Shown: positions 1 to 64,000 of the stretch, one piece after another | Position numbering within the stretch: the stretch's first letter is position 1 | Layout of the letters: the number at the start of each line of letters is the position of its first letter | Sequence record: KJ019103.1 | Reading direction: 5' to 3' (one strand) | DNA length: 64,000 nt | Notes under the pieces: generated by a model | Database searches by the model: none | What the model was told of the DNA's origin: nothing | Seen by the model: only the letters and a program-made list of their open reading frames with translations | Made by a program: the position numbers and the translations under genes

Positions 1-10
1 GAGATCGCCA

Positions 11-169
11 ATGGAAAAACAAAATCTAGCGATGGATCTATTCATCGAGTCTGTAATCAAACCAGACAGTGACCTTAGGGGTCAAGCATCAGAACAGGGT
101 TGTCTAGAAGAACTATTGCAAATCCGTGATGATGTGATAAAATATCTTTATAACGAGAGGAAAAACTAG
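11..169 (+). CDS. small hypothetical protein (52 aa, MEKQNLAMDLFIESVIKPD...)
   Basis: Hand-translated ATG11..TAG169; abuts next gene. Confidence 0.6.
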   Translation: MEKQNLAMDLFIESVIKPDSDLRGQASEQGCLEELLQIRDDVIKYLYNERKN

Positions 170-172
170 TTT

Positions 173-406
173 ATGGCGTTATCCCAATCAGTGGAGAATT
201 CCCTCAGGGAGGCAAGTTCGTCCCTGAGGAATGCTCTAGCTTTTGCTGCCAGACAGGAGAGATCACATACCTGTCAGCATATTGCTAAAGTATTAAACGA
301 TATTGATCTTATTCAGAGAACGGATGAGATGTTTGATACCCTTGATAGTATCAAGGATGGTAAGGGTGGTAGCAACCCATTTGGTAAATTTGGTTTTGAT
401 GAATAA
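173..406 (+). CDS. hypothetical protein
   Basis: ORF track; stop overlaps uvsX start. Confidence 0.7.
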   Translation: MALSQSVENSLREASSSLRNALAFAARQERSHTCQHIAKVLNDIDLIQRTDEMFDTLDSIKDGKGGSNPFGKFGFDE

Positions 407-1413
407 TGGATTTCTTAAAGGATATTGTAAATGAAATTGGTGGCGACTTCACTCAGATTGCCTCAGAGATTGAAGAAAACGAAACATACGTGGACACTGG
501 TTCGTTCATCTTTAATGCTCTTGTATCTGGGTCTATCTATGGTGGTGTATCTGGTAACAAGATTACTGCAATTGCTGGGGAAAGTTCTACTGGAAAGACT
601 TTCTTCTCACTCGCCGTGGTCAAGAACTTCTTGGATACTAATCCCGATGCATATTGCCTTTATTTTGATACTGAAGCTGCAATCAATAGAAACCTTCTTG
701 AGTCACGAGGTATTGACCTTAAGCGGTTGGTTGTCGTCAATGTCGTTACAGTAGAAGAGTTTAGGATGAAGGCACTTAAGTGTGTCGATATCTACCAGAA
801 GAAACCAGAAGACGAACGCAAACCTTGTATGTTTGTCCTAGATTCTCTGGGTATGTTGTCTACAGAGAAAGAGATCAATGATGCTCTGAATGACAAGAAC
901 GTTCGTGATATGACTAAATCACAACTCATCAAGGGGGCGTTCAGGATGTTGACCTTGAAACTAGGTCAGGCTAAGATACCAATGATTGTTACTAACCATA
1001 CCTATGATGTGATTGGTGCCTATGTTCCTACTAAGGAAATGGGTGGTGGTTCAGGTCTTAAGTATGCCGCCTCTACTATTATTCACCTCACTAAGAAGAA
1101 AGAGAAAGACGGTAAGGATGTTATTGGTAACATTATCAAGTGTAAGACTGCTAAGTCCAGACTCTCCAAAGAGAATACAGACGTAGGTGTTAGACTATTC
1201 TATGATGAACGGGGTTTGGATAAGTACTATGGTCTCCTAGAACTTGGTGAGCTTGGTGGTATGTGGAAGAATGTAGCTGGTCGTTATGACTTGGGTGATG
1301 GTAAGAAGATCTACGCTAAAGAGATACTAAAGGATCCAGAGAAGTACTTCACCGAAGAAGTTATGGAGAAACTGGATGTTGTTGCTAGGGGAACATTCTC
1401 ATATGGGTCATAA
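406..1413 (+). CDS. uvsX: UvsX RecA-like recombinase
   Basis: Walker A GESSTGKT, YFDTE, VLDSLG, MGGGSGLKY; upstream of gp41 as in T4-like phages. Confidence 0.96.
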   Translation: MDFLKDIVNEIGGDFTQIASEIEENETYVDTGSFIFNALVSGSIYGGVSGNKITAIAGESSTGKTFFSLAVVKNFLDTNPDAYCLYFDTEAAINRNLLESRGIDLKRLVVVNVVTVEEFRMKALKCVDIYQKKPEDERKPCMFVLDSLGMLSTEKEINDALNDKNVRDMTKSQLIKGAFRMLTLKLGQAKIPMIVTNHTYDVIGAYVPTKEMGGGSGLKYAASTIIHLTKKKEKDGKDVIGNIIKCKTAKSRLSKENTDVGVRLFYDERGLDKYYGLLELGELGGMWKNVAGRYDLGDGKKIYAKEILKDPEKYFTEEVMEKLDVVARGTFSYGS

Positions 1414-1418
1414 ACAAT

Positions 1419-1949
1419 ATGAGTGAGTATATCAAACACTATAGGGGAGTTCTAACAGATACATCTTGTGATGTTCTGATAGATGCTCTTCTGAGTGTAG
1501 ATAGAAAGCATATAAAGGAACACCGAACAGATCGTAAAACATTTGATCAGGTGTTTCTTAATGCTGCAAATATGGACCTGATTCCAGGTATTACTAAAAT
1601 AGTTGGTAATGTAATCAAACAATACAAGATGGATGTTCCATACTTCACACAGTTCTTTCCCAAGGGACTGGAGATTGAAACACCAAAGGTCAAAGGTTAC
1701 AGTCCTGGGGGACAATTCAAACCACATTGTGATGTAGATGCTACTTCCTGTCCAAGGTATCTTGCCTTTCTATTTTATCTTAATGATAATTTTACAGGTG
1801 GACAAACAGAGTTCTTACCTGGTATAATGGTGGAACCTGTGAAAGGTTCAGTGGTGGTATTTCCACCCAACTGGCAACACCCTCATTGTGGATTACCAGT
1901 GGAGACTGGTAACAAATATATTATGTCAACTTATCTAAGATACGTTTAA
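1419..1949 (+). CDS. 2OG-Fe(II) oxygenase
   Basis: HCD...FLFYLND...GG.TEF...HCG...KY motif set. Confidence 0.9.
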   Translation: MSEYIKHYRGVLTDTSCDVLIDALLSVDRKHIKEHRTDRKTFDQVFLNAANMDLIPGITKIVGNVIKQYKMDVPYFTQFFPKGLEIETPKVKGYSPGGQFKPHCDVDATSCPRYLAFLFYLNDNFTGGQTEFLPGIMVEPVKGSVVVFPPNWQHPHCGLPVETGNKYIMSTYLRYV

Positions 1950-3316
1950 TGGATCGAATTGAGAATTTAATACTAAGATCACTCTCACACAGTGAAGGGT
2001 TTTCTAGGAAGGTTATCCCCTTCATCAAACCAGATTATTTCCATGATAATGCTGAGAAAGTTCTCTTCGAAGAAATTGCACAATACATTGTCAAGTACAA
2101 CTCCAATGTTACTGTACAGGCTCTAAGTATTGAAGTAGAACAGAGAACCGATTTATCTGATAGTGATGTCAAAACTATCAGAACCATCCTAGATGACTTT
2201 GATGCAGTCACAGGAACTGATGAGTGGATGATTGATTCCACTGAGAAGTGGTGTAAGAAACAAGCAATCTACAACGCTCTTATGGAGTCTGTGAGTATTG
2301 CCAATGGAGATAGTCAGACTAAGGCTGAAGACGCTATCCCCAGTATCCTCTCAGAGGCTCTGGGTGTATCCTTTGATAGTAATGTAGGTCACGACTACAT
2401 TGAGAACGCAGAGGATAGGTGGGAGTACTATCACCAGAAGGAAGATAAGATTCCCTTCGATATTGATCTACTCAATGCTATTACTAAAGGTGGATTACCT
2501 AACAAGACACTGAATATCGCACTCGCTGGTACTGGTGTTGGTAAGTCACTCTTTATGTGTCACGTAGCAGCCTCTAGTTTAATGCAGGGTAAGAATGTTC
2601 TATACATCACTGCTGAGATGGCAGAAGAGAAGATCGCGGAACGTATTGACTCCAACCTACTCAACGTTAATATCAAGGATCTATCTGAACTACCCAAACA
2701 GATGTTTGAGAAGAAGATAGATGCGGTATCTAAGAAGACACAAGGTTCCTTGGTTATCAAGGAGTATCCTACAGCTTCTGCACACTCAGGACACTTCAAG
2801 TCTCTACTTAACGAACTAAAACTCAAGAAGAACTTCACACCAGATATTATCTTTATTGATTATCTCAATATCTGTGCTTCCTCTCGTATCAGAGCTGGTG
2901 CTAACGCTAACTCCTACACACTAGTGAAGAGTATCGCAGAAGAGATTCGTGGTCTAGCGGTAGAGTTCAACGTTCCTATCGTGAGTGCTACCCAGACGAC
3001 CCGTAGTGGGTATGGAAACAGTGACGTGGGTATCACAGATACCTCTGAGTCTTTCGGTCTTCCTGCAACCGCTGACCTTATGATCGCTCTTATCTCCACA
3101 GAGGAGCTAGAAGGTCTAGGTCAAATTATGGTTAAACAACTCAAGAACAGATACAATGATCCCACCATCCACAAGCGTTTTGTTGTCGGTATTGACAGAG
3201 CTAAGATGCGGTTGTATGACTGTGAGCAGGCGGCTCAGGATGATATTCTGGATAGTGGTGACGACTCTGAGGAAAAGACTTCCCTCAAGGATAAGTTGGC
3301 AAAACTGAGTTTCTAG
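1949..3316 (+). CDS. 41: replicative DNA helicase gp41
   Basis: LAGTGVGKS, IFIDYLNIC, SATQTTRSG, SESFGLP, KQLKNRY. Confidence 0.96.
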   Translation: MDRIENLILRSLSHSEGFSRKVIPFIKPDYFHDNAEKVLFEEIAQYIVKYNSNVTVQALSIEVEQRTDLSDSDVKTIRTILDDFDAVTGTDEWMIDSTEKWCKKQAIYNALMESVSIANGDSQTKAEDAIPSILSEALGVSFDSNVGHDYIENAEDRWEYYHQKEDKIPFDIDLLNAITKGGLPNKTLNIALAGTGVGKSLFMCHVAASSLMQGKNVLYITAEMAEEKIAERIDSNLLNVNIKDLSELPKQMFEKKIDAVSKKTQGSLVIKEYPTASAHSGHFKSLLNELKLKKNFTPDIIFIDYLNICASSRIRAGANANSYTLVKSIAEEIRGLAVEFNVPIVSATQTTRSGYGNSDVGITDTSESFGLPATADLMIALISTEELEGLGQIMVKQLKNRYNDPTIHKRFVVGIDRAKMRLYDCEQAAQDDILDSGDDSEEKTSLKDKLAKLSF

Positions 3317-3324
3317 TGTATAAT
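3296..3324 (+). promoter_or_regulatory. sigma70-type early promoter
   Basis: TTGGCA-N17-TATAAT. Confidence 0.7.
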
Positions 3325-3374
3325 GGTTATGTTGGGAAGAAACCCCAACCTCCTTTGTGATGTGGTGTTTGTTG

Positions 3375-3402
3375 GGGAAGGGGTGGTTCCCTTCCCTTTT
3401 TT
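3375..3402 (+). terminator. intrinsic terminator in mazG leader
   Basis: GGGAAGGG/CCCTTCCC stem then T6. Confidence 0.75.
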
Positions 3403-3426
3403 ATTGTTTATTGGTATTCAATTATT

Positions 3427-3831
3427 ATGAGCGTAGATTTTTCTAAGTACGGTGAGTTTGTAGACACAGTAACTAGTGCCCCCTCCAAGGGAACTGGTGA
3501 GATGATCGCAGTACTCAAGGACCTTAAGGTTCGTGGAGCACAACCTGAGAGACTACTCACTGGTGCAGTTGGTATCTGTGCTGAGGGTGGTGAGTTTATG
3601 GAAGTCGTCAAGAAGATGGTATTCCAAGGCAAACCTTATGACCACGATAACATCTGGCATATGAAGCGTGAGTTGGGTGATATTATGTTCTATGTACAAA
3701 CAGCGTGTATCGCTCTAGGTACCTCTGTTGATGAGATTGTAGAGATGAATGTGGAGAAACTAGAAGCACGATATCCAGGTGGTCAATTTAGTGTAGAGAA
3801 TAGTGAGAACCGAGTAGAGGGTGACTTATGA
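3427..3831 (+). CDS. mazG: MazG nucleotide pyrophosphohydrolase
   Basis: EGGEFMEVVKK...RELGDIMFY...NVEKLEARYP. Confidence 0.93.
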   Translation: MSVDFSKYGEFVDTVTSAPSKGTGEMIAVLKDLKVRGAQPERLLTGAVGICAEGGEFMEVVKKMVFQGKPYDHDNIWHMKRELGDIMFYVQTACIALGTSVDEIVEMNVEKLEARYPGGQFSVENSENRVEGDL

Positions 3832-3950
3832 TTGCATCTGATACACATAATGAACCCACTGAGTTAATCAGACAAATCAATGATTCAGTGGAACGTGCTA
3901 GAATGAAGGAACAAGACGATCAACTAAACTACGACACAGGAGGTAAATGA
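3828..3950 (+). CDS. small hypothetical protein (40 aa)
   Basis: Hand-translated; overlaps both neighbours by 4 nt. Confidence 0.5.
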   Translation: MIASDTHNEPTELIRQINDSVERARMKEQDDQLNYDTGGK

Positions 3951-4255
3951 TGGACAAACCAATTACAGTTGAGGAATACCAAGAGGCTGGTAAAGAGTTC
4001 TGGCCAAAGTATTGGTATGTTGCTAAAGAACTTGGTGAAAACGCTAAGACTGAAGATGTCCTACATGTTATGGAGTCTCTTGCTGGTGTTGTTATGGTCA
4101 ACAGAAGCAATGAAAAGAAAGAATACTCTGGTATGATTGGGTTCAATAAGTCCCTAGAAGACAACCCATTGGCTTCTGCTACATACCACGGACAACCAGT
4201 TACAGAGTGTCCCCCAGGGACTATCTACTGTAACGGTGAATGTTGTGACCTATGA
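3947..4255 (+). CDS. hypothetical protein
   Basis: ORF track, coupled start. Confidence 0.7.
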   Translation: MMDKPITVEEYQEAGKEFWPKYWYVAKELGENAKTEDVLHVMESLAGVVMVNRSNEKKEYSGMIGFNKSLEDNPLASATYHGQPVTECPPGTIYCNGECCDL

Positions 4256-4263
4256 GGTAAATT

Positions 4264-4398
4264 ATGGCTAAAAGAACCTATACTACAAAGTCTGGAGATG
4301 TGTTTGAGTGGGAAGAGACCCCCGAAACTACTGCAGCACTCAAAGCTCTCCACAGACAAGTGGCAGAGACAAAACAGAAGCTTGACAGCACCAAGTGA
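4264..4398 (+). CDS. small hypothetical protein (44 aa, MAKRTYTTKSGDVFEWEET...)
   Basis: Hand-translated; GAGGT SD upstream. Confidence 0.55.
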   Translation: MAKRTYTTKSGDVFEWEETPETTAALKALHRQVAETKQKLDSTK

Positions 4399-4410
4399 GT
4401 CTGTTATAAT
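4382..4410 (+). promoter_or_regulatory. consensus sigma70 early promoter driving tRNA/ncRNA unit
   Basis: TTGACA-N17-TATAAT. Confidence 0.88.
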
Positions 4411-4490
4411 ATGAGAGTTGGGAAGGAAACCCCCCAACTGCGGTGACCCCCTTGGTAGTTCAGGGTTAGCGGCGATAGGAACTACCACAA

Positions 4491-4564
4491 GGGTTAATAG
4501 CTCAGCTGGACAGAGCAATACTCTTCTAAAGTATCGGTCGTTGGTTCGAATCCAACTTAACCCG
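4491..4564 (+). tRNA. tRNA-Arg(UCU)
   Basis: Acceptor GGGTTAA/TTAACCC, anticodon arm ATACT-CTTCTAA-AGTAT, GGTTCGAATCC T-arm; no encoded CCA. Confidence 0.95.
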
Positions 4565-4582
4565 TTGGGGTCTAATTAACCC

Positions 4583-4775
4583 CATAGGATGTGACAGAAT
4601 GAACCGTTTGGTTAATACCGGTCATTGTATAGTAGGGAAGGCTGTGGTGGCCGCCAGAAAGACTAGGAGACTAGAGTTCTGAGAACCCATACCAGGGTCC
4701 CGAAAGTTCAGAGGTATTACTATTCTTAGTATGACCCCTCTGTTGGAGGTAAAAAGATAATCCTCCCATCCACCC
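4583..4775 (+). ncRNA. structured RNA between tRNAs, probably manA motif; boundaries approximate
   Basis: About 200 nt non-coding gap with local hairpins; position beside tRNAs and length fit the manA motif described in cyanophages; no CM search run. Confidence 0.5.
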
Positions 4776-4777
4776 AA

Positions 4778-4849
4778 TCCACAATAGCTCAGCGGTAGAG
4801 TCGGCGACTGTTAATCGCCTTGTCCCTGGTTCGAATCCAGGTTGTGGAG
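4778..4849 (+). tRNA. tRNA-Asn(GUU)
   Basis: Acceptor TCCACAA/TTGTGGA, anticodon arm GGCGA-CTGTTAA-TCGCC, GGTTCGAATCC. Confidence 0.95.
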
Positions 4850-4867
4850 TTCTTTATTATCTTTGAT

Positions 4868-5584
4868 ATGGATGTATCCAATCCTGATAACTGGTATATT
4901 GGTAGATTTTGTGAATCTAACTTCCTAGATCAAACAGCACTCTCCTCAGTGAGGTCATGGATTGATACTCAATCATGGGTAGATGGAGTTTTAACTTTGG
5001 ACTACTCTAAAGATAAGGATCCATATCAACTGAAAAGAAATCAGGCAACGAGAAATATAATCCCACCCAGACTATTTTGGCCACATGTTGATAAGAACGA
5101 AAAGTTCGCTCGGTTCACCTGTCCCCGATCAAGCACCGATCCAAACTGCACAAAAACATCTAAGGGTGAATACTACAAACCACACTTTGATGATGTAGTT
5201 AATGGGCACTTCTCAACTACGATCTTTATCAGTGATCCTGATGAATATGATGGTGGTGAGTTAGTTCTGTATATTGACGGGAAGGAAGTATTCTTCAAAC
5301 CAAAAGCAGGTGAAGGTGTAACTTATGAGACTGGTATTGGTCATAGAGTCAATACAGTCACAAGGGGTGAGAGATTGGCATTTGTATTCTGGACAGATTG
5401 TCGATGGGATGATATTGATGATTATCGTGATTGGCGTTATTATAACTATATGAAAGACTACCTAATGACAACTCCTTATGTTGATACCTTATATGAGTTT
5501 TGTAACGAACCCCATACTATATTCAAAGGGAAATCATATGATATTATGAGAAAGGTTATGAGGAAAGTTATTCCTAATGGTTGA
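4868..5584 (+). CDS. 2OG-Fe(II) oxygenase (PKHD-hydroxylase-like)
   Basis: YYKPHFD...STTIFISDPDEYDGGEL...HRVNTVTRGER; start moved to ATG4868 because listed start lies in tRNA-Asn. Confidence 0.88.
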   Translation: MDVSNPDNWYIGRFCESNFLDQTALSSVRSWIDTQSWVDGVLTLDYSKDKDPYQLKRNQATRNIIPPRLFWPHVDKNEKFARFTCPRSSTDPNCTKTSKGEYYKPHFDDVVNGHFSTTIFISDPDEYDGGELVLYIDGKEVFFKPKAGEGVTYETGIGHRVNTVTRGERLAFVFWTDCRWDDIDDYRDWRYYNYMKDYLMTTPYVDTLYEFCNEPHTIFKGKSYDIMRKVMRKVIPNG

Positions 5585-6110
5585 ATCATTTTACGGAGAA
5601 ATACTCAACTCGGATGCTACTGGGCATCTGTATTCGTATGCCCAAAGTATTCAAGACTGGCAAACCATAAACCAAGACTACATGGGTAAGAAATACCAGT
5701 CTGTTATGGCTCATAAAGTCCCTAGGGGAAATGAGATTGAGAAGTATGTTGTCAGAACTTTTCTCACATTCAATAAGTTATATTTCAACTACGATTTAGT
5801 AGGAACATTTGAAACACAGATTCTGAAATACAATGTGCATGATGGGTATGATTGGCACTGTGACTATGGTGTGAGTGAGAATCCCAATGCAGTTAGGAAA
5901 CTGAGTATGATTATTCAACTCAGTGATATGTGGGACTACAACGGTGCAAATGTATTCCTAAGGGACTGGCACAACCGAGAACACATCCTAAGTAAGGAGT
6001 CTGGGTATGTTACCGTATTTGACTCTAGGTCCCCTCACAGGGTCTCTCCCCTAGCTATCGGAGAACGATACTCACTGGTAGCCTGGGCTCACGGTCCAGA
6101 GTGGAGATAA
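5577..6110 (+). CDS. 2OG-Fe(II) oxygenase
   Basis: YDWHCD...RKLSMIIQLSD...HRVSP...RYSLVAW. Confidence 0.9.
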   Translation: MVESFYGEILNSDATGHLYSYAQSIQDWQTINQDYMGKKYQSVMAHKVPRGNEIEKYVVRTFLTFNKLYFNYDLVGTFETQILKYNVHDGYDWHCDYGVSENPNAVRKLSMIIQLSDMWDYNGANVFLRDWHNREHILSKESGYVTVFDSRSPHRVSPLAIGERYSLVAWAHGPEWR

Positions 6111-6135
6111 ATAAAATACAAAGAAATGGAAACAT

Positions 6136-6450
6136 ATGCTTTCTACACAATATCGTCTTCGCCTTGAGGCTATCTGCCGAAAGATTGCGAATAGTGAATC
6201 TGTGGATTTGAGTGACATGATCTGGGCAGACAAATTGGCAAAGAGCCATACTACTGCTAGAGACTGGTTACAGCAGGCAAGAAGACAATCAGCCCATCAA
6301 ATTGAAGAAGGTACCATAGATGATTTTATGAATAGGATGGGTTTAGGTGATCCCGATCCGTCCAATCATAAGAAGGGATTTGATAGTGCCGATGATATTA
6401 AGGACTGGTTTCAACAGGATAAGCCCAAAGACTGGAGACAAAGAGACTAA
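6136..6450 (+). CDS. hypothetical protein (cyanophage-type, MLSTQYRLRLEAIC...)
   Basis: ORF track. Confidence 0.75.
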   Translation: MLSTQYRLRLEAICRKIANSESVDLSDMIWADKLAKSHTTARDWLQQARRQSAHQIEEGTIDDFMNRMGLGDPDPSNHKKGFDSADDIKDWFQQDKPKDWRQRD

Positions 6451-6452
6451 CT

Positions 6453-6632
6453 ATGGCTAATAAAAACGACAAAGGCAATCACCCAAGAGAAGAGGGTTGG
6501 TTCACCGAAAAGTTGAAGAGAAGACTCAGGAATGATCTCATACATCCTGAACATCTAGTTCCCATTCTTATTGAAGAGAATGAGGCACTTAGAGCAGAGA
6601 TTGCAACACTAAAAGCAATGTATAAATGGTAA
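6453..6632 (+). CDS. small hypothetical protein
   Basis: Hand-translated; fills gap exactly. Confidence 0.5.
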   Translation: MANKNDKGNHPREEGWFTEKLKRRLRNDLIHPEHLVPILIEENEALRAEIATLKAMYKW

Positions 6633-6633
6633 A

Positions 6634-7935
6634 ATGGCAGCATTAAGTTCCACTTCCCCAGGACAACTAGGTAAGTATGTCATCCCCACAGTCCAGAAAC
6701 TAAATGATGCGATGAAACGCAGAACTAGTCTTGGTAGGGGGAGTGGTAAGTCTTATACCATTAAGAATACCCCTGCGAATGTGGCAGCTATCAAGGAGTT
6801 CTCTCGTATTGGTAGCTCTCCCAAGTCACAGAAAGAAGCACTTGCTATTAGTCTGCAGACCACTGATACTAAAGTTCCTACTATTACTATCGGTAGTATT
6901 GATAAACCTAATATCAAATACAACCTTGGGGATATGTCTGAGGCTGTAGTTGGTGCTGCTATTGCCGCCAGGTTTATCTACAAGAATAGAAGTATTACGG
7001 CTTCAAATGTTTATGGTGTCCTATATGGAATGCCACCATCATCTAACTACCCAGGGAAGAAGGGAAAATATACAGAGAAGACATTCCAGTCAATCAATGA
7101 AAATAAGAAGGTCACAGATCAGGTTAAGGTGTATATCTCCCTAGCTGAGGTTAATATGGCTGCTGTGATGGATAGATCCAATAAGGATCTTATTCTTCCT
7201 TATGTTCGTTCTGCAGTTAGATATGCTAATAGTACCACTGTCAAGAAGTGGTCCAAACTACTTTATGAGAACAATAGATCAGATAAGATTGATGTAATGT
7301 CCGATGGTCTTGGAGGACAAACCACAACTAAAGTGGATGTATATGTAAAAGTTAATGATGAGAAAGTAAATATTAATGTGTCACTGAAGGCTGGTGATGT
7401 CAAACAGTTTGGTCAGGTCTCTGGTATTGAGTTTGAGAAACAAACTAAACTATGGGAAACCTCCTTTGGTTTTGGTAGTGAGATTAAGAGTCTAGAGTCA
7501 AAGTATAACCAGTTGATCTCAGATAAATCAACAGTCCCACAGGCTGTAACTATGGTATATCAGGAGGTGGCTAACCTTTTCAATCAAGGTATTAGGAGGG
7601 GTGACGCTGGTATGATAAGGAAATTTGCCAACTCCATTAAGTATTTCGCTACACTAAATGAAGATAATGTAACCCTACTACAGGTGGGTAATGACGCAGC
7701 AAAGCTCTATTCGTTTGATGATATATACCAAGGAATAGAAAACATGCAACTGAACGCTACCATTACTATGGGTAAGAGTGGTCTCCCAACCTTACTAATA
7801 AACGAGACTGCTAGTGGGCAACCTCTTATTCAGTATCGAGTGAAGCAGGAGTTCAAACCCGATGGGTCTCCATACATCAGAAACTATGTGGAGAAGCAGA
7901 CTGTTCTAGGAAAACTTATTGGTGAAAACCTCTAG
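6634..7935 (+). CDS. putative PD-(D/E)xK nuclease-fold protein
   Basis: GDMSE...KVDVYV...VSLKAG fits the restriction-nuclease E...D...xLK pattern; directly upstream of a Dam-like MTase. Confidence 0.5.
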   Translation: MAALSSTSPGQLGKYVIPTVQKLNDAMKRRTSLGRGSGKSYTIKNTPANVAAIKEFSRIGSSPKSQKEALAISLQTTDTKVPTITIGSIDKPNIKYNLGDMSEAVVGAAIAARFIYKNRSITASNVYGVLYGMPPSSNYPGKKGKYTEKTFQSINENKKVTDQVKVYISLAEVNMAAVMDRSNKDLILPYVRSAVRYANSTTVKKWSKLLYENNRSDKIDVMSDGLGGQTTTKVDVYVKVNDEKVNINVSLKAGDVKQFGQVSGIEFEKQTKLWETSFGFGSEIKSLESKYNQLISDKSTVPQAVTMVYQEVANLFNQGIRRGDAGMIRKFANSIKYFATLNEDNVTLLQVGNDAAKLYSFDDIYQGIENMQLNATITMGKSGLPTLLINETASGQPLIQYRVKQEFKPDGSPYIRNYVEKQTVLGKLIGENL

Positions 7936-7938
7936 GTG

Positions 7939-7947
7939 TGTTATAAT
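7939..7947 (+). promoter_or_regulatory. extended -10 early promoter of MTase
   Basis: TGtTATAAT just upstream of ATG7971. Confidence 0.65.
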
Positions 7948-7970
7948 ACCATTGTAGAGATTTCTATTTT

Positions 7971-8870
7971 ATGAAGGAACGCAGAAAGTATCCAACCGTA
8001 TTGAGGTATCCAGGCGGTAAGTCTAGGATTATCTACTATTTGTTTAGGGAAAATATGATCCCTAAGAATGTCAAGGAATACCGTGAGGGTTTCCTAGGTG
8101 GGGGTTCTTGTGCTCTTGCGTTTTCTGTGATGTATCCAAACACCCCAGTTTGGGTCAATGATCTTTACTACAATCTGTATATCTTCTGGACACAACTCCA
8201 GAAGAATCCAGATCCACTTATCAATCGTCTCCTAGAACTAAAGGACGAAGCCTGTGATGCATCAGGTACAGAAGAACTAGAGAAAAAGCATAGAAAACTC
8301 TACACAGATATGCGTGATCTCATTAACACCTCTAGTGATCACCTTGATATTGCAACCTCCTTCTACATTCTAAACCGATCTAGTTTCGGTGGATTCACTG
8401 AACAAAACAAGAATGCCTTCATCCGAGACTCATACAAGAATACTATTTTCTCTCAGAGTAAAATCCGTAAGTTGGCTAATATCTCTGAGATTATCCAACC
8501 CTGGAGAATTACCAATACACACTACAAGGAACTAATGAGAGCTCCTGGTGATGATGTATTTGTGTTCCTAGACCCTCCATATCTAATCAAGGATATGTTG
8601 TATGGTAAGGACAAGGAGATGCACACTGGGTTCTCTCATGAAGAGTTTGTGAGTGAGTGTAAAGGTTCTACACATGACTGGATGATTACCTACAATGAAC
8701 ATGAATGGTTGAGATCCCAGTTCGCTGACTATCATATGGAGTCTTTCGAGTTCCGTTATAGTCTCGCCCACAGGGAAGAGAATGGCAACAAGAAAGAAGA
8801 ACTCCTCATAATGAACTATGAGATTCCTCGTGATATCCCAAACCCACTAGAGGTAGTTTTGTATGGATGA
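7971..8870 (+). CDS. Dam-like (D12, alpha class) DNA adenine methyltransferase
   Basis: RYPGGKS, EGFLGGGS, FLDPPY. Confidence 0.93.
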   Translation: MKERRKYPTVLRYPGGKSRIIYYLFRENMIPKNVKEYREGFLGGGSCALAFSVMYPNTPVWVNDLYYNLYIFWTQLQKNPDPLINRLLELKDEACDASGTEELEKKHRKLYTDMRDLINTSSDHLDIATSFYILNRSSFGGFTEQNKNAFIRDSYKNTIFSQSKIRKLANISEIIQPWRITNTHYKELMRAPGDDVFVFLDPPYLIKDMLYGKDKEMHTGFSHEEFVSECKGSTHDWMITYNEHEWLRSQFADYHMESFEFRYSLAHREENGNKKEELLIMNYEIPRDIPNPLEVVLYG

Positions 8871-9318
8871 TCTAGAGCTAGAGTATCATCTTTATCTGGA
8901 TGGAAACCCTATTCAGACACTGAAGGATGACGCTAGTACAATGACTTTAGCCAAGAAGAGGGTTATTGGTCCTTACATTCGTAGAGCTGAATCTTTTATT
9001 AAAATATCAGAACCATTTAGGGAACTACTTCGTCTTGATGATGGTAAGGATAAACTTCTAGATGCAATAGGTGTTGTCTGGGCACACTACTTTGAACATA
9101 AGATTAACAAGAAGTATATGGTTATCCCTAAGGATGCATCTCTTGATTTTATGGAATACTTTGGTACTATGGTACAGAAGGATAAGTTTCCAGATGATAA
9201 ATATATTAAGAAAGCTCAGCGTATCATTCTCTCTCACGAAAAGAGTATTGATGCTTTCATTAAGGCTTTTCATAGTATCCGTTTAGCCAACGACAAATAT
9301 CTCTCCCTGAAGAAATGA
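8863..9318 (+). CDS. hypothetical protein
   Basis: ORF track; overlaps both neighbours. Confidence 0.75.
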   Translation: MDDLELEYHLYLDGNPIQTLKDDASTMTLAKKRVIGPYIRRAESFIKISEPFRELLRLDDGKDKLLDAIGVVWAHYFEHKINKKYMVIPKDASLDFMEYFGTMVQKDKFPDDKYIKKAQRIILSHEKSIDAFIKAFHSIRLANDKYLSLKK

Positions 9319-12176
9319 TCACACCGAAGTCCCTACTATCATTCCTATCTGAAGCCGCTGATTCTGAGGCTGCACAACAGGCTAAGGAGATGGGTTTAAC
9401 CTCTGCCGGTTATGGTAACTGGCGAGATAAACAGGGCAATGTTGTTGCCAAAACTGTAGATGGTCAGTTGGTGATGATTGACGCCAAGGCAGATCCTACG
9501 GCTAGACCAGCGGCACCTGAGGAGGAAATGCCACCTGAAGAGGAGGAGGAGCCCCAGTTTGTAGAACCAGATCCAGATATGGTTGAGACAGTAGCTAAGG
9601 GTCTTTCTGGTGGTAGATATAATATTGCATCAGCACAAAGGAAGAAAGCGTTACTGGCTTCTGCTAGACAGATATTAATCAATAAACAGATCCAAGACGC
9701 TCAGATGCAAGCCGATGCTGAAGCTCAGGCAGCGGCACAAAACCCACCAGAACCTACTCCAGAGGAGTTGGCACAACAACAGGCGGATATGGAACTACAG
9801 CAACAGAATGCTGTAATGGATACCGAACTGAAGGCACAGAGTGTTGAGAACGGGAAACTGGACCTTCAGATGAAGAAGGACCAGATGAAGCAACAGAAAG
9901 AGGCAGAGAAAGAAGCCAAGGCTATGGATAAGTTAGCCAAGAAGGCTCAGAGTCAGAAAGATCCTGGATCTATGGCTCAGAGGATGGCTAATGATGCTGA
10001 GTATGAGGCACAAGTTTCGAAGGATGGGGAAGAAGCTCTACTTGATGTTCAGACTGAACCTGATGTGGCTCCAGCGCCTAAACCAAAATCAAAGGCGTTA
10101 GATAAGGCTAACAAGAAAGCCAAAAAGATAGATACCACAGATTCTTCTGATAAAGAACTAAGATCTGCTGCTGATGATGTTATTCGTAGTCTACTCAGTG
10201 GAAACACTAAGAGGGCAGATAAAACATATAAAGAAATTAAGAGAAAGTCATTCAGTCAACTAAGAAATCAGACAGATAAACCACAGAAGAGGGAAGATCC
10301 TAAAGTAACAGAGGAGAGATTTGCCTCTCTAGTTGATAATATCGATCCTAACAATCTAGGACCTGGTATGAGATATGATCCCATCAGAGGAAAGGCTTCC
10401 GCTAAGACGGCGGTTCTAAGTGGATTTGATTCACCAGAAGATTTCCCAGAGTTTCAATCCAAAGAACTAAAAGGTCTCACCTCACTTATCAGAGACTATA
10501 TTGAGAAAGAGAACACTATGTGGTTCAACTCCGAGGTAGATAGGAAGAGTGGTGAAGGTGATTTCTCCCTAGATGGTTCTGAATACTTTAGTGATGAGGA
10601 AGCCAAGTCAGTGAATACAGATCTCAAGAACTCTGCTGATATTTCACAGTTCTTAGATTGGGGTCTAACCTCAACCAAGGCTGGGAAGTTTGGTGCGCAG
10701 AAACTAGCCTATCCACAGGAAAGAATGGCTCTTATTGATAACTATGATAGTGAGGAATCTACATCACCAGAAGAACTTGTGGCTAAATCAACCATCAATA
10801 AGGTTTCAGATAATGAGGTGGATAAATCTTGGAGTACTCTTTCTGGTTCTAAAAAGAAGTGGTTTGAGACTGCTGGTCACGGTAGGGGGGGATCACACCC
10901 ATACTGGAAGGAGAACCCAGAAGAGTGGGGCAAAGCTATGTTGAAGAGGTATCTAGAACAGGGTGGTAGGGATGGATACCTCCACTTTGAGGGAGCCCCA
11001 CCACTACAGTTCAAGGATATGGCAGCTGATCACGTAATCTCCTACGCAGATAACACTGATTATTGGAAGAAGAAAGCACTAGAAGAAGATCCAAACCTAC
11101 AGGGATCTGAACTAGCAGAGAGGGCAAAACGGATCTCTGATGACCCATCTAACATTATCTTCACCCGATGGGGATTCAATCAACAGCAGAAAGATAAGAA
11201 TCCTCTATGGGATGTTAGACAGAGATATGAGAAAGAATCTAAACAGGGTGCCTCGAAGCAAGATAATAAGGCACAGGAAAGTCAGAATAAAAAGAGGAGA
11301 GGTGAACTTCGTAATGAGTTGTATTGGAAACCACTTCAGGAAGCAGTTGGTGAGATAACAAAGAGGGACAAGAGTGGAAACATGAAGTTAACTCGAGAGG
11401 GTTATGATGAACTTCGTAATTATGCGAAAACTGGGTATCAGATGTTAGACAAATCTGGATATGGTAGAGACCTATCCAAATCTGCTGGCTTCTACCAGAG
11501 AAACGCTATGACAGACGCGTATCGTGCTCTAATTGGATCTATCAAACCTGGTATTCAGATCTTTGGTAGAGACAGACTCCGTGGTGGTGACGGACAACAG
11601 GCGAGTGACTGGCAGGGTATTGACGGAAAACACTCCAATACTGCGGCAGATGGAAACATAGATCAGGGATCAATGGTTGATCCAGGCACTGATTATGTGA
11701 AGCACGCTATGGCACAACTACACCTATTCGGTGGTGATAAAGGTAGACTTCTCGCCAAAGAATCTATGGATAGAATCAAGAGAGCGGGTGATGCTCTAGT
11801 TGTTGGTGATATTGGAACTGGAATGTTCACGAAATATATCGCTGATAACCTATCTGCTATGAAGCAACTAGCAGACGAGGGTGGTTTGGAATTGGATTAT
11901 GATGATGAATCTGGAGATCACCAGAGAATCCTTAACGCAAACATCATAAAGAATGTTCTAAAGGAGAAGAACCCTTCTGGTTATCGTTTGGAAGAAGATA
12001 TCTTCAATGAAGATAGACCAGCGATGAGAGGAAACATAGCGAAGAAGAGGAATGATGAAGAGTTCACTAGACTGAATGAGGATCTACGTGCACTTATGAA
12101 TCCTGGTGAATGGGATGAGATCTATAAGGATACTGTTCTTGAACAGTTTGAATATGATGGGGAACTTATGTTATAA
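9315..12176 (+). CDS. large probable virion-internal protein with central HNH-like nuclease motif
   Basis: N-term KSLLSFLSE/A plus a domain shared with ORF 16249; central RYLEQGGRDGY...MAADHVIS...DDPSNIIFTRWGFNQQQKD. Confidence 0.6.
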   Translation: MITPKSLLSFLSEAADSEAAQQAKEMGLTSAGYGNWRDKQGNVVAKTVDGQLVMIDAKADPTARPAAPEEEMPPEEEEEPQFVEPDPDMVETVAKGLSGGRYNIASAQRKKALLASARQILINKQIQDAQMQADAEAQAAAQNPPEPTPEELAQQQADMELQQQNAVMDTELKAQSVENGKLDLQMKKDQMKQQKEAEKEAKAMDKLAKKAQSQKDPGSMAQRMANDAEYEAQVSKDGEEALLDVQTEPDVAPAPKPKSKALDKANKKAKKIDTTDSSDKELRSAADDVIRSLLSGNTKRADKTYKEIKRKSFSQLRNQTDKPQKREDPKVTEERFASLVDNIDPNNLGPGMRYDPIRGKASAKTAVLSGFDSPEDFPEFQSKELKGLTSLIRDYIEKENTMWFNSEVDRKSGEGDFSLDGSEYFSDEEAKSVNTDLKNSADISQFLDWGLTSTKAGKFGAQKLAYPQERMALIDNYDSEESTSPEELVAKSTINKVSDNEVDKSWSTLSGSKKKWFETAGHGRGGSHPYWKENPEEWGKAMLKRYLEQGGRDGYLHFEGAPPLQFKDMAADHVISYADNTDYWKKKALEEDPNLQGSELAERAKRISDDPSNIIFTRWGFNQQQKDKNPLWDVRQRYEKESKQGASKQDNKAQESQNKKRRGELRNELYWKPLQEAVGEITKRDKSGNMKLTREGYDELRNYAKTGYQMLDKSGYGRDLSKSAGFYQRNAMTDAYRALIGSIKPGIQIFGRDRLRGGDGQQASDWQGIDGKHSNTAADGNIDQGSMVDPGTDYVKHAMAQLHLFGGDKGRLLAKESMDRIKRAGDALVVGDIGTGMFTKYIADNLSAMKQLADEGGLELDYDDESGDHQRILNANIIKNVLKEKNPSGYRLEEDIFNEDRPAMRGNIAKKRNDEEFTRLNEDLRALMNPGEWDEIYKDTVLEQFEYDGELML

Positions 12177-12177
12177 T
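12148..12177 (+). promoter_or_regulatory. early promoter of MTase cluster, inside 3' end of upstream gene
   Basis: TTGAAT-N18-TATAAT with TG extension. Confidence 0.7.
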
Positions 12178-12202
12178 ATAGAGAGTCTCTCTGTATTATA
12201 GT

Positions 12203-12976
12203 ATGATTGATCTGATCCACGAAGAGTGTATCGCTGGTATGAATAAACTCCCAGAGGGTAGTGTGGATGTGATTGTTACTTCCCCTCCCTACAATCTGGG
12301 TATCGATTATTCCACATATTCTGATAAGAAGGGTAGGGTAGAGTATTTGTCATGGATGCGGGATGTATTTCTTGCCGCCAGGAGAGTTCTAAAGGATCAG
12401 GGACATCTTTTTCTAAATGTTGGTTATTCTAATATTGATCCTTGGGTTAACATGGATGTTGCACAGACACTCCGTGAAGATTGGGTGTTGCAGAATAATA
12501 TTTGTTGGGTTAAATCTATTCACGTTGGGGATAAAACAACAGGACACTTCAAACCAATCAACTCCAAGAGGTTTATTAACCCAACATGGGAGTCACTATT
12601 TCACTTCACTAAAGACGGGAATGTGGAGATTGATAAACTAGGTGTAGGTGTTCCCTTTGAGGTGAAGTCTAATATCAAGAGGTGTGGTCACGCACAGGAC
12701 CTACGGGACAGGGGAAACAGTTGGTTTGTTCCCTATCCACACATCGCTAGGAAGCACCAGAAAGCAAACCATCCCGCTATCTTTCCTCCTGATCTGGTGA
12801 AGTTTTGTCTAAAGACTTCTGGTATTGATAAAGGTGTTCTGATGGATCCTTTTGTTGGAACTGGAACTTCAGCGTGGGTAGCACAAGAGATGGAATGGGA
12901 CTTTATAGGTTATGATATTGATGAAGAGTATTTGGATTTTGCTAGATCGAGGTTAATGAATGTCACAGCGTTTTGA
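12203..12976 (+). CDS. beta-class N4-C/N6-A DNA methyltransferase
   Basis: VTSPPY near N-term; HPAIFP; DPFVGTGT and GYDID near C-term. Confidence 0.93.
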   Translation: MIDLIHEECIAGMNKLPEGSVDVIVTSPPYNLGIDYSTYSDKKGRVEYLSWMRDVFLAARRVLKDQGHLFLNVGYSNIDPWVNMDVAQTLREDWVLQNNICWVKSIHVGDKTTGHFKPINSKRFINPTWESLFHFTKDGNVEIDKLGVGVPFEVKSNIKRCGHAQDLRDRGNSWFVPYPHIARKHQKANHPAIFPPDLVKFCLKTSGIDKGVLMDPFVGTGTSAWVAQEMEWDFIGYDIDEEYLDFARSRLMNVTAF

Positions 12977-13706
12977 TGTTGTTATTGGCAACCCCCCATA
13001 CCAGGATGGTAGTGGGGATAAAGAGAAGGGGTTATCTGGATCAAAGAAGAACCTATACTCTGCCTTTATCACCAAGAGTATTGAACTACTAAAACCCAAC
13101 GGATATCTATCATATATCTGTCCACCTGGATACATCAAAACAACTTCTATTGAGAAACCCTCACCACTATTCAAACTAATCCAACAGTATAATCTTATCT
13201 CTGTTGACTTCAATTGTAAGAAATACTTTCCAACAGTCTCCCTACCAGTCATCACCCGTTTCCTTCTACAGAACACAAAGGAATATAAGGGAACTGATTT
13301 TGGTAGTGAGGTCATTGATATTTCTCTTATGGATTATATACCTATCCATTGTTCCAAAGATACACTGAAACGGTTAGAAGAGGTAGTATCCAAGAAGAAA
13401 ACCCTAAACTTTAAGAGAGATGATAGTTTTGGGGTAGTGAATAGGTGTATCAAAGACAAAACTAACTTTGTCGTTATAGCACAAGTATCACCATCCAAAC
13501 TAGAAGTTTGTGTGAATGATGTATTGATAAATAAAAAGGGAAACAGGAAACCAGTTCATGTTATGGTATGTGATAATACTAGGCATGCGGAACGTATTGG
13601 TGATATAATGAGAAGCGAGAATGCCACATTTTTAAATACCACCCTACGATATGGTGATGGAAACGTCTATCCTGGAATCATTAACTACCTAAACTATGAA
13701 ATTTGA
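12960..13706 (+). CDS. Eco57I/gamma-class MTase C-terminal half (motif IV plus TRD, no motif I)
   Basis: Starts FDVVIGNPPY; NLYSAFI...LLKPNGYLSYICP; no FxGxG. Confidence 0.8.
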   Translation: MSQRFDVVIGNPPYQDGSGDKEKGLSGSKKNLYSAFITKSIELLKPNGYLSYICPPGYIKTTSIEKPSPLFKLIQQYNLISVDFNCKKYFPTVSLPVITRFLLQNTKEYKGTDFGSEVIDISLMDYIPIHCSKDTLKRLEEVVSKKKTLNFKRDDSFGVVNRCIKDKTNFVVIAQVSPSKLEVCVNDVLINKKGNRKPVHVMVCDNTRHAERIGDIMRSENATFLNTTLRYGDGNVYPGIINYLNYEI

Positions 13707-13737
13707 TGTTGTTATTGGCAACCCTCCATATCAGAAT
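12972..13737 (+). repeat. 36-nt direct repeat pair (12972-13007, 13702-13737)
   Basis: tttgatgttgttattggcaacccYccataYcagRat; 3 mismatches, 730 nt apart. Confidence 0.9.
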
Positions 13738-14601
13738 CCTGATGGTGTAAAGAACAAGAAGATCTGGTTATCTTTCTTTGATCTTGGTGTCTCTCTCCTA
13801 AAGGAGGGTGGCACTATGTGTTATATCACGCCCACCACTCACTTCTGGAGTTTGGGTAGAAAGTGGCAAACTGGTGTGTCTGCTGATATTCTACTGAAAC
13901 AGAACAACCTTCGTAGTGTAGATTTCACAACATCCAAACACTTCCCACAGGTTGGTGACTACATCTGCAACTATGTTCTACGCAAAGAACCTCCCAGTGG
14001 TATGGTAGATGTTATTGAGAAAGATGGGACAGAAGTTCTACGCCCACATAATGATGTCTATGATTGTGATGAGGAGAGACAAAAGGCAAAGTTCTTCTCT
14101 GCTATGAGAGAACTACGAGAGAAGTATGGGAAGTATCATATCCCCCACGACACAAGAGATAAGAGTCATTATAGTCAGACACAGGAGGGTGTGTATCAGC
14201 ATCCTACTTATATTTCGGCAGCAAAACAGATATGGTATGCTGACAGTCCTACACTAGGAACTGATACATTAAAGATTATTATGAATATGTCTTCCTACTT
14301 CTGGAATATCAATGATACTCAGAAGTATATGAGGATTGATTCAGGTCCTGGTGTTGGGTTATTGGGAAGAATGTTGGCAATTGATAGTGTGAAGGATGGT
14401 GAGAAGATAGTTGAGTACCTAACTTCACCACTAGTGAAGTTCTACATTGACTGTATGAAGAGAACATCCCCATGGAATCACGGGGTCTACCAGTTGCCAA
14501 AGTGTCACCATATGACAGAGGATGAGATTCTGGAAGAAATAGGTTATAATAAGGATGAGTTTTATAGCATGTATCCAGAACGTCTGGAAACCAAAGTATA
14601 G
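13696..14601 (+). CDS. second gamma-class MTase C-terminal half
   Basis: Starts MKFDVVIGNPPY; IWLSFF...LLKEGGTMCYITP; no motif I. Confidence 0.8.
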   Translation: MKFDVVIGNPPYQNPDGVKNKKIWLSFFDLGVSLLKEGGTMCYITPTTHFWSLGRKWQTGVSADILLKQNNLRSVDFTTSKHFPQVGDYICNYVLRKEPPSGMVDVIEKDGTEVLRPHNDVYDCDEERQKAKFFSAMRELREKYGKYHIPHDTRDKSHYSQTQEGVYQHPTYISAAKQIWYADSPTLGTDTLKIIMNMSSYFWNINDTQKYMRIDSGPGVGLLGRMLAIDSVKDGEKIVEYLTSPLVKFYIDCMKRTSPWNHGVYQLPKCHHMTEDEILEEIGYNKDEFYSMYPERLETKV

Positions 14602-14630
14602 TTGACAAGGGACCCCAGGTGTGTTATACT
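14602..14630 (+). promoter_or_regulatory. sigma70 early promoter
   Basis: TTGACA-N17-TATACT. Confidence 0.85.
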
Positions 14631-14655
14631 ATCTGGGTAGGTTAGGTTATTCTGT

Positions 14656-15537
14656 ATGGTGAAACCCCTGTTTAAGTGGACTGGTGGAAAGGGGCGACTA
14701 TTCCAGAAGTATCAAGATCTGAACTTCTTCCCAGAGGCAGACAGGTTCGACACATTTGTTGACCTGTTTTTTGGTGCTGGGTCAGTCACCCTTTGGGTTG
14801 CGGAGAAGTATCCAGATAAGAAACTCATTATTAATGATAAGAACACGGAACTTATGGGGTTATATACCCAAATACGTGATAACTGGGGTGAGTTTAGTGA
14901 GCACTATAAGAGAGTGTATAACGTATTCCTAGACACCCCAATAGAGAAAAGAAAGGCACTCTATAACTGTTATAAGAAGAGATATGCATGGAACTATAAG
15001 TGGTTGTCAGAAGCAGAGATTGCGGCAAACCTCTTGGTTATGATGAAGATTAACTTCAATGGTATTTGGTTAGCGTATAAGATGTATGGTCGTAGGTATT
15101 CTACGGCACCAGGGAAGATTGATTATAAAGAAAGTATCTTTGGTATGGAGAATGTGGAACAGTTCCGTCAAGTCCTACTACGGGCAACACTCTACAATAG
15201 ATCCTTTGAGGATGTTCCTATTCCTGATAACTCCTGGGTATTTGCTGATCCACCATACAGAGACACCAGAGATATGTATTCCGATACATTCACCGATGAA
15301 CTTCAGTCTAAACTGGCAAAGTTCATAGTTTCTACAGACGGACTATACTGTGAGTCTAATAAAGAAACTGGTGATGGTTTCTGGGGAGAACACTTCCCTA
15401 TGGAGAACATCCACTTCACAGATCACAAATACACTTGTGGTTATGGGGGATCCATTAACCCAGTCACTGAAGTTCTTATAAAGAACTATGGGAATAATAT
15501 CCCACAACCAACTACCCTTGATTCCTTTTTTAACTGA
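14656..15537 (+). CDS. Dam-like (D12) DNA adenine methyltransferase
   Basis: KWTGGKG, DLFFGAGS, FADPPY. Confidence 0.9.
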   Translation: MVKPLFKWTGGKGRLFQKYQDLNFFPEADRFDTFVDLFFGAGSVTLWVAEKYPDKKLIINDKNTELMGLYTQIRDNWGEFSEHYKRVYNVFLDTPIEKRKALYNCYKKRYAWNYKWLSEAEIAANLLVMMKINFNGIWLAYKMYGRRYSTAPGKIDYKESIFGMENVEQFRQVLLRATLYNRSFEDVPIPDNSWVFADPPYRDTRDMYSDTFTDELQSKLAKFIVSTDGLYCESNKETGDGFWGEHFPMENIHFTDHKYTCGYGGSINPVTEVLIKNYGNNIPQPTTLDSFFN

Positions 15538-15539
15538 TT

Positions 15540-16232
15540 ATGCAAAAGAAAAACCGTATCTCCCACGAAGAAGAAATTAAACTATGTCGTCAGGCACAAC
15601 TACAAGATCATACATCCAAGTATGCTATGACTAAAATGGTTAGTGCTAATATTGGGTTGGTTGAGAAACTCGCTAACAAACTCTACATCAAGAATGATCA
15701 ATACTCTTTCGATGATCTATACCAAGAGGGTGTATTTGGTCTTATCAGAGGAGTGAATAAGTTTGATCCTAGTGTTGGGTGTAGGTTTTCCACATATTCA
15801 TACTACTGGATCTATAGTTATATCATGAGGTATTGTGAGAATAACCTAGGCAAGATCCGTATTCCAACTCACCTCCGTGAGAAGATGAGGAAACAGAAAG
15901 ATAATAAAACAGAGTTGGATAAACTAAAATCAAAGGTTCCTTCAGTAGTATCATTGAATACAATAGTGGGTGAATCACTATCCTTGGATAATGTAGTTAC
16001 ATACACCGAGAATATCTCATTTGATGATGAGATGGAACATGTTTTGGTTGTTATGGGTGAGGTTTTAGATGAAAGAGAACACCAGGTTCTCTGTAGTAGG
16101 TTTGGTATTGGTGGTGAGAAACCACTATCCCAGAGAGAGTGTGCTAAACTACACAATGTTACACATGGTGCTATCTATTTGATTGAGAAGAAATCAATCA
16201 AGAAAATCAAACACTATATGGGGTATAAATAA
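15540..16232 (+). CDS. sigma70-family RNA polymerase sigma factor (divergent)
   Basis: Region 2 DLYQEGVFGLIRGVNKFDP..GCRFSTYSYYWI; region 4 VLCSRFGI...HTH. Confidence 0.88.
   Translation: MQKKNRISHEEEIKLCRQAQLQDHTSKYAMTKMVSANIGLVEKLANKLYIKNDQYSFDDLYQEGVFGLIRGVNKFDPSVGCRFSTYSYYWIYSYIMRYCENNLGKIRIPTHLREKMRKQKDNKTELDKLKSKVPSVVSLNTIVGESLSLDNVVTYTENISFDDEMEHVLVVMGEVLDEREHQVLCSRFGIGGEKPLSQRECAKLHNVTHGAIYLIEKKSIKKIKHYMGYK
16224..16231 (+). promoter_or_regulatory. T4-type late promoter (copies also at 17442, 19392, 45278, 54290, 55055, 56274, 58412)
   Basis: TATAAATA, the gp55 consensus, mostly just upstream of virion-type genes. Confidence 0.85.
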
Positions 16233-16248
16233 TACTATAGTAGATTCT

Positions 16249-17463
16249 ATGGCGATGAGATCGTTTCTAACATTCCTAACCGAAGCCCGTTCTCGTGCAT
16301 CTAAAAGAGCCAAAGAGTTGGGACTCACTGGCAACGGTCACGGTGGATGGGAAGATAACGAAGGTAACCTAGTCGCTATGACTGTGAAGGGTGATCTGGA
16401 GTTTGTGAAGGGAAGAGAACCCAAAGAGGAAGAAGAACCCGATGAAAAGAATTCTGTTCCTGAAGAGGAGCCAACATCCAACAAAGCGCCTGGGGTAGAT
16501 CCAGAGAACACAGATACTCCAAGACAGAAAGAACCAGCGCCTGTTCCCAAAGATAAGGGTATTCTAACTGTTGCTTTCGGTAGGTTTAACCCTCCTACGA
16601 TTGGACATGAGAAACTAATCAATACTGTAGCATCATATTCAGAGAACGGTGATTACATAATCATTCCCTCTAGGAGTGAGGATAAGAAGAAGAACCCTTT
16701 AGATATCGACACTAAAGTTAGTATCATGAGGCAGATGTATCCAACACACGCCGAGAAGATTGTTAACGATCCACATAACAGAACCATCTTTGATGTTATG
16801 CGTAAGGCGCATAATGATGGTTACGCTGGTATTAGGATTGTTGGTGGTGGAGATAGAGTTAAGGAATATGAGAAGTTAGCCAACGCATATAACGGATCTA
16901 CCTATCAGTTTGATGAAATTGATGTAGTAAACGCTGGTGACAGGGATCCAGATGCAGAAGGTGCAGAGGGTATGTCTGCTTCCAAGATGAGAAAAGCAGC
17001 AGCTGATAACGACTTTGCTTCTTTCAGAAAGGGAATGCCAAAGACTCTCAGTAACGATCAGATGGTTTCTATCTACACTCAGGTCCAGAAGTCTATGGGT
17101 GTAACACCTAAGGAAGCTGTAATTGAAAACTGGAAAGTTGCTCCTAGACTGTATCCACAGGAACTGAGAGAGGCTTATATCCAAAACGAAATCTATAATA
17201 TTGGTGATACTGTCAGTCATGACACCACTGGTATGGTAGGTAAGATCGTAAGAAAGGGAACTAACCACTTGATCTGCGTAACAGAAAGTGAAGAGATGTT
17301 CAAGACCTGGACACAGGATGTTAGTCCTGCGGATCTAAAACCACAACCAGCAATCTCTACTCCAAAGGAGAGGGAAGTTGGAACAGATTCCCTTAGATCT
17401 TTCCTTCAAAGGATCACTCCAGGAGAGAAAGAGCAATCCTTTATAAATAAACATAAGAAATAA
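16249..17463 (+). CDS. cytidylyltransferase-like (HIGH-family) nucleotidyltransferase
   Basis: FGRFNPPTIGH, GGGDRV, MSASKMR; start moved to ATG16249 after late promoter. Confidence 0.88.
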   Translation: MAMRSFLTFLTEARSRASKRAKELGLTGNGHGGWEDNEGNLVAMTVKGDLEFVKGREPKEEEEPDEKNSVPEEEPTSNKAPGVDPENTDTPRQKEPAPVPKDKGILTVAFGRFNPPTIGHEKLINTVASYSENGDYIIIPSRSEDKKKNPLDIDTKVSIMRQMYPTHAEKIVNDPHNRTIFDVMRKAHNDGYAGIRIVGGGDRVKEYEKLANAYNGSTYQFDEIDVVNAGDRDPDAEGAEGMSASKMRKAAADNDFASFRKGMPKTLSNDQMVSIYTQVQKSMGVTPKEAVIENWKVAPRLYPQELREAYIQNEIYNIGDTVSHDTTGMVGKIVRKGTNHLICVTESEEMFKTWTQDVSPADLKPQPAISTPKEREVGTDSLRSFLQRITPGEKEQSFINKHKK

Positions 17464-17482
17464 GACAGTTCCTTTTTAGAAG

Positions 17483-18979
17483 ATGGATTTCAACGTAACC
17501 GAAGCTGTCGAGCTAATCGTATTGTTAGCCGAGACAGAACAGCTAACACTACAAGATGCTCTACAGGAGTTCCTATCAGAGACCGAGTTGGACTCTGAAA
17601 CGGCATCCCATCTAAAGGGTGCCCTCTTTGAGAAATATTCACTCAGAGAGATGGCTACTGATGCCGTAACAAACGCTATGATGAAGGTGTTTGTTAGTCG
17701 TCCAGTAGTAGAAGAGGAAGTGGAGACTCCTGATGGTAATCTCTACTTTGTAGAGGTTGAATTAGAGGAGGAAGTTCTAGAAGGTTATCTAACCCTAGAA
17801 GAAATCCAGAATATGAGAGTGGATGCTGATGTTCTATCCGTTAAGTTAGTTGATGAAGGTGTTCGTGACACTGACGCCGAGAAAGGAACAGAGGAAAGAA
17901 AGAAACGCCTTGAGAAGAAGCGTGGAATGAAGTTGGATGACCATCCTCAGTATCTGGAAACAGATATGAAGAAGCGTCAGGAGAATAACGAGAAGGCTCG
18001 TAAGGATATGGATAAAGTGAAGGGTCAGAAGAATCCTCACTTCGAAGAGTATGATATTTCTGAAGGTCGCAAAGAAGGTGAGTCTTCTAAAGATTACGCC
18101 GATAGAATGACTAAGAAGTATTCTGGTGGTAAGTCTAAGTCCTATGATCCCATGAAGGATAAGAACTTCGACCATGACAAGGCAGAAAGAACCCGTGGTT
18201 CTATGGAAGAAGGTCTAGATGCCGTAGGTGGCGAAGACGCTGACATTAATAACGATAATAAGGTTGATAAGACTGATAAGTATCTACACAATCGTCGTAA
18301 GGCTATCGGCAAGGCGATGAAGAAAGAGTCAGCTTGGGCTGAGTATCTAAATCGTAGAGGAATCTCTGAGGAAGTATTCTCTGAAGGTGACCTAATCGAC
18401 GCAGGTCGTAAGAATGAGGGAGAAAGAAGGGGAAAAAAGATTACCGGGGAGGGTGTTGATAACTCCTCCTCTGTGAAGTTGATGCCCCGTATCGCTGAAG
18501 CCGCTATCATCACTGAGAAGTCAGAGAGTAAGTCACAACAGCGTCTCTTTGGTATGGTAAGAGCAGCTCAGAAGGGTGAGAAACCCGCCTCTGGTAAGGT
18601 TGCTGAACTAGCTTCTAAGGTTGGTAAGAAAGACGTTCTAGACTTCGCTAAGACAAAACACAAGGGTTTGAAAGAGAACTGTTGTGATAAGTGTGGCACT
18701 CCTGATTGTACTTGTGATGAGAAGCCCAAGTCTAAGAAAAAGAAAGCTAAACTAGATGAAGCAGGGATGCCTATTCTAGAGTATTCTAGAAACAACGCTG
18801 AAGGTCCTACACCTGAAATGATTGATCCTCCAAAGGATGAAGAAGGTAAGAAGGGTGTAAAGAACCCTAAAGGTAAGGCTAAGAGACCTGGTGCAGGTGA
18901 CAGAAGACCTAACGACGGTGGTTCCGAACTACCATTCGATATGGGAACCGTACCCGGTGGCGGCGGTTGTGGTTGCTAA
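17483..18979 (+). CDS. modular, highly charged probable internal head protein
   Basis: Late promoter; short modules (DADINNDNKVDKTDKYLHNRRKAI, SKSQQRLFGMV) separated by EE/G, SE/G, AE/A. Confidence 0.65.
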   Translation: MDFNVTEAVELIVLLAETEQLTLQDALQEFLSETELDSETASHLKGALFEKYSLREMATDAVTNAMMKVFVSRPVVEEEVETPDGNLYFVEVELEEEVLEGYLTLEEIQNMRVDADVLSVKLVDEGVRDTDAEKGTEERKKRLEKKRGMKLDDHPQYLETDMKKRQENNEKARKDMDKVKGQKNPHFEEYDISEGRKEGESSKDYADRMTKKYSGGKSKSYDPMKDKNFDHDKAERTRGSMEEGLDAVGGEDADINNDNKVDKTDKYLHNRRKAIGKAMKKESAWAEYLNRRGISEEVFSEGDLIDAGRKNEGERRGKKITGEGVDNSSSVKLMPRIAEAAIITEKSESKSQQRLFGMVRAAQKGEKPASGKVAELASKVGKKDVLDFAKTKHKGLKENCCDKCGTPDCTCDEKPKSKKKKAKLDEAGMPILEYSRNNAEGPTPEMIDPPKDEEGKKGVKNPKGKAKRPGAGDRRPNDGGSELPFDMGTVPGGGGCGC

Positions 18980-19005
18980 ATAGTGATGTAGTTTTTAGGT
19001 ATAAC

Positions 19006-19182
19006 ATGTCAAAAGTAGTGAGTCTACTCAAGCCAGCACTTCTCTGGTTGCGTGATTCTACCGAAGTGAAGAAGTTAGTAATTGAACTCCTCCAGCGTTA
19101 CGCTGAGAGTACGAAGACTGATGTTGATGATTTACTCGTCGCCACAGTCAGTAAAGCACTCCTCCCCGAAGGAGCTGAGTGA
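19006..19182 (+). CDS. small hypothetical protein
   Basis: ORF track, start adjusted to ATG19006. Confidence 0.65.
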   Translation: MSKVVSLLKPALLWLRDSTEVKKLVIELLQRYAESTKTDVDDLLVATVSKALLPEGAE

Positions 19183-19355
19183 TGGAGTGTTTGTTGGTGT
19201 CCCATACTACGTTTTGGGTACTAACAGGCGCGTTACTTCTTTCTGAAGCTATCGGTGAAACCAAATGGATTAAATCCAATGGAATTTTGTCATTCATCTT
19301 TGAACTTTTAGAGCATCTAGCTCGTATAGTCCGAAAGGTACTATATCAACGTTAA
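19182..19355 (+). CDS. small membrane protein (57 aa)
   Basis: Hand-translated MECLLVSHTTFWVLTGALLLSEAIG..IKSNGIL; coupled start. Confidence 0.6.
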   Translation: MECLLVSHTTFWVLTGALLLSEAIGETKWIKSNGILSFIFELLEHLARIVRKVLYQR

Positions 19356-19388
19356 CCTAGGGGGTATTTAAAACCTTCTAGGTTTTTT
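19356..19388 (+). terminator. intrinsic terminator
   Basis: CCTAGGGGGT/ACCTTCTAGG stem plus T-run. Confidence 0.7.
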
Positions 19389-19434
19389 CTGTATAAATAA
19401 AACTACCGGATATTCACACTAAAGGAATCAACAA

Positions 19435-20241
19435 ATGGCACTCTGGGGAAACAAAGACAATTTACAAGGTCCAACTCCAGTTACTATTGTCGGCACAGCA
19501 ACCTCCGAGTTTTGGACTGCTGCCGCAACTGGAATTGGCACTATCGCAACAGGAACAACCATCGTATTAGGTGATGGTGGTTCGGCAGGTTTTGCAGTCA
19601 TCGAAGCAAGTTTAGGGGCAGACCTAGTAAAGGTTAACCATCTATCAGCACTTGCTGGAGCTAACGCGGCTGTATATTCACTACAACCTACCTCACTCAA
19701 GAACGATCCTGGTTATGCTCCTACTTCAGCCGATGGCTCACTAGGACGTACTCAAAGACCAGTTGGTTTGAGTTCCGCAAACATGACAGCATCAGCTGGT
19801 ACAGTATGGGAAGCTGATCACAGTGGTTGGGTTGGAGTTACAACCTACATGGATAACTCAGCAACACCTCCAGTGATGCGTGTTAAGAAGGAAGTTCTAG
19901 TCGCTATGTCTGGTATTCAGACCGGTGGACGTGAGTATCCTGGTATGTTCAGTAACGCAGCTGCCGCAGTTGTTATTGGTGCAGCATCCGTAAGTGGTTC
20001 TGCCACACCTGTAGCACTCACACCATCAGCATATACAGTATCTACTGCTTCAGCAACTGCTGGTGACCTAACCTATGTTTGGTCTACTAACGATGGTTCT
20101 GCTACAATTACTGGTGGCACTACAACTACCGCTAACATTGGATTCAGTACAGCTGGTAGCTACAACGTTACTTGTACAGTTTCTTCTGCAACTGCCTCTG
20201 ATTCACCATCAGCAGACACACTTGCAGTAGTCGCTAGCTGA
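19435..20241 (+). CDS. virion structural protein with C-terminal PKD/Ig-like domain
   Basis: Late promoter; MALWG start; A/S/T-rich; LTYVWS...GSYNVTCTVS. Confidence 0.7.
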   Translation: MALWGNKDNLQGPTPVTIVGTATSEFWTAAATGIGTIATGTTIVLGDGGSAGFAVIEASLGADLVKVNHLSALAGANAAVYSLQPTSLKNDPGYAPTSADGSLGRTQRPVGLSSANMTASAGTVWEADHSGWVGVTTYMDNSATPPVMRVKKEVLVAMSGIQTGGREYPGMFSNAAAAVVIGAASVSGSATPVALTPSAYTVSTASATAGDLTYVWSTNDGSATITGGTTTTANIGFSTAGSYNVTCTVSSATASDSPSADTLAVVAS

Positions 20242-20257
20242 TAACCAAGAGTAAGAG

Positions 20258-20641
20258 ATGAGATTTGACGAACTAAATGATGATAATTATCTCTTGTTTG
20301 CTATCAAGTTTTACGAGAATCCTCACGCGGTAACCCGTGATGATTTTGAGGATGATCTTAAGAAGATTAAGTATGTTAAACGTCTATTGAGACGTTATAG
20401 GAATATGGGTGTGTTAAAAACACACCTCATACTTAATCACTTGATAGTATTATTTAATGTATTTGGGGATGCTGCCGTCCCTCTCCTGTTCTATAACATA
20501 GAAAAGGATCTATGGCCAGCACTAAAGGGGTTTCTTGTGTTTATGCACAAACTTCCTGAGTTTCCTAGGACACTTATGGATGAAGTTCCCCTAGACGAAT
20601 ATTGCCTAGAACAACTGGAGAACATAGATGAGTCATCCTAA
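20258..20641 (+). CDS. conserved T4-like hypothetical protein
   Basis: FDELNDDNYLLFAIKFYENP...LILNHLIVLFNVFG; typical position upstream of primase. Confidence 0.85.
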   Translation: MRFDELNDDNYLLFAIKFYENPHAVTRDDFEDDLKKIKYVKRLLRRYRNMGVLKTHLILNHLIVLFNVFGDAAVPLLFYNIEKDLWPALKGFLVFMHKLPEFPRTLMDEVPLDEYCLEQLENIDESS

Positions 20642-20813
20642 ACTAGATATTCTAATAGAAGCCTTCAGGAGACTGAGGGAAGATGCAGGAATGACTGTTG
20701 GTGGTGGTAACATCGCCGGTATGCCTCCAGAAGATACTGATCCCCCTGTGGATCTAAAGAAGAAAAAGAAGAAGGTATTATCTACCTTCCGTAGAAGTTT
20801 ACCCAACCAATAG
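20628..20813 (+). CDS. small hypothetical protein
   Basis: ORF track. Confidence 0.65.
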   Translation: MSHPKLDILIEAFRRLREDAGMTVGGGNIAGMPPEDTDPPVDLKKKKKKVLSTFRRSLPNQ

Positions 20814-20820
20814 GAAATTT

Positions 20821-21207
20821 ATGTTCCAGAGGAATGACAATGTGAAATTGGCAGTCCTTGAGGAGAAACTAAGCACAGCAACTGATGTTATCTCCAAACT
20901 CGATGAGAATATCGAGCAACTTAGTCATCTTAGTGTCAATGTCAGCAAGATGCTAGCTGTCCACGAGGAAAAGCTAGAGGTTTCTAGGGAAGTTTCTCTG
21001 GAAACTGAAAAGGAATTAGGAGAACTATCGGATAGATTAGACGAAAAGTATAATTGTCTATCCAGAAGACTCTCTGTTTTGGAACGCAGAGTCTGGATGG
21101 CTGCAGGTGCCTTTGCTATTATAGGTATCTGTCTCCAAATTGGTATTATAGAGGGTGTTTCATTATCCCAAAAGTCTGTTATAATGGAGGTGTCCCAGAC
21201 TGAGTGA
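20821..21207 (+). CDS. coiled-coil protein with C-terminal TM helix
   Basis: Heptad-like body then VWMAAGAFAIIGICL. Confidence 0.75.
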   Translation: MFQRNDNVKLAVLEEKLSTATDVISKLDENIEQLSHLSVNVSKMLAVHEEKLEVSREVSLETEKELGELSDRLDEKYNCLSRRLSVLERRVWMAAGAFAIIGICLQIGIIEGVSLSQKSVIMEVSQTE

Positions 21208-21214
21208 ATACTGA

Positions 21215-22195
21215 ATGGATTTTGTTGATTCCAAGTTCATAAGTCTAGTATCCTCTCGCTTAGAGAAGTTCAAACAGAAGAAGTCTGACCTGTATAACTG
21301 CAGGTGTCCCATTTGTGGAGACTCTTCTAGGAACCGAACTAAAGCGAGGGGATATATTTATGCAGTGAAACAAAATACAAACTACAAATGCCACAACTGT
21401 GGTGTGAGTATGTCATTCTCCAACTTTATAAAGGAGATAGATCCAGTATTACATAAGCAGTATGTTTTTGAGAAGTTCAAGGGGAAGAACTCTACGCCCA
21501 TCAAGAACACTAAGTCAGTTCTGGATAAGTTCTCCTATGAACCTAAGTTCAAGAAGAAGACAAAGATTGATTTGCCCTCCGCCTTTGATGTAAAACTATC
21601 TAAGGAGTATCTGGATAACAGAAAGATTACCTCTGGGGAGTTTTATTACACAGATAACTTCAAAGAGTTTGTGAATGTAATCAAACCAAGGACGTTTGAT
21701 GACGAACGTGGGGGACCTAGAATTGTAATTCCCCTGTATGACAGGGATGGTGTATTGTTTGGGTTACAGGGAAGATCTCTTCTCCCCAGTAAGGTTAAAT
21801 ACATCACAATCATCCTTGATGAAGACCAACCAAAAGTGTATGGTTTGGAGAAGATAGACCCCACACAGAGGGTTTATCTAGTGGAGGGTCCTTTCGATTC
21901 CACATTCATAAATAACTCACTCGCTATGTGTGGTGCTGATGTAGTATTAGATACACTGGGACTACAAGAACTAGTATATGTGTACGATAACGAACCTCGT
22001 AACAGGGAGATCTGCAATAGGATCAATAAAGTTATCGATCAGGGTAAGAAGGTTGTTATTTTCCCCACAAATATAGAACAAAAGGACATCAATGATATGA
22101 TCTTAGCAGGGCATGATATAATGACTGTATTGGGATCCAATGTCTACCAAGGACTAACTGCTAAAATTAAGTATAACGAATGGAAAAGATTATGA
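21215..22195 (+). CDS. 61: DNA primase gp61
   Basis: CPICGDS...CHNC zinc finger; Toprim VEGPFDS, VYDNEPRN, KDINDM. Confidence 0.96.
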   Translation: MDFVDSKFISLVSSRLEKFKQKKSDLYNCRCPICGDSSRNRTKARGYIYAVKQNTNYKCHNCGVSMSFSNFIKEIDPVLHKQYVFEKFKGKNSTPIKNTKSVLDKFSYEPKFKKKTKIDLPSAFDVKLSKEYLDNRKITSGEFYYTDNFKEFVNVIKPRTFDDERGGPRIVIPLYDRDGVLFGLQGRSLLPSKVKYITIILDEDQPKVYGLEKIDPTQRVYLVEGPFDSTFINNSLAMCGADVVLDTLGLQELVYVYDNEPRNREICNRINKVIDQGKKVVIFPTNIEQKDINDMILAGHDIMTVLGSNVYQGLTAKIKYNEWKRL

Positions 22196-24492
22196 ATTCT
22201 GTGATCAGTGTTGTTAAGAGGTCTGGTGACAAGGAAGTACTTGACATTAACAAACTTCACGTAATGGTTGAGGCTGCTTGTGACGATCTATCTGGAGTCT
22301 CTGCCTCACAGGTAGAGATGAACTCAAATATTCAGTTCTATGATGGAATTACAACTGATGCAATTCAGGAAATTCTTATTAAGAGTGCTTCTGATTTGAT
22401 TGATCTTGATCACCCAAACTATCAGTATGTTGCTGCTAGGTTGTTGTTGTTTGCTGTACGCAAACAGGTTTATGATCGTATGCATGAACTACCTGATGTT
22501 AAGTCGCACGTCAGAAAGTGTGTAGACGCAGGTGTTTATGATGCCGAAATCTTTGATCTCTATAGTGACGAAGAGTTTGCTGAGTTTGATAGTATTATCA
22601 ACCACGACAGGGATTATATCTTCACCTTTGCTGGTCTCCGTCAGGTGGTGGATAAGTATTTGGTTCAGGATAGAACCAACAATAAGGTATATGAAACACC
22701 CCAGTTCATGTATCTCCTTATCGCCGCTACTATCTTCTCTCAGTATTCTAGAGAGACACGAATGTCCTATGTGAAACGTTACTATGACGCAATCTCAAAG
22801 CACCGCATCAATATTCCAACGCCTATTATGGCAGGCGTTAGAACGCCCCTTAGGCAGTTCGCTAGCTGCGTTCTTATTGATTCCGACGACAGTCTCGATT
22901 CTATCTTTAGTTCTGATATGGCTATTGGCAGATATGTTGCGCAAAGAGCTGGAATCGGGATCAACGCTGGTAGAATCCGTGGACTCAACAGTAAGATCCG
23001 TGGTGGAGAGGTCAGTCATACAGGGGTAATTCCTTTCCTTAAGAAGTTTGAAACTACCGTTAGGTGTTGTACCCAGAACGGTATCAGGGGAGGTTCGGCA
23101 ACAGTTCACTTCCCTATCTGGCACCAAGAGATCGAAGATATCATGGTGTTGAAGAATAACAAGGGTACAGAAGACAACCGAGTGAGGAAACTTGACTACT
23201 CAATCCAACTATCAAAGATTTTCTACGAGCGTTTCATCCAGAATGGAGAGATTAGCTTGTTCTCACCGCATGACGTACCAGGTTTGTATGATGCTTTTGG
23301 TACTGATGACTTTGACACTCTATATCGGATGCATGAACTCAATGATGCTGTTCCAAGAACGACACACAAAGCACAAGAGTTAATCATGGATCTCTTGAAG
23401 GAGAGATCTGAGACTGGTCGTATCTACTTAATGAATATCGATCACTGTAACTCTCACTCTTCCTTCCTGGATAAGGTGGAGATGTCCAACCTCTGTCAGG
23501 AGATTACACTACCTACAAGACCCCTAAACCACATTGACGATACAGAAGGTGAGATTGCTCTCTGTATCCTCTCTGCGTTGAACGTAGGTAAGTTACGCAA
23601 CCTAGAAGAGATGGAGGAGCTATGTGACTTGGCAATTCGTGGTTTAGATGAACTCATTGACTTCCAAAACTACCCCATCAAGGCAGCTGAAATTGCTACT
23701 AAGAATCGTAGGTCTCTAGGTATTGGTTATATTGGGTTGGCACACTACCTAGCGAAACATAGAGTTGGGTATAATGATCAGGAAGCATTCCAATTGGTTC
23801 ATGATCTAACTGAACACTTCCAGTACTATCTAATCAAGGCAACAACTAATCTCGCCAAAGAGAAGGGAGCTTGTGGTTGGTCTGATCGTACTAAGTACAG
23901 TCAGGGTATTCTACCCATTGACACATACAAGAGTGATGTGGATGAGATCGTTCCTAACGTTCTCACACTAGACTGGGAAGCCCTACGAGCCGATTGTCTG
24001 AAGTATGGAGTCCGTAACTCCACTCTATCCGCACAGATGCCCTCTGAGTCCTCCTCAGTCGTCTGTAACGCCACTAATGGTATCGAACCACCCAGAGGGT
24101 TCCTATCGGTGAAGAAGTCCAAGAAGGGAACCCTGAAACAGATTGTTCCTTCCTATCCATACCTCAAGCAGTTCTACACTCTCCTATGGGAAATGGGTAG
24201 TAACGAGGGATACATCAAGATTGTGGCTGTGATGCAGAAGTTCTTTGACCAGGCTATCTCTGGGAACTGGTCTTACAACCCTAAGGACTACCCAAATAAT
24301 GAGGTTCCAATGAGTGAGATGGTCAAAGATTGGCTCACTACATATAAGTACGGTTGGAAGACTTCTTACTACCAAAACACATATGATATGTCCACCGATA
24401 CTGGGGAATCTGACACCAAAGAAGAACTAGAAACATTACTGTCACAGATCGAACTCCTCGAAGATGACGACTGTGACAGTTGTAAAATCTAA
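22192..24492 (+). CDS. nrdA: class Ia ribonucleotide reductase alpha subunit
   Basis: ATP cone, PTPIMAG, QFASCVL, SNLCQEI, C-terminal CDSC; uninterrupted. Confidence 0.97.
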   Translation: MNSVISVVKRSGDKEVLDINKLHVMVEAACDDLSGVSASQVEMNSNIQFYDGITTDAIQEILIKSASDLIDLDHPNYQYVAARLLLFAVRKQVYDRMHELPDVKSHVRKCVDAGVYDAEIFDLYSDEEFAEFDSIINHDRDYIFTFAGLRQVVDKYLVQDRTNNKVYETPQFMYLLIAATIFSQYSRETRMSYVKRYYDAISKHRINIPTPIMAGVRTPLRQFASCVLIDSDDSLDSIFSSDMAIGRYVAQRAGIGINAGRIRGLNSKIRGGEVSHTGVIPFLKKFETTVRCCTQNGIRGGSATVHFPIWHQEIEDIMVLKNNKGTEDNRVRKLDYSIQLSKIFYERFIQNGEISLFSPHDVPGLYDAFGTDDFDTLYRMHELNDAVPRTTHKAQELIMDLLKERSETGRIYLMNIDHCNSHSSFLDKVEMSNLCQEITLPTRPLNHIDDTEGEIALCILSALNVGKLRNLEEMEELCDLAIRGLDELIDFQNYPIKAAEIATKNRRSLGIGYIGLAHYLAKHRVGYNDQEAFQLVHDLTEHFQYYLIKATTNLAKEKGACGWSDRTKYSQGILPIDTYKSDVDEIVPNVLTLDWEALRADCLKYGVRNSTLSAQMPSESSSVVCNATNGIEPPRGFLSVKKSKKGTLKQIVPSYPYLKQFYTLLWEMGSNEGYIKIVAVMQKFFDQAISGNWSYNPKDYPNNEVPMSEMVKDWLTTYKYGWKTSYYQNTYDMSTDTGESDTKEELETLLSQIELLEDDDCDSCKI

Positions 24493-24549
24493 TTCATAAC
24501 GTGATATAATAGGATCACTACTTAAACCATAAACTAACTCTCACCAACT

Positions 24550-25716
24550 ATGAAGTTTCTAACAAATACAGGAAATATTGAAGGAATGACCGTGTTTAAT
24601 CAGAATGAAGTTGATGCTAAGACCCAACCAATGTTTTTTGGTAAGCCTCTGGGGATACAACGTTATGATACCTTCAAGTATCCTATCTTTGAGAAGCTAA
24701 CTCAACAACAACTAGGATACTTCTGGAAGCCAGAGGAGATCTCTCTTCAGAAAGATAGGTCTGACTATCAGAAGTTGCGTCCAGAACAGAAACACATCTT
24801 TACTTCTAACCTAAAGTATCAGATTCTTTTGGATTCTGTACAAGGTCGTGGTCCTGGTATGGCTTTTGCTCCCTATTGTTCTCTCCCAGAACTAGAGGGT
24901 TGTCTAAAGGCTTGGGAGTTTATGGAGATGATTCATAGTAGATCTTATACTCATATCATCAAGAACCTATACCCAGATCCTTCTGAAGTATTTGATACTA
25001 TTCTGACAGATGAAAAGATCCTTGAGCGAGCAAAGACGGTTACAGCGGCTTATAACGAATTCATTAATGCCGCTCACGAATACGACAACGGCAACACATG
25101 GCAACACGCAAATGAAGACGTACCTGCGGCTCTTATCAACCGTTATGACCTTAAGCGTAAGCTTTACCGTGCTATGGCTAACGTTAATATCCTAGAGGGT
25201 ATTCGTTTCTATGTTTCCTTTGCATGTTCTTTCGCCTTTGGTGAGTTGAAGCAGATGGAGGCATCAGCCAAGATCATTTCACTCATTGCCCGTGACGAAT
25301 CACAACACCTAGTTATCAGTCAGAACATTCTGAAGAACTGGAGGAATGGTGATGATCCTGATATGATCAAGATTGCTGAGGAACAGAAGCCTTGGTTGAT
25401 TGAAACCTTTAAGTTGGCAGTGGATCAGGAGAAAGCCTGGGCGGAATACCTCTTTAAAGATGGTTCTATGATTGGTTTGAACGAGAAACTACTAGGAAAC
25501 TATGTTGAGTGGATTGCTAACCGTCGTATGAAGGCTGTTGGTCTAGAACCCATCTACGATATCGCAGCTAAGAACAACCCCCTCCCCTGGACAGAACACT
25601 GGTTGAACTCCAAGAGTGTTCAGGTTGCTCCTCAGGAGACTGAGATTACCTCCTACATCGTTGGTAATGTGAACCAGGATGTGAAATCAGATCAGTTTGC
25701 TAACTTCTCCCTATAA
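24550..25716 (+). CDS. nrdB: ribonucleotide reductase beta subunit
   Basis: FWKPEEI, EMIHSRSY, LEGIRFY, RDESQH, APQETEI. Confidence 0.97.
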   Translation: MKFLTNTGNIEGMTVFNQNEVDAKTQPMFFGKPLGIQRYDTFKYPIFEKLTQQQLGYFWKPEEISLQKDRSDYQKLRPEQKHIFTSNLKYQILLDSVQGRGPGMAFAPYCSLPELEGCLKAWEFMEMIHSRSYTHIIKNLYPDPSEVFDTILTDEKILERAKTVTAAYNEFINAAHEYDNGNTWQHANEDVPAALINRYDLKRKLYRAMANVNILEGIRFYVSFACSFAFGELKQMEASAKIISLIARDESQHLVISQNILKNWRNGDDPDMIKIAEEQKPWLIETFKLAVDQEKAWAEYLFKDGSMIGLNEKLLGNYVEWIANRRMKAVGLEPIYDIAAKNNPLPWTEHWLNSKSVQVAPQETEITSYIVGNVNQDVKSDQFANFSL

Positions 25717-25721
25717 TTTGA

Positions 25722-26363
25722 ATGGAACTATATTATGAAAAGTTAGATAAGAATCTCTATGTATTAGATGATTTCTTTACTATGGATGAATTCATGCCGT
25801 TACATGATGAACTACACGGCATGTACCATACTTTTTTGAGAAAGAGGGAGAGATATATGGGTGGTGAAAACCCATATTGGTTTGCACTCAGTAAGAATGA
25901 TACTCCAAATTCATCACCAAATAACGGACTCGGGGAAAATATGGTTTTCCTCGATAGAGCCACAAAGATAAGATGGGCAATAAACAAAATACTGAGACCT
26001 GATTTCTCCTTTTACCTGAAGAGAATCAATACTAACCTGCAATGGAAGTTTCAGGATTCATCTTTTCATTTAGATTCGTATAGTAATGAACTAGACGAGA
26101 AATACTGGGGTTGGACTTTCCTCGCCTGCACCCAAACGGATTGGGATTATGAGTGGGGAGGTGAGTTTGTGTGTCAGGTTGCAGACAGAACCTACAAAAA
26201 CATCTCATACTCACCAAATAGGTGTATACTATTCAATGGGGATTGTTCCCATAGGGGAGCTGCCCCCAATATCTTTGCACGGGATGTTAGAACTACCGTA
26301 GCTTGGACATTTGTATCTGTGGACGCACATATAACCCCCGATGCAACTAGCTATATTCCCTAG
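25722..26363 (+). CDS. 2OG-Fe(II) oxygenase
   Basis: FHLD...WDYEWGGEF...NRCILFNG...HRG. Confidence 0.85.
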   Translation: MELYYEKLDKNLYVLDDFFTMDEFMPLHDELHGMYHTFLRKRERYMGGENPYWFALSKNDTPNSSPNNGLGENMVFLDRATKIRWAINKILRPDFSFYLKRINTNLQWKFQDSSFHLDSYSNELDEKYWGWTFLACTQTDWDYEWGGEFVCQVADRTYKNISYSPNRCILFNGDCSHRGAAPNIFARDVRTTVAWTFVSVDAHITPDATSYIP

Positions 26364-26410
26364 ATAGTCACGTCACATGATAGAATGACGTATATCACGA
26401 GGAGGATGTC

Positions 26411-26626
26411 ATGTCGAGTGAACCATTTCTTGAATGGATGGTGAAGCCGCCCATTTCAGATGAAGAGTTGATGTTGATTTGCCTAAAGAATGCCCCGTGT
26501 GGTACGAATAGGAAGCAAGCAATGAAATTGATCAGAGTGTTGGAAGTAAAGTTGGCGGAACCTACGGGATTTGCTAATATATTTCCACAACCCAAACCAG
26601 GTGGGGAGTCTGATTATGCTGGGTAA
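26411..26626 (+). CDS. hypothetical protein
   Basis: ORF track; GAGG SD. Confidence 0.7.
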   Translation: MSSEPFLEWMVKPPISDEELMLICLKNAPCGTNRKQAMKLIRVLEVKLAEPTGFANIFPQPKPGGESDYAG

Positions 26627-26744
26627 TGTTTTACTTTGGATATCAATTCCCTTTGTAGTTGCTACCATATTCTTTGGTATCTACAGAGGTGAAAATTATT
26701 ATTATGAGAGTAGTGACTATGATGGAAATGGAACATCGCATTAA
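26616..26744 (+). CDS. ndhP: NDH-1L small subunit NdhP homologue (42 aa)
   Basis: MLGNVLLWISIPFVVATIFFGIYRGENYYYESSDYDGNGTSH: single TM plus FFG...Y..D.Y.GNG.xH tail characteristic of NdhP; not in ORF track. Confidence 0.8.
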   Translation: MLGNVLLWISIPFVVATIFFGIYRGENYYYESSDYDGNGTSH

Positions 26745-26745
26745 G

Positions 26746-26937
26746 ATGCGTTACGAATTCGCTATGAGTTCGTTCGCTAGAATGTACGGAGTGAGAGCTG
26801 TTTCTGGATCAGGGCACCATGTCAAATTCTGCAAAAGGTGGGCAGATACTAGTGTTGAGGAAGCTCCTAATGGAACTCTAACTGAAGTTGATTTCTACTT
26901 CAGGGATTTGTGGGACATTTGGGGGGAGTATATATAA
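26746..26937 (+). CDS. hypothetical protein
   Basis: ORF track, start adjusted. Confidence 0.65.
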   Translation: MRYEFAMSSFARMYGVRAVSGSGHHVKFCKRWADTSVEEAPNGTLTEVDFYFRDLWDIWGEYI

Positions 26938-27020
26938 TGAGAACATATATTCCAGCGTTTTTCATACTAACCTTTGTGATAGTATTTGTTACTTGGGGAT
27001 TGAATAACGCCTACCCATAA
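26937..27020 (+). CDS. 27-aa membrane peptide (..VTWGLNNAYP)
   Basis: Hand-translated; coupled start. Confidence 0.5.
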   Translation: MRTYIPAFFILTFVIVFVTWGLNNAYP

Positions 27021-27028
27021 AATTACAT

Positions 27029-27172
27029 ATGATTGCTTCGTATAAGAAACTCGAAACGGAAAACTTCATGTTGCGTTTGGAAGTCGAGAGACTACGAATG
27101 GCACTAAAAGAGACCCAAAACGAGTGGTCACACCCAGAGTCTTGTGTTAGAAAACAAAGTCTCTGGAAATAG
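27029..27172 (+). CDS. small hypothetical protein (47 aa)
   Basis: Hand-translated; ends at terminator. Confidence 0.55.
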   Translation: MIASYKKLETENFMLRLEVERLRMALKETQNEWSHPESCVRKQSLWK

Positions 27173-27175
27173 GTT

Positions 27176-27204
27176 AGGGGGGTGGTTGCCACCTCCCTTT
27201 TTTT
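27176..27204 (+). terminator. intrinsic terminator followed directly by GTGCTATAAT promoter
   Basis: GGGGGGTGG/CCACCTCCC plus T7. Confidence 0.8.
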
Positions 27205-27439
27205 GTGCTATAATACCTTTGTGAAGGGAAACAGGGGCTGCTTAGCATCTAAATACTTAATGAGAGGAGTTATCATTTAATATGGCATACAGAGTTTGGC
27301 ATTCACCAATAAAGAGTATTATCCTACAGACCTATGAAGAGGTAGTTGTATACTATGCAATGCAAAGAGCAGCACATAACACTACTCCAGAAGGTTGGGA
27401 AGAAGTTGCTGCATAGATATGGTAGAATGATTATGTTAT

Positions 27440-27880
27440 GTGAAAGAAGTAAATTATGAGAACCCATGGATATATCTGGAGAGACCTTTCACTGATGATG
27501 ATATTCTGGACTACTTTGGTTTTGTTTATCGTATTACCAATAAGACAACAGGGAGAAAGTACCTGGGAAGAAAGGTATTTTGGTTCCACAGAAAGCCTCC
27601 TGGTAAGAAACGAAGGGTAAAGAAACCATCAGACTGGAAGAAGTACTATGGATCCAGTGATGAACTTAAAGCAGATATTCAACTCTTAGGGAAAGATATC
27701 TTCACCAGGGAGATTATATCATTGCATAAGACCCTAGGAAAGACAAACTTTGCAGAGACAGAAGCACTCTTCCAATACAAAGTATTGACAGAGAAACTTG
27801 ACGATGGGTCTCCAATGTATTATAATGCGAATATACTTTCGAGATACTACAGGAAAGACTACTTTGATTATGAGGACTAA
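27440..27880 (+). CDS. GIY-YIG-family endonuclease-like protein
   Basis: GFVYRITNKTTGRKYLGRK...WKKYYGSS. Confidence 0.75.
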   Translation: MKEVNYENPWIYLERPFTDDDILDYFGFVYRITNKTTGRKYLGRKVFWFHRKPPGKKRRVKKPSDWKKYYGSSDELKADIQLLGKDIFTREIISLHKTLGKTNFAETEALFQYKVLTEKLDDGSPMYYNANILSRYYRKDYFDYED

Positions 27881-28968
27881 TGAGTTATTTTACTGATCGT
27901 TTTGGTGATACCTATAAGGTTATCCGTAACTATATCTCTAGTGAAGAAGCAAATACTTTAGGAGAGAACTATAAAGAGTTTGTATCTACTGATGGGGTGC
28001 CTACAGAGGCAACCATGATTACTTCGAATGCATATGATTTCTACAACAGACCTGAACAGGTAGCACTTCTATCAGAGAAAGTATCACATATTAATGAACT
28101 ATTAGGTAAGAAAGTTCTTCCTGCCTATTCCTTTGTTAGACAATACGGAGTTGGATCCTTTCTAGGCAAACATACGGACAGAAAGTCCTGTGAGGTATCT
28201 CTGAGTATCCACCTGTGTGGTGATAAGGAATGGCCGTTCTGTATAGAGGATAAGGAAGGAAACCCCGTAGAACTCATCCTACACCCCGGAGATGCAGTTC
28301 TATATGATGCACCTAATGCAACTCACTGGAGAGAAGAATATGATGGTGAGTTCTATATTCAAACCTTTCATCACTATGTAACTTTAGGTGGTGAGTATGA
28401 GAATCTATTCTTTGATAATAATGATAAAGAATTCTCACTAACCAATTATATTAAACAATATAAGGAATCAGTACCTCCTGATATCTGTGATATGATTGTT
28501 AAATACGCAGAACAATTCCCCAATAGGTGGGAAAATGCTACTACTATACAATCTATAAAAGATAATACTATTGATACTAGGATATGTGAGAGTTGGAATG
28601 TTTTACCAACTGATAGTATTGATGATGTTGTTTATAAGTATATAACTGAAGCATCTTCTAAGTTCTGTAATACCTTCCCACACTTTAATCTTACTCAGGA
28701 CACTGGATATCAGATTTTAAGATACAAACCAGGTGGTAAGTATGACTACCATACAGATCAACATGCCACTTATAACAGGGAAGTTACTATTATTCTAAAC
28801 CTTAATGATGACTACGAAGGTGGTAACCTATGTCACATTAAAGACAACCATATGATAAAGATGGGTAAGGGTGATATCATTATATTCCCTGCTAACTTTA
28901 TGTACCCACATCGTATTACTCCCATAACATCTGGTGTTAGGTATTCTATTGTGACTTGGGCAGTCTAA
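27880..28968 (+). CDS. tandem two-domain 2OG-Fe(II) oxygenase
   Basis: HTDR...HWRE in N-half; HTDQ...HRIT...RYSIVTW in C-half. Confidence 0.88.
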   Translation: MSYFTDRFGDTYKVIRNYISSEEANTLGENYKEFVSTDGVPTEATMITSNAYDFYNRPEQVALLSEKVSHINELLGKKVLPAYSFVRQYGVGSFLGKHTDRKSCEVSLSIHLCGDKEWPFCIEDKEGNPVELILHPGDAVLYDAPNATHWREEYDGEFYIQTFHHYVTLGGEYENLFFDNNDKEFSLTNYIKQYKESVPPDICDMIVKYAEQFPNRWENATTIQSIKDNTIDTRICESWNVLPTDSIDDVVYKYITEASSKFCNTFPHFNLTQDTGYQILRYKPGGKYDYHTDQHATYNREVTIILNLNDDYEGGNLCHIKDNHMIKMGKGDIIIFPANFMYPHRITPITSGVRYSIVTWAV

Positions 28969-28990
28969 ATACTCTGTTATTTCGGTTACA

Positions 28991-30211
28991 GTGATGAAAA
29001 TAGATTTCAGTAACTTTTTCCAATACTATGATGGTAATCTAAAGAACCATGTAGAATCAATTGCTCTACTAGAGCGTGAGATTGAAAAGGTTGCTCCCCA
29101 TCTCCTCCAGGACGAAGCGGAGTGGGTTAAGTTATATCGTAATACTGCTCAGGTTGATAAACCAGATAAGGTTATCGCCTTACCTGTACCTTACTTTCCC
29201 CAGACAGATAACTACACACAACCAGAGAGGACTTGTAACTCTTCCTCCTGTGCTATGTGTCTAGAATACTTTAGACCTGGGACTCTAGTTGGTTCTAAAG
29301 GTGATGACGCGTATATCAGAAAGGTATTTGCTGTAGGAGATACCACAGACCACTCAGTTCAAACTAAAGTTCTAGCAGACTATGGTGTAGATTCTGAGTT
29401 CAACTATTCACTCAGTTTTGATAACCTAGATCACGAACTTGAGAACAAGAGACCTGTTGTGATTGGTATCCTCCACAGAGGAACCCTAGCACACCCCACA
29501 GGGGGTCATATGGTGGTTGTGATAGGTAAGACGGCAGAAGGTGATTACATCTGTCACGACCCCTACGGAGACCTTAACGACGGATATACAACCAATGTAT
29601 ACAACGGTCAGTCTGTTGTGTATAAGAGAAATGTTCTAGAGGCTAGATGGACTCCTGACGGTCCTACCAGTGGTTGGGGGCGTACTTTCCAGGCGAAAGT
29701 AACCGCAAAAAAGTCTGAGGAGGGTAAGTTGCCCTCCGCTGGTGTTGAACTTATCAAAGAGTTTGAAGGACTTCATGTTCTAAAATCTGATGGAATGATC
29801 CATGCTTATCCTGACCCTCTATCTGGTGGTGAACCCTGGACTATTGGTTGGGGTTCTACTAGGGATCTTGATGGATCAGCATTCCATCCTGGAGATAAGA
29901 TCACCAGAGAGAAAGCAGACATCCTCCTAGAGGAACAACTCAGAAGGGATTATCTTTCTAAGTTAGAACAAACCATCCCCTATTGGGATGAGATGAACGA
30001 CAACCAACACGGAGCCCTGCTCAGTTTTGGGTATAATCTAGGAGCCGGTTTCTACGGAAGTCCTGATTTTAACACAATAACCCGTGTTTTGCGAGACAAA
30101 GAGTGGAATAAAGTCCCCGACGCGTTATACTTGTATCGTAATCCAGGAACTCCTGTAGAGGAGGGTCTATCTAGACGACGGATTGCAGAAGGAGAACTTT
30201 GGGAGAGCTGA
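28991..30211 (+). CDS. muralytic enzyme: C39-like peptidase plus GH24 lysozyme
   Basis: RTCNSSSCAM...GGHMVVVIG...HDPYG; LIKEFEG...AYPDP...WTIGWGST. Confidence 0.88.
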   Translation: MMKIDFSNFFQYYDGNLKNHVESIALLEREIEKVAPHLLQDEAEWVKLYRNTAQVDKPDKVIALPVPYFPQTDNYTQPERTCNSSSCAMCLEYFRPGTLVGSKGDDAYIRKVFAVGDTTDHSVQTKVLADYGVDSEFNYSLSFDNLDHELENKRPVVIGILHRGTLAHPTGGHMVVVIGKTAEGDYICHDPYGDLNDGYTTNVYNGQSVVYKRNVLEARWTPDGPTSGWGRTFQAKVTAKKSEEGKLPSAGVELIKEFEGLHVLKSDGMIHAYPDPLSGGEPWTIGWGSTRDLDGSAFHPGDKITREKADILLEEQLRRDYLSKLEQTIPYWDEMNDNQHGALLSFGYNLGAGFYGSPDFNTITRVLRDKEWNKVPDALYLYRNPGTPVEEGLSRRRIAEGELWES

Positions 30212-30631
30212 ATGATTGCACTTGATATATTCTGTGACTGGTTCACTGGGAGATGGAACAACCGTGCTCAGGCACATTCCAACCCCAGAGGTCAGGCATA
30301 TGTGATGGCTAGACATGATAGAATATCAGACACAGAGTTTCGATGTGTTTATCACTACCATAGGGATAAGACCCCTTATAGGGACTTTACCCTGAATATC
30401 AACGGACACGATAGTGATATTATTCTGTCTGATAAGGAAACCAGGTTAGTTTATTCTTTATATAACGGAGCGTATACCTGTCACTTTGATAAGATAATCA
30501 AAGGAAAAAGATATGTATTTGATTCTGTATTAGCGAATACTTTCTATAAACTTAATGATCAGTGTTTTGATGGAACCCGACTAGTTCGGGGTCTAGAAAC
30601 CGGTGAGTTCTATGACTTTAGAAAGGAATAA
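30212..30631 (+). CDS. cpeT: CpeT/CpcT-type phycobilin lyase
   Basis: WFTGRWNNRAQAHSNP, PYR, RG...FYDF; short phage form. Confidence 0.8.
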   Translation: MIALDIFCDWFTGRWNNRAQAHSNPRGQAYVMARHDRISDTEFRCVYHYHRDKTPYRDFTLNINGHDSDIILSDKETRLVYSLYNGAYTCHFDKIIKGKRYVFDSVLANTFYKLNDQCFDGTRLVRGLETGEFYDFRKE

Positions 30632-30633
30632 TA

Positions 30634-30819
30634 TTATCTAATCCCCACCCACCATTCGCGAGCACAGTTTGCGATTTGTTCTGCGGTGGGGTTTTCTACG
30701 CGGATAATCTCAGAGCACTCATCTATCATTTCCTCTAGATGTTTATTGCAGGTAGCGAGATCGTTCATTTGCTTGTGCCTTGATATTTTCGCAGTCATGA
30801 GAATACTAACAATGATCAC
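30634..30819 (-). CDS. hypothetical protein, only plausible minus-strand gene
   Basis: Fills a + strand gap; helical-looking. Confidence 0.4.
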   Translation of the reverse strand: MIIVSILMTAKISRHKQMNDLATCNKHLEEMIDECSEIIRVENPTAEQIANCAREWWVGIR

Positions 30820-30959
30820 ATATAGAGTTATTTAGTTCTCAGAGAACTCTCAGTTGTGAGAAATGTGTAATATGATATAATGTAAATATCTTCATATTTT
30901 CTTCATATACATAATGAAGAAACTATTAAGTTTCACATTGTCGTTTGTAAATTAAAGTT

Positions 30960-31607
30960 TTGGATTCCAATAAGAGATCGATTATTAGAAAACTAGCAGC
31001 TATTGCTGCGATTGGCTTCGTGGGTATTCCCGCTGGAGCTGGTCTAATCCCTACTCTAGAACAGTTTCAAGAAGAAAATGGATATGGTACTGAGGAAGTA
31101 GTAGAGGATACAACTGAAGAGGTAGTAGAAGAAGAAGTAGCAATGACAAGGCGTTGGGTTCTCCCCAATGGAACACATAATGAGAAGATAGTACTCAGTG
31201 CCCTACAGGATAGGGGTATTACTGATAAAGTTGCTCTAGCAGTTGTTTTAGGTAACATCAAACAGGAGTCACGATTCCATTCCAACATCTGTGAGGGTGG
31301 TGCAAGGGTCAACTATCATGGTTGTAGATATGGTGGGTATGGTCTTATCCAATGGACTACTTCAGATAGATATAGAGGACTTGGACACTACGCTTCTAGG
31401 ATTGGTGGTGATCCTTCCAGTGTAGAAACTCAGGTTGGATATATCTTCAGAGAGAGGCAGTGGTTAGACATTGAATCATCCCTCAAAAGAAATGGTCATA
31501 GTGTTGGTTACTACATGAATAGGGCATATTACTGGTTGGGATGGGGTCACCATGGAGCCAGAACCCACTACTCACATGACTATGCTGCTCGTCTCATCTT
31601 TAAATAA
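30960..31607 (+). CDS. phage tail-type lysozyme domain protein with N-terminal signal/TM
   Basis: ALAVVLGNIKQES...GYGLIQWT...QVGYI. Confidence 0.78.
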   Translation: MDSNKRSIIRKLAAIAAIGFVGIPAGAGLIPTLEQFQEENGYGTEEVVEDTTEEVVEEEVAMTRRWVLPNGTHNEKIVLSALQDRGITDKVALAVVLGNIKQESRFHSNICEGGARVNYHGCRYGGYGLIQWTTSDRYRGLGHYASRIGGDPSSVETQVGYIFRERQWLDIESSLKRNGHSVGYYMNRAYYWLGWGHHGARTHYSHDYAARLIFK

Positions 31608-31621
31608 ATAGATGAAACCCA

Positions 31622-32017
31622 ATGAAAGTCCCAGAGTTTAAAGTCAGTTTTCAGTTTGGTAAGAAGAAGAAAAACCCCCTACGTCTATACATTATAGGGG
31701 CAGTTTTGAGCTTTGTTATCGATATGATACATACTTTTATGAGGGTTCCCACAAAGGACCTCTGGGCTTTGGTTGACGAATTGGGAAAAGAGCTTAGAAT
31801 AGAAGATATCAATGAGCTCGTTTTGAATAGTCCCGAACTACTACAGGCTAGAATCGAACGAGAAGTTGATGGAGCTATTGAGGACCATCTTAAAGAAACA
31901 GGTCACAAAGACCCAGAGATTGAATCAGTATTTACTGAAACACTAAAGGGAGAAACCCCCTTAGGTGGTGAACTAAGAATCCGTGGTAAGTGGGTTCCTG
32001 AAAATAAGGAGGACTAA
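31622..32017 (+). CDS. hypothetical protein
   Basis: ORF track; AATAAATA late-like promoter. Confidence 0.7.
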   Translation: MKVPEFKVSFQFGKKKKNPLRLYIIGAVLSFVIDMIHTFMRVPTKDLWALVDELGKELRIEDINELVLNSPELLQARIEREVDGAIEDHLKETGHKDPEIESVFTETLKGETPLGGELRIRGKWVPENKED

Positions 32018-32178
32018 TGAAACGACACAACAAAGTGATGCACCTTATCCGTGAGTCTCTTCGTAACCCAGAAGCATATTCTGAGGAAGAGATTACATAT
32101 ATGAGAGAGCAACTCAAACTACTGGAGGGTGAGAAGGAAACTATTAAACGGGAGAAGAATCGTGGATTTGGATCTTAA
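32017..32178 (+). CDS. small hypothetical protein (53 aa)
   Basis: Hand-translated; GGAGG SD. Confidence 0.6.
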   Translation: MKRHNKVMHLIRESLRNPEAYSEEEITYMREQLKLLEGEKETIKREKNRGFGS

Positions 32179-32608
32179 ATTCATTGGAGATGAGTGTCTT
32201 AGGAAACCATCAGTAAATGTTGAAGATATCACAGAGGATGTGGTAACTTTATCCAAGGCAATGAAACAGAAGATGGTTGAGTGTAATGGTATTGGTCTAG
32301 CAGCCCCACAGGTTGGTAGGAATATCAGACTTATAGTTGTGCGACTAATGTGTGGTATGACTGTGGAGATGATTAATCCACGCATCAGTTGGACTTCTGA
32401 TGACAGATGCATACTTGATGAAGGTTGTCTTAGTATCCCTGGAAAAACACACCCTGTTGAGAGGTATAAATCCATCAGAGTTAAATTTCAGGACATTACA
32501 GGACAACATAAATATTGGAAATTATCTAAGATGGACGCACGAGTGGTTCTACATGAGTATGATCATTTGGAAGGTTTATTGATGGTTGATTACCAGAAGA
32601 CTGGTTAA
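32162..32608 (+). CDS. def: peptide deformylase
   Basis: GIGLAAPQVG, EGCLS, HEYDH; start uncertain (GTG32162 or ATG32129). Confidence 0.95.
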   Translation: MDLDLKFIGDECLRKPSVNVEDITEDVVTLSKAMKQKMVECNGIGLAAPQVGRNIRLIVVRLMCGMTVEMINPRISWTSDDRCILDEGCLSIPGKTHPVERYKSIRVKFQDITGQHKYWKLSKMDARVVLHEYDHLEGLLMVDYQKTG

Positions 32609-32624
32609 CTTTATAGTATTAACA

Positions 32625-32816
32625 ATGATTATGAAAACGAAGAGAGAGCGTCTTGAAGATGTCATTATGGAATATCTAGATGAAGAATACTCGTCTCGAC
32701 GTATCTACGAAGAATTCTTATCAGTAATGATGAATGAATGTCAAGGTAGGGAGGAGGCATCTAAGAAAGCCTTAGAACTTAGAGACTTGATGTTAGGTGA
32801 TAGACCTGTATTTTAA
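32625..32816 (+). CDS. hypothetical protein
   Basis: ORF track, start adjusted. Confidence 0.65.
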   Translation: MIMKTKRERLEDVIMEYLDEEYSSRRIYEEFLSVMMNECQGREEASKKALELRDLMLGDRPVF

Positions 32817-32834
32817 CAAAGGAGATTATCAATT

Positions 32835-33146
32835 ATGACTAAAGAAGTTAGCGATTTGAAACTCACACGACTTGAGTGTGTGAAGTGTGGCGCCACTTGG
32901 ATCAATGGTAATCATGTATGGAAGACTGGTAATACTGGAAGTGAAACCGATCTAGCTGGGTTAGTTTGCAATAAACTAGGTGATGACGATTGCATCAACC
33001 CCCTAAGGGGTGCTGAGACAGGTGACACTTGGGAACAACGCCTTGGTGACCTGGATACTGGATTCAATGCAAGGAGAGAGCGTCTAGAAGACCAGAGAGC
33101 AAGGTTCAAAGAACAATATGGGGAAGACCCTCACTTTGATGACTGA
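32835..33146 (+). CDS. hypothetical protein with CxxC
   Basis: CVKCGATWING...DLAGLVCN; GGAG SD. Confidence 0.75.
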   Translation: MTKEVSDLKLTRLECVKCGATWINGNHVWKTGNTGSETDLAGLVCNKLGDDDCINPLRGAETGDTWEQRLGDLDTGFNARRERLEDQRARFKEQYGEDPHFDD

Positions 33147-33252
33147 TGGGAAATGAAGCGATTAAATAACCCTAATCGCTTCATCAAGTGGCACACCCCC
33201 CTAGGCAAACCTATGGGGATGCGTTATAATATGAAGGTAATCAACCAGAGAG

Positions 33253-33468
33253 ATGACACAGCTTAAAACAAAGTTCCGCAGGTATATCGGTGTTCTCACT
33301 GAAGCCGTATCTCGTTCCATCGAGTTAGACTACTCACAACCCAAACTCTATAAGAAGGTCCGAAGGTTCTATGAGGAACAGGGAGTCTCCTTCACTGGAG
33401 ACGAGGTAGATGACTACCAAATTGTTATGGATTGTTTAACTGAAGATCTAGTAAAGGAGCCAGTATGA
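33253..33468 (+). CDS. hypothetical protein
   Basis: ORF track; TATAAT upstream. Confidence 0.7.
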   Translation: MTQLKTKFRRYIGVLTEAVSRSIELDYSQPKLYKKVRRFYEEQGVSFTGDEVDDYQIVMDCLTEDLVKEPV

Positions 33469-33701
33469 AGACTATTCTTGAGAGAGAAGGTTTCCGTTTC
33501 ATTGAGAAAGGTATTATTGAACTCAATGGAATGCCAGACTACCGACTACAGAAACAAGATCACTATTCCCAACGATGGAATGATGTTTATCTCTTCGATA
33601 ACAAGATGCAGTGTCTAACTGCTATGGAAGATATCGAATATTGTAAGTGGTTGTGTGGAGAACCCTGTTATGTTCGTGATGTTGTTGGTTCCTATTCATA
33701 G
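33465..33701 (+). CDS. hypothetical protein
   Basis: ORF track; coupled. Confidence 0.7.
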   Translation: MKTILEREGFRFIEKGIIELNGMPDYRLQKQDHYSQRWNDVYLFDNKMQCLTAMEDIEYCKWLCGEPCYVRDVVGSYS

Positions 33702-33932
33702 ATGAGAACTACATCCTTCCTAAGGTATCTTGGAAATACCTTACTAGTGTTGGGTCATTTCACACTCCTTTGGGGGGATACACAGACCGCCTTGACTATC
33801 AAAATCATAGGTGGTCTTTCTTTGTTACCCTTTGCCATCTCCTGGAAGTTGTGGGATGTTGTGGCACTTGAGTTAATATTTGGAGGTATGGATGTAACCA
33901 AGTTCATCCAGTTACTATTCAGCAACTCCTAG
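33702..33932 (+). CDS. small membrane protein
   Basis: Several hydrophobic segments. Confidence 0.65.
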   Translation: MRTTSFLRYLGNTLLVLGHFTLLWGDTQTALTIKIIGGLSLLPFAISWKLWDVVALELIFGGMDVTKFIQLLFSNS

Positions 33933-33981
33933 CACCATAGGGTTTCTTTATTCCCTTACAAAGATGAAGTGGCGCACCTGA

Positions 33982-34010
33982 TTGGCAAACCCAAAAATAT
34001 GTGTTATACT
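33982..34010 (+). promoter_or_regulatory. early promoter
   Basis: TTGGCA-N17-TATACT. Confidence 0.75.
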
Positions 34011-34073
34011 GGGTAGGTATTGGTAGCGTTTTCAGGGGTGAATAAACTACCAATACCAATCTAAACTCATAGA

Positions 34074-34101
34074 AAACCACTCCTCATGGGGTGGTTTTTT
34101 T
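34074..34101 (+). terminator. intrinsic terminator
   Basis: AAAACCACTCC/GGGGTGGTTTT plus T-run. Confidence 0.78.
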
Positions 34102-34123
34102 GTGCGCGTATAACTAGTGTAAC

Positions 34124-34432
34124 TTGGGTTACATTATGAAAGCCGACGCACAACTAGAACACCACGCCAATTGTTGGAATGCTATTCGAAATAATGATAA
34201 GGAATACTTTAAGATAGGAGTTGGTGTTTATAAAACTATCAACGCTGATAGGGAATACTATATCAATAGTCGTATTGAAACTGATAAGAATAGTGATATA
34301 TCAGAGATGGATCAAGTGAAAGAAGCCCACTCCAAACACTTAAGTTATTTTATTGGATACAAATCAGAAGTAACAGTTGAAGCTATCAGTAGTGATTGGA
34401 AATCTACCCTATACCGGGTTACTACCTGCTAG
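34124..34432 (+). CDS. hypothetical protein
   Basis: ORF track. Confidence 0.55.
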
Positions 34433-34464
34433 GGTGTGTTATAATAGATGAAATGCATGTTGTG

Positions 34465-35463
34465 ATGAAAGCTTTAATCTCTGGTATAACTGGGCAGGAT
34501 GGATCCTATCTTGCTGAACTTCTACTGAAGAAGGGGTATGAAGTCCATGGTATTATTCGTAGAACCTCCTCGTTTAATACAGGAAGAATCGATCATATCT
34601 TCGATCAGTTACACCTCCACTACGGGGATTTGACTGACTCCCTGAACATAGTCTCTATCATTAAGGAAGTAGAACCTGATGAGATCTACAACCTAGGGGC
34701 ACAGAGTCATGTGAAAGTATCTTTCGAGGAACCTGAATATACAGCACAGACTGATGCTCTGGGGACCCTAAGAGTATTGGAGGCAGTTCGTCTCCTAGGT
34801 ATGACAGATAAGGTTCGTATCTACCAGGCATCCACTAGTGAGTTGTATGGGTTGGTACAAGAGACACCCCAGAAAGAAACAACACCTTTCTACCCACGAT
34901 CTCCATATGGTGTAGCTAAACTCTATGGATATTGGATTGTAAAGAACTATCGTGAGAGTTATGGGATGCACGCCAGTAGTGGTATTCTATTCAACCATGA
35001 GTCACCACGACGGGGTGAGACTTTCGTAACCCGTAAGATTACTAGGGGACTATCCCGTATTAGTACAGGACTACAGGATTGTCTATACCTAGGTAATCTA
35101 AACTCAAGACGAGATTGGGGTCATGCTGAAGACTATGTGGAGGCTATGTGGTTGATGTTACAACAGGAAACTCCTGATGACTATGTGATTGCCACAGGTA
35201 AAGAGTATTCAGTGAAGGACTTTGTAGAGGCATCTGCTGAATACTTTGGTATGAAGATTGAGTGGCAGGGTGAAGGATTGGATGAAGTGGGTATAGATAG
35301 ATTTACAAAGAAGGTTGTCGTTCGTGTGAGTGACAAATACTTCAGACCAGCAGAGGTTGAAACTCTCTGGGGTGATCCCACTAAGGCTAAAGAGGTATTG
35401 GGTTGGAAACCTAATCATACCTTTGCTTCCCTAGTAGAAGATATGTGTATCTACGGTCAGTAA
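34465..35463 (+). CDS. gmd: GDP-mannose 4,6-dehydratase
   Basis: [34 protein letters not shown]. Confidence 0.97.
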
Positions 35464-35465
35464 TT

Positions 35466-36392
35466 ATGGAAAAAGGTGCAACGGTAGCAGTATTTGGTTC
35501 GGGTGGATTGGCTGGAAGTGCCATCACCAGGGCACTCAGGTGTTCTTTTGGGGGGTATAAGATTCTTACTCCTAGGAGTAAAGAACTAGACCTAAGAGAA
35601 CAAGCAGATGTTCGTAGTTGGTTTAAGCATAACAAAGTTGATTATGTATTCTTAGCTGCTGCCTTAGTTGGTGGTATCATGGCTAACAAGACTAGAAAGG
35701 CAGAGTTCTTACATGACAATCTAATGATGCAGTGTAATGTAATTGACTCTGCATACTATAGTGGAGTGAAGAAACTTCTATTCCTAGGTACTTCTTGTAT
35801 CTATCCAGCAGGAAGGCACCATCCACTAGTGGAACATGAACTACTCACAGGACTATTAGAACCAACCAATGACGCATACGCAATCGCAAAGATCGCAGGG
35901 ATCAAACAATGTGACTTCTACCGAGAACAATATGGATTTGATGCTATCTCTATCATGCCTCCTAATCTATATGGTCCTGGAGATAATTTCAATGAGGGAT
36001 CAGGACATGTCCTCGCCTCATTGATGAATAGGTTTCACCTAGCGAAGGAAGCAGGTGCATCTAGAGTTGAATGTTGGGGTGATGGGACACCTATGAGGGA
36101 GTTCCTATATGTGGATGACTTAGCAGATGCTTCCTTATACTTTATGGATAGTTATAGTGAGTCTGGGCACATTAATACTGGGACTGGTAGGGATGTAACT
36201 ATCAAACAACTAGCGGAGACTATTGCTGATGTAGTTGGATACAAAGGTGAGATAGGTTGGGATACAACTAAACCCAACGGAAACCCAAGGAAACTACTTG
36301 ACAGCAGTAGGGCAAACCTGTTAGGATGGGAACCCAAGGTTAAATTTGAAGACGGAATCAAACTCACATACAACTGGTATCTAGCACAATGA
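35466..36392 (+). CDS. fcl: GDP-4-keto-6-deoxymannose epimerase/reductase (WcaG/Fcl, ColC-like)
   Basis: LFLGTSCIYP, YAIAKIAG, NLYGPGDNF, REFLYVDD. Confidence 0.93.
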   Translation: MEKGATVAVFGSGGLAGSAITRALRCSFGGYKILTPRSKELDLREQADVRSWFKHNKVDYVFLAAALVGGIMANKTRKAEFLHDNLMMQCNVIDSAYYSGVKKLLFLGTSCIYPAGRHHPLVEHELLTGLLEPTNDAYAIAKIAGIKQCDFYREQYGFDAISIMPPNLYGPGDNFNEGSGHVLASLMNRFHLAKEAGASRVECWGDGTPMREFLYVDDLADASLYFMDSYSESGHINTGTGRDVTIKQLAETIADVVGYKGEIGWDTTKPNGNPRKLLDSSRANLLGWEPKVKFEDGIKLTYNWYLAQ

Positions 36393-37582
36393 CAAAGATT
36401 ACAAATGGATATACGTGGCCTCTTATGAAGGACACTGTGACCAAGAGAGATAGGTTGAGGATGGCAAAGTTTATCCTCACCAGTGATAGACTAACACAAG
36501 GTAAAGAAGTTCGTAAGTTTGAGGAGCAGTGGAGTGAGTGGCTTGGAGTTAAACATTCTCTTTTTGTTAGCAGTGGCAGTACCGCTAACCTACTTCTTGT
36601 GTCTGCTTGGAAGGAATTATACGAGATCCCAGACCAGTCGAAAGTAATTGTACCTGCTTGTACTTGGGTAACTAATGTTGCTCCTATCATTCAGTGTGGT
36701 TTGACTCCAATCTTTTGTGACATCAACTTAGAAGACTACTCCTTTGATCTGGATAAACTACAGGATATTCGTGATGAATATCACGATGACATCAGAGGTA
36801 TCTTTGTTACTCACCTCCTAGGATTTCCTGCTAATGTGGAAAAGTTTCGTGATGTTTTCCCCGACGCTCATATTCTAGAAGATGTATGTGAGAGTCACGG
36901 AGCAGTCCTCCCTAGTGGTGATAAGGCGGGAACCTTTGATGTTGGTGGCACATTTAGTTTCTACTTTGGGCACCACATGACTACCATTGAAGGTGGTATG
37001 GTGAGTACTAATGATCCAGAACTCTATGATCTAATGAGAATGAAGCGTTCTCATGGGTTAGCGAGAGAATCACTATACTTTGAAACATACAAAGAGAAGT
37101 ATCCTGATGTAAATCCACAGTTTCTCTTCGTTACTGAGGGATATAACTTCCGTAATACTGATCTAGCTGCTGTATTAGGACAGTCTCAACTGAAGAGACT
37201 AGACAGTATGATTGGGATTCGTAACAGGAACTATGAGTTATACCAACAATTACTAAAGAAACACGAACATGACCTTACACATGAGTATGGTGGTTCTTTC
37301 TATATCCCCTCCACACAGGGGGATGTAAGTAGTTTCTGTTTTCCATTTGTAGTTGATAATATGCACTGCTATCTTAAGTTAAAAGAACTTCTAGAAGAAT
37401 ACTATGTTGAGTATCGACCTATTGTGAGTGGTAACCTCCTACGACAACCATTCTTGAGAGAATATTCTGCTGAGTGTCCCAAGGCAGATATAGCCCATGA
37501 AAAGGGACTATATATTGGGAATAATCACTTTGTAGATGAGTCTAACTTTCACATGCTAGATGAGATTTTGAGCCAACTTTGA
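36389..37582 (+). CDS. PLP-dependent sugar 3-dehydratase, ColD-like (DegT superfamily)
   Basis: SSGSTANLL, EDVCESHG, GTFSFYFGHHMTTIEGG with His at the usual Schiff-base Lys position. Confidence 0.85.
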   Translation: MTKITNGYTWPLMKDTVTKRDRLRMAKFILTSDRLTQGKEVRKFEEQWSEWLGVKHSLFVSSGSTANLLLVSAWKELYEIPDQSKVIVPACTWVTNVAPIIQCGLTPIFCDINLEDYSFDLDKLQDIRDEYHDDIRGIFVTHLLGFPANVEKFRDVFPDAHILEDVCESHGAVLPSGDKAGTFDVGGTFSFYFGHHMTTIEGGMVSTNDPELYDLMRMKRSHGLARESLYFETYKEKYPDVNPQFLFVTEGYNFRNTDLAAVLGQSQLKRLDSMIGIRNRNYELYQQLLKKHEHDLTHEYGGSFYIPSTQGDVSSFCFPFVVDNMHCYLKLKELLEEYYVEYRPIVSGNLLRQPFLREYSAECPKADIAHEKGLYIGNNHFVDESNFHMLDEILSQL

Positions 37583-37583
37583 T

Positions 37584-38378
37584 ATGACATTTTCATTTAA
37601 TCATATGGGCAACTTGGGGCATCTGGGAAACCAGATGTTTCAGTATGCCGCACTCATTGGTATGGGGGCTAAGCATGGGAGGAGTATTTGTATCCCCCAT
37701 AAACAAAGTTTTGGGCAATCATACTACCAGGATCTTCGTAGTAATATCTACGATGCTTTCAACCTCTCACCCAATGGTGTAGGTATCAGTAGGTTCCCCA
37801 CAGTTCAGGAAGGTAGTTTCCACTTTGATGAAAACTTATTTGAAAACCCACCAGAGGAGAACTGTAACCTCTATGGATTCTTCCAGAGTGAAAAGTGGTT
37901 CTCACATATCAAAGAAGGTATTAGGAAAGAGTTCACTCTAAAGGATGAGTACCGGGAAGTGGCACAACTGATGAGAGACCAACTCTCCGGTCAGGTTGTT
38001 GCTATTCATGTTCGTAGAACTGATTACCTATCCAATCCAAACCACGGAGCATTGGGGTTAGACTACTATGAGAAGGCGCTAGAGTTAGTTCCTAATAACC
38101 TCACAGTAGTTGTATTCACTGATGATCCAGAGTGGGCTAAAGAACAACCACTCTTCCCAGATGATAGGTTCTTTGTATCAGAGACAGACTGTCCCTATAC
38201 AGACCTTGCTCTTATGAGTATGTGTGATTATCATATTATCGCCAACAGTTCATACTCTTGGTGGGGTGCATACTTATCTGATAGTAAGAAAGTAATTGCT
38301 CCTAAACAGTGGTTTGGGGAACCACTTAAAACAAATAACCTGAAAGATCTTTATTGTGATGGGTGGGTGAAACTATGA
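37584..38378 (+). CDS. GT11 alpha-1,2-fucosyl/colitosyltransferase
   Basis: GHLGNQMFQY, GFFQSEKWF, HVRRTDY, NSSYSWWGA. Confidence 0.92.
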   Translation: MTFSFNHMGNLGHLGNQMFQYAALIGMGAKHGRSICIPHKQSFGQSYYQDLRSNIYDAFNLSPNGVGISRFPTVQEGSFHFDENLFENPPEENCNLYGFFQSEKWFSHIKEGIRKEFTLKDEYREVAQLMRDQLSGQVVAIHVRRTDYLSNPNHGALGLDYYEKALELVPNNLTVVVFTDDPEWAKEQPLFPDDRFFVSETDCPYTDLALMSMCDYHIIANSSYSWWGAYLSDSKKVIAPKQWFGEPLKTNNLKDLYCDGWVKL

Positions 38379-38998
38379 GTAACTTTGCAAGTGCTAAACA
38401 GTTTATCAAGAATGGTATTGATACACAACAGGAGTCTATCTCTGGTGGTGGCAGCACTATGGCTTCCACAGTTGCCTTCAGATACTTCCTACCAAAGTAT
38501 ATCAAACAGTATGGTATTGAGAGTATCTTAGACATTGGGTGTGGTGACTGGCATTGGATGTCTACTATCAGAGAAGAGTTTCCTGATGTAGACTATGAGG
38601 GATGGGATGCCTCTGAGGATATGATTAATCCCATGACTGAGAAGTATGGAACAGAGAATACCAGGTTTGAGGTAAAGGATATCATTGATAACAAGTATCC
38701 CAAAGTGGATTTGGTTATCGCTCGTGATGTTCTATTCCACCTCAAAGAAGATTACCTAAAGAAGGTTCTCAAGAATATCAGTAAGGCAGGTGTGAAGTAT
38801 CTACTAGCAACTACCTTCCCAGGTTTACCTAAGAACGAAGAACTCACTCCTAAGAAATATGACGGTTGGGGATTCAGACCAATCAATCTGGATATCGAGC
38901 CTTATAATATGAAAGATTATTGTATCAATGATTTCAAGGAAACCACAGCCCCCAACAGGGGGTATCATCGTCATGTGTATTTGTATGAGGTAAAATGA
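38375..38998 (+). CDS. class I SAM-dependent methyltransferase
   Basis: SGGGS, ILDIGCGD, DLVIARDVLFHL. Confidence 0.88.
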   Translation: MSNFASAKQFIKNGIDTQQESISGGGSTMASTVAFRYFLPKYIKQYGIESILDIGCGDWHWMSTIREEFPDVDYEGWDASEDMINPMTEKYGTENTRFEVKDIIDNKYPKVDLVIARDVLFHLKEDYLKKVLKNISKAGVKYLLATTFPGLPKNEELTPKKYDGWGFRPINLDIEPYNMKDYCINDFKETTAPNRGYHRHVYLYEVK

Positions 38999-39147
38999 AG
39001 ATCGAAATTGAACTCTCTAAAGATGTAGAATACAAAGGAGAGAAACTAGGTGAGTATATCTGGAACCTAGAAGAGGGAATTAATCATGTTACTGGTTTTG
39101 GTGATTCACTTGAGGAATGTTTTAAGGAAATTGTGAGGTTTAGATGA
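38995..39147 (+). CDS. small hypothetical protein (50 aa)
   Basis: Hand-translated; overlaps both neighbours. Confidence 0.55.
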   Translation: MKIEIELSKDVEYKGEKLGEYIWNLEEGINHVTGFGDSLEECFKEIVRFR

Positions 39148-39875
39148 AGAAAGTAGCTATTATCTTTATTGGAACAGGTAGATACCTAGAGTTTCTACCA
39201 AAGTATTATGAACAGGCAGAAGCAAACCTCTTCCCTGACAGACCCAAACACTACTATGTGTTTACTGATGGTGACTTAGGTAATGAACTACCTGACAATG
39301 TAACTGTATACGAACAGGAACATCTCCAATGGCCATACATCACCCTCTATCGTTTCGGTATTATCCAGAAACACCTAGAGGAGATTGAGAAGGAGTGTGG
39401 TTTCCTACTCTTTATGGATGCTGATACACAGGTAGTATCCCCTGTATCGTTCGATGAAGTATTCAGGAAGGGAAAACCCTATACAGGTGTTCATCACCCC
39501 TGCCACGCCCTGAATATGCCACCACACAATGAGTTTCCTGGTAGTCTAGAAACTAATACAGCATCCAAGGCAGCATGTAAACCTGGTGATGACTTCTCTG
39601 TATATTGGCAAGGTTGTGTATGGGGTGGAAACATAAAGGGTGCTCGTAAGATTATTGATACTCTCCACCACAGAACTAAACAAGATGAGGAGAATGGAAT
39701 CATTGCCAAGTGGCATGATGAAAGTCATATCAATAGATACTTCCTTGACAACAAAGATAAGGTGAATACCCTATCACCTAGTTTCGCATACCCAGAGTCC
39801 TTCACTGAGTATATGGAAGACTACGAACCTAAGATTGTACACCTAGCAAAAGAGAATTCTAAGTATCAGGTATGA
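39144..39875 (+). CDS. GT6 (ABO-type) glycosyltransferase
   Basis: IFIGTGRY, DAD, GCVWGG, WHDESHINRY. Confidence 0.92.
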   Translation: MKKVAIIFIGTGRYLEFLPKYYEQAEANLFPDRPKHYYVFTDGDLGNELPDNVTVYEQEHLQWPYITLYRFGIIQKHLEEIEKECGFLLFMDADTQVVSPVSFDEVFRKGKPYTGVHHPCHALNMPPHNEFPGSLETNTASKAACKPGDDFSVYWQGCVWGGNIKGARKIIDTLHHRTKQDEENGIIAKWHDESHINRYFLDNKDKVNTLSPSFAYPESFTEYMEDYEPKIVHLAKENSKYQV

Positions 39876-40495
39876 GTTACTTCACAGATTATGACAACGA
39901 ATTCACAGTATTCGAGGCACCAAAGAACGGGGGAACTACTCTCCGTCTTTGGATATACTACGCAGGAACAGGGGAGTTGGTGAAGTCAGCGGAGTCTGAA
40001 TACTACGCTGGCACTGGAGAAACATACAAACAACTCCAAGAGTGGGGTTATGTGAATGGGGAATACGAGAACCCCAAGACCCAGATGGTATGTATCAAGA
40101 GAGACCCTGTAGATAGGTTTGTAAGTGCCTTCTATGATAAGGTAATCAAAGAGGGGAGAATCAAAGTAACCATCGATGAGTTTCTCTCAAACTATGAAGA
40201 GATACTTGATAAGTCTACCCTCAAGATGAATGATGGTAAGACTAACTTCATGAAGTTTCACTTTGAGTCACAGACATATCACTTTGGTAAAGATAGAGAT
40301 CTATATCATAAGGTCTTTGATATCTCAGAGGTTGGTACTGGTCTGAAGAAGTATCTGGAGAGTAAGTGGAATATAGAACTACCTGATGTCCATGCTAGAA
40401 ATAGTGGTGGTGGTAGAAAGTTTGATCTCTCCAGGGGACAACTGAATAAGGTGAAGGAAATCTACACACAGGACTATTATAATGGCTGGTACTGA
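39872..40495 (+). CDS. sulfotransferase family 2
   Basis: PKNGGTTLR, RDPVDRFVSAF, HFESQ. Confidence 0.8.
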   Translation: MSYFTDYDNEFTVFEAPKNGGTTLRLWIYYAGTGELVKSAESEYYAGTGETYKQLQEWGYVNGEYENPKTQMVCIKRDPVDRFVSAFYDKVIKEGRIKVTIDEFLSNYEEILDKSTLKMNDGKTNFMKFHFESQTYHFGKDRDLYHKVFDISEVGTGLKKYLESKWNIELPDVHARNSGGGRKFDLSRGQLNKVKEIYTQDYYNGWY

Positions 40496-41267
40496 AGGAT
40501 ATATCCTGATAGGTATTGGTGATAGGTATCTACAGATGACAGAGAACCTCACTAAAACTCTAAAGAAACATGGAGATAATAGAGGATCCCTAACTATCAC
40601 AAGATCGGATAATAGGGAACTCTATAGTGAGTGCAACACTGAGTTTGAGAGGAATGGAACTCTACCTAAGATTACCTTAGATAGATACCTACCTTTTGAT
40701 CACAATATATTCCTAGATGCTGATATGTTATGTGTAGGTGATACACAACATGTATGGGATCTATTCAGGAGTAGTGATCAGTTTGTTCAACAGGTAGGAT
40801 GTTTGGGAAGAGATCCTAACTTCCACGCTCACCAGTATGAGAGTGAGTTGGGTTTTGAGATTCCTAGAGTCCATGGTGGTTGTATCTACATCAATAGAGA
40901 GAAACTAGACCCAGAGTTCTTTCCCTATATGAGAGAGTGTTTCCTAAACTATAAACAAATATTTCATAATAGTGGTCTAACCTATAAGAATAGTAGACCA
41001 GACCAACCACTATACGCTCTAGCAAATGGTATGTGGGGATTCAAACCTGTGGATCTATACACTAACCCTATCATGACTATTGTGAATGATAGTACCCCAC
41101 CCCCACTAGATAGTGTGTTCTTCAATAAGAAGAGGGGTCCTAAGTTAGATACTCCTGTTCCCTTTGTTCATGTATTCCGTGGAGAAGAGGGTATGTCTAA
41201 GGGTTATACTAGAGGTGACCAGAAGATGTTGTTGTCCCATTATGATTACTACCTGAACTATGAATAA
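40482..41267 (+). CDS. GT-A fold glycosyltransferase (GT8-like)
   Basis: IFLDADML, GGCIY, DQP. Confidence 0.7.
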   Translation: MAGTEGYILIGIGDRYLQMTENLTKTLKKHGDNRGSLTITRSDNRELYSECNTEFERNGTLPKITLDRYLPFDHNIFLDADMLCVGDTQHVWDLFRSSDQFVQQVGCLGRDPNFHAHQYESELGFEIPRVHGGCIYINREKLDPEFFPYMRECFLNYKQIFHNSGLTYKNSRPDQPLYALANGMWGFKPVDLYTNPIMTIVNDSTPPPLDSVFFNKKRGPKLDTPVPFVHVFRGEEGMSKGYTRGDQKMLLSHYDYYLNYE

Positions 41268-42048
41268 AACTATATGGATGTGTTGGTTCCAGGGTTGGGA
41301 TAAGGCACCAGAGATTACAGAGAAGTGTTTAGAGTCCTGGAAACACTACAATAGTGATTGGGATATTGTTCTACTAGATGAATCCAACTACAAGGATTAC
41401 ATCTCCATTGATAAAGAACTACCAGGACTGAAGACAAACTATATCTCACTGGGTGATATCCTTCGTCTCTTTCTACTAAAAGAGCATGGTGGAGTATGGG
41501 CAGATGCAACTATCTTCTGCAACAAACCAGTGGATTGGGTTTTGGATTATGAGGATTCTTTCATCTTCACCAGGAAGGATAAGATGATTGCCTCTTGGTT
41601 TGTTGCTGCTCAGAAAGATTCTCATGTTGTAGATGTATGGTATAATAAGATGTTAGAGTTCTGGAAGTATCGTATGGAAAATACAGATACTTTCGAGCAA
41701 CAATATGGTTGGATACACGCTTTGTTCCGTCAGTCCTACGCTCAGGATAAGGGGTTCAGGGATATTGTAGATAGTATGGATAAGATTGATTGCATGAGTG
41801 ATGGTCAATCTAGAGGTAAGGGTCCGCACTTCTTTGCACCCTACAGTAAATACTTCTACAACCCTATCAGTGACACGATAAAGAATCGTATAGACTCTAA
41901 AGTTGATCCACTATATAAGTTGTCTTACAAGGCAAACACAGACTGGAGAAGTCCAGAGAACAGGGGTATCCACCCAGCAGACCAAAAGATTATGTTGGAA
42001 TATCCAACTAATAGTGAACTACATTATCTACTCAACACATTAAAATGA
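41260..42048 (+). CDS. GT32/capsular polysaccharide synthesis-type glycosyltransferase
   Basis: KTIWMCWFQG, DILRLFLLKEHGGVWADAT. Confidence 0.88.
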   Translation: MNKTIWMCWFQGWDKAPEITEKCLESWKHYNSDWDIVLLDESNYKDYISIDKELPGLKTNYISLGDILRLFLLKEHGGVWADATIFCNKPVDWVLDYEDSFIFTRKDKMIASWFVAAQKDSHVVDVWYNKMLEFWKYRMENTDTFEQQYGWIHALFRQSYAQDKGFRDIVDSMDKIDCMSDGQSRGKGPHFFAPYSKYFYNPISDTIKNRIDSKVDPLYKLSYKANTDWRSPENRGIHPADQKIMLEYPTNSELHYLLNTLK

Positions 42049-42950
42049 CAAATAAATCATTGGTTACCGGTGGCGCGGGTTTCATCGGGTCACATATTGT
42101 GGACCGACTTATTACACTAGGACATCAAGTCGTAGTGATTGACAATGAATCCTCTGATGGTCATGATGAATACCATTGGAACAGAAGCGGACAAGTACAA
42201 AACCATAAGGCAGACATTCGTGACTACGATGCAATCAAACACTTGTTTGGTGGAGTCAATAATGTTTTTCACCTTGCCGCTAAAGCATCAGTACAGGCGT
42301 CAGTAGATAACCCCCTACCAACTATTGCCACACAGGTAATGGGAACCGCCAATGTATTGGAGGCAGCACGACAATCTGGTGTGAGTAAGTTTGTATATTC
42401 CTCTACTAGTGCTTGTTATGGTAACAACAACCCCATTCCTAATGTAGAAACGATGAGAGAAGATCCTCTCAACGCCTATGCTATTGGTAAGTTATCTGGG
42501 GAACAACTAGTTCGTGCCTATCACTACCTCTATGGTATGAAGACGGTGGCATTCCGTTATACCAATGTATATGGGGAGAGGGCAAGACATGTAGGACACT
42601 ATGCTCCTGCTGTTAGTAAGTTCCTAAAGATGAGAGCACAGGGAGAACCCCTAACTATCTTTGGTGATGGTGCCCAACGCCGGGACTTTATTCATGTATC
42701 TGATGTAGTCAACGCTAACTGCTGTATTACCTATGAGGAACTAGAGCAGTGGGGTGAGACCTATAACATTGGTTATGGTAAGAACTGGAGTATCCAAGAG
42801 ATCGCAGACTCTATCAGTCAGGAACAGATTCACCTATCTGCTCGTACTGGTGAGATGCGTGAGACGCTTGCTGATATTGGGAAGGCAAAGGCAGAGTTGA
42901 TGTGGAAACCAAAGACTGACATCATGGATTGGATTAGGGTACAACTCTGA
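42045..42950 (+). CDS. NAD-dependent nucleotide-sugar epimerase/dehydratase
   Basis: VTGGAGFIGSH, YAIGK, RDFIHVSD. Confidence 0.92.
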   Translation: MTNKSLVTGGAGFIGSHIVDRLITLGHQVVVIDNESSDGHDEYHWNRSGQVQNHKADIRDYDAIKHLFGGVNNVFHLAAKASVQASVDNPLPTIATQVMGTANVLEAARQSGVSKFVYSSTSACYGNNNPIPNVETMREDPLNAYAIGKLSGEQLVRAYHYLYGMKTVAFRYTNVYGERARHVGHYAPAVSKFLKMRAQGEPLTIFGDGAQRRDFIHVSDVVNANCCITYEELEQWGETYNIGYGKNWSIQEIADSISQEQIHLSARTGEMRETLADIGKAKAELMWKPKTDIMDWIRVQL

Positions 42951-43567
42951 TGCCAGTATTTCAGAAGGACAACAAGAAAGTTCTATTCATCCATGTTCCC
43001 AAGACTGCAGGAAGTTCTGTGAATAAACTCTTTGTGAATAATGGATATGAAATGTCCTACTATTCTGAGAGTTCTAAAGATCTATACAATGGATTATGTG
43101 GACCACAACATCTGGACTCACTTCTATTGGAAGATGAGTTCCAAGATTTCTCTCAGTTTGATTATATCTTCTCTATCTTCAGAGACCCAGTAGACAGACA
43201 TCTATCTGAGTTCACCTGGGCACCCTGGGGACTAATGGGTAGAAACATCTACACACCAGAAAGATTTGATGAGTGGTGTCCTAAGATATTCAGAGCGTAT
43301 CAGGACTCACCATATAGGATGGATAATCACATTAGACCTCAACATGAGTTCTATGTCAATGGATGTGATGTGTATGACTATGAAAATATCAATACACTCA
43401 CAGAGAAACTATGTGATAAAATAGGTCTAGATAATAAAGAGATGCCATATGAAAGGTCTTCACGATATGATAGTGAGGATTATGTCATCTATGAAGATAC
43501 TTACAATTGTATTACTGAATTTTACAAAGGAGACTATCAATGGCAAAAGGATTCAGTCCTGTTGTGA
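42950..43567 (+). CDS. sulfotransferase family 2
   Basis: FIHVPKTAGSS, RDPVDRHLSEF, HIRPQ. Confidence 0.85.
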   Translation: MPVFQKDNKKVLFIHVPKTAGSSVNKLFVNNGYEMSYYSESSKDLYNGLCGPQHLDSLLLEDEFQDFSQFDYIFSIFRDPVDRHLSEFTWAPWGLMGRNIYTPERFDEWCPKIFRAYQDSPYRMDNHIRPQHEFYVNGCDVYDYENINTLTEKLCDKIGLDNKEMPYERSSRYDSEDYVIYEDTYNCITEFYKGDYQWQKDSVLL

Positions 43568-44418
43568 CTAAGGATAAGAACAAGTCCCAGTTCAAACTAC
43601 AGGGTGTTCCTAGGATTTACTACATCAGTTTAGATGATCATGCTCATCGTCAAGACTATATGGAGTCCCAGTTTGAAGACTGGGGCATCACTAACTTCGA
43701 AAGAATCTCTGCTCATGATGGTAGAGGTGATAATGATCTGAGTGATATTCTCAAAGGATCTTATCCAAAGATGATGACTTCTGGTGAGGTTGGTTGTGTG
43801 ACCTCTCACCTAAAGGCACTCAAACACTGGTTAGATACTACAGAGGATGAAGAGTTTCTCCTTATGATGGAGGATGATTGTGATATCTCCACTGCTGCCC
43901 ACTGGGGTTTCTCCTGGAGGGAGTTTGTTGGGAATGTTCCATCCCATGTAGATTGTGTTCAGTTGGCAGTTATCAATCCAGCAGAACTACACATCAAAAT
44001 CCATATCAGGTTTGTGAATGATTTCTCCACTGCCTCATACCTAATCCGTAGATCACACGCGGAGAAGTTAGTTAGACTCTATTGTAGGGGTGATAAGTAT
44101 AAACTTGATAGTGATATCAAACCCAGAGCAGTTGCTGACGATCTTATCTACAACTCTGGTGTGACTCTTGCTATGCCACTGTTTGCATACAAGATCGCAC
44201 TAGGTTCCAGTATCCATGATGTCCATATCAATACCTTCCACAAGAGTAGTCATGATGGTATCTGGGAGTTTTGGAAGAAAACAGCACCAACTATTGATAA
44301 CTGGAAACCATTCTTCAACTATGATGCCTATCTGGGAACCCTACCACCCAATGTTGTGGTTCAACAATGGCAGCAAAAACAGGAATCCAAGGCAAAAGAT
44401 TCAGGGGCTTCGCAATAG
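43540..44418 (+). CDS. GT25 glycosyltransferase
   Basis: YYISL...R...SAHDG...GEVGCVTSH...MEDD. Confidence 0.85.
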   Translation: MAKGFSPVVTKDKNKSQFKLQGVPRIYYISLDDHAHRQDYMESQFEDWGITNFERISAHDGRGDNDLSDILKGSYPKMMTSGEVGCVTSHLKALKHWLDTTEDEEFLLMMEDDCDISTAAHWGFSWREFVGNVPSHVDCVQLAVINPAELHIKIHIRFVNDFSTASYLIRRSHAEKLVRLYCRGDKYKLDSDIKPRAVADDLIYNSGVTLAMPLFAYKIALGSSIHDVHINTFHKSSHDGIWEFWKKTAPTIDNWKPFFNYDAYLGTLPPNVVVQQWQQKQESKAKDSGASQ

Positions 44419-44462
44419 AACATATATATGTTATAATATTTACATTCACCCATGAGGTTATT

Positions 44463-44582
44463 ATGAAATTTGGTTTTACCCCCGAAGCAGAAATCCTAAA
44501 CGCTCGTTTGGCAATGTTGGGATTCGTTATCGCCGTAGGCACTTACTTGACCACAGGTCAGATTATTCCAGGAGTTCTTTGA
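44463..44582 (+). CDS. hli: high-light-inducible protein (39 aa)
   Basis: [19 protein letters not shown]. Confidence 0.93.
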
Positions 44583-44875
44583 TGGCGTTTTCTGTAACAC
44601 TTAGATCACCTACTGGTGAAGATAAAGTTGTAACAGTGGAGGGAGATCAATACATCCTAGATGCCGCAGAGGAAGCGGGTGTAGATCTCCCATATTCATG
44701 TAGAGCTGGTGCTTGTTCATCCTGTGCAGGTAAGATTGTATCTGGAAAGGTGAATCAAGAAGACCAGTCATTCTTAGATGATGATCAGATCGAAGCAGGT
44801 TTCGCACTCTTATGTGTATCTTATGCCGAATCTGATTGTGTGATTGAGACGGAAAAAGAGGAAACCCTTTACTGA
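44582..44875 (+). CDS. petF: plant-type 2Fe-2S ferredoxin
   Basis: [13 protein letters not shown]...LLC. Confidence 0.97.
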
Positions 44876-44880
44876 GACTG

Positions 44881-45030
44881 ATGTCTAATCCAAACGCTCT
44901 ATATGAAGATATGGAGAAACTGAATGCCCTCTACGAAGAACTTTGTTGGGGGCATAACGATGAACTACAATTTTCCCATGACGGGGAGAGCATTATTATT
45001 ACCAATAAAACCCAGGAGAAACAAAAATGA
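44881..45030 (+). CDS. small hypothetical protein (MSNPNALYEDMEKLNALYEELCW...)
   Basis: Hand-translated; coupled to hli. Confidence 0.65.
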   Translation: MSNPNALYEDMEKLNALYEELCWGHNDELQFSHDGESIIITNKTQEKQK

Positions 45031-45236
45031 CAGTAACAACTGAAGACGGCGGACGCACAAACATGTACGCCACTGAACCCACTATGTTTATTGATCCTTC
45101 TTACACTGAGAAGTATGGTTTAGAAACACACGCGGAACGAGCTGAAACAGCAAACGGGCGTTGGGCAATGATTGGATTTGTTTCTGGTATTGTATCCTAT
45201 GTTATTACTGGTAACTTCTTCTTTGGTGTTATCTAA
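45027..45236 (+). CDS. hli: high-light-inducible protein (69 aa)
   Basis: AETANGRWAMIGF; TGNFFFG. Confidence 0.92.
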   Translation: MTVTTEDGGRTNMYATEPTMFIDPSYTEKYGLETHAERAETANGRWAMIGFVSGIVSYVITGNFFFGVI

Positions 45237-45242
45237 TATTAG

Positions 45243-45270
45243 AAGGAGGGTTTGATACCCTCCTTTTTTT
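45243..45270 (+). terminator. intrinsic terminator
   Basis: AAGGAGGGT/ACCCTCCTT plus T-run. Confidence 0.85.
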
Positions 45271-45317
45271 GTGCTCCTATAAATACCTTTTAGGCACCCA
45301 CACACCTTCGTATCAAA

Positions 45318-47732
45318 ATGGCATTTAAGATTAATGGCGTAGTACGCATTGATAATAGTGGCAACGGTTTTCTGGGAATTGTAACCGCTACCGACGCTAA
45401 TATCACAGGAGTTCTCACTGCCACTGAGGTGGATGCGAAAGTATCATCTAAGGCAATAACTGAACAAACAGATGGAACCGTAGATGATGTAACTGGTGCA
45501 GATGAACTATTACTATTAGATGCTGAGACTGGTGGATTACTAAGAGTATCAATAGATGAGTTCGTGCAGGGTTCAGGCATTGGAACTCTAGTAACGGACT
45601 TTGATAACTTAACTGTTACTGGTATCACAACCGTTGCCACCCTCAAAGGTATTGGATCTAATAACATCAGTGTAGGGAGCACACTTTCCTTTGCTGATGG
45701 TACAGAGATCATCATGGGTGACTCTGGTGACTTCAGTATTCATCATGATGGTGACCATACTTACCTAGATGAGACGGGGCAGGGTAATCTAAAACTCCGT
45801 ACAAATAACTTTAGAGTAACAAATATAGCAGAAACAAAACCAGCTATTACAGCACAGGTTACTTCTGGTGTTGAGTTGTATTTTGATGGTAATAAGAAGA
45901 TAGAAACTACAAATACTGGTGTTCTTGTGAGTGGTATGCTCACTGCTGATAGATTAAGATCAGGTGATATTGCTGCTAGAAATGTAATCACACTGGGTAT
46001 TACCACTATCCAAGATCATTTGGAAGTGAATGATAGTACTGGTTCTGGTACCGAATACAATCTCAATGTTAAGACCAATGGTAGTTCTACCTTTGGTGTC
46101 TTAGGTAATGGAAATATTCTACTTGGAAACAGTTCCGGTGCTCCATTCATGGCGACGAATGATCACCACGCAACTTCCAAGAAGTATGTGGATGATGCTA
46201 TTGATGATTCCGTCAGCTACATCGGTGCTAGTGCTTGGGGTTCTTTTAATTCTGACGGGACGACTGAAGGTGCTTTCAACTGTAGTGCAACTAGAGGATC
46301 AGCAGGGGAATACGTGGTTACCTTTACCACTGCATTGTCTGATTCGGATTATGCAGTGAACGCCACTAGTAATGGCTCTAGTAATTATGACGTTTTTATT
46401 GATAATAAAGCAACGACAGGTTTTACAGTAAGCACTAGAAATGCGTTAAGTGCAAACGCCGGTGATCAGGCTTTTTGTGTATCCATCCACGGTGCTAATG
46501 CAATTGCACCGCCGTCAGGCGTAGGCGCTGACGCCTGGGGAACATTCTCTGGAACGACTGGCGACCTGCAAGCTGGGATGAATATCAGCTCAACTACACG
46601 TACTGCCCTAGGAGAATATGACGTAGAATTTATAACCGAGATGCCTTCGGACTCAGAATATGCCGTAACCGCAGTATCTAATGCAAGTCAAGCAAAGTTT
46701 ATTAATATACGCAATAAGTCTACAAGTGGTTTTAAGGTTGTAACTAGAGATGGTTCTGGAAATATTTCTGACGGAGCCGTATCCTTTGCCGTCCACGCAT
46801 CATCAACAGTCACGCCAACCTATACCTGGACACGCGACGGCACAACGCTTAAGCCTGCTAATGATGGTGATGATGTAGAGGTGAACGGTCGGGGCCTTTT
46901 CGAAAGCAGCCAGCCGGCTGACTATGTTGTGAGAGTAAAAAACACCGACACAGGTACTATCAATCCCGCATGTTTGCTGCTGGACATGCGAGATGTTGAC
47001 GCTTCTAATAATTATTCAGCCTTAAGGGTAGTAGGTTACAACACTACAACAGGTCTTGATATAAATTCAGACGGCGCTATCACGGCTCAGGGGCAGATAA
47101 CCGCAAACGTCAGTAACCAAGGCGGAGAGAATAGTGCAATCAAGGCAATTCAAACCAACTCCAACGGGTATGCGGTATGGGTTGGTGATGGACCTAACTC
47201 TACAGATAGAACCGCTTCTATAGGCCCTGATGGAAGAGCCACGTTTTCCTCCGGCAAAATTTCGCTGGGTCCGACCGGCTCGGGGACGTTTGCAGACAAT
47301 AACATCTTCCTGCAGTCGGACGGACAAGTCAGATGCACGAACGTAATTACATCTTCAGCTTTGGCAGGCTCAGGCACCAGACCATTATATGTCGACTCAT
47401 CTGGTGGTTTAACTATCAGCTCTTCTGATCGTAGTTTGAAGACGAACATCACTACTCTTCCTGATCAGATACAAGTAGTCAAAGCATTAAATCCCGTTTC
47501 GTTTAATTGGATAGAGAAAGAAAGACTAGGTGCAGGTCTTGAAATTGGATTTATTGCTCAAGAAGTAGAAGAAATCGTTCCTGAGGTTGTTCGTAGCACT
47601 GCCGGAATACTTTCAGTAGATTATGCAAAATTAACCGCAACTTTAACGTCTGCCCTACAGGCAGCACTCACCCGCATCGAAGCCCTCGAAGCGAAAGTCC
47701 AATCACTCGAAGAAGGTGTGACACCTGACTAA
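45318..47732 (+). CDS. tail fibre/spike with C-terminal S74 intramolecular chaperone
   Basis: Late promoter; G/T/S-rich beta body; SDRSLKTNI...GFIAQEVE...VDYAKL plus terminal coiled coil. Confidence 0.88.
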   Translation: MAFKINGVVRIDNSGNGFLGIVTATDANITGVLTATEVDAKVSSKAITEQTDGTVDDVTGADELLLLDAETGGLLRVSIDEFVQGSGIGTLVTDFDNLTVTGITTVATLKGIGSNNISVGSTLSFADGTEIIMGDSGDFSIHHDGDHTYLDETGQGNLKLRTNNFRVTNIAETKPAITAQVTSGVELYFDGNKKIETTNTGVLVSGMLTADRLRSGDIAARNVITLGITTIQDHLEVNDSTGSGTEYNLNVKTNGSSTFGVLGNGNILLGNSSGAPFMATNDHHATSKKYVDDAIDDSVSYIGASAWGSFNSDGTTEGAFNCSATRGSAGEYVVTFTTALSDSDYAVNATSNGSSNYDVFIDNKATTGFTVSTRNALSANAGDQAFCVSIHGANAIAPPSGVGADAWGTFSGTTGDLQAGMNISSTTRTALGEYDVEFITEMPSDSEYAVTAVSNASQAKFINIRNKSTSGFKVVTRDGSGNISDGAVSFAVHASSTVTPTYTWTRDGTTLKPANDGDDVEVNGRGLFESSQPADYVVRVKNTDTGTINPACLLLDMRDVDASNNYSALRVVGYNTTTGLDINSDGAITAQGQITANVSNQGGENSAIKAIQTNSNGYAVWVGDGPNSTDRTASIGPDGRATFSSGKISLGPTGSGTFADNNIFLQSDGQVRCTNVITSSALAGSGTRPLYVDSSGGLTISSSDRSLKTNITTLPDQIQVVKALNPVSFNWIEKERLGAGLEIGFIAQEVEEIVPEVVRSTAGILSVDYAKLTATLTSALQAALTRIEALEAKVQSLEEGVTPD

Positions 47733-47745
47733 CTGGCACAGGGGG

Positions 47746-47774
47746 TTGGCACCCTGGGGAATCTGTGTTATAAT
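47746..47774 (+). promoter_or_regulatory. psbA early promoter
   Basis: TTGGCA-N17-TATAAT. Confidence 0.75.
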
Positions 47775-47812
47775 AAACACATAAATAAGAAATGTAACGT
47801 TCTTATTACAAC

Positions 47813-47900
47813 ACTTCCATCTAACCGAGACCTACGGGGAAGTAAAATACGTCTCTAATACCTACACCGGAGGGTGGTGTAGGAATAATACTATCGTCAG
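47813..47900 (+). ncRNA. PhotoRC-II-like cis-regulatory RNA in psbA leader; boundaries approximate
   Basis: CTAACCGAGACC...CGTCTC and CCTACACC/GGTGTAGG hairpins directly upstream of psbA. Confidence 0.72.
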
Positions 47901-47932
47901 CTCCCCCTGGCACTACTTACCCTTTTTACACA

Positions 47933-49012
47933 ATGGCTTCAACACTTACACGCCGTCAAGGCGCATCTATCTGGGATCAGTTTTGTTCCTGGGTCACATC
48001 AACCAACAATCGTCTTTACGTCGGTTGGTTCGGTGTTCTAATGATTCCTACATTGTTAGCCGCAACTGTATGTTTCATTATCGCTTTCGTGGGTGCTCCC
48101 CCAGTGGACATCGACGGAATCCGTGAACCAGTAGCTGGTTCACTCATGTATGGAAACAACATCATCTCTGGTGCAGTTGTTCCTAGTTCAAACGCAATCG
48201 GTCTACACTTCTACCCAATCTGGGAAGCAGCCACACTCGACGAATGGCTCTACAACGGTGGTCCTTTCCAACTAGTTGTCTTCCACTTCCTTATTGGTAT
48301 CTACGCCTATATGGGACGTGAGTGGGAACTCTCTTATCGTTTAGGTATGAGACCTTGGATCTGTGTAGCATACTCTGCACCAGTTGCAGCAGCTTCAGCA
48401 GTATTCCTAGTCTATCCTTTCGGTCAAGGTTCATTCTCAGACGCGATGCCCTTGGGTATCTCTGGAACATTCAACTACATGTTGGTCTTCCAAGCAGAAC
48501 ATAACATCTTGATGCACCCCTTCCACATGTTGGGAGTCGCAGGTGTCTTCGGTGGTTCATTGTTCTCAGCGATGCATGGTTCACTTGTTACATCTTCACT
48601 CGTAAGAGAGACAACTGAAACAGAATCCCAGAACTATGGTTACAAGTTTGGACAAGAAGAGGAGACCTACAACATCGTTGCAGCCCATGGCTACTTCGGT
48701 CGTTTGATCTTCCAATACGCCTCATTCAACAACTCACGCTCACTCCACTTCTTCTTAGCCGCATGGCCAGTTGTGGGTATCTGGTTCACCGCACTTGGTG
48801 TTTCCACAATGGCATTCAACCTCAATGGTTTCAACTTCAACCAGTCCGTCATTGATGGACAAGGTAGAGTTCTTAACACCTGGGCGGATGTATTGAACAG
48901 AGCTGGTCTAGGTATGGAGGTGATGCATGAGAGAAATGCACACAACTTCCCACTAGATTTGGCAGCAGCTGAGTCCACACCTGTGGCTCTAATTGCACCA
49001 TCTGTTGGTTGA
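47933..49012 (+). CDS. psbA: photosystem II D1
   Basis: [10 protein letters not shown]...[14 protein letters not shown]; no intron; Glu130 form (MGREWELS). Confidence 0.99.
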
Positions 49013-49034
49013 TCACTCAACCTGTGATATGATA

Positions 49035-49062
49035 AAAGGGGACTTCGGTCCCCTTTCTTTTT
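49035..49062 (+). terminator. terminator with UUCG tetraloop
   Basis: AAAGGGGAC-TTCG-GTCCCCTTT. Confidence 0.9.
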
Positions 49063-49082
49063 CTTTTGTAATGTAAAGTTTT

Positions 49083-49313
49083 ATGTCCCACGATCTAATC
49101 GAATTGCTCACTTACTATGTGATCGGTGGTGCCCTTATCATAGGACCACCCGCTATCTTTCTCATCATTGCTATGATGGCAGCACTCCAAAATACGAAAG
49201 GTCGCATGGTTGGATACAAAGATCACAAAACTTATGGTGATTCATCTATCTACGATCCGGCACCAAAATTGCCAGTAGATCAAACAAAATTCTTCCTGGA
49301 ACTTAACAACTGA
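49083..49313 (+). CDS. membrane-anchored hypothetical protein
   Basis: ORF track; N-terminal TM. Confidence 0.65.
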   Translation: MSHDLIELLTYYVIGGALIIGPPAIFLIIAMMAALQNTKGRMVGYKDHKTYGDSSIYDPAPKLPVDQTKFFLELNN

Positions 49314-49324
49314 GGTAAACAAAA

Positions 49325-50380
49325 ATGACGACAAGTACACTTACAACACCACAAAGGGGGTGGTATGATATTTTGGAGGATTGGCTTCAGAGAGATAGGT
49401 TTATCTTTATTGGCTGGTCTGGATTACTACTTCTTCCCACTGCTTATCTTGCCATTGGCGGCTGGCTTACTGGCACAACTTTTGTCACGAGTTGGTACAC
49501 CCATGGTCTTGCTTCTTCCTATCTTGAGGGTGCTAACTTTCTCACGGCGGCTGTCTCGACTCCTGCTGATGCTATGGGTCATTCTCTTCTTCTACTTTGG
49601 GGTCCTGAATCTCAGGGCGACTTCCAGCGGTGGCTCCAACTTGGAGGGCTTTGGTCCTTTGTTGCTCTCCACGGTGCCTTCGCTTTAATTGGATTCATGC
49701 TTCGTCAGTTTGAACTGTCACGACTCATTGGTATCCGTCCCTACAACGCTATTGCATTCAGTGGTCCTATCGCTGTATTTGTCAGTGTGTTTCTTCTATA
49801 CCCACTAGGTCAATCTTCCTGGTTCTTTGCCCCCTCCTTTGGTGTGGCAGCAATCTTTAGATTCCTATTGTTTCTTCAGGGTTTCCACAACTGGACACTG
49901 AACCCCTTCCATATGATGGGAGTTGCTGGTATACTAGGTGGAGCACTACTATCTGCAATCCATGGCGTTACTGTTGAAAATACCCTATATGAAGATGGAG
50001 AACAGAATAACACCTTCACTGCGTTCGATTCCACCCAGGAGGAAGAGACCTATTCGATGGTTACTGCGAACCGCTTCTGGTCGCAAATCTTCGGGGTTGC
50101 GTTTAGTAATAAGCGTTGGCTTCACTTCTTTATGTTGTTTGTTCCTGTCATGGGTCTTTGGGTCTCAAGTATTGGGATCATTGGGCTTGCTCTTAATCTT
50201 CGTGCTTATGATTTTGTGAGCCAAGAGATTAGAGCAGCAGAAGATCCTGAGTTTGAAACTTTCTACACAAAGAACATCCTTCTTAACGAAGGACTAAGAG
50301 CATGGATGGCACCTGTGGATCAACCACATGAGTCATTTGTATTCCCAGAAGAAGTTCTACCTAGAGGTAACGCATTGTGA
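49325..50380 (+). CDS. psbD: photosystem II D2
   Basis: [11 protein letters not shown]...[10 protein letters not shown]. Confidence 0.99.
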
Positions 50381-50622
50381 TTAACGCACTCTTCACTTTT
50401 ATATTTGCTGCGGTGATGTGGGTGCAAGTCCCACAGTGGCAGGATGATTGGTCTAAGTGCGCAGTAGATGTACCTGATGTTCAATGTCATTGGTATATCA
50501 CAGCACCCGATAGCACCATGGGTGAAGGATTTAGTTGGGCGAATGCCCCTTGGTTCAGTGCTGAAGGTCTCCTTGATATTGGAGAACTTCACAACACAGT
50601 TCAATCACTTCAGGAGGCATGA
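50377..50622 (+). CDS. hypothetical protein
   Basis: ORF track; coupled to psbD. Confidence 0.7.
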
Positions 50623-50834
50623 TGAATATATTATTTTTAGTATTATACTTCGTCTGCTTCTGTCTCATTGCAGGTGGTGCCGCAGCTATGATGTATGCAA
50701 ACATACAATCTATCTGGAACACACCACCCGCTCCACCTAAACCAATTCATCCTGAGGCACCTGTAGCAGGTGAAGAGGTTATGTATGTCGATCTAACAAG
50801 AGAAAAACTGGAAGATTTGTACCATGAACATTGA
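50619..50834 (+). CDS. small membrane protein
   Basis: N-terminal TM. Confidence 0.65.
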   Translation: MMNILFLVLYFVCFCLIAGGAAAMMYANIQSIWNTPPAPPKPIHPEAPVAGEEVMYVDLTREKLEDLYHEH

Positions 50835-50946
50835 ATACCTTTTAGGTTGGGTTGCTATTCTTGTTTTGTTTATAGCAACACAGAATACTGATGATGACGA
50901 TGATCCAGAAGGTGGTATGATGGTTCCTTCCACTCAATCTACATAA
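50824..50946 (+). CDS. 40-aa membrane peptide with DDDDDPEGGMM tail
   Basis: Hand-translated; followed by terminator near 50957-50984. Confidence 0.6.
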   Translation: MNIEYLLGWVAILVLFIATQNTDDDDDPEGGMMVPSTQST

Positions 50947-51068
50947 CAAAACTACAAGGGGATTGCTAACAATCCTCTTTTTTTGTGTCGTTATTTTGTT
51001 TGATTGTTATATATTGTGTGTATTCTCACACAAACCATATACATAGAGTGTAGAACAAGAGGAGTATT

Positions 51069-51269
51069 ATGTTATCGCATAATCTTATTTCGCATAACCA
51101 ATTAGAAGGTTGGCGAGAATCTTTTCAGAAGATAGATAAATCTACCAATAGAACAACAGACGAACTAAACCTAATTAATGATTACTATGATTGCTTAATA
51201 GAGTGTGATGATAACCAATCAGCATGTAAGCGTATCTGTAAACATGTATTGACATCTCCACCAATTTAA
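51069..51269 (+). CDS. small Cys-rich hypothetical protein (CxxxC..CxxxC)
   Basis: GAGGAG SD; terminator at 51282-51308. Confidence 0.75.
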   Translation: MLSHNLISHNQLEGWRESFQKIDKSTNRTTDELNLINDYYDCLIECDDNQSACKRICKHVLTSPPI

Positions 51270-51308
51270 ATATGTTAGAATGGAGGGTATAACAACCCTC
51301 CTTTTTTT

Positions 51309-51476
51309 ATGCGATTCGATTTAACCATGGATGATTATGCCATCATCCTCAACGCATTACACTATTATAAGAAAGTAGAGAAGCGTGGCAACTTCAAGCA
51401 GTATAATGAGGAGCGAGTTAACGATCTTAGGGACCGAATGGCCCACCAAATCGTCTGGGAACAGGGTGAAGAGTAG
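51309..51476 (+). CDS. small hypothetical protein (55 aa)
   Basis: Hand-translated. Confidence 0.55.
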   Translation: MRFDLTMDDYAIILNALHYYKKVEKRGNFKQYNEERVNDLRDRMAHQIVWEQGEE

Positions 51477-51591
51477 CAAATACCACCATTTTCAGGAACC
51501 TCTCACCAAACCTTTGGGATACACTATGGGAAAACGGGTTGTTGATCGCCTATAATAAGGGGGTAGAACACAACTGGAGAGAAAATCCACT

Positions 51592-51975
51592 ATGAAAATC
51601 CAACAATCAATGCTTCGTCGTCTTGCCGCTAAGAAGGGAAAGAAGCAGAACGGATTCACACTAATTGAACTGATGGTGGTTGTTGCTATCGTTGGTGTAT
51701 TGTCGGCTGTTGGTCTCCCTCAGTTGTTGAAAGCACAAGACCGAGCAAAGATCTCAGTAGCACAACAGGAAGCAGTCAACTACGCTAAAGAGTGTTCTAT
51801 CTCCATTCTTACAGGTGGTGATGGTCCTGTCGTTGCTAACTTTTCAACAGTTCCTGCCGACCAAACCTGTGCCGCTGGTACTGATGTAACCGCTTTATCT
51901 GATACTGAGACAGTAGTAACCTGGACAGTAGAAATGGAAGGCGGCATCCCTGGCGTTCCTTCTTCCGATGAGTGA
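51592..51975 (+). CDS. type IV prepilin
   Basis: Basic leader, G/FTLIELMVVVAIVGVLSAVGLP with E+5, Cys pair. Confidence 0.92.
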   Translation: MKIQQSMLRRLAAKKGKKQNGFTLIELMVVVAIVGVLSAVGLPQLLKAQDRAKISVAQQEAVNYAKECSISILTGGDGPVVANFSTVPADQTCAAGTDVTALSDTETVVTWTVEMEGGIPGVPSSDE

Positions 51976-51981
51976 TCTATT

Positions 51982-52545
51982 ATGAACCTAATGTCCACCA
52001 TGGTGGGACTTAGCATCATGGGGGCTTCTGCCCCCGCTATGATGAAAATGTCCATGGCACCATATGAAGCACAACTAAGAGCACAAAACCTAGGTGTAGC
52101 CGAAACTGCTGCTGTAGTATTCGCCGCTACTTACGAAGGTAAGCTCGAACTCCCAGAAGATACAGACACCTGTGTATCAAAACTACGTGAAGGTACTGCA
52201 AACGCTTTTAGCGTTACCTGTACTGAAGGTGATGGTAGGTATGTTCAGTCTGTAACTCGTGCATTCCGTCTAGCTGTTCCCGATGAAGGACTAGACGGTG
52301 GTAATGCAACTGATACAAGCAGAGAGTTTGCATTTGAAACTCCTACTCGTTTCTCAGGACACCAATGTCCTGGTTATGATTCCTGGGGAGTCAACGGTTA
52401 CAATGACAAAAACTACTCTGCCTTAGGTGGAGCTTGTATTCCTAACGATGGATGGAATCAAACTAATTATCAGTTCTCTGATCCAGACGCTTGGCTTTAT
52501 GACATCAACAACCGTAATGGTTGGGGAGCACATCCTGACTACTAA
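51982..52545 (+). CDS. pilin-like protein without cleavable leader
   Basis: MNLMSTMVGLSIMG...AQNLGVAETAAV N-terminal helix; four Cys; adjacent to pilin. Confidence 0.55.
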   Translation: MNLMSTMVGLSIMGASAPAMMKMSMAPYEAQLRAQNLGVAETAAVVFAATYEGKLELPEDTDTCVSKLREGTANAFSVTCTEGDGRYVQSVTRAFRLAVPDEGLDGGNATDTSREFAFETPTRFSGHQCPGYDSWGVNGYNDKNYSALGGACIPNDGWNQTNYQFSDPDAWLYDINNRNGWGAHPDY

Positions 52546-52727
52546 TGATTGAGTTACTCGCATCTAGCATTATCATTTACGGTAATGCCAACGGGGTGTG
52601 GTCTCCCTCACATCCCGATATTTATCCTTATTCAGAACCACCTACACGAGTAGAAAAACCTGAAATTCCAAAAACATCTACGACTAGCGGAAATGGAGAT
52701 ATCATTTTCCCTCAACTATTAGAATAA
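52545..52727 (+). CDS. small hypothetical protein
   Basis: Coupled; followed by terminator 52749-52771. Confidence 0.55.
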   Translation: MIELLASSIIIYGNANGVWSPSHPDIYPYSEPPTRVEKPEIPKTSTTSGNGDIIFPQLLE

Positions 52728-52748
52728 CTAAAACTAGGAAACACACAC

Positions 52749-52781
52749 AGGAGGGAAACCCTCCTTTTTTTGTGCTATAAT
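52749..52781 (+). terminator. terminator fused to extended -10 promoter
   Basis: AGGAGGG-AAA-CCCTCCT, T-run, GTGCTATAAT. Confidence 0.82.
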
Positions 52782-52804
52782 TATAAGTGAGTTGTGAGAT
52801 TTCT

Positions 52805-53086
52805 ATGGACGAAAGAATAAGAACTTTATATGTCTTTCAGTCGGATGATCGTCTTATAACTCATGACGGGCATGTCCAACTAGGTTGTCATAACATGACC
52901 ATGGAAAAGTTTATGTCTTTCGATAGGGAGAATATCCGATACATCGAAACCTACTGGTTGCCTGATGTATTTGGAAATAGGTATAAGCGTTCTAACTTCC
53001 AAGCACACCAGAGGGTATCTGGGGAGAAGGGTGTATTAGAACTATCTAATAACCAACCAGGAAACAGACTTGATAGGTCTGTATAA
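52805..53086 (+). CDS. hypothetical protein
   Basis: ORF track, start adjusted. Confidence 0.65.
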   Translation: MDERIRTLYVFQSDDRLITHDGHVQLGCHNMTMEKFMSFDRENIRYIETYWLPDVFGNRYKRSNFQAHQRVSGEKGVLELSNNQPGNRLDRSV

Positions 53087-53114
53087 GGCACCTATATACA
53101 CAAAAAGGATTCCT

Positions 53115-53324
53115 ATGGGACCTATAATTGTATTTGCTTGTTTTCTACCTATAGTTGCTATATTCATTGTAATAAAACTAGCTGTTTGGGTAGAAGCTGT
53201 TAACTCCGAAACAAACTATGTCAGAGAAGAATCTTCAAGACAACGAGGACCTTGGGTGGAAAACCCATATGAGGATATTGATGTTGAGGAAGAGGAGTAT
53301 GGAGATCGCACAGACTATCGATGA
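53115..53324 (+). CDS. membrane-anchored hypothetical protein
   Basis: ORF track, start adjusted. Confidence 0.65.
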   Translation: MGPIIVFACFLPIVAIFIVIKLAVWVEAVNSETNYVREESSRQRGPWVENPYEDIDVEEEEYGDRTDYR

Positions 53325-53451
53325 AGCGATTAACGACTATTATTCGCTTCATGGACTCCCTGTTCCCGATTGGAAACTGAAAAAGAATCCAGACTGGTGG
53401 ATTGAATACTTACTTTCTCTTGGATTAACTGATAACAATGAACCCCTTTAA
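53299..53451 (+). CDS. small hypothetical protein
   Basis: GAGGAG SD before ATG53299. Confidence 0.6.
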   Translation: MEIAQTIDEAINDYYSLHGLPVPDWKLKKNPDWWIEYLLSLGLTDNNEPL

Positions 53452-53610
53452 GATACTCGGACCTTTCCTGAACCTATTGGTGGTGTATAGTCTATGGTAT
53501 TCTGACTTATACAGTAGGAATCGATACTACGCATATGGTATTGTACTACTACACATTCTCGTACTGGCATCAATTCCAACCATACCCGCAATTCTATATT
53601 GGTATTAATT

Positions 53611-54261
53611 ATGAAGATCTTTTTAGACACTGCTGACTTGAATGAGATCAGAGAAGCATCATCCACTGGTTTGATTGATGGGGTGACTACCAACCCAACA
53701 CTCATTCTAAAGAGTGGTAATGACCTATACTCCACTGCAAAACTATTACAACTAGAATACCCCACATTTGAGAGTATCTCCACTGAGGTGGTTGCAGACA
53801 CCGCAGAGGAGATGGTAGAACAGGCACGTCAGTATCTTAATATTGGATCTGCAATCACTGTTAAGGTTCCTTGTACTGTAGAGGGTCTTAAGGCGTGTAG
53901 AACACTCTCAGAGGAGGGTGTGAAGACCAATGTGACCCTTGTGTTCTCTGTATCCCAGGCTATCCTGGCAGCTAAGTCAGGAGCCACCTACGTGTCTCCC
54001 TTTGTTGGTAGGGTGAATGATAACTCCTTCAGTGGAGTTGCACTTATCCAAGCTATCTCAGAGACCTTCTCCCTACACAGGGTGAAGACAGAGGTATTGG
54101 CAGCTTCAGTTCGTGAAGCAAACCAAGTAGGACGTTGTTTTGCAGCTGGTGCTGACATTTGCACCATCCCAACCAAAGTATTCTGGAAGATGTACGAGCA
54201 CATTCTCACAGAGAAAGGTTTAGAACTCTTCCAAAAGGACTGGGAGAACTCAGTACGATAA
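53611..54261 (+). CDS. talC: transaldolase (TalC/FSA type)
   Basis: IFLDTA, GVTTNP, VKVP, TNVTLVFS, YVSPFVGR. Confidence 0.97.
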   Translation: MKIFLDTADLNEIREASSTGLIDGVTTNPTLILKSGNDLYSTAKLLQLEYPTFESISTEVVADTAEEMVEQARQYLNIGSAITVKVPCTVEGLKACRTLSEEGVKTNVTLVFSVSQAILAAKSGATYVSPFVGRVNDNSFSGVALIQAISETFSLHRVKTEVLAASVREANQVGRCFAAGADICTIPTKVFWKMYEHILTEKGLELFQKDWENSVR

Positions 54262-54324
54262 AGTGTGAATATTCACACTTTAAGTATTATATAAATATTA
54301 AAGAATACATATTTCTTTGCATAA

Positions 54325-54531
54325 ATGAAACGTCCAGCCTTTTATTTGGTTGCGAGTGTTGTTATTGTTCAGATGTTAATGGCGGCGGGGGTATTATTTG
54401 GTTGTTTTGCACGACCGGATCCCCGTTGTACCGGAGATAAGGCATCTGATTTACTGAATAATATTATTGTACAAACTTTCGCACTCTATGCGGCTGAGAA
54501 AGTTTCCCATAAAGACGATAAACAAGTATAG
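54325..54531 (+). CDS. small membrane protein
   Basis: Late promoter 54290; TM segment. Confidence 0.6.
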   Translation: MKRPAFYLVASVVIVQMLMAAGVLFGCFARPDPRCTGDKASDLLNNIIVQTFALYAAEKVSHKDDKQV

Positions 54532-54570
54532 TGTGGTAGAATAGGGGAGAACACCTCCACCTATTTTTTT

Positions 54571-55059
54571 ATGCCTATCAATAAAGAGTATTATGATAAA
54601 TGGTATGGGATATGGAGTTCCCAATCAGAAGATGTATTGGAAGTTACTGCCTTAGTTAGAGCTATTGAATGTACTAATGGGTGTATTCAGTGGGCGTTTA
54701 GGGACGATGATGACAGGTCACTACCCATTGAGAAGACCAGAGAGGCTATGAAACTCTCCATGGGTGTGATGAAGAATAAGGTTTTACCATTCCCTGATGG
54801 TGGGAAGTTTGTTATCCCAGAGGATGTAGTTCCCCTCATGGATAAGTCCAGAGATATTTACATTAGAGGATTCAAACAAGGTGATGAGGATGCCTACCAA
54901 GAGTTTATGGCACTATCCAAGTCACACTTTGTTGTAATGGGTAGAGAGAGGATGGATAGAAACTTCCAGAAAGTGAAGGACCATTTCATAGATGTGTTTA
55001 GTGACTACTGGATTGAGATGGGTAGGGGATACGTTTATGCCCTTGGGGAGTTTGTATAA
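54571..55059 (+). CDS. hypothetical protein
   Basis: ORF track. Confidence 0.75.
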   Translation: MPINKEYYDKWYGIWSSQSEDVLEVTALVRAIECTNGCIQWAFRDDDDRSLPIEKTREAMKLSMGVMKNKVLPFPDGGKFVIPEDVVPLMDKSRDIYIRGFKQGDEDAYQEFMALSKSHFVVMGRERMDRNFQKVKDHFIDVFSDYWIEMGRGYVYALGEFV

Positions 55060-55083
55060 ATATCGGGTATCGCTTCTCCTCCA

Positions 55084-55275
55084 ATGGACGAAAATAGTGC
55101 ATCACGTATTTTAGATTCAGCGGGAAAGGGTGGGCATGTTAATCCTACTGCCCTGGCTGTTGCTATCCGTGCCGCAGTGAAGGAATGTCTAGACCATAAT
55201 GGTATGGTTAGTATGTCATCCCTCTACGAACTCAGTTGTCAGTTGGAAAAGAAGGGAAAAGAGTGGTATGATTAG
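55084..55275 (+). CDS. hypothetical protein
   Basis: ORF track; TATAAATA upstream. Confidence 0.6.
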   Translation: MDENSASRILDSAGKGGHVNPTALAVAIRAAVKECLDHNGMVSMSSLYELSCQLEKKGKEWYD

Positions 55276-55295
55276 TAAACTTATTTGGTGATGTC

Positions 55296-55496
55296 ATGAG
55301 TGAAAAACTTTGGGTGAAGATGGCGGAAGTATTCTACAATAAGGATGCCGAGACCGCAGAGCGAATGGGAGTTGAGAACTTCTTCAATAAAGCAGCATCT
55401 AGAATGATTACAGTTGTTGCTGAGAGTATTGATGGGGAGGAGAGACTATACCTAGAAGAGCAATCCAAAATAGCAGAGGCTGAACAACGAGTATGA
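55296..55496 (+). CDS. hypothetical protein
   Basis: ORF track. Confidence 0.6.
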   Translation: MSEKLWVKMAEVFYNKDAETAERMGVENFFNKAASRMITVVAESIDGEERLYLEEQSKIAEAEQRV

Positions 55497-55720
55497 ACAC
55501 TTACTATGTGATAGTATACACACTAGTATTCTTTGTTGGTGTATGTATTATTGAACCCAACCTACTCAAGTGGATAGAACTCCAGTTTAAGTGGGCAGGT
55601 ATAAACGTTAGAAGAGCTATACTTATAGTTCAATTTCATCCACGTAACTTTGTTACCAACTGGATAATTCGTAGGAAGTTTCAGAAGATTATCAGAGAAC
55701 ATAGTCAACCTAAAGAGTAG
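55493..55720 (+). CDS. hypothetical membrane protein
   Basis: ORF track; coupled. Confidence 0.6.
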   Translation: MNTYYVIVYTLVFFVGVCIIEPNLLKWIELQFKWAGINVRRAILIVQFHPRNFVTNWIIRRKFQKIIREHSQPKE

Positions 55721-55892
55721 GAGTTAGTTGTGATTGAGACTTTGGCGTTTGTTTTCCTTTCATGCCAAGATGCACGTCAGGTTGCAGATCGTGCAATGAA
55801 TACTGAGAGTATTACCAAAGAAGTAGCCATAGAAGTTATTATTGAACTTGATATAGCTTCTGGCGGCAAATGTAACTTACCTGGAATAACTG

Positions 55893-56282
55893 ATGGGCAT
55901 GTTTGATACTATAAGATGCTCCTATGATATTGGAGAACTAACTGATGTAGAATGTCAGTCTAAGAATATAGATGATTGGGGAGGCACTATGTCTTTCTAT
56001 TGGGTAGATCCTAATGGGAGGTTGTGGTCTCCCAGTTATGCTGGAACCTATGACTTTGTTCCTGAAGAGGGACCCTTCCCTGAGCTCGGAAAGGGGAAGC
56101 TTAGTCATGTACAATATTTGGGTACTACACCTAATGGAACTCATGGGAAGTATCAGTTCGTATCTATGACAAGATGTATAGAGATATATGATACAAAAAC
56201 ACATGCAGATGGGTATGTAGAGTTTGTGACATGTTATTTGTCATTCTACCAAGGACTACTGAGAGATTACTTTTATAAATAA
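55893..56282 (+). CDS. hypothetical protein (MGMFDTIRCSY...)
   Basis: ORF track. Confidence 0.7.
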   Translation: MGMFDTIRCSYDIGELTDVECQSKNIDDWGGTMSFYWVDPNGRLWSPSYAGTYDFVPEEGPFPELGKGKLSHVQYLGTTPNGTHGKYQFVSMTRCIEIYDTKTHADGYVEFVTCYLSFYQGLLRDYFYK

Positions 56283-56307
56283 GTCCATATAGAGTTGTTT
56301 TTAACCA

Positions 56308-57804
56308 ATGGATCTCCAATCATATATCCAACTTAAAGAGGCGTACACCAACGTCCACTCCCCAAAGGTAGAAGTCACTAGAGAAGAAGTTGATGCTTTC
56401 ATTGATGCTCTACTGGAAGAAGGATACGATCTAAGTGAGTTCACTTGGGAGGAAGTCCGTGATGCTTACCTAGAAGAGGGTGTTGCTAATAATCCTCGTT
56501 GGGGAGTTATTGGTCAAGGTGCAAGACTTCTTCAGAAAGGTTTTGGTAACAAAGAACAGGGAGATGCTGCTAGGGATTATGAGACATCTGTAAATAATAT
56601 TAATAGTCGTAGAAATCAAAATTCTAGTACATCAACCGCAACTGCTAACGAGATTGCAGCAGAAACCAAAGGTAGGAAAGCTCAGACAGGTGGTGGATCT
56701 AGTTCTAGTGGATCTAGTTCTAGTGGATCTGGTGGATCAAGTCTCTCTGATTCTGTTGCTAGAAAACAGAAAGAGGCTGATGCCAAACGCGCAAGACAAA
56801 GGGAGACTGGTGGAACTGGAGCCACCGACAATAAGCCCGCTGGTGGTTCCGGTGGATCCGGTGGTTCCGGTGGATCCGGTGGTTCCGGTGGATCCGGTGG
56901 TTCTGGTGGATCCGGTGGCGGCAGTAATAGACCAGTAGCAAAGGCTAAGCCAGTACAGACAGCACAACAGAAGGCAGACTCTTCTACTAACGCACAGTAT
57001 GACAAGTTGAGGAAGTCTGATCCAGCTGCCGCTAAGAAGTTTGGTATGGCTGCATCACAGAAGAAGTTTGGTAATCAACTAAAGCCAAAGACTCCAAATC
57101 CATTGATGAGGGGTATGAATACTGCTTCTACTAAGCCAGCAACTACTCCTAAGCCAGCAACTACTCCTAAGCCAACAACTCCAGTATCAGACTCATCTCC
57201 TGTTAGGGCAATGAGTAAGACTACCCCCACACCAGCTGCCTCCAAGCCAAAGGCAACACCTATCAAGTCAAGTCGCCTAAACAAGGCACTATCCAGTGTT
57301 GGTGAAGCAGTGGAATTTGATTCCTTTGATATCATCCTAGAATACCTAGTTGATTCTGGTTTCCCACAACAGGAAGCTCTCGTCATCATGGCGGAAATGC
57401 CTGAAGAGAAACGCGAAGAGATTCTCGAAGCTATGAAGCATCGTGACGCCAAGACTGGTGAAGTCACAGACAAGCCTGAAATTGGCAAGACATACTACCC
57501 CCATGGTGAGCGTCAGAAGTCTTCTGTAGCTCTTCGCAAAGAGAAGGAGAGGGCAGATGCTAAAAAGAAATCAGTGAAGGAGGATAGAGCTTCCCTCGCA
57601 GATGCCTATCGGGCAGTTTATTCTGAGGAAGCTTCCGATACTAAAAAGGATAAGCACCTAGAGCGTGGTGGTCACTCTGCTAAGACTGACTATAGTAAGC
57701 CACCTTCTACTGGTAACACCTTCGGTAAGAAGCCATCTATGAGTGAGGAAGATCGTAGTGAGGCTATGGCTAAGATTGTGGCTAGAATGAAAGGTAAGAA
57801 ATAA
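56308..57804 (+). CDS. probable internal head protein with low-complexity linkers
   Basis: Late promoter; LLEEGYDLSEFTWEEV module; GGS and TTPKPA repeats. Confidence 0.7.
   Translation: MDLQSYIQLKEAYTNVHSPKVEVTREEVDAFIDALLEEGYDLSEFTWEEVRDAYLEEGVANNPRWGVIGQGARLLQKGFGNKEQGDAARDYETSVNNINSRRNQNSSTSTATANEIAAETKGRKAQTGGGSSSSGSSSSGSGGSSLSDSVARKQKEADAKRARQRETGGTGATDNKPAGGSGGSGGSGGSGGSGGSGGSGGSGGGSNRPVAKAKPVQTAQQKADSSTNAQYDKLRKSDPAAAKKFGMAASQKKFGNQLKPKTPNPLMRGMNTASTKPATTPKPATTPKPTTPVSDSSPVRAMSKTTPTPAASKPKATPIKSSRLNKALSSVGEAVEFDSFDIILEYLVDSGFPQQEALVIMAEMPEEKREEILEAMKHRDAKTGEVTDKPEIGKTYYPHGERQKSSVALRKEKERADAKKKSVKEDRASLADAYRAVYSEEASDTKKDKHLERGGHSAKTDYSKPPSTGNTFGKKPSMSEEDRSEAMAKIVARMKGKK
56842..56919 (+). 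repeat. 9-nt tandem repeat (ggtggWtcc) x8 encoding (GGS)n
   Basis: Direct reading; further coding repeats at 56692-56735 and about 57130-57183. Confidence 0.95.
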
Positions 57805-57882
57805 TAGTGTTATAATAACCCCATAGGTCCATTCCCATGGGGTTTTTTGTTATGAATACATAAAACTAGATGGACTTACTCC

Positions 57883-58257
57883 ATGAATACATATGGTTCT
57901 CCCGAAGGTTATCTCTTTAACCTTCATACCTGCTCAGCATCAGAAGCGAAGCGAATGTGGAAAGAATCTATAAAGAATGATTGGAAACATAAATGTGCTT
58001 ATTGTGGATCGGAACATGAAATTACTTTAGATCATATAGTACCCAAAGCGAAAGGGGGTACTAGTCATACAACCAATGTCGTAGCTTGTTGTCGTTCTTG
58101 TAACGGGAGTAAGGCATATGAGGATTGGATTATCTGGTATATTCAACAGCCATTCTTCACTGAAGAGAGGAGGGAGGCTATTGAAAAGTGGATGGAGAAG
58201 GGCCTCCTCAACAATAACTTAGTTGCATATCCACCCAGAAGAAATGTCGTTTATTGA
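57883..58257 (+). CDS. HNH endonuclease
   Basis: CAYCG...TLDHIVPKAKGG...NVVACCRSCNGSK. Confidence 0.93.
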   Translation: MNTYGSPEGYLFNLHTCSASEAKRMWKESIKNDWKHKCAYCGSEHEITLDHIVPKAKGGTSHTTNVVACCRSCNGSKAYEDWIIWYIQQPFFTEERREAIEKWMEKGLLNNNLVAYPPRRNVVY

Positions 58258-58263
58258 GTCTTT

Positions 58264-58392
58264 ATGGATTCCTATCACCCGTCTAGGGCAGATCAAGAAC
58301 TAGAACTAGAACAGCAAGAACTAAAAACAATCATAGGAGGATCTATACTATCCTTCTTCACTGTACTTATACCTTTTATTATACTTCTCTAA
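58264..58392 (+). CDS. small membrane peptide (42 aa)
   Basis: Hand-translated. Confidence 0.45.
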   Translation: MDSYHPSRADQELELEQQELKTIIGGSILSFFTVLIPFIILL

Positions 58393-58473
58393 AACCTTTC
58401 AGTTCAGGCGATATAAATAAACCTAAGAAGAGTATATGCGTTCTTCGTCGGATAGCCTGAATCGACAAAAGAG

Positions 58474-61400
58474 ATGATCTCAACAGCGACTAAGATTAAA
58501 TTTAAAAGGTCTGGTGTAGCCGGACGTAGACCCTCCTTAGCTGATCTTCAGTTAGGTGAATTGGGGATCAATTATAACGATGGTAAACTATTTTTCCGAC
58601 AGGAAAATGAAGTAGTTGGCTCTCGTATCATTGAACCTGGACAGGGTGATGTAATCGGTAAGACTATTTTCGTATCCACAAAGGGTAACGATAACAATAG
58701 TGGTCTTAACGAAAGAGATGCCAAGAGAACTGTTAAAGCGGCCGCCGCAGTAGCAGAACCTGGTGACTCCATCAAACTGTATCCAGGTCAGTACATCGAA
58801 GATAACCCTATCGTATTTAAGGATAGGGTATCTGTAGAGGGTATGGAGCTTCGTAACGTTCTCGTTACTCCAGCCAACCCCAGTAAAGACTTGTATCAAG
58901 TTGGTGAGGCGTTCCACGCTACCAACCATTCCTTTGTGTCCAATAGGGATTCAACAGATGGTGCCTCTATTATCACCTATCGTCCTCTAGAGGGAACTGC
59001 GTCTGACAGGTATTTTGACGCGGCTAGACTCATCAGGGACAATCTTAGCTTCATTGCTAACGAGACAGTAGGTTTCCTAACCAGTGGATATTCAGGCTTT
59101 GCCGCTGGTCAGAGATCACAGGACGCTGCTCGTGCTCTAGAACTAAACAAGAACTTCATAGTAGAAGAAGCATTTCAATATATCAACTCTCCTGATTATA
59201 CAGGAGCCACATACTTCAACCCAGACCCAGCACAGTGTAAGAGAGACCTAGGAAATATCATTGATGGTTGGAGATATGATCTCATCTCTGATGGTAACAC
59301 CAGATCTACTGGTCTTGGTCTAACCTACTACGCACCTATTCCCTTTGTGAATAGTGCTAATGTTGCTGACCTTGTATACAACAGAAATAACGGTGATGTT
59401 CTAATTGAAACCGACGTAGATACACAGGTTTCAGTTGGTGAGAAGATCAAACTACAGGATATCAGACTAGAGTGTGGTTCCTACAATAACGACTTCTTTA
59501 TCACTGGTTTCAAGTATGATAACACCAGTGGTATTGGAACAGTTAATCTACCCTTTATCCATAACGTCAAGGTTGGAGACCTTGTTAAGTTTGATGGTTT
59601 AGAGTTTGATTGTCCTGCCTATGGTGCCATTGAATATGGTATCCAAGACTTCAAGTATAATGAAACTACTGGTGGAAGTGTTGTCACACTCACCGAAGAT
59701 CATGATCTAAAGATTGGTGACACCATTGAACTAAGAGACCTTCAGTTCGATTGTCCCGCCTATGGTGGTGACTTCACTAACATCATCAACCTAGAATACA
59801 ATAAGACCAGTGGTCAGGGTGTTATCACATATGACAAACCCGCCGATCTCAAGTCTGGTGACGTTGTTATCCTCTATGACCTCACACTAACTTGTGATGC
59901 TTATGGTAACGCTATCTCAGTTACTGATTTCTCTTATGATAACTTCACTGGTATCACTGAAGTAGAAGTAAATAGACCCCACAACCTCCGTCCCGGAGAC
60001 CTAATCAAACTAGAGAACCTTAAGTTCTCTTGTGATTCCTACCTTAATGAAACATACAAGGTCTCTAACTTTGTATATAATGAGAGCACTGGTGATAGTG
60101 TCCTCACCCTAACTGAACCACATAGTTTAGTTGCTGGTAAGAACGTCAGACTTGCTGACCTAGTTTTCTCCTGTAACTCCTATGTTCCAACCGCTAAAGC
60201 AATCTCTGATTTCCAGTATGATGAAGTAGTTGGTATCTCTACTATTACTCTAGCATCTCCACACAACTTATCAGTTGGTGAGCAGTTCAGACTAGAGGAT
60301 TTAGTATTCTCCTGTAACTCATATTCCTTCACTGATATTCCTATCATTGATGCACCATATGATAATGTAACTGGTTATGTAACCCTATCGTTCTCTGGTG
60401 ACCACGGACAACAGGTTGGTGAGAGAGTAAGACTCAGAGATATTGAGTACTCCTGCCCTGGTGGTTCAGGTATCACTACAACCTTGTTCCCCGATGGAAC
60501 CTTTGGTTATGAGTTTGAAATCCTAAGTGTTCCAAACACTAAGAAGATGATTCTTAATGTTGGCACCTCCACTATTGAACACTCCTATGTGAGTGGTGGT
60601 ACTGCTACCGTTGGTATTACAACTACTATCTTCCCTGATGGAACACAAGGTTTCGACTTCAATGTATCCAGTGTTAATAGTTCCACTGTTATCGAAGCAA
60701 GTGTTGGTATTTCTACCATCGCTCACAACTATGTTTCTGGTGGATCATTATTCGTTGGTTTCACTACCACAGTATTCCCCGATGGAACACAAGGTGATAC
60801 CTTCAGAGTTAATTCTATTCCTTCTAGCACTCAAATCAGTGTTAATGTTGGTGTATCTTCTATCGCCCATACTTTCGTATCCGGTGGTACAGCAACTGAC
60901 CTAGACTCTTTCATCCCTGTATCTGGTTTCACCTACAATGAAGGTGACGGAACTGGACTAGTATCCCTAGACAAGGCACACAACCTAGTGGTTGGTGACT
61001 CTTTTGTTCTAGAGGATCTTAAGTTCAACTGTAACTCCTACAGAACAGGTGGTACTTCTACTATTGATATCACTAACTTTGAGTATGATAAGGTAACCGG
61101 ACTATCTACAGTCACACTATCTTCTTCACACAACCTACATGTTAATGATACCGTAGCACTATATGATATCAAGTTCTCTTGTCCTGGTGGTTCAGGTATT
61201 ACAACTAATATCTTCCCCGATGGAACCAGAGACAACTTCTATGATGTAGTTGCTGACCTAAACCCCAACCAGATTATTGTTCGTGTTGGTAAGTCTGACA
61301 TTACTCACACATACGCTAGTGGTGGTAGTCTATCCGTTGGTATCACTACTAACATCTTCCCTGATGGAACTAGACCTTCTGGTGACTTCTTCCAGGTTAT

Positions 61401-64000
61401 CTCTGTTCCTTCTACCAAGTCTGTTCTAACTCAGGTTGGTCTATCCTCTATCGCTCACTCATACGCAAGTGGTGGTAAGTTCTACACTGGTATCACTACT
61501 AATGTATTCCCACAGGTATTCACCGACCCCAACATCAAGGTAACCAACGCTGTATATGACGAAGTATCTGGTGTTATCACCATTACTACTAACAAGGCAC
61601 ACGGACTTACCGCTACCGCACCTGTTCTACTACAGGATCTAAACTTCTCTTGCCTCTCTGGTGGTGTAGGAAACACCCCAGGCAACCTTGTGTTCCCCAG
61701 GAACCAGGAAGTTTATGATGTTGTGTCCGTTCTATCTACTACACAATATACGATCAATGTAGGTCCTTCTGACTTCGCTCACGCATATGTTGATGGTGGT
61801 ACTTCTACCACACAGAACATCACTAAGGCATCCTACAACAAAGGAACTGGTGATCTAACAGTAACCCTAGACAAGCAACACGGTTATTCAGTTGGTGATC
61901 GTGCTAGTGTGGTTGATCTCCTCTTCTCCTGTCAGTCTGGTGGTCCTAACAACCAACCTGGAACACTTCTATTCCCCAGACCTACTGATGAGTATGAAGT
62001 TCTATCTGCAAGTGGTAAGACACTCACAGTTAATGTTGGAGCGTTCCCATCACTAGTTCATACCTATAAGAATGGTGGATCACTAACCTATAGTTCTACT
62101 GTACTTCCTGTAAGTAACGCAGTTTATGATCAATCAACTGGAGTTCTAACACTTACCACATCAATTGCACTAGGGGCACCTGTTGGTTCTACCATTAAGA
62201 TGCAGGGTCTAAACTTCTCCTGTGCCTCTGGTGGTCCTGGTAATGACGCTGGTGCTATTGTATTTCCAAGACTAGACACTCCTACCTTCAAGGTTAAGGA
62301 AGTCAAGAGTGGTGTATCCTATGTTATCAATGTAGGAACCTCTACACTCTCACACACATATACATCTGGTGGTTTCTCCTCACTCAAGAAGTTGAAGAAC
62401 GACCCCAATATTTTCAAAGTTATCGACACCCCAACACCTAGTAAGGTTATTACTAATGTAGGTGTCTCATCTATCGCTCATGACTATGTGAGTGGTGGTA
62501 ATATGTTCGTGGGTATCACCACTAATGTATTCCCTGATGGAACTCGCCCTGATGGAAGTAGGTTCGAAGTTATCTCCGCCCTATCACCCAACCAGGCACT
62601 CATCAACATCGGTGTTTCTACTATCACCCACAACTACGATAGTGGTGGTAGGATGCAGTATGGTACTACCAATGAGAGACCTGTTCTAGACTTCCTATAC
62701 GATGGTCAGACTGGTATCTCCACTGTAACTATTAGAGGAACTCATGGTTTGAACCAGGGTGACCTAGTGAAACTCAGAGGTCTTGAGTTCGCTTGTACTA
62801 ACTCACCTGGTATTACAACTACTATCTTCCCAGATGGAACTGCCGCTGGTCTCAATATCTACAAGGTTACTGAGATTATTAGTAACAGTACCTTCAAGAC
62901 AAATGTAGGTAGAGTTGGATTCGATCATACTTACATCCAAGGTGGTTCCGCTTTCGTTGGTATCACTACTAACATCTTCCCAGATGGAACACAAGGTTAC
63001 AACTATACAGTTGCCGCCATTCCTAATAAGAATCAGGTAACAGTTGATGTGGGTATCTCCAGTATCCAACATGATTATATTCGTGGTGGATCACTATTCT
63101 CTGGTAAGACTAACGAGAGAGATATCGCAGACTTCAAGTATGATCACATCTCTGGTGATGCGGTTCTTACCTTCAGAAAGGCACAGAACTTATTCACACA
63201 AGATCTAGTAAAACTTAAGAACCTTCAGTTTGATTGTCCAAACTCTACTGGTATCACTACTACTCTCTTCCCAGACGGAACCAGAAGTAACCTCTTCCTA
63301 ATCAAGGAGAGACTAAACCCAACACAGTTCAAACTCAATGTTGGCACTTCACCATTCGGTCATGACTATGTGAGAGGAACAGGTCAGGCATTCGTTGGTA
63401 TCACTACTAACATCTTCCCTGATACCAAGACACAACCAAGTAAGTTATTCAAGGTTGTTGATGTCCCAACTCCTACTACTATCTCCGCCAAGATTGGTGT
63501 ATCCACTATCTCCCACTCATATGTTAAGGGTGGTAAGGTATTCGTTGGTATTAACACTGATATCTTCCCTGGAGATGAGCAAGTATCACCACTAGGTGAC
63601 ACATATACAGTTCAGAGTATCACTAAAGATGGTGAGTTGGTTATCAATGTTGGACTATCTTCTATCAGTCACTCCTATGGTGGCGGTGGTAAGGTTCTAT
63701 ATGGACAGAGTTCTGGTAACAACCTACAACATATCACTGGTCCTGGTGTCCTAGATGCAACCATCGCCGCTGTGGACTTCGAGAAACAGGTAGCAATCAA
63801 CGCACTAAACAACAGACCTTGGGGTTCATTCGTTCCTGAAGAGACTGCTGTTGTGGAGGCGTTCGCCTATGATAACCAGACTGGTTTCGGAACAGTAACT
63901 GCTAGAGGAATCAACGTCAACACTGGTGACACCATCAGAATGAGTGACATTCAGTTTGTTTGTTCTGAGGAATACGCAGGTGTAACCACTACCTTCTTCC
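58474..64000 (+). CDS. giant late virion fibre/structural protein, 3' partial (at least 1842 aa)
   Basis: Late promoter 58412; N-term IKFKRSG...GELGINYNDGKLF; FVSTKGNDNNSG...PGQYIEDNP; repeat body hand-translated without stops from 59341 to the end, in frame with ATG58474. Confidence 0.9.
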   Translation, partial: MISTATKIKFKRSGVAGRRPSLADLQLGELGINYNDGKLFFRQENEVVGSRIIEPGQGDVIGKTIFVSTKGNDNNSGLNERDAKRTVKAAAAVAEPGDSIKLYPGQYIEDNPIVFKDRVSVEGMELRNVLVTPANPSKDLYQVGEAFHATNHSFVSNRDSTDGASIITYRPLEGTASDRYFDAARLIRDNLSFIANETVGFLTSGYSGFAAGQRSQDAARALELNKNFIVEEAFQYINSPDYTGATYFNPDPAQCKRDLGNIIDGWRYDLISDGNTRSTGLGLTYYAPIPFVNSANVADLVYNRNNGDVLIETDVDTQVSVGEKIKLQDIRLECGSYNNDFFITGFKYDNTSGIGTVNLPFIHNVKVGDLVKFDGLEFDCPAYGAIEYGIQDFKYNETTGGSVVTLTEDHDLKIGDTIELRDLQFDCPAYGGDFTNIINLEYNKTSGQGVITYDKPADLKSGDVVILYDLTLTCDAYGNAISVTDFSYDNFTGITEVEVNRPHNLRPGDLIKLENLKFSCDSYLNETYKVSNFVYNESTGDSVLTLTEPHSLVAGKNVRLADLVFSCNSYVPTAKAISDFQYDEVVGISTITLASPHNLSVGEQFRLEDLVFSCNSYSFTDIPIIDAPYDNVTGYVTLSFSGDHGQQVGERVRLRDIEYSCPGGSGITTTLFPDGTFGYEFEILSVPNTKKMILNVGTSTIEHSYVSGGTATVGITTTIFPDGTQGFDFNVSSVNSSTVIEASVGISTIAHNYVSGGSLFVGFTTTVFPDGTQGDTFRVNSIPSSTQISVNVGVSSIAHTFVSGGTATDLDSFIPVSGFTYNEGDGTGLVSLDKAHNLVVGDSFVLEDLKFNCNSYRTGGTSTIDITNFEYDKVTGLSTVTLSSSHNLHVNDTVALYDIKFSCPGGSGITTNIFPDGTRDNFYDVVADLNPNQIIVRVGKSDITHTYASGGSLSVGITTNIFPDGTRPSGDFFQVISVPSTKSVLTQVGLSSIAHSYASGGKFYTGITTNVFPQVFTDPNIKVTNAVYDEVSGVITITTNKAHGLTATAPVLLQDLNFSCLSGGVGNTPGNLVFPRNQEVYDVVSVLSTTQYTINVGPSDFAHAYVDGGTSTTQNITKASYNKGTGDLTVTLDKQHGYSVGDRASVVDLLFSCQSGGPNNQPGTLLFPRPTDEYEVLSASGKTLTVNVGAFPSLVHTYKNGGSLTYSSTVLPVSNAVYDQSTGVLTLTTSIALGAPVGSTIKMQGLNFSCASGGPGNDAGAIVFPRLDTPTFKVKEVKSGVSYVINVGTSTLSHTYTSGGFSSLKKLKNDPNIFKVIDTPTPSKVITNVGVSSIAHDYVSGGNMFVGITTNVFPDGTRPDGSRFEVISALSPNQALINIGVSTITHNYDSGGRMQYGTTNERPVLDFLYDGQTGISTVTIRGTHGLNQGDLVKLRGLEFACTNSPGITTTIFPDGTAAGLNIYKVTEIISNSTFKTNVGRVGFDHTYIQGGSAFVGITTNIFPDGTQGYNYTVAAIPNKNQVTVDVGISSIQHDYIRGGSLFSGKTNERDIADFKYDHISGDAVLTFRKAQNLFTQDLVKLKNLQFDCPNSTGITTTLFPDGTRSNLFLIKERLNPTQFKLNVGTSPFGHDYVRGTGQAFVGITTNIFPDTKTQPSKLFKVVDVPTPTTISAKIGVSTISHSYVKGGKVFVGINTDIFPGDEQVSPLGDTYTVQSITKDGELVINVGLSSISHSYGGGGKVLYGQSSGNNLQHITGPGVLDATIAAVDFEKQVAINALNNRPWGSFVPEETAVVEAFAYDNQTGFGTVTARGINVNTGDTIRMSDIQFVCSEEYAGVTTTFF
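59350..63690 (+). repeat. 30 half-domain protein repeats (15 type A, 15 type B), each about 47-49 aa
   Basis: A: DFxYD..TG...H.L..GD.V.L.DL.FxC; B: GITT.IFPDGT...NVG.S.I.HxYV.GG. Confidence 0.88.

Follow-up and report, generated by a model that had tools for sequence, protein, structure and literature searches.

Why do five DNA methyltransferase (MTase) genes or half-genes lie beside the gene for a 953-aa HNH-like protein in a marine cyanophage, and do the two kinds of gene form one system? The window analysed here (64,000 nucleotides of record KJ019103.1) is from the replication module of the T4-like marine cyanophage Synechococcus phage ACG-2014f, isolate Syn7803US44. A first-pass annotation had read the region as an offensive restriction-modification (R-M) system, in which MTases made early protect the phage DNA, and nucleases that are packaged or made late attack unmethylated DNA. 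Our analysis supports a packaged nuclease linked to MTases, while the 'offensive R-M' logic and late expression of the HNH-like ORF 9315 are unproven.

An accessory block in a conserved gene row

Comparison with related phages indicates that positions 7971-16232 are accessory DNA within a conserved cyanomyovirus gene row, which runs MazG, a 105-aa gene, a 433-aa gene, a ~150-aa gene, a cytidylyltransferase and a gp186-like gene (Table 1). Dam1 is an insert between two of these core genes, and is missing between the 433-aa and ~147-aa genes of L008 and L011. The sigma-factor gene is absent, along with its block, from the related phages L008, L009 and L011. The 151-aa gene is orthologous to the 146-aa gene of L008 (34% identity, E 2e-27).

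ORF 6634, the 433-aa gene, had been described as PD-(D/E)xK-like and as the nuclease of one of two nuclease-MTase pairs. Its sequence gave zero matches in Pfam, NCBIfam, PADLOC and the PDB, and its AlphaFold (AF2) model (pLDDT 88.7) found no fold match in the PDB (best E 0.1, TM ~0.1); searching BFVD with the model returned uncharacterised cyanophage proteins only. It is 98.6-100% identical across 45 isolates, and in L008, L009 and L011 its orthologue keeps its core-gene neighbours but has no MTase beside it; MTase content that varies independently of the gene is what the first-pass annotation had named as refuting its reading. Since it has no family, PDB or fold match and is a core gene without an MTase neighbour in relatives, ORF 6634 was rejected as a nuclease. 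Like the 151-aa gene, it belongs to the core set and lies outside the nuclease/MTase system, and the pairing holds for ORF 9315 only.

Table 1. Features of the region discussed here (window positions; all on the + strand).
Feature	Position	Strand	Remarks
433-aa conserved cyanomyovirus protein (ORF 6634)	6634..7935	+	function not known; >435 homologues of ~433 aa
Extended -10 promoter-like motif TGTTATAAT	7939..7947	+	35-nt gap 5' of Dam1; poor -35
Dam1, complete alpha-class (D12) N6-adenine DNA MTase	7971..8870	+	PF02086 E 1e-24; PADLOC type II/orphan MTase
151-aa core gene	8863..9318	+	function not known; overlaps Dam1 stop and 9315 start; phrog_3417
953-aa protein (ORF 9315)	9315..12176	+	N-terminal capsid-targeting-like module, charged low-complexity region, variable ~620-aa body with HNH motif
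N-terminal module, aa 1-55	9315..9479	+	leader ending L-x-E-A (aa 11-14), then small domain
Hypervariable part of ORF 9315	9960..12176	+	left breakpoint ~9950-9959 (blastn against alleles B, C)
HNH (beta-beta-alpha-metal) motif region, aa 538-630	10926..11204	+	R-G…GG-x-D…D-H … N … N-x-x-K
Promoter-like site TTGAAT, 18 nt, TATAAT, with TG	12148..12177	+	10/12 match; inside last 9315 codons, 5' of beta MTase
Complete beta-class N6/N4 DNA MTase	12203..12976	+	PF01555 E 5.7e-44; SPPY near N-terminus, FxGxG near C-terminus
Gamma-type MTase C-half 1, 248 aa	12960..13706	+	NPPY (motif IV) start, motifs V-VIII, own target-recognition region
57-nt 'NPPY box'	12972..13028	+	direct repeat at 13702-13758
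Gamma-type MTase C-half 2, 301 aa	13696..14601	+	equal catalytic start; unrelated C-terminal recognition region
Best sigma70-like promoter of region: TTGACA, 17 nt, TATACT, with extended TG	14602..14630	+	11/12 match; 5' of Dam2
Dam2, second complete alpha-class (D12) MTase	14656..15537	+	PF02086 E 2.2e-20
Sigma-70-family sigma factor gene	15540..16232	+	PF04542, PF04545
T4-type late motif TATAAATA and cytidylyltransferase/NMNAT-like gene	16224..17463	+	motif 16224-16231, gene 16249-17463

ORF 9315 probably travels in the phage head

The N-terminal module of ORF 9315 is 48% identical to the N-terminus of the window cytidylyltransferase, which bears a second copy of it, and it is common to many cyanophage cytidylyltransferases and to virion proteins of phage S-CREM2. 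The cytidylyltransferase of L008, which occupies the position equivalent to 9315, has an N-terminus closer to that of ORF 9315 than the window cytidylyltransferase's own. The N-terminus of ORF 9315 may have been taken over from a cytidylyltransferase gene originally at the same position.

In T4, L/I-x-E is the rule for prohead cleavage, and a capsid-targeting sequence of 10 residues is enough for packaging (PMC9026906). The resemblance of the start of ORF 9315 to that signal had been pointed out previously and is upheld, the end of its leader fitting the rule for the prohead protease gp21. The S-CREM2 proteins ORF12 (28 peptides), ORF14, ORF6, ORF13 and ORF154 were detected by mass spectrometry in CsCl-purified virions, with the authors' caveat that abundant proteins may co-purify with virions (PMC10665884). 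We find the module in ORF12 and ORF14 and the leader in ORF6, ORF13 and ORF154; a SAM lyase and a kinase are among the S-CREM2 virion proteins with this leader. ORF12 has an HNH motif as well, and is homologous to alleles D and E of ORF 9315 (27-28% identity, ~715 aa, E 1e-60). These virion data come from S-CREM2, with ACG-2014f represented by sequence alone, and they suggest that ORF 9315 probably travels inside the phage head. Packaging is not family-wide, since the relatives P0124-P0126 have a different N-terminus from which the leader is absent.

The body of ORF 9315 is plausibly an HNH nuclease

The earlier description of ORF 9315 as HNH-like is confirmed to the extent that the motif at about aa 538-630 is invariant: D/E-H…N…N..K is kept in all alleles (five to six, otherwise 20-40% identical), and the columns G, G, D, P, H, N and N in five alleles with 21-33% identity to the window allele. 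When a profile of ORF 9315 was compared with the PDB, 36 of the 38 matches were Cas9 HNH domains; the best, 6o56_A, had a marginal E of 0.015, and its alignment falls on the catalytic residues D-H, N and N. In the AF2 model, D-H and the first N lie on short strands, after which comes a helix. Pfam gave zero matches at E 0.01 for any allele (HNH_4 reached E 0.079, with allele C only), and Foldseek of the 623-aa model, which is of moderate quality (pLDDT 70), found no match in the PDB. Helices make up most of the body, which also has long stretches of charged, low-complexity sequence, and in allele A ~40 aa are inserted between the two HNH strands. ORF 9315 showed no further enzymatic domain. 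Taken on its sequence, ORF 9315 is plausibly an HNH nuclease, an assignment that is statistically marginal.

Two complete Dam-type genes, a beta-class enzyme and a split gamma-type MTase

The count of five MTase genes or half-genes of alpha, beta and gamma type was borne out by profile matches in 7971-15537, which identify two Dam-type alpha genes, one beta N6/N4 gene and two gamma-type pieces. Dam1 and Dam2 are kept in all isolates, whichever nuclease allele is present, and Dam2 belongs to the right-hand flank, which is kept 3' of every allele type examined.

The two gamma-type ORFs (12960 and 13696, Eco57I/N6_Mtase type) match the PF07669 profile at positions 73-171 only. AdoMet motif I is absent from C-half 1, and in-frame extension upstream is impossible. 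The 301-aa half is 37% identical to the 248-aa half, the identity being confined to the first ~92 aa, and it matches positions 66-347 of 348 of phrog_3689. Both halves also match type IIG and PglX profiles weakly, as they do DarB-like and giant MTase proteins in PHROGs. By sequence, the gamma MTase is a split enzyme, with a predicted 134-aa AdoMet-binding half encoded ~100 kb off. This N-half is found in exactly the 26 of 45 isolates that have a C-half and is missing from the other 19; within ACG-2014f, a single divergence of lineages may account for this co-occurrence. The splitting of the enzyme is independent of ORF 9315, since it is also seen in phages without that gene (the MA01 group, S-CAM7 and Bellamy).

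The nuclease-like gene and its MTase neighbours are exchanged as a cassette

The 3' two-thirds of the ORF 9315 gene and the beta and gamma MTase genes make up a cassette with at least five allele types among the 45 isolates (A in 5, B in 19, C in 2 and D/E/F in 19). Every isolate has an allele (45/45), with no empty site. The right junctions of C (12966) and B (13696) lie at or just before the two NPPY boxes, and that of D and E coincides with 14602-14630, which is also where a small HNH homing-endonuclease gene is inserted in isolate Syn7803US17. Flank identity to the window is ~97% for B and C and ~92% for D/E/F.

Four metagenomic relatives (26-60% identity), whose contigs come from different samples, keep the arrangement of HNH gene, (beta MTase) and gamma C-half. 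It reads HNH gene, beta MTase, gamma C-half, N-half in P0125/L015; HNH gene, beta MTase, gamma C-half in P0002/L020; N-half, HNH gene, C-half in P0124/L013; and HNH gene, C-half in P0126/L017. A beta MTase comes after every A-clade gene (the PF01555 gene of L015 and L020), and a gamma half alone after B-clade genes. Linkage extends to distant relatives. As for the co-variation that had been proposed as a check, there is no one-to-one match between nuclease and MTase: A and B are ~40% identical in the nuclease, yet 95.7% identical in the 301-aa MTase half, and alleles D and E are without an extra MTase, which weakens the 'offensive R-M' logic. Neighbouring genes swapped as a block are physically linked, whether they work together or not.

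Promoter-like motifs and expression

Each of the three MTase units lies downstream of an over-represented extended -10 motif, TGTTATAMT, which occurs 10 times where 2.1 occurrences would be expected, and on the + strand only. Dam1, the beta MTase and Dam2 each have one copy in front of them; since the remaining copies lie elsewhere, we take the motif to be a general phage promoter. Sigma70-like matches as a class are not enriched (33 found, 30.4 expected). Of the promoters named in the first-pass annotation, those at 14602 and 12148 stand, while the one at 7939 amounts to an extended -10 only. A repeat, D3, is common to the 7939 motif region and 14617-14640.

The supposed division into early MTases and a late nuclease left no sign. 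ORF 9315 has no late motif TATAAATA, a motif that occurs shortly 5' of the module-bearing cytidylyltransferase genes in both the window and S-CREM2. The gene is start/stop-overlapped with the 151-aa gene, which itself overlaps Dam1, all behind the 7939 promoter, and this arrangement suggests that an early-type promoter drives it together with Dam1.

Comparison with known systems

The T4 internal proteins (IPI, IPII, IPIII, Alt) likewise have a short N-terminal leader ending L/I-x-E, then Ala (PMC9026906), and unrelated cargo bodies that are highly variable between close relatives; they are ejected with the DNA and counter host defences (PMC3012670, PMC9026906). ORF 9315 is not homologous in sequence to either the leader or the bodies of T4. 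It differs further in an extra ~40-aa domain after the leader, and in size, the cargo being a putative ~950-aa enzyme where those of T4 are small and basic; its packaging and cleavage are predicted. S-CREM2 ORF12, annotated as 'CRISPR-associated endonuclease Cas9/Csn1 (virion protein)', resembles alleles D and E in its HNH motif and N-terminal module, whereas its match to window allele A is limited to the module and, weakly, the HNH motif. Next to it lie genes for a putative small restriction endonuclease, denV and a Dam gene, with no beta or gamma MTases. We rejected its identification as Cas9, the resemblance being limited to the HNH motif.

Chloroviruses, which have restriction endonucleases with cognate MTases, methylate their own DNA and carry in the particle a nuclease by which unmethylated host DNA is degraded. 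The first-pass annotation had proposed the same logic, although the chlorovirus enzymes are classical small type II enzymes of a eukaryotic algal virus and ORF 9315 is a putative nuclease known from sequence. Polyvalent or ejected multidomain proteins of phages and conjugative elements, such as P1 DarB, are large, delivered with the DNA, and unite domains for conflict, nuclease and MTase ones included. The gamma halves match DarB-like PHROGs weakly, but here nuclease and MTases are separate genes. Type IIG/IIL and type III R-M systems also link a nuclease gene tightly to MTase genes with recognition regions. They differ in using PD-(D/E)xK rather than HNH and in having a helicase or translocase, which is absent here; ORF 9315 is moreover a separate protein with no PADLOC match, and the MTase is split between two genes ~100 kb apart.

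Alternative explanations and a proposed model

An accessory-gene hotspot could have gathered two independent functions, anti-restriction MTases and an ejected HNH host-takeover or anti-defence effector that acts independently of methylation, for example by degrading host DNA. A promoter-like site for each MTase unit, the constancy of Dam1 and Dam2 whichever nuclease allele is present, the 301-aa half common to A and B and the lack of an extra MTase in D and E all favour this, as does the entry of other mobile genes into the region, such as the small HNH gene of Syn7803US17. GGCC and GCGC are strongly avoided, so host restriction pressure is real, and the SAM lyase and kinase with the same leader suggest a general cargo system. 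The gene order kept in the four metagenomic relatives is nevertheless more than a hotspot predicts, and the regular succession of beta MTase after A-clade genes and gamma half alone after B-clade genes also counts against independence, which we consider somewhat unlikely.

Free-standing homing endonucleases are well known in T4-like phages, and ORF 9315 could be a selfish cassette of that type, its diversity and its place next to the highly conserved NPPY-coding box arising from endonuclease-driven gene conversion between co-infecting phages (marker exclusion) with no benefit to the phage. The B and C right junctions lie exactly at the conserved, repeated NPPY-coding box, the L013 gene sits between the gamma N-half and C-half as if inserted there, and a genuine small HNH homing gene is close by in one isolate. 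Against this, the site is occupied in all 45 isolates, the protein exceeds homing endonucleases three- to fivefold in size and has a module common to virion proteins, the gamma split occurs without it, and its catalytic residues have been kept over very old divergence; we regard a selfish origin as very improbable. A further reading is that ORF 9315 has no catalytic role and serves either as an internal or structural protein of the head or as an ejection protein that binds DNA, the HNH-like residues being a structural or DNA-binding remnant. This would agree with the lack of a significant Pfam or fold match, the helical, charged body and the insertion in allele A. It is improbable, however, given that the residues invariant among such divergent alleles are those aligned to the D-H, N and N that are catalytic in Cas9 HNH, the usual signature of purifying selection at an active site.

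We tentatively favour the reading in which a packaged HNH protein, linked MTases and a split gamma MTase share a swappable cassette, and give it, as a whole, a probability of about 0.42. The leader and ~40-aa domain would most likely be a capsid-targeting signal, by which ORF 9315 protein would be loaded into the prohead, trimmed by a gp21-type protease and ejected with the DNA. A charged low-complexity linker would join this N-terminus to the ~620-aa, mostly helical body, whose HNH active site would be of Cas9 type. The part of the gene from codon ~213 onward is swapped between close phages as a single cassette with the downstream MTase genes, and the two NPPY halves, each with its own recognition region, would be partners of the distant 134-aa AdoMet-binding half. 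We infer that ORF 9315 would enter the cell with the DNA as an active nuclease, and that the linked MTases would mark phage DNA, sparing it from this nuclease or from host enzymes, while unmarked DNA of the host or of rival phages would be cut.

An inserted block between core genes

The window shows full identity to Synechococcus phage ACG-2014f isolate Syn7803US44 (KJ019103.1), one of the T4-like cyanomyoviruses in the genus Atlauavirus, and 44 further records of the same group match the region. The region is preceded by a replication-module row of gp43, UvsX, gp41, MazG, two tRNAs and two 2OG-Fe(II) oxygenases, and is followed by a sigma factor, a cytidylyltransferase-like gene, 'gp186', gp61 and NrdA/B. 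On three long metagenomic cyanomyovirus contigs (L008, L009 and L011) MazG is followed in turn by small genes, the 433-aa gene, a gene of ~147 aa, the cytidylyltransferase and a gp186-like gene, with gp61 and NrdA/B later in the row; L009 has a 325-aa DUF6267 gene in place of the ~147-aa gene, the window orthologue of which is the 151-aa gene. At this syntenic region none of the three contigs carries a methyltransferase (MTase), the large HNH gene or the sigma factor gene. By this synteny Dam1 has been inserted between two core genes and, given the orthology of the 151-aa gene, the entire stretch 9315-16232 is inserted DNA that separates the 151-aa and cytidylyltransferase genes. The sigma factor gene, of the sigma-70 family with regions 2 and 4, sits within this block. 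Near the upstream end of the window, both tRNA genes lie downstream of a promoter-like motif at 4402, and a mechanical ORF overlaps the second of them.

Features of the region, alleles of the ORF 9315 gene among ACG-2014f isolates, and relatives on other contigs. Positions are those of the window unless a record is named; identities are to the window allele.
Feature	Position	Strand	Size or identity	Arrangement or basis
tRNA-Arg (TCT)	4491-4564
tRNA-Asn (GTT)	4778-4849
Mechanical ORF	4820-5584			annotated CDS start 4868
ORF 6634	6634-7935		433 aa
Dam1 (alpha MTase)	7971
151-aa gene	8863-9318		151 aa
ORF 9315	9315-12176		953 aa
Beta MTase	12203
Gamma C-half	12960		248 aa
Gamma C-half	13696		301 aa
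Dam2 (alpha MTase)	14656
Sigma factor gene	15540-16232
Cytidylyltransferase-like gene	16249-17463
gp61 primase start	21410-21445
TGTTATAMT copies	4402, 7939, 12169, 14622, 21177, 34002, 34437, 44429, 47766, 57808	+		motif search
TATAAATA copies	16224, 17442, 19392, 45278, 54290, 55055, 56274, 58412	+		motif search
Gamma N-half	KJ019103.1 36433-36837 (L018:3934-4338)		134 aa	outside the window
Split allele, Syn7803US7	KJ019123.1 129958-132938 (L006:9001-11981)		418 + 582 aa	two overlapping ORFs
Free-standing HNH gene, Syn7803US17	KJ019086.1 138892-139395 (L012:3120-3623)		167 aa	between 301-aa half and Dam2
S-CREM2 F-L-x-E gene run	OR473000.1 3837-13331 (L019)
Allele A (window)			953 aa	then beta MTase, 248-aa half, 301-aa half, up to Dam2
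Allele B			892 aa	then 301-aa half, up to Dam2
Allele C			796 aa	then 247-aa half, 301-aa half, up to Dam2
Allele D			980 aa	no gene between large gene and Dam2
Allele E			961 aa	then 169-aa gene, up to Dam2
Allele F (E-like)			split, 418 + 582 aa	then 169-aa gene, up to Dam2
Relative P0002	L020		59-60%	HNH gene, beta MTase, gamma C-half
Relative P0125	L015		35%	HNH gene, beta MTase, gamma C-half, N-half
Relative P0124	L013		34%	N-half, HNH gene, C-half
Relative P0126 (B-like)	L017		26%	HNH gene, C-half

The first-pass annotation had read ORF 6634 as a PD-(D/E)xK-like nuclease paired with Dam1 as a restriction-modification unit. The protein gave no match to Pfam, NCBIfam, PADLOC or PDB sequences. 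Its AlphaFold model, built with 35 homologues, is confident (pLDDT 88.7) and found no fold match among solved structures (best E 0.1, TM about 0.1), while among viral models (BFVD) it matched uncharacterised cyanophage proteins only. More than 435 homologues of constant length occur in marine metagenomes, and identity across the 45 isolates is 98.6-100%. The nuclease reading was rejected on the missing family, PDB and restriction-endonuclease-like fold matches, with synteny also against it, and the pairing with Dam1 fails on L008, L009 and L011, where the 433-aa gene stands without an MTase beside it. ORF 6634 is a widespread phage protein of the replication module, and half of the original claim falls once it is seen as an ordinary core gene. 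It has a relative in a Desulfovibrio phage that is 28% identical.

The variable large protein carries an HNH motif

The GenBank product name of ORF 9315 is 'cytitidyltransferase'; a literature search on this misspelt name found nothing, and the protein matched no family model, with nothing in Pfam at E 0.01. A search with the window sequence alone gave a very small family, 11 clusters among 1.84 billion representatives. Word-indexed searches returned only two to three proteins of this family, the candidate list being saturated by low-complexity words, and IMG/VR scans added nothing new.

Few columns are invariant across the alleles (R-G … G-(G)-x-D … P … D/E-H … N … N-x-x-K, about aa 538-630); H, N and N are invariant and D/E precedes H in five alleles that are 21-33% identical to that of the window. 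When a profile of this segment was compared with PDB sequences, 36 of 38 matches (E up to 10) were Cas9 HNH domains, the best being the isolated SpCas9 HNH domain (6o56_A, E 0.015), aligned on the catalytic D-H, N and N. Pfam HNH_4 matched allele C only (E 0.079, 13.4 bits against a cut-off of 22). The AlphaFold model of aa 331-953 is mostly helical, with pLDDT of 70 overall and 80-94 around the motif, where the secondary structure runs strand, insertion, strand, helix and D-H and the first N lie on short strands; Foldseek with the whole 623-aa model found no match, the small HNH motif not being picked up. The HNH-like motif reported in the first pass therefore stands, and we conclude that ORF 9315 is likely an HNH nuclease of the Cas9/HNH_4 type, as predicted from these sequence features.

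Other readings of the protein were weighed. The string G-x-I-G-(T/S)-G-x-F at aa ~829-836 looked like MTase motif I, which would make the C-terminus the AdoMet half missing from the gamma genes; this was discarded on the helices that the AlphaFold model places there and on the existence of separate N-halves. Nor does ORF 9315 behave as a free-standing homing endonuclease, since all 45 isolates carry an allele and the sizes are 796-980 aa. Isolate Syn7803US17 has an extra 167-aa HNH endonuclease gene of the free-standing kind, placed in a promoter-bearing gap, which looks like a classic homing-endonuclease insertion.

Alleles of the predicted nuclease gene and linked methyltransferases

ORF 9315 is hypervariable among the 45 isolates. 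Compared with the window protein, five records are identical, 19 align over 69% of the length at about 45% identity, and 21 match in the first 180 residues only. The left homology break against alleles B and C lies at ~9950-9959 (codon ~213), and homology returns at 12966 for allele C, 13696 for allele B and 14619-14656 for alleles D and E. The right junctions of C and B fall on a 57-nt repeat encoding F-D-V-V-I-G-N-P-P-Y-Q near the beginning of both gamma halves. The split E-type allele of Syn7803US7 reflects either a frameshift in this copy or an error in the sequencing; its two pieces were searched separately, unjoined.

The HNH gene is adjacent to and co-inherited with beta or gamma MTase genes in the window and in alleles B and C, and so are its relatives on L013, L015, L017 and L020. 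Because the order is kept in these four contigs, beyond ACG-2014f, it argues for a functional tie between the HNH gene and the MTases rather than a hotspot effect alone. A simple model of cognate pairs is weakened, since the A and B nucleases are about 40% identical, yet the 301-aa half that both possess is 95.7% identical, and since alleles D and E have no extra MTase.

Methyltransferases and promoter motifs

Pfam assigns all five MTase genes or half-genes of alpha, beta and gamma class named in the first pass. The products of Dam1 and Dam2 (D12, alpha class) score 88.1 and 73.9 bits with PF02086 (cut-off 22) and show FxGxG and DPPY motifs in alpha order; both score under the TIGR00571 cut-off and so are Dam-like, not equivalogs. 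The beta-class N6/N4 MTase scores 151.1 bits with PF01555 (gathering score 26.7) and has motif IV before motif I: SPPY occupies aa 27-30, and FxGxG lies towards the C-terminus. The two gamma genes (Eco57I/N6_Mtase in Pfam) match only the second half of the model (profile positions 73-171) and start with NPPY at residue ~10, and 'half-genes' is the correct description. No in-frame upstream extension exists for either, which eliminates an upstream start or read-through from the preceding gene, and neither has the AdoMet-binding motifs X and I-III that precede NPPY and the recognition domain in a single-polypeptide gamma enzyme.

L013 and L015 carry ORFs of 147 and 121 aa that match N6_Mtase positions ~20-88, with motifs X and I. 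An ACG-2014f N-half, 54-59% identical to these, lies about 100 kb from the C-halves. All 26 ACG-2014f records that combine a C-half with allele A, B or C have it, against 0 of 19 records with D, E or F; this pattern may reflect a single lineage event, because the flanks of the D/E/F records are about 92% identical to the window and those of B/C about 97%. N-half and C-half also occur together in S-CAM7, Bellamy and the MA01 group, all without the HNH gene. From these matches, the 134-aa half and the NPPY halves may work together as a split enzyme. Between the 248-aa and 301-aa halves only the catalytic ~90 residues are common, and the C-terminal regions are unrelated, which suggests that one AdoMet-binding subunit could serve two specificities. 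The 151-aa gene was rejected as the missing N-half, being a core gene with no MTase motif, and insertion of ORF 9315 was rejected as the cause of the split, which is also found in phages without that gene. Stand-alone N-halves occur in other cyanophages and in T4-like Aeromonas and Klebsiella phages as well.

Generic sigma70-like matches are not enriched (33 found, 30.4 expected). The extended -10 motif TGTTATAMT is enriched in the window, with 10 copies against 2.1 expected, all on the + strand, and copies directly precede Dam1 (7939), the beta MTase (12169) and Dam2 (14622), in agreement with the promoters first described before the MTase units. Since the other seven copies lie elsewhere, it is a general phage promoter type and not MTase-specific, probably the early/host-sigma class of this phage. 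Two copies have the longer box AGGTGTGTTATA in common.

Over the window, GGCC is strongly under-represented, with 13 sites against 68 expected (O/E 0.19), GCGC (O/E 0.37) and GTAC (O/E 0.48) are also avoided, and GATC is reduced only mildly (O/E 0.76). These counts are consistent with the phage avoiding the sites of certain host restriction enzymes and being covered by methylation against others.

The N-terminal module and virion association of homologues

Residues 5-58 of ORF 9315 are 48% identical to the N-terminus of the cytidylyltransferase-like protein, which explains the GenBank name. This module (~55 residues), found within the window in these two proteins and no others, is the usual N-terminus of the cytidylyltransferase in many T4-like cyanophages. 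On L008 the cytidylyltransferase gene occupies the exact position of ORF 9315, overlapping the stop of the ~147-aa gene, and the N-terminus of the L008 protein is closer to that of ORF 9315 than is the N-terminus of the window's own cytidylyltransferase. Entry of the cassette therefore left the original cytidylyltransferase 5' end on ORF 9315. The relatives P0124-P0126 have a different N-terminus.

The leader that opens the module has the pattern M-(K)-x-F-x-x-F-L-(S/T)-E-A. L-x-E-A lies at residues 11-14 of ORF 9315 and 9-12 of the window cytidylyltransferase, and is also present in the cytidylyltransferases of L008, L009 and L011 and in gp14 and gp154 of S-CREM2, a cyanophage with a published virion proteome; S-CREM2 gp6 and gp13 retain the F-L-x-E portion. 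The T4 prohead protease cleaves after L/I-x-E (PMC9026906), the first such site observed was a Glu-Ala bond, and a 10-residue leader is enough for packaging (PMC9026906; PMC3012670). The leader of ORF 9315 satisfies this rule. The start of the gp61 primase contains F-x-x-F-I-x-E, like the start of a packaging leader, probably by chance.

Mass spectrometry of S-CREM2 virions lists the cytidylyltransferase ORF154, a 'CRISPR-Cas9 nuclease' (ORF12, 869 aa, 28 peptides), the kinase ORF14, the SAM hydrolase ORF6 and ORF13; its authors consider co-purification of proteins possible (PMC10665884). ORF12 is a homologue of the allele D and E proteins (27-28% identity, ~715 aa, E 1e-60) and carries both the HNH motif and the module; its likeness to Cas9 is confined to the HNH motif. 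ORF6 belongs to the S-AdoMet lyase family (Pfam), and ORF14 has two copies of the module. The neighbouring S-CREM2 genes for the SAM lyase, the large HNH protein, gp13 and the kinase all begin with F-L-x-E, and their products are all reported in virions (PMC10665884); this run resembles a cluster of cargo genes. No similarity was found between the 'EcoRI-like' gp11 of S-CREM2 and the product of the 169-aa gene that follows allele E.

The T4-type late-promoter motif TATAAATA has eight copies in the window, all on the + strand. It lies about 20 nt upstream of the module-bearing cytidylyltransferase genes of the window and S-CREM2, and its placement directly before the cytidylyltransferase-like and 'gp186' genes suggests that their products may be late, possibly virion, proteins. 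Before ORF 9315 it was not found, only ATAAATA at 9197, and the start of ORF 9315 overlaps the 151-aa gene. With Dam1 and the 151-aa gene, ORF 9315 appears to form one coupled set downstream of the promoter at 7939. The proposed timing of early MTases and a late nuclease, made with the head genes, thus draws no support from the sequence. Taken together, the leader, the S-CREM2 virion proteins that bear it and the late motif before the cytidylyltransferase genes give good indirect support to the initial suggestion of a capsid-targeting signal, here a putative one, at the start of ORF 9315. Caveats to it are the possible co-purification in S-CREM2, the different N-terminus of P0124-P0126, the lack of a late motif before ORF 9315 and its apparent coupling to Dam1.

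Discussion

The MTases, promoters, HNH motif and leader described in the first-pass annotation are present, and its PD-(D/E)xK nuclease is not. From its interpretation we retain a packaged HNH nuclease linked to MTases, which is the best reading; for the full chain we give a probability of about 0.4. The temporal scheme draws no support from the sequence, and the offensive restriction-modification mechanism stands as a hypothesis.

A wider joint reading, unlikely to hold in its entirety, would combine a cyanophage head-address tag and an exchanged nuclease/MTase set into a virion-delivered restriction-modification system against host or rival DNA. The N-terminal address in T4-like cyanophages would be a leader of ~11 residues ending in L-x-E, often with a ~40-aa domain, and would load interchangeable enzymes into the head, among them a SAM lyase, a kinase, an NMNAT-like nucleotidyltransferase and an HNH nuclease. 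In ACG-2014f the nuclease cargo would come as a set of alleles in rapid exchange, inherited together with protective MTases of its own; among these would be a split gamma enzyme whose single AdoMet-binding subunit works with several interchangeable specificity subunits. A bacteriophage would in this way use virion-delivered restriction-modification on the DNA of its host or of a rival phage. The closest known systems include the T4 internal proteins and the capsid-targeting sequence that they bear, the virion 'Cas9-like' protein of S-CREM2 and the virion restriction enzymes of chloroviruses.

At least five body types in 45 isolates, between flanks that are 92-98% identical, mark the locus as one of rapidly evolving conflict among phages in the wild. 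The putative split gamma MTase, with one AdoMet half encoded about 100 kb from several recognition halves that would share it, makes a testable case of modular methylation specificity. Two database annotations are also corrected by the analysis, the ACG-2014f 'cytitidyltransferase' and the S-CREM2 'CRISPR-Cas9 nuclease'. Should the 953-aa protein prove to be packaged and active, marine T4-like cyanophages would have a counterpart of the T4 internal-protein system in which enzymes are the cargo and the address tag can be recognised, and this would explain the recurrent 'metabolic' enzymes, such as the cytidylyltransferase, in cyanophage virion proteomes.

Follow-up and report, generated by a model that had tools for sequence, protein, structure and literature searches.

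A candidate naturally split gamma-type N6-adenine methyltransferase with alternative large subunits in Synechococcus phage ACG-2014f

To our knowledge, the only natural split DNA methyltransferases (MTases) described are a couple of cytosine-C5 enzymes. M.AquI, one of these, originates from a marine cyanobacterium. The cut falls in the variable region of M.AquI and at motif IX of M.EcoHK31I, with the genes adjacent or nested. In both of these natural two-polypeptide C5-cytosine MTases, both chains are needed for activity (PMC3404938). M.TaqI, CamA, M.BseCI and the BREX proteins PglX/BrxX carry both halves of the enzyme in one chain. In Type I HsdM/HsdS and Type IIB BcgI A/B, the whole catalytic domain resides in one subunit and recognition alone is separate. 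The literature that we searched contained no report of a split adenine MTase cut in the middle of the Rossmann fold with a small free cofactor half, and nothing specific on cyanophage MTase cassettes. In Synechococcus phage ACG-2014f, isolate Syn7803US44 (KJ019103.1), two adjacent genes, cassette 1 (c1) and cassette 2 (c2), encode proteins that we think rather probably act as catalytic and specificity subunits of a naturally split gamma-type (TaqI/CamA/Eco57I-like) N6-adenine MTase, with the AdoMet-binding half, of 134 aa, encoded separately.

The window analyzed is the whole 64,000-nucleotide stretch taken from this record, and its coordinates are used below unless the record is named. A sigma-70-type promoter-like site (12148 to 12177; TTGAAT, 18 nt, TATAAT with TG), on the plus strand like the operon genes, repeats and second promoter-like site described below, lies at the end of a 953-aa gene. 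It probably drives an operon consisting of a beta-class N4/N6 DNA MTase gene (12203 to 12976; 257 aa, PF01555, phrog_67), c1 (12960 to 13706; 248 aa, a gamma-type C-terminal half, PF07669 and N6_Mtase) and c2 (13696 to 14601; 301 aa, a second C-terminal half MTase, phrog_3689). In other isolates and metagenomic relatives, too, the element TGnTATAAT occurs 25 to 30 nt ahead of the half-gene start. A strong promoter-like site (14602 to 14630; TTGACA, 17 nt, TATACT) closes the operon and precedes a Dam-type MTase gene (14656 to 15537, PF02086 match); in one isolate, an HNH endonuclease gene is inserted at this promoter-like site. The arrangement types of ACG-2014f are A (beta-MTase, c1 and c2), B (c1 and c2) and C (c2 only), c2 being common to all of them.

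The c1 protein begins MSQRFDVVIGNPPYQ and c2 begins MKFDVVIGNPPYQ, each starting only 2 to 4 residues ahead of motif IV, (N/D)PP(Y/F), which here reads FDVVIGNPPYQ and occupies residues 5 to 15 of c1 and 3 to 13 of c2. The PF07669 (Eco57I) match in both proteins covers the second part of the profile only (positions 73 to 171 of 171), and c1 matches PF02384 (N6_Mtase) over profile positions 123 to 238 only; in the whole KJ019103 genome, c1 and c2 are the only PF07669 matches. Neither sequence inspection nor Pfam revealed motif I in c1 or c2, motifs X and I to III being absent from both, and the frames upstream of the two genes are closed or part of other genes. Because the AdoMet-binding motifs X and I to III are not in the same polypeptide, c1 and c2 alone are incomplete members of the gamma class. 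An earlier note on this DNA had described two ORFs starting at motif IV without motif I, and all of these elements were located at the coordinates that it gave. It had also called their target-recognition regions unrelated, in keeping with the 23% identity of c1 and c2 outside the repeat described below and with C-terminal regions that fail to align.

Both half-genes belong to families that are conserved in this truncated form. The c2 protein matches phrog_3689 over positions 66 to 347 of 348, and its family comprises at least 24 metagenomic clusters at 51 to 98% identity, all 301 to 302 aa long and all starting at motif IV. Residues G8, N9, P10, P11 and Y12 are invariant across the family, as are catalytic-half residues. 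Between lineages the dN/dS of c2 is 0.05 to 0.14, with synonymous sites saturated. Within ACG-2014f, the c2 alleles of types A and C are separated by 22.7 synonymous versus 18.3 nonsynonymous differences (dN/dS 0.19), and selection has therefore acted on c2 inside the ACG-2014f lineage as well. Relatives of c1 at 58% and 51% identity have the same length and likewise start at motif IV. By the measure of this conservation, c1 and c2 are truncated but maintained protein families and not debris.

Where, then, is the missing half encoded? The earlier note had raised the possibility that the upstream MTase supplies it, through a programmed +1 frameshift at TTT-TGA (12971 to 12976) that would fuse that enzyme to c1 and let its motifs I and II bind SAM. 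By the same mechanism, c1 could be joined to c2 at ATT-TGA. As a +1 slippery site ahead of a stop, UUU-UGA is plausible, the fused reading would run motif I, motif II, NPPY, which is gamma order, and in the one longer contig available for a relative of c1, a 258-aa gene overlaps it upstream. However, the product of 12203 to 12976 matches PF01555 over profile positions 1 to 219 of 221 (E 6e-44), with SPPY at residues 27 to 30 and FVGTGT at 217 to 222, a full-length domain having (S/D)PPY first and FxGxG last. The motif order of beta-class amino-MTases is IV to VIII, TRD, X, I to III, so the C-terminal position of motifs I and II reflects the normal order of the class rather than a half-enzyme state. 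To judge from this organization, the upstream product is an independent, complete enzyme and not the missing half; it needs its own motifs I and II to pair with its own SPPY strand, and a fusion product would be without strand beta-3.

The arrangement of the half-genes in other genomes also speaks against such a fusion. In isolate Syn7803C16, c1 is free-standing behind a gap of 23 nt, with its own start and promoter-like site, and a TARA contig likewise has a free-standing half-gene (gaps of 23 to 27 nt). The earlier note's observation that the TGA inside TTTGAT is the stop codon of the preceding gene thus holds in the window, for the beta-MTase at 12974 to 12976 and for c1 at 13704 to 13706, but is not general. 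In the TARA contigs L019, L024 and L035, as in about 19 isolates, a large unrelated gene precedes c2, and the beta-MTase is absent from types B and C, which keep c1 and/or c2. The second proposed site, AUU-UGA, is not slippery, and GAGG lies 7 nt ahead of the c1 ATG. Both c1 and c2 have ATG starts and in other isolates or contigs stand free with promoter-like sites of their own, which is not the pattern of a prfB-type frameshift. We consider the frameshift explanation very improbable.

A better candidate lies elsewhere in the genome. The earlier note had predicted an ORF with motifs X and I to III but no NPPY, and a genome search found one at KJ019103.1 36433 to 36837 (36.4 kb of the genome), about 100 kb from c1 and c2. 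This 134-aa ORF, here termed the N-half, ends just before the expected position of motif IV and is the only such ORF in a whole-genome scan; a PF02384 scan of KJ019103 gave two matches only, c1 (profile 121 to 238) and the N-half (profile 20 to 90). It is present in 26 of 26 ACG-2014f records at 96 to 100% identity and in S-CAM7, Bellamy, S-SKS1, P-SSM2, P-SSM5 and MC09 at 56 to 74%. A word search placed 214 stand-alone clusters in the family at E <= 0.001, the best 120 of the 214 being 113 to 146 aa long, and the TGEVFTP, F.D..AG.GNF loop, Y..E and DNH motifs are invariant or nearly so. Two subtypes, 54 to 57% identical, can be distinguished: a short one of 120 to 128 aa, found after c2 orthologues, and a long one of about 134 aa, to which the sole N-half of ACG-2014f belongs. 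Other partner candidates were set aside: nothing in this genome corresponds to the N-terminal 65 residues of S-CAM7 gp056, and the sequence with which the upstream 953-aa gene and its variants end is non-Rossmann.

Because the c2 profile gave only marginal matches to TaqI in a sequence search of the PDB, a fold search was necessary. The AlphaFold2 model of c2 (pLDDT 80.8, pTM 0.74) aligns to M.BseCI 125 to 576, CamA 157 to 577 and M.TaqI 97 to 412 with Z scores of 9 to 10.8, and its predicted fold is the catalytic half of a Rossmann fold followed by a C-terminal TaqI-like recognition domain. The N-half model aligns to CamA 28 to 159, a weak match (Z 4.4 to 6.1), while the N-half profile matches CamA 25 to 83; the N-half tail is of low confidence if folded alone. 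Together, the models of the N-half (28 to 159) and c2 (157 to 577) tile CamA.

In relatives, the two halves are linked. A motif-IV-start gene is followed directly by an overlapping N-half gene in five independent contexts: in TARA L019, L024 and L035, where the first gene is a c2 orthologue, and, with N-halves of the long subtype, in P-SSM2 (gp036/gp037) and S-CAM7 (00075/00076). L019 and L035 represent the locus orthologous to that of c2, behind the same large gene. The halves are also fused in both orders. P0193 and P0237 have motif IV at the start and the N-half at the end (E 2e-32 and 2e-23), and in the reverse-order fusions P0198, P0228 and P0281 the N-half tail abuts FDVIVGNPPF. The proposal in the earlier note that c1 and c2 are exchangeable specificity subunits, belonging to a split gamma-class MTase with its SAM-binding half encoded elsewhere, gains support from the partner ORF, the synteny, the two-way fusions and the conservation of both families. 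In S-CAM7 there are two N-half paralogues, each beside its own partner, which hints that the pairs are cognate and that no single subunit serves all.

Some observations favor a reading in which the C-halves function without the 134-aa protein, alone or as homo-oligomers, in an AdoMet-free role (for example, as sequence-specific binders of DNA or base-flippers, shielding sites or serving as anti-restriction decoys), or in which the N-half has a separate role in AdoMet sequestration or regulation. Purifying selection proves function but not which one; the genes of ACG-2014f are separated by 100 kb, and no short-type N-half adjoins c2 as it does in orthologous loci. In several phages, moreover, the N-half comes after MTases that have their own N-terminal domain, L026 even having a complete motif I, and in P0213, P0321 and P0197 it is fused to unrelated domains. 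Since some of its neighbors already have an N-terminal domain, the N-half is not in every case required to make up for a missing half, and it may have an additional role. This reading is nonetheless unlikely: the invariant NPPY and catalytic-half residues of the c2 family are hard to explain without catalysis, the overlapping pairs in five contexts and the fusions in both orders would be left unaccounted for, and a C-half beginning at beta-4, the central strand, would leave exposed the edge of the sheet that beta-1 normally covers.

A second possibility is that c1 and c2 of ACG-2014f are orphaned and decaying, their cognate N-half having disappeared as the Dam gene took the place behind c2. 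The orthologous loci do have an N-half after c2 where ACG-2014f has the Dam gene, and c1 shows just two nonsynonymous and no synonymous differences within the species. Against this, both frames are intact in all 26 to 35 ACG-2014f records, the c2 alleles show the constraint noted above, c1 has relatives of equal length at 51 to 58% identity, and an intact N-half is kept in every ACG-2014f genome. We regard decay as improbable. Since the halves are unlinked in ACG-2014f and orthologous loci pair c2 with the short subtype, the cross-pairing of its N-half with c1 and c2 is an assumption. With regard to a mismatch of subtypes, long-subtype N-halves do follow motif-IV-start genes in P-SSM2 and S-CAM7.

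This brings us back to the split enzyme. Because its cofactor half is a small gene of its own at another site in the genome, the enzyme probably forms from exchangeable parts that are encoded separately. From the observed anatomy, conservation, synteny in relatives, natural fusions and population variation, we infer that the halves may physically assemble into an active enzyme and that the unlinked N-half of ACG-2014f may serve both c1 and c2. The cut would fall exactly between motifs III and IV. From the small subunit would come motif X together with beta-1 to beta-3, the strands bearing motifs I to III; each large subunit would contribute beta-4, which holds the NPPY adenine pocket, along with the other catalytic strands and a target-recognition domain of its own. 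Beta-1 from the small subunit would pair with beta-4 in c1 or c2 and so complete the seven-stranded fold, and one cofactor subunit would thereby yield two enzymes of differing sequence specificity. Their presumed role would be premethylation of phage DNA against host restriction, alongside the beta-class and two Dam-type MTases.

Cassette content differs among isolates and inside single seawater samples, and the variants break where genes start or stop (12169, 13692/13696 and 14601), outside the repeat. The earlier note had pointed to near-identical motif-IV DNA at 12972 and 13702, and this was confirmed: two 36-nt direct repeats (12972 to 13007 and 13702 to 13737), of which the first encodes FDVVIGNPPYQ(D), agree at 34 of 36 positions over the motif-IV codons, falling to 77% over 57 nt, and contain the stop codons described above. 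Codon identity of this degree (at least 9 of 11 codons) has a P of ~0.009 under the codon usage of the window and is only moderately beyond chance. The further suggestion that recombination between the repeats replaces cassette 1 by cassette 2 found no example among 45 phage records and 4 metagenome runs; the expected product, a beta-MTase joined directly to c2 by a 730-nt deletion, was seen in none of them, although rare variants may be absent from contigs. With large-subunit genes gained, lost and exchanged at gene boundaries, co-occurring phage genotypes would come to differ in their methylation repertoire. More tentatively, and with less confidence than in the split itself, we propose that in marine T4-like cyanophages one small constant AdoMet subunit completes any of several interchangeable large subunits in trans, even from 100 kb away, that populations re-tune anti-restriction methylation by cassette swaps, and that the family is a living intermediate of gamma/beta fission and fusion.

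If the halves assemble, a large set of cyanophage genes now "hypothetical" or misannotated would be explained, comprising over 200 clusters of the N-half and dozens of genes that start at motif IV, and phages would have a cheap route to diverse methylation specificity against host restriction. Assembly would also provide a ready-made natural split pair for engineered targeted methylation, and natural evidence that fission and fusion can lead to the permuted motif orders by which MTase classes are defined. We know of no case in which MTase classes have been shown to have arisen in this way. Independent halves in relatives are the evidence demanded by the fission-and-fusion model of circular permutation (PMC3320104).

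The proposed assembly resembles M.AquI and M.EcoHK31I in spreading one DNA MTase fold over two separately translated polypeptides. Unlike those enzymes, the phage system is of N6-adenine gamma type and is cut between motifs III and IV, within the Rossmann sheet; its small subunit would be the AdoMet half, several alternative large subunits exist, and the genes are unlinked in ACG-2014f. Like TaqI and CamA, c2 combines NPPY and the catalytic strands with a TaqI-like recognition domain, the N-half corresponding to CamA 28 to 159, whereas c1 and c2 are without an equivalent of TaqI 1 to 96. Like HsdM/HsdS and BcgI A/B, the phage system would combine a constant part with exchangeable specificity parts and gain diversity by gene or domain shuffling, but its variable subunit holds half of the catalytic fold together with the recognition domain. 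The gene order of C-half before N-half and the fusions P0193 and P0237 are like the beta class, and P0198 and similar fusions have gamma order; unlike the PF01555 beta-class enzymes, however, both halves are placed by sequence and fold with the gamma class.

The most economical reading of the half-genes c1 and c2, judged from sequence and structure models, is that together with a small, separately encoded ORF (the N-half) they form a naturally split gamma-type N6-adenine methyltransferase (MTase). Their surroundings (12000-15600) match Synechococcus phage ACG-2014f isolate Syn7803US44 (KJ019103.1), a T4-like cyanomyovirus in the Kyanoviridae, at 100% identity. Both c1 (12960-13706, 248 aa, beginning MSQRFDVVIGNPPYQ) and c2 (13696-14601, 301 aa, beginning MKFDVVIGNPPYQ; window coordinates are KJ019103.1 coordinates minus 124000) open at motif IV, as an earlier note had read. 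A Pfam check of the two ORFs bore this out: motif I was absent from both, the Eco57I model matched each in its second part only (positions 73-171 of 171), and c1 also matched N6_Mtase positions 123-238. The direct repeat described over the motif-IV codons at 12972 and 13702 was confirmed (34/36 identical), as was the stop of the preceding gene, a TGA within TTTGAT, at both c1 and c2. Outside the repeat the proteins share 23% identity, and their C-terminal regions cannot be aligned. Codon identity within the repeat exceeds chance, modestly rather than dramatically (P of about 0.009 for at least 9 of 11 codons identical under window codon usage).

The gene directly upstream of c1 (12203-12976) had been described as an MTase ending with motifs I and II; it encodes a complete beta-class N4/N6 enzyme (PF01555 profile positions 1-219 of 221), those motifs lying at its C terminus because that is the usual order in the beta class. 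A +1 frameshift fusing this product to c1 is very unlikely. A promoter-like site (12148-12177) precedes the three overlapping genes for the beta-MTase, c1, and c2, and a strong one (14602-14630) precedes the Dam-type gene that comes after c2. Three complete MTase genes (7971-8870 and 14656-15537, Dam/D12-like, the former by motifs alone, and the beta-class 12203-12976) and the two halves fall within 8 kb, a methylation island of unusual density.

Sequence conservation indicates that c1 and c2 are conserved half-genes, not debris. A word search found c2 relatives in at least 24 clusters (51 to 98% identity); these clusters are without exception 301 to 302 aa and start with M, one or two residues, and FDV..GNPPYQ. 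Relatives of c1 at 58% and 51% identity share the motif-IV start. Decay of the half-genes is unlikely in view of the selection signal: dN/dS for c2 is 0.05 to 0.14 between lineages, where synonymous sites are saturated, and 0.19 between the two ACG-2014f alleles (22.7 synonymous and 18.3 nonsynonymous differences). Remoter relatives (S-CAM7, Bellamy, MC09, and another ACG-2014f locus) have 55 to 100 additional N-terminal residues, which is why PHROG 3689 exceeds c2 by 65 positions, and an internal Met right before FDV. In longer relatives of c1 and c2 (L004:2306-3352, L005:2138-3391, L009:1288-2469, and L028:2114-3004), the N-terminal segment is Rossmann-like, with a motif I that lacks the glycine loop (e.g., LFDAGCVIA, VFDTFLTLT, and VVDCLNAYG); these genes nonetheless adjoin a canonical N-half gene. 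The only longer contig bearing a c1 relative, that of protein P0039 (GCA_002998485.1), carries, in the same order, a 258-aa gene, the c1-like gene (58% identity), and an overlapping next gene, a layout suggesting that the trio of beta-MTase, c1, and next gene may be conserved.

The proposed search of the genome for an ORF with motifs X and I to III returned a single candidate, the 134-aa N-half ORF at KJ019103.1 36433-36837 (L017:1501-1905), outside the window. It carries motifs X (GEVFTP), I (FLDNSAGCGNF), II (YCVE), and III (VRANAL) and terminates after a short tail (YDYSF...LESFF). Across the entire genome, PF02384 matched two places only, c1 (profile 121-238) and this ORF (profile 20-90), PF07669 matched only c1 and c2, and the N-half profile matched only this ORF. 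The N-half is present in 26/26 ACG-2014f records (96 to 100% identity) and in six further cyanomyovirus groups (56 to 74%); a word search placed 214 clusters in the family at E <= 0.001, with lengths of 113 to 146 aa throughout the best 120 of these and with AdoMet-binding residues that are invariant or almost invariant. Small ORFs of 178 to 212 aa flank the N-half (L017:1986-2522, KJ019103.1 ~36918-37454; L009:601-1239; L005:3393-3956); the two scanned had no Pfam match, and by eye they have PD-(D/E)xK nuclease-like motifs. Modules of the Bellamy type place an ORF of this kind between an MTase and the N-half; this arrangement would point to a compact, restriction-modification-like unit carried by a lytic phage.

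Linkage in relatives connects the halves. In five contexts (TARA contig L019, L024, L035, P-SSM2 gp036/gp037, and S-CAM7 genes 00075/00076), a motif-IV-start gene is followed directly by an overlapping N-half gene. L019 and L035 are orthologous to the ACG-2014f c2 locus. Both share with it the end of the large upstream gene and its TATAAT element, and L035 also shares the stop inside TTTGAT; the ancestral order was thus large gene, c2, N-half, with the Dam gene following c2 in place of the N-half in ACG-2014f. An exhaustive N-half profile search gave 3868 matches, the top ones free proteins of 100 to 160 aa, and also revealed fusions. P0193 (399 aa) and P0237 (416 aa) have motif IV at the start and the N-half at the end; in P0193, Eco57I 75-156 matches residues 2-64, N6_Mtase 20-118 matches residues 271-373, and residues 1-149 align to c2 from its residue 3 on (E 5e-13). 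P0198, P0228, and P0281 have the reverse (gamma) order, FDVIVGNPPF directly abutting the N-half tail in P0198. P0213, P0321, P0197, and P0247 show the domain in other combinations: joined at either terminus to unrelated sequence that lacks NPPY, and in one case duplicated in tandem before a single NPPY half.

The models are concordant. That of c2 (pLDDT 80.8, pTM 0.74) begins with strand beta-4 and aligns to M.BseCI 125-576, CamA 157-577, and M.TaqI 97-412 (Z 9-10.8). An N-half model built on the TARA homologue P0059, confident in its core with pLDDT <50 over the final 30 residues, aligns to CamA 28-159 (Z 4.4-6.1), and the N-half profile matches CamA 25-83. As modeled, c2 and the N-half tile one enzyme without overlap.

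Three observations weigh against the split-MTase reading: the halves are unlinked in ACG-2014f; the ACG-2014f N-half is of a long type, 54 to 57% identical to the short type beside c2 orthologues; and the N-half also adjoins apparently complete MTases. Its other upstream neighbors are Eco57I-type MTases with their own N-terminal domain, often missing the glycine loop, or a nuclease-like 187-aa ORF that itself trails such an MTase. Under the split-MTase reading, either large catalytic/recognition subunit would gain a complete fold by joining the small AdoMet-binding subunit, and within the phage population the large subunits would act as gene cassettes.

Three arrangements occur among isolates. 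Five records have beta-MTase, c1, and c2 (type A), two have c1 and c2 following a gap of 23 nt (type B), and about nineteen have c2 without the other two genes, in overlap with the large gene (type C). The 953-aa gene annotated "cytitidyltransferase" (9315-12176), whose final codons include the promoter-like TGTTATAAT of the methyltransferase operon, varies at its 3' end by type (796, 892, and 953 aa). Contigs from the same metagenome samples contain both type A and type C junctions, with further junctions at 12169, 13692, and 14601; RNA-library contigs cover part of each of the three overlapping genes, evidence of their presence though no proof of transcription. The suggestion that repeat recombination would replace cassette 1 was not supported: among the phage records and metagenome contigs compared there was no joint of the kind expected from it, and variant breakpoints coincide with gene starts and stops. 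The end of c2 is a sharp mosaic boundary. Between type A and type C isolates, dS is 0.135 in c2 versus 0.006 in the adjacent Dam gene (14656-15537). In isolate Syn7803US17 an inserted HNH endonuclease gene (L030:3089-3592, KJ019086.1 138892-139395) lies precisely at the junction of c2 with the Dam gene, equivalent to window ~14601. Metagenome contigs break at 14601 as well. The mobility of cassettes at this site could be driven by a homing endonuclease.

No description of a split arrangement of this kind was found in the literature searched. The occurrence of the halves as free proteins and also as fusions of either order agrees with the fission-and-fusion model of circular permutation (PMC3320104). 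The closest precedents are M.AquI and M.EcoHK31I, C5 enzymes made of two polypeptides (PMC3404938), from which the ACG-2014f system differs in split point, enzyme class, its several alternative large subunits, and its arrangement in trans.

What the first reader, a model, noticed from the sequence alone, without database searches (positions are those of the whole stretch)
59350..63690. Giant fibre gene encodes a balanced-parenthesis array of nested half-domains, implying a branched protein tree
Seen: the repeat order is A8, B3, A2, B2, [first part of B, then AB AB AB, then rest of B], B, A, B2, A, B3. Counting A as open and B as close, depth runs 8,5,7,5,4,3,4,3,2,3,2,1,0. It is never negative and closes at exactly 0 (15 A, 15 B). 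Uninterrupted units read A-C-PGGS-GITT-B, so A+B is one domain of about 95 aa with an insertion point between C-x-x-Y and GITT. The split B carries DPNI on both sides of its insert. The array sits between a helical segment (CKRDLGNII...DGNTRS..Y) and a helix (TIAAVDFEKQVAINALNN) that may complete it. Inference: domains were inserted recursively into each other's loop, giving an 8-deep stalk with side branches rather than beads on a string, e.g. a dendritic receptor-binding or glycan-capturing appendage. I know of no description of this architecture, but did not search.
Basis: partly seen in the sequence, partly recalled or inferred. Interest (0 to 1): 0.87.

Follow-up and report, generated by a model that had tools for sequence, protein, structure and literature searches.

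The report
Recursively nested barrel domains, cyanophage fibre
A giant tail-fibre-like protein of a marine Synechococcus phage seems to be built from about 31 small beta-barrel domains inserted one inside another up to eight deep, so that its half-domains read like balanced brackets, an arrangement kept across hundreds of relatives and apparently not described before.

Summary
The window is Synechococcus phage ACG-2014f. The gene starts at 58474, runs off the window and encodes a 3,967-aa 'hypothetical protein'.

The whole protein has 31 A and 31 B, and depth returns to zero seven times.

In 118 relatives the A and B counts correlate at r=0.99. Copy-number differences between orthologues are balanced (AB, A2B2, A3B3).

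A+B is best read as one six-stranded FCCH-like barrel:
- AlphaFold forms the third strand of an A only when a matching B is present.
- Residue couplings seen in adjacent A-B pairs recur in distant nested pairs and vanish when partners are swapped.

Relatives with 'empty sites' show two further levels of nesting. The array sits inside a helical module, and that module sits inside a split beta-helix.

No contact map could be inspected, so which A pairs with which B is inferred. The branched 3-D shape and a receptor- or glycan-binding role are untested.

I found no prior description. The nearest precedent is the nested SBHM array of cyanobacterial RNA polymerase Si3.

The parts
58412..58419 (+). 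TATAAATA, matching the T4-type late promoter consensus, 54 nt upstream of the start codon
   Evidence: 8 copies in the window, all on the + strand (3.96 expected over both strands). One also lies upstream of the annotated tail fiber gene (45278). Late expression is inferred.
58474..64000 (+). First 1,842 codons of the 3,967-aa giant gene (Syn7803US44_263); it runs off the window
   Evidence: Full-length match to phrog_3442 (unknown function) and to phrog_17885 'tail fiber protein'.
58489..58617 (+). N-terminal fibre-attachment-type motif (aa 6-48)
   Evidence: phrog_35830 'long tail fiber protein distal subunit', E 5.5e-7. Relatives carry Pfam Mtd_N (PF18454).
58681..58851 (+). Start of a right-handed beta-helix-like domain (aa 70-126); the rest lies about 3,450 aa downstream, outside the window
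   Evidence: DUF1565 positions 2-61, 17.4 bits, below the cut-off of 20.3; in P0194 and P0170 the homologous N part and C part are contiguous.
59029..59343 (+). First half of the helical host module (aa ~186-290), phycobiliprotein-like
   Evidence: weak in the query, above cut-off in relative P0194. Searches show it is completed by aa 1741-1793.
59359..60042 (+). Trunk: A1-A5 (aa 296-523), first halves of barrels 1-5. Their B halves lie at 61486-63693.
   Evidence: In both AlphaFold jobs these A copies, predicted without their B partners, form only the first hairpin.
60061..60891 (+). Branch 1: A6 A7 A8 B1 B2 B3 (aa 530-806), three nested barrels
   Evidence: 3-4 strands per A and pLDDT about 77-80 with the B copies present; at most 2 strands and pLDDT 49-66 without them.
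60916..61479 (+). Branch 2: A9 A10 B4 B5 (aa 815-1002), two nested barrels
61486..61536 (+). First piece of the split B that closes A5 (aa 1005-1021, ends in DPNI)
61540..62373 (+). Three tandem variant AB barrels (aa 1023-1300) inserted in the FP loop of the split B
   Evidence: P0020 has four copies here.
62401..62502 (+). Second piece of the split B (aa 1310-1343, starts with DPNI)
62509..63693 (+). Closing series: B (closes A4), tip AB, B (closes A3), tip AB, B (closes A2), B (closes A1); aa 1346-1740
   Evidence: stack matching, corrected by hand.
63694..63852 (+). Second half of the helical host module (aa 1741-1793)
   Evidence: aligns with positions 63-89 of the contiguous paralogous module (E 1e-4); in P0131 and P0134 it directly follows the first half.
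63853..63999 (+). Next barrel: A16 and the start of its B (aa 1794-1842), cut by the window end

Best explanation
The gene encodes a late, tail-fibre-like virion protein. Its bulk is made of about 31 small six-stranded beta-barrels of the E1-FCCH type.

A is the first half of a barrel (a hairpin plus a third strand). B is the second half (a conserved GITT..FPDG loop plus three strands). The two ends of a barrel lie together, so a whole barrel, or a string of barrels, can sit in a loop of another barrel. The usual site is the A|B junction. Less often it is the FP loop or a later loop of B, or the loop after the His of A.

Repeating this gives stalks up to eight barrels deep with side branches. 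On the sequence this reads as a balanced-bracket word.

The word must close because each tree is itself an insertion. It sits in a loop of a helical (phycobiliprotein-like) module, and that module sits inside a split beta-helix-like domain.

Consecutive barrels in a stalk are joined by two chain crossings instead of one. That should make a stiffer projection than beads on a string.

Shown here:
- the grammar and its conservation;
- balanced copy-number changes;
- empty sites in relatives;
- dependence of A on B in structure prediction;
- couplings specific to the nested pairing.

Inferred:
- the exact A(i)-B(i) contacts;
- the 3-D branching;
- presence in the virion;
- a spacer or adhesin (host-surface or glycan-binding) role.
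For: Grammar:
- The whole protein has 31 A and 31 B once the degenerate tip at aa 2220-2310 and the 11-residue B piece are counted. Depth returns to 0 after aa 1740, 1883, 2567, 2855, 3001, 3189 and 3508.
- In 118 relatives, A versus B counts give r=0.994. Counts are exactly equal in 66. Of 56 distinct words, 25 are strict Dyck words, against 3.6 expected under token shuffling and 13.1 under run-length shuffling.
- Outside the close orthologues there are 41 distinct Dyck words.

Balanced changes between orthologues:
- AB / A2B2 / A3B3;
- AB / A2B2 inside the split A;
- (AB)3 / (AB)4;
- a long form versus a short form that differ by the contiguous block A3B3A2B2.

One domain:
- Pfam E1_FCCH (70 positions) aligns to exactly one contiguous A+B in P0008 at 29.1 bits, cut-off 29.5.
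- Foldseek gives repeated probability-1.0 hits to Uba1, UBA6 and UBA7 and to a phage protein annotated 'FCCH domain containing'.

AlphaFold:
- 5 of 5 A copies with partners have at least 3 strands.
- 10 of 10 A instances without partners have at most 2 strands.
- A6-A8 drop from pLDDT about 80/77/79 to 49/58/66 when B1-B3 are left out.

Couplings:
- A29-B16 and A33-B15 (third A strand against first B strand) recur in non-adjacent nested pairs, at ranks 6 and 52 of 1,978.
- They vanish when partners are swapped within the same hairpin; 0 of 100 swaps reach the true value.
- Coupling-map correlation is 0.187 for the true pairing against 0.129 +/- 0.006 for swaps.

Conservation of matched halves correlates: r=0.50, p=0.002 for all pairs; r=0.41, p=0.04 for nested pairs only.

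Empty sites are shown.

Fibre identity:
-;
- relatives carry Mtd_N, Peptidase_S74 and six CBM_5_12 modules;
- late-promoter motif.
Against: - No contact map or PAE could be read. pTM is low (0.35), so the models do not show which A touches which B.
- The pLDDT control is not clean: the unmatched A4 and A5 also fall between the two jobs.
- The alignment fed to AlphaFold holds only 25 orthologues.
- The query itself has no Pfam hit, and the FCCH match in a relative is just under the cut-off.
- Foldseek TM-scores are low.
- Automated parsing leaves about half of the relatives off balance by 1-4. I attribute this to fragments and to a divergent B subtype that my HMM misses, but I did not fully resolve it.
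- Couplings and rate correlations can be inflated by shared ancestry.
- There is no proteomic or imaging evidence that the protein is in the virion.
Confidence: 0.7

Rival explanations
1. Fold-back rod with pairing between chains. The halves do complement each other, but in an oligomeric (for example trimeric) fibre the A halves of one chain are completed by the B halves of a neighbouring chain (domain swapping). Balance would then reflect stoichiometry rather than a tree within one chain.
For: The N-terminus is of the trimeric tail-fibre type (Mtd_N in relatives). Many phage fibres are intertwined trimers (general knowledge). The AlphaFold jobs were monomeric with low pTM, so they cannot exclude this.
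Against: Pairing between chains needs equal counts but not the non-crossing order. Yet A runs precede their B runs, and sub-blocks close locally. Tip pairs are joined by 0-9 residues, so they must be within one chain. Side branches cannot all lie on one three-fold axis.
Confidence: 0.12
2. Beads on a string. A and B are two independent small repeat types. Equal numbers result from co-duplication or chance, and no domain is split.
For: A-only and B-only runs exist (A8, B5). Some distant relatives parse as A-rich. The chance of a 15+15 Dyck word is 1/16.
Against: A copies without B lack their third strand in 10 of 10 predicted instances. An FCCH profile spans A+B. Balance and balanced indels hold across relatives. 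Nested-pair couplings are lost on swapping. The A-rich words are explained by a B subtype that my HMM misses.
Confidence: 0.06
3. Two-layer sheet or solenoid. The A run and the B run each form a continuous layer, and the two layers pack against each other as an antiparallel hairpin. There are no discrete barrels and no true branching.
For: Periods are similar (A about 47 aa, B about 48-50 aa). Low pTM leaves the overall geometry open.
Against: Isolated AB units exist as single copies, and as inserts in loops, in many relatives. This argues for a self-contained domain. The E1 FCCH hits also point to a barrel.
Confidence: 0.08

Closest known systems
Si3 insertion of cyanobacterial RNA polymerase beta' (eight SBHM domains in the trigger loop)
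   Same: An array of small beta domains that is itself an insertion in a loop of another domain. The chain 'folds over itself', and four of the eight domains are built from distant parts of the sequence (PMC10895346, read). It is an elongated projection.
   Different: The fold is different (SBHM, not FCCH-like). It has eight domains and about four discontinuous ones, against 31 domains, depth 8 and side branches here. It is an enzyme accessory rather than a virion protein. No family-wide bracket rule with balanced copy-number changes has been reported for it. It is an analogue in architecture; homology was not tested.
E1 ubiquitin-activating enzyme FCCH domain, and FCCH-type decoration domains of siphophage tail tube proteins
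   Same: A six-stranded antiparallel Greek-key barrel that occurs as an added or inserted, outward-facing domain (PMC13576161). It is the best structural match of the AB unit.
   Different: There it occurs as single copies. Here it forms a recursive array. The sequence match is at or below Pfam's cut-off.
Beads-on-a-string Ig-like, FN3 or BACON arrays on phage fibres and capsids (for example T4 Hoc; from my own knowledge)
   Same: Many small beta domains on a virion surface protein, thought to give reach and weak glycan adhesion.
   Different: Those domains are contiguous and joined by single linkers. Here the halves are separated by up to about 1,350 residues, and each stalk joint has two chain crossings.
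Receptor-binding tip of T4 long tail fibre gp37, where the chains run to the tip and fold back (from my own knowledge; not compared with tools)
   Same: A fold-back topology in a phage fibre.
   Different: That is a single fold-back of an intertwined trimer, not nested globular domains. No sequence or fold match was returned here.

Membership tests
E1_FCCH-type six-stranded beta-barrel (Pfam PF16190) | Sequence match above Pfam's gathering score | tested here: not met
   The query and seven AB units give no PF16190 hit. Relative P0008 scores 29.1 bits against a cut-off of 29.5, aligned over one A+B.
E1_FCCH-type six-stranded beta-barrel (Pfam PF16190) | Six-stranded antiparallel barrel fold | tested here: inconclusive
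   AlphaFold gives 3 strands in a tip A plus 3 in its B. Foldseek gives probability about 1.0 to Uba1, UBA6 and UBA7, but with rmsd 6-8 A and low TM. Coordinates could not be inspected.
E1_FCCH-type six-stranded beta-barrel (Pfam PF16190) | Behaves as an insertable module (ends adjacent) | tested here: met
   Complete AB units lie inside loops of other repeats at aa 1005-1343, 1983-2123, 3052-3189 and 3365-3508.
Phage tail fibre (T4-like / Mtd_N-type N-terminus) | N-terminal attachment motif shared with known tail fibres | tested here: met
   phrog_35830 at aa 6-48, E 5.5e-7; phrog_17885 and phrog_5342 'tail fiber protein'. Relatives are annotated tail fiber or baseplate wedge.
Phage tail fibre (T4-like / Mtd_N-type N-terminus) | Present in the virion, attached to the baseplate, oligomeric | not testable with these tools
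   No proteome or image is available. The only support is a late-promoter-like motif.
Right-handed beta-helix tailspike-like domain (DUF1565 / pectate-lyase-like) | Profile match over the helix | tested here: inconclusive
   Only the first 60 profile positions match, at 17.4 bits against a cut-off of 20.3. The C part has no Pfam or PDB hit. The N and C parts are contiguous in P0194 and P0170.
Phycobiliprotein (PF00502), for the helical host module | Profile match above the gathering score | tested here: not met
   The query scores 13.8 bits against 22.2, and its best PDB hits are phycocyanin alpha at E 0.1. Relative P0194 passes at 27.7 bits and hits 22 phycoerythrin beta chains.
Nested SBHM array (RNA polymerase Si3) | SBHM fold or homology | not tested
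   No SBHM hit was returned by the Pfam, PDB or Foldseek searches. It is cited only as an architectural analogue.

The most novel reading that the evidence does not exclude
This family shows a previously unrecognised way to build large proteins. One small barrel is inserted into itself again and again, so the polypeptide follows a bracket (context-free) grammar. It would fold into a true tree of 31 domains, nested inside a phycobiliprotein-like module, which is nested inside a beta-helix. The result would be a stiff, branched appendage on an abundant marine virus. Selection keeps the brackets balanced whenever copy number changes.
Probability: 0.5. Interest if true: 0.88.

Novelty: new variant of a known kind. 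Interest (0 to 1): 0.8.

Why it matters
Domain insertion is known, but almost always one or two levels deep. A family in which one domain is nested up to eight deep, with branches, and in which the rule is readable from sequence alone, would offer three things.

- A natural test bed for how discontinuous domains fold, since the first half must wait for more than 1,300 residues.
- A way to annotate giant 'hypothetical' phage proteins that defeat standard domain tools. Pfam returns nothing for this 3,967-aa protein.
- A candidate explanation for how cyanomyoviruses build long, stiff host-recognition structures.

It also warns that repeat finders which treat A and B as separate repeats will misread such proteins.

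Tried and rejected
- Sequence searches of the whole protein, the AB profile and the C-terminal part against Pfam and the PDB gave nothing usable.
- The first AlphaFold job was lost on the remote machine (954 aa, meant to include A5 with its distant split B). I replaced it with a 567-aa job plus an A-only control.
- pLDDT as a matched-versus-unmatched measure proved confounded, because A4 and A5 also drop between jobs. I rely on strand counts instead.
- Tandem Repeats Finder found no DNA-level array, so recent expansion or assembly artefact is rejected.
- DPNI as a target-site-like duplication is only partly conserved in orthologues. I do not treat it as a mechanism.
- My B HMM, even after iteration, misses a divergent B subtype in distant relatives. 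The 'A-only' words there were therefore not used as evidence either way.
- The two 498-aa genes in the window are not paralogues.
- Five literature searches for a prior description of nested arrays in phage fibres found none. This is a limited library, not proof of absence.

Disclosure 1: while interpreting the Pfam phycobilisome hit, I recalled a short phycobiliprotein motif from memory in my reasoning. The report relies only on the alignments the tools printed.

Disclosure 2: once, while thinking about DPNI conservation, I looked at and quoted short bits of a consensus line that align_proteins prints by itself. I then dropped it, computed per-column shares, and used the line for no result.

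Full report
WHAT IS THERE

The window is 100% identical to Synechococcus phage ACG-2014f isolate Syn7803US44, a T4-like cyanomyovirus of the Kyanoviridae. The finding lies in a single open frame that starts at the ATG at 58474 and runs off the window end. In the record it is Syn7803US44_263, 11,904 nt or 3,967 aa, annotated 'hypothetical protein'. So the window holds only its first 1,842 residues.

Pfam finds nothing in it, and PDB sequences find nothing. PHROGs gives a full-length match to an unnamed family. It also gives matches to 'tail fiber protein' families, including an N-terminal motif (aa 6-48) shared with long tail fibre distal subunits.

A T4-type late-promoter consensus (TATAAATA) lies 54 nt upstream. 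All eight copies in the window are on the coding strand, and one precedes the annotated tail fiber gene.

CHECKING THE OBSERVATION

I built HMMs for A (43 positions) and B (46 positions) from the sequence itself. The junction motifs and the DPNI on both sides of the split are as described. DPNI is only partly conserved in orthologues.

There are no DNA-level tandem repeats. The copies are therefore old and diverged, not a recent expansion or an artefact.

THE BALANCE EXTENDS BEYOND THE WINDOW

In the full protein the array continues: AB; then A A [split A holding AB] A A, a degenerate tip AB, B5; A3B3; AB; A [split B holding AB]; A [split B holding AB]. Counting the degenerate tip and the short B piece gives 31 A and 31 B. 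Depth returns to zero seven times. Whole AB units sit inside loops of another A or B four times, so AB is an insertable unit.

RELATIVES

A search returned 120 giant relatives, and an AB profile finds 506 cluster representatives among 1.84 billion proteins.

- Across 118 parsed relatives, A and B counts (2-33 copies) correlate at r=0.994.
- Counts are exactly equal in 66 of them.
- Of 56 distinct words, 25 are strict Dyck words, against 3.6 expected from token shuffles and 13.1 from run-length shuffles.
- Outside the close orthologues there are 41 different Dyck words, some intricate.

More telling, differences between orthologues are balanced. These include AB / A2B2 / A3B3, AB / A2B2 inside the split A, and (AB)3 / (AB)4. 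A short form lacks exactly the contiguous block A3B3A2B2.

About half of the automated parses are off by 1-4. I traced part of this to gene fragments and part to a divergent B subtype that my HMM misses. This is a caveat, not a resolved point.

IS A+B ONE DOMAIN?

- In relative P0008, the 70-position Pfam E1_FCCH profile aligns to exactly one contiguous A+B. It scores 29.1 bits against a cut-off of 29.5.
- An AlphaFold model of aa 436-1002 is all-beta (mean pLDDT 74.8, pTM 0.35), with three strands in a tip A and three in its B.
- Its only consistent PDB matches, at probability about 1.0 but low TM, are E1 enzymes Uba1, UBA6 and UBA7.
- In the viral library it matches cyanophage 'tail fiber', 'baseplate wedge initiator' and an 'FCCH domain containing' protein.

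FCCH is a six-stranded Greek-key barrel already known as an outward-facing decoration on siphophage tail tubes (PMC13576161).

DOES A NEED B?

In the aa 436-1002 model, A4 and A5 have partners that lie outside the segment. They form only their first hairpin. A6-A10 have partners present and show 3-4 strands each.

A second job with A1-A8 alone (mean pLDDT 56.1, pTM 0.19) gives at most two strands for every A. A6-A8 fall from pLDDT about 80/77/79 to 49/58/66.

In total, 5 of 5 partnered A copies are complete and 10 of 10 unpartnered instances are not. The number of completed A copies equals the number of B copies supplied. That is what nesting predicts, and it is not what tip-only pairing predicts. 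The pLDDT comparison is not clean, because A4 and A5 also drop. No contact map could be read.

RESIDUE-LEVEL SUPPORT

Mutual-information couplings were learned on adjacent (tip) A-B pairs. The couplings A29-B16, A33-B15, A13-B29 and A31-B15 recur in non-adjacent nested pairs, at ranks 6, 52, 58 and 115 of 1,978. They disappear when partners are swapped inside the same hairpin.

These columns are the third strand of A and the start of the first strand of B. That is the same strand AlphaFold forms only when B is present.

The whole coupling map agrees better with the true pairing than with swaps: 0.187 against 0.129 +/- 0.006, with 0 of 200 swaps reaching the true value. Conservation of matched halves across 23 orthologues also correlates: r=0.50, p=0.002 overall, and r=0.41, p=0.04 for nested pairs only. 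These tests are modest and can be inflated by shared ancestry.

HIGHER LEVELS OF NESTING

- A contiguous paralogous helical module at aa 3190-3321 aligns colinearly with the segment before the array (aa 248-286) and the helix after it (aa 1758-1784). An 11-residue gap marks the insertion site.
- In relatives P0131 and P0134 the two halves are adjacent.
- The N-terminal beta-helix-like start (aa 70-126, weak DUF1565 match) and the C-terminal part (about aa 3590-3700) are contiguous in P0194 and P0170.

So the order of nesting is beta-helix, then helical module, then barrel trees. This explains why each tree must close: the chain has to return to its host loop.

Many small relatives (0.7-2 kaa; for example P0141 with (AB)3 and P0176 with A2B2) share the same N and C frame around a small array.

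FUNCTION

Fibre identity rests on several lines:
- the PHROG matches;
- the annotations of relatives;
- Mtd_N, Peptidase_S74 and six CBM_5_12 modules in relatives;
- the late-promoter motif.

I infer a spacer or adhesin role, and greater stiffness from the double connection between stacked barrels. Neither is shown.

NOVELTY

Five searches of the paper library found no description of this architecture. The nearest precedent is the Si3 insertion of cyanobacterial RNA polymerase. [quoted passage not shown]

I therefore rate this a new variant of a known kind. It stands out for its depth, its branching and a family-wide bracket rule.
Noticed in passing
window 59029-59343 and 63694-63852 (aa ~186-290 and 1741-1793); relative P0194 aa 305-348 and 465-516: The helical module that hosts the barrel tree looks phycobiliprotein-like. 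P0194 passes Pfam Phycobilisome (27.7 bits, cut-off 22.2) and hits 22 phycoerythrin beta chains in the PDB. The query's aa 204-275 has phycocyanin alpha 27-103 as its best PDB match, including a conserved C-x-R-D, but at E 0.1. A light-harvesting-type fold in a cyanophage fibre would be curious.
   Followed up: partly
window 58681-58851, and L001:22525-23901 (outside the window): A beta-helix-like domain appears split by about 3,450 residues. Its two parts are contiguous in relatives P0194 and P0170.
   Followed up: partly
window 16224, 17442, 19392, 45278, 54290, 55055, 56274, 58412: There are eight TATAAATA motifs, all on the + strand (3.96 expected over both strands). Several lie just upstream of genes, including the annotated tail fiber gene and the giant gene. 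They are probable T4-type late promoters.
   Followed up: partly
window 57883-58257: A small HNH endonuclease gene (phrog_2214, E 1.6e-37) lies directly upstream of the giant gene. It may be a homing endonuclease.
   Followed up: partly
window 34465-44418: The record annotates a run of sugar-nucleotide and glycosyltransferase genes: GDP-mannose 4,6-dehydratase, epimerases, GT families 11, 6 and 25, and a heptose epimerase. This is a sizeable glycan-building cassette for a phage, not far from the fibre genes.
   Followed up: no
window 7971-8870, 12203-12976, 14656-15537; 9315-12176 and 16249-17463: The record annotates three DNA adenine methylase genes and two genes named 'cytitidyltransferase' (one of 953 aa), clustered together with a sigma-70-type gene.
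   Followed up: no
relative P0067 (2,429 aa): This member of the A/B family carries six CBM_5_12 carbohydrate-binding modules (E 4.8e-32). That links the family to glycan binding.
   Followed up: partly
L001:23909-24256 (just downstream of the giant gene, outside the window): A 116-aa gene belongs to phrog_1276, the same PHROG that matches A/B repeats inside the giant protein (E 8.1e-19). It may be a free-standing piece of the same repeat family.
   Followed up: no
all B copies, e.g. window 60466-60507: The most conserved stretch of B (GITT..FPDG) is predicted as a low-confidence loop rather than a strand (pLDDT about 46-59). One Cys in A and one His in B are invariant in all seven tip units. 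No role is known; it could be an inter-domain joint or a metal or ligand site.
   Followed up: no
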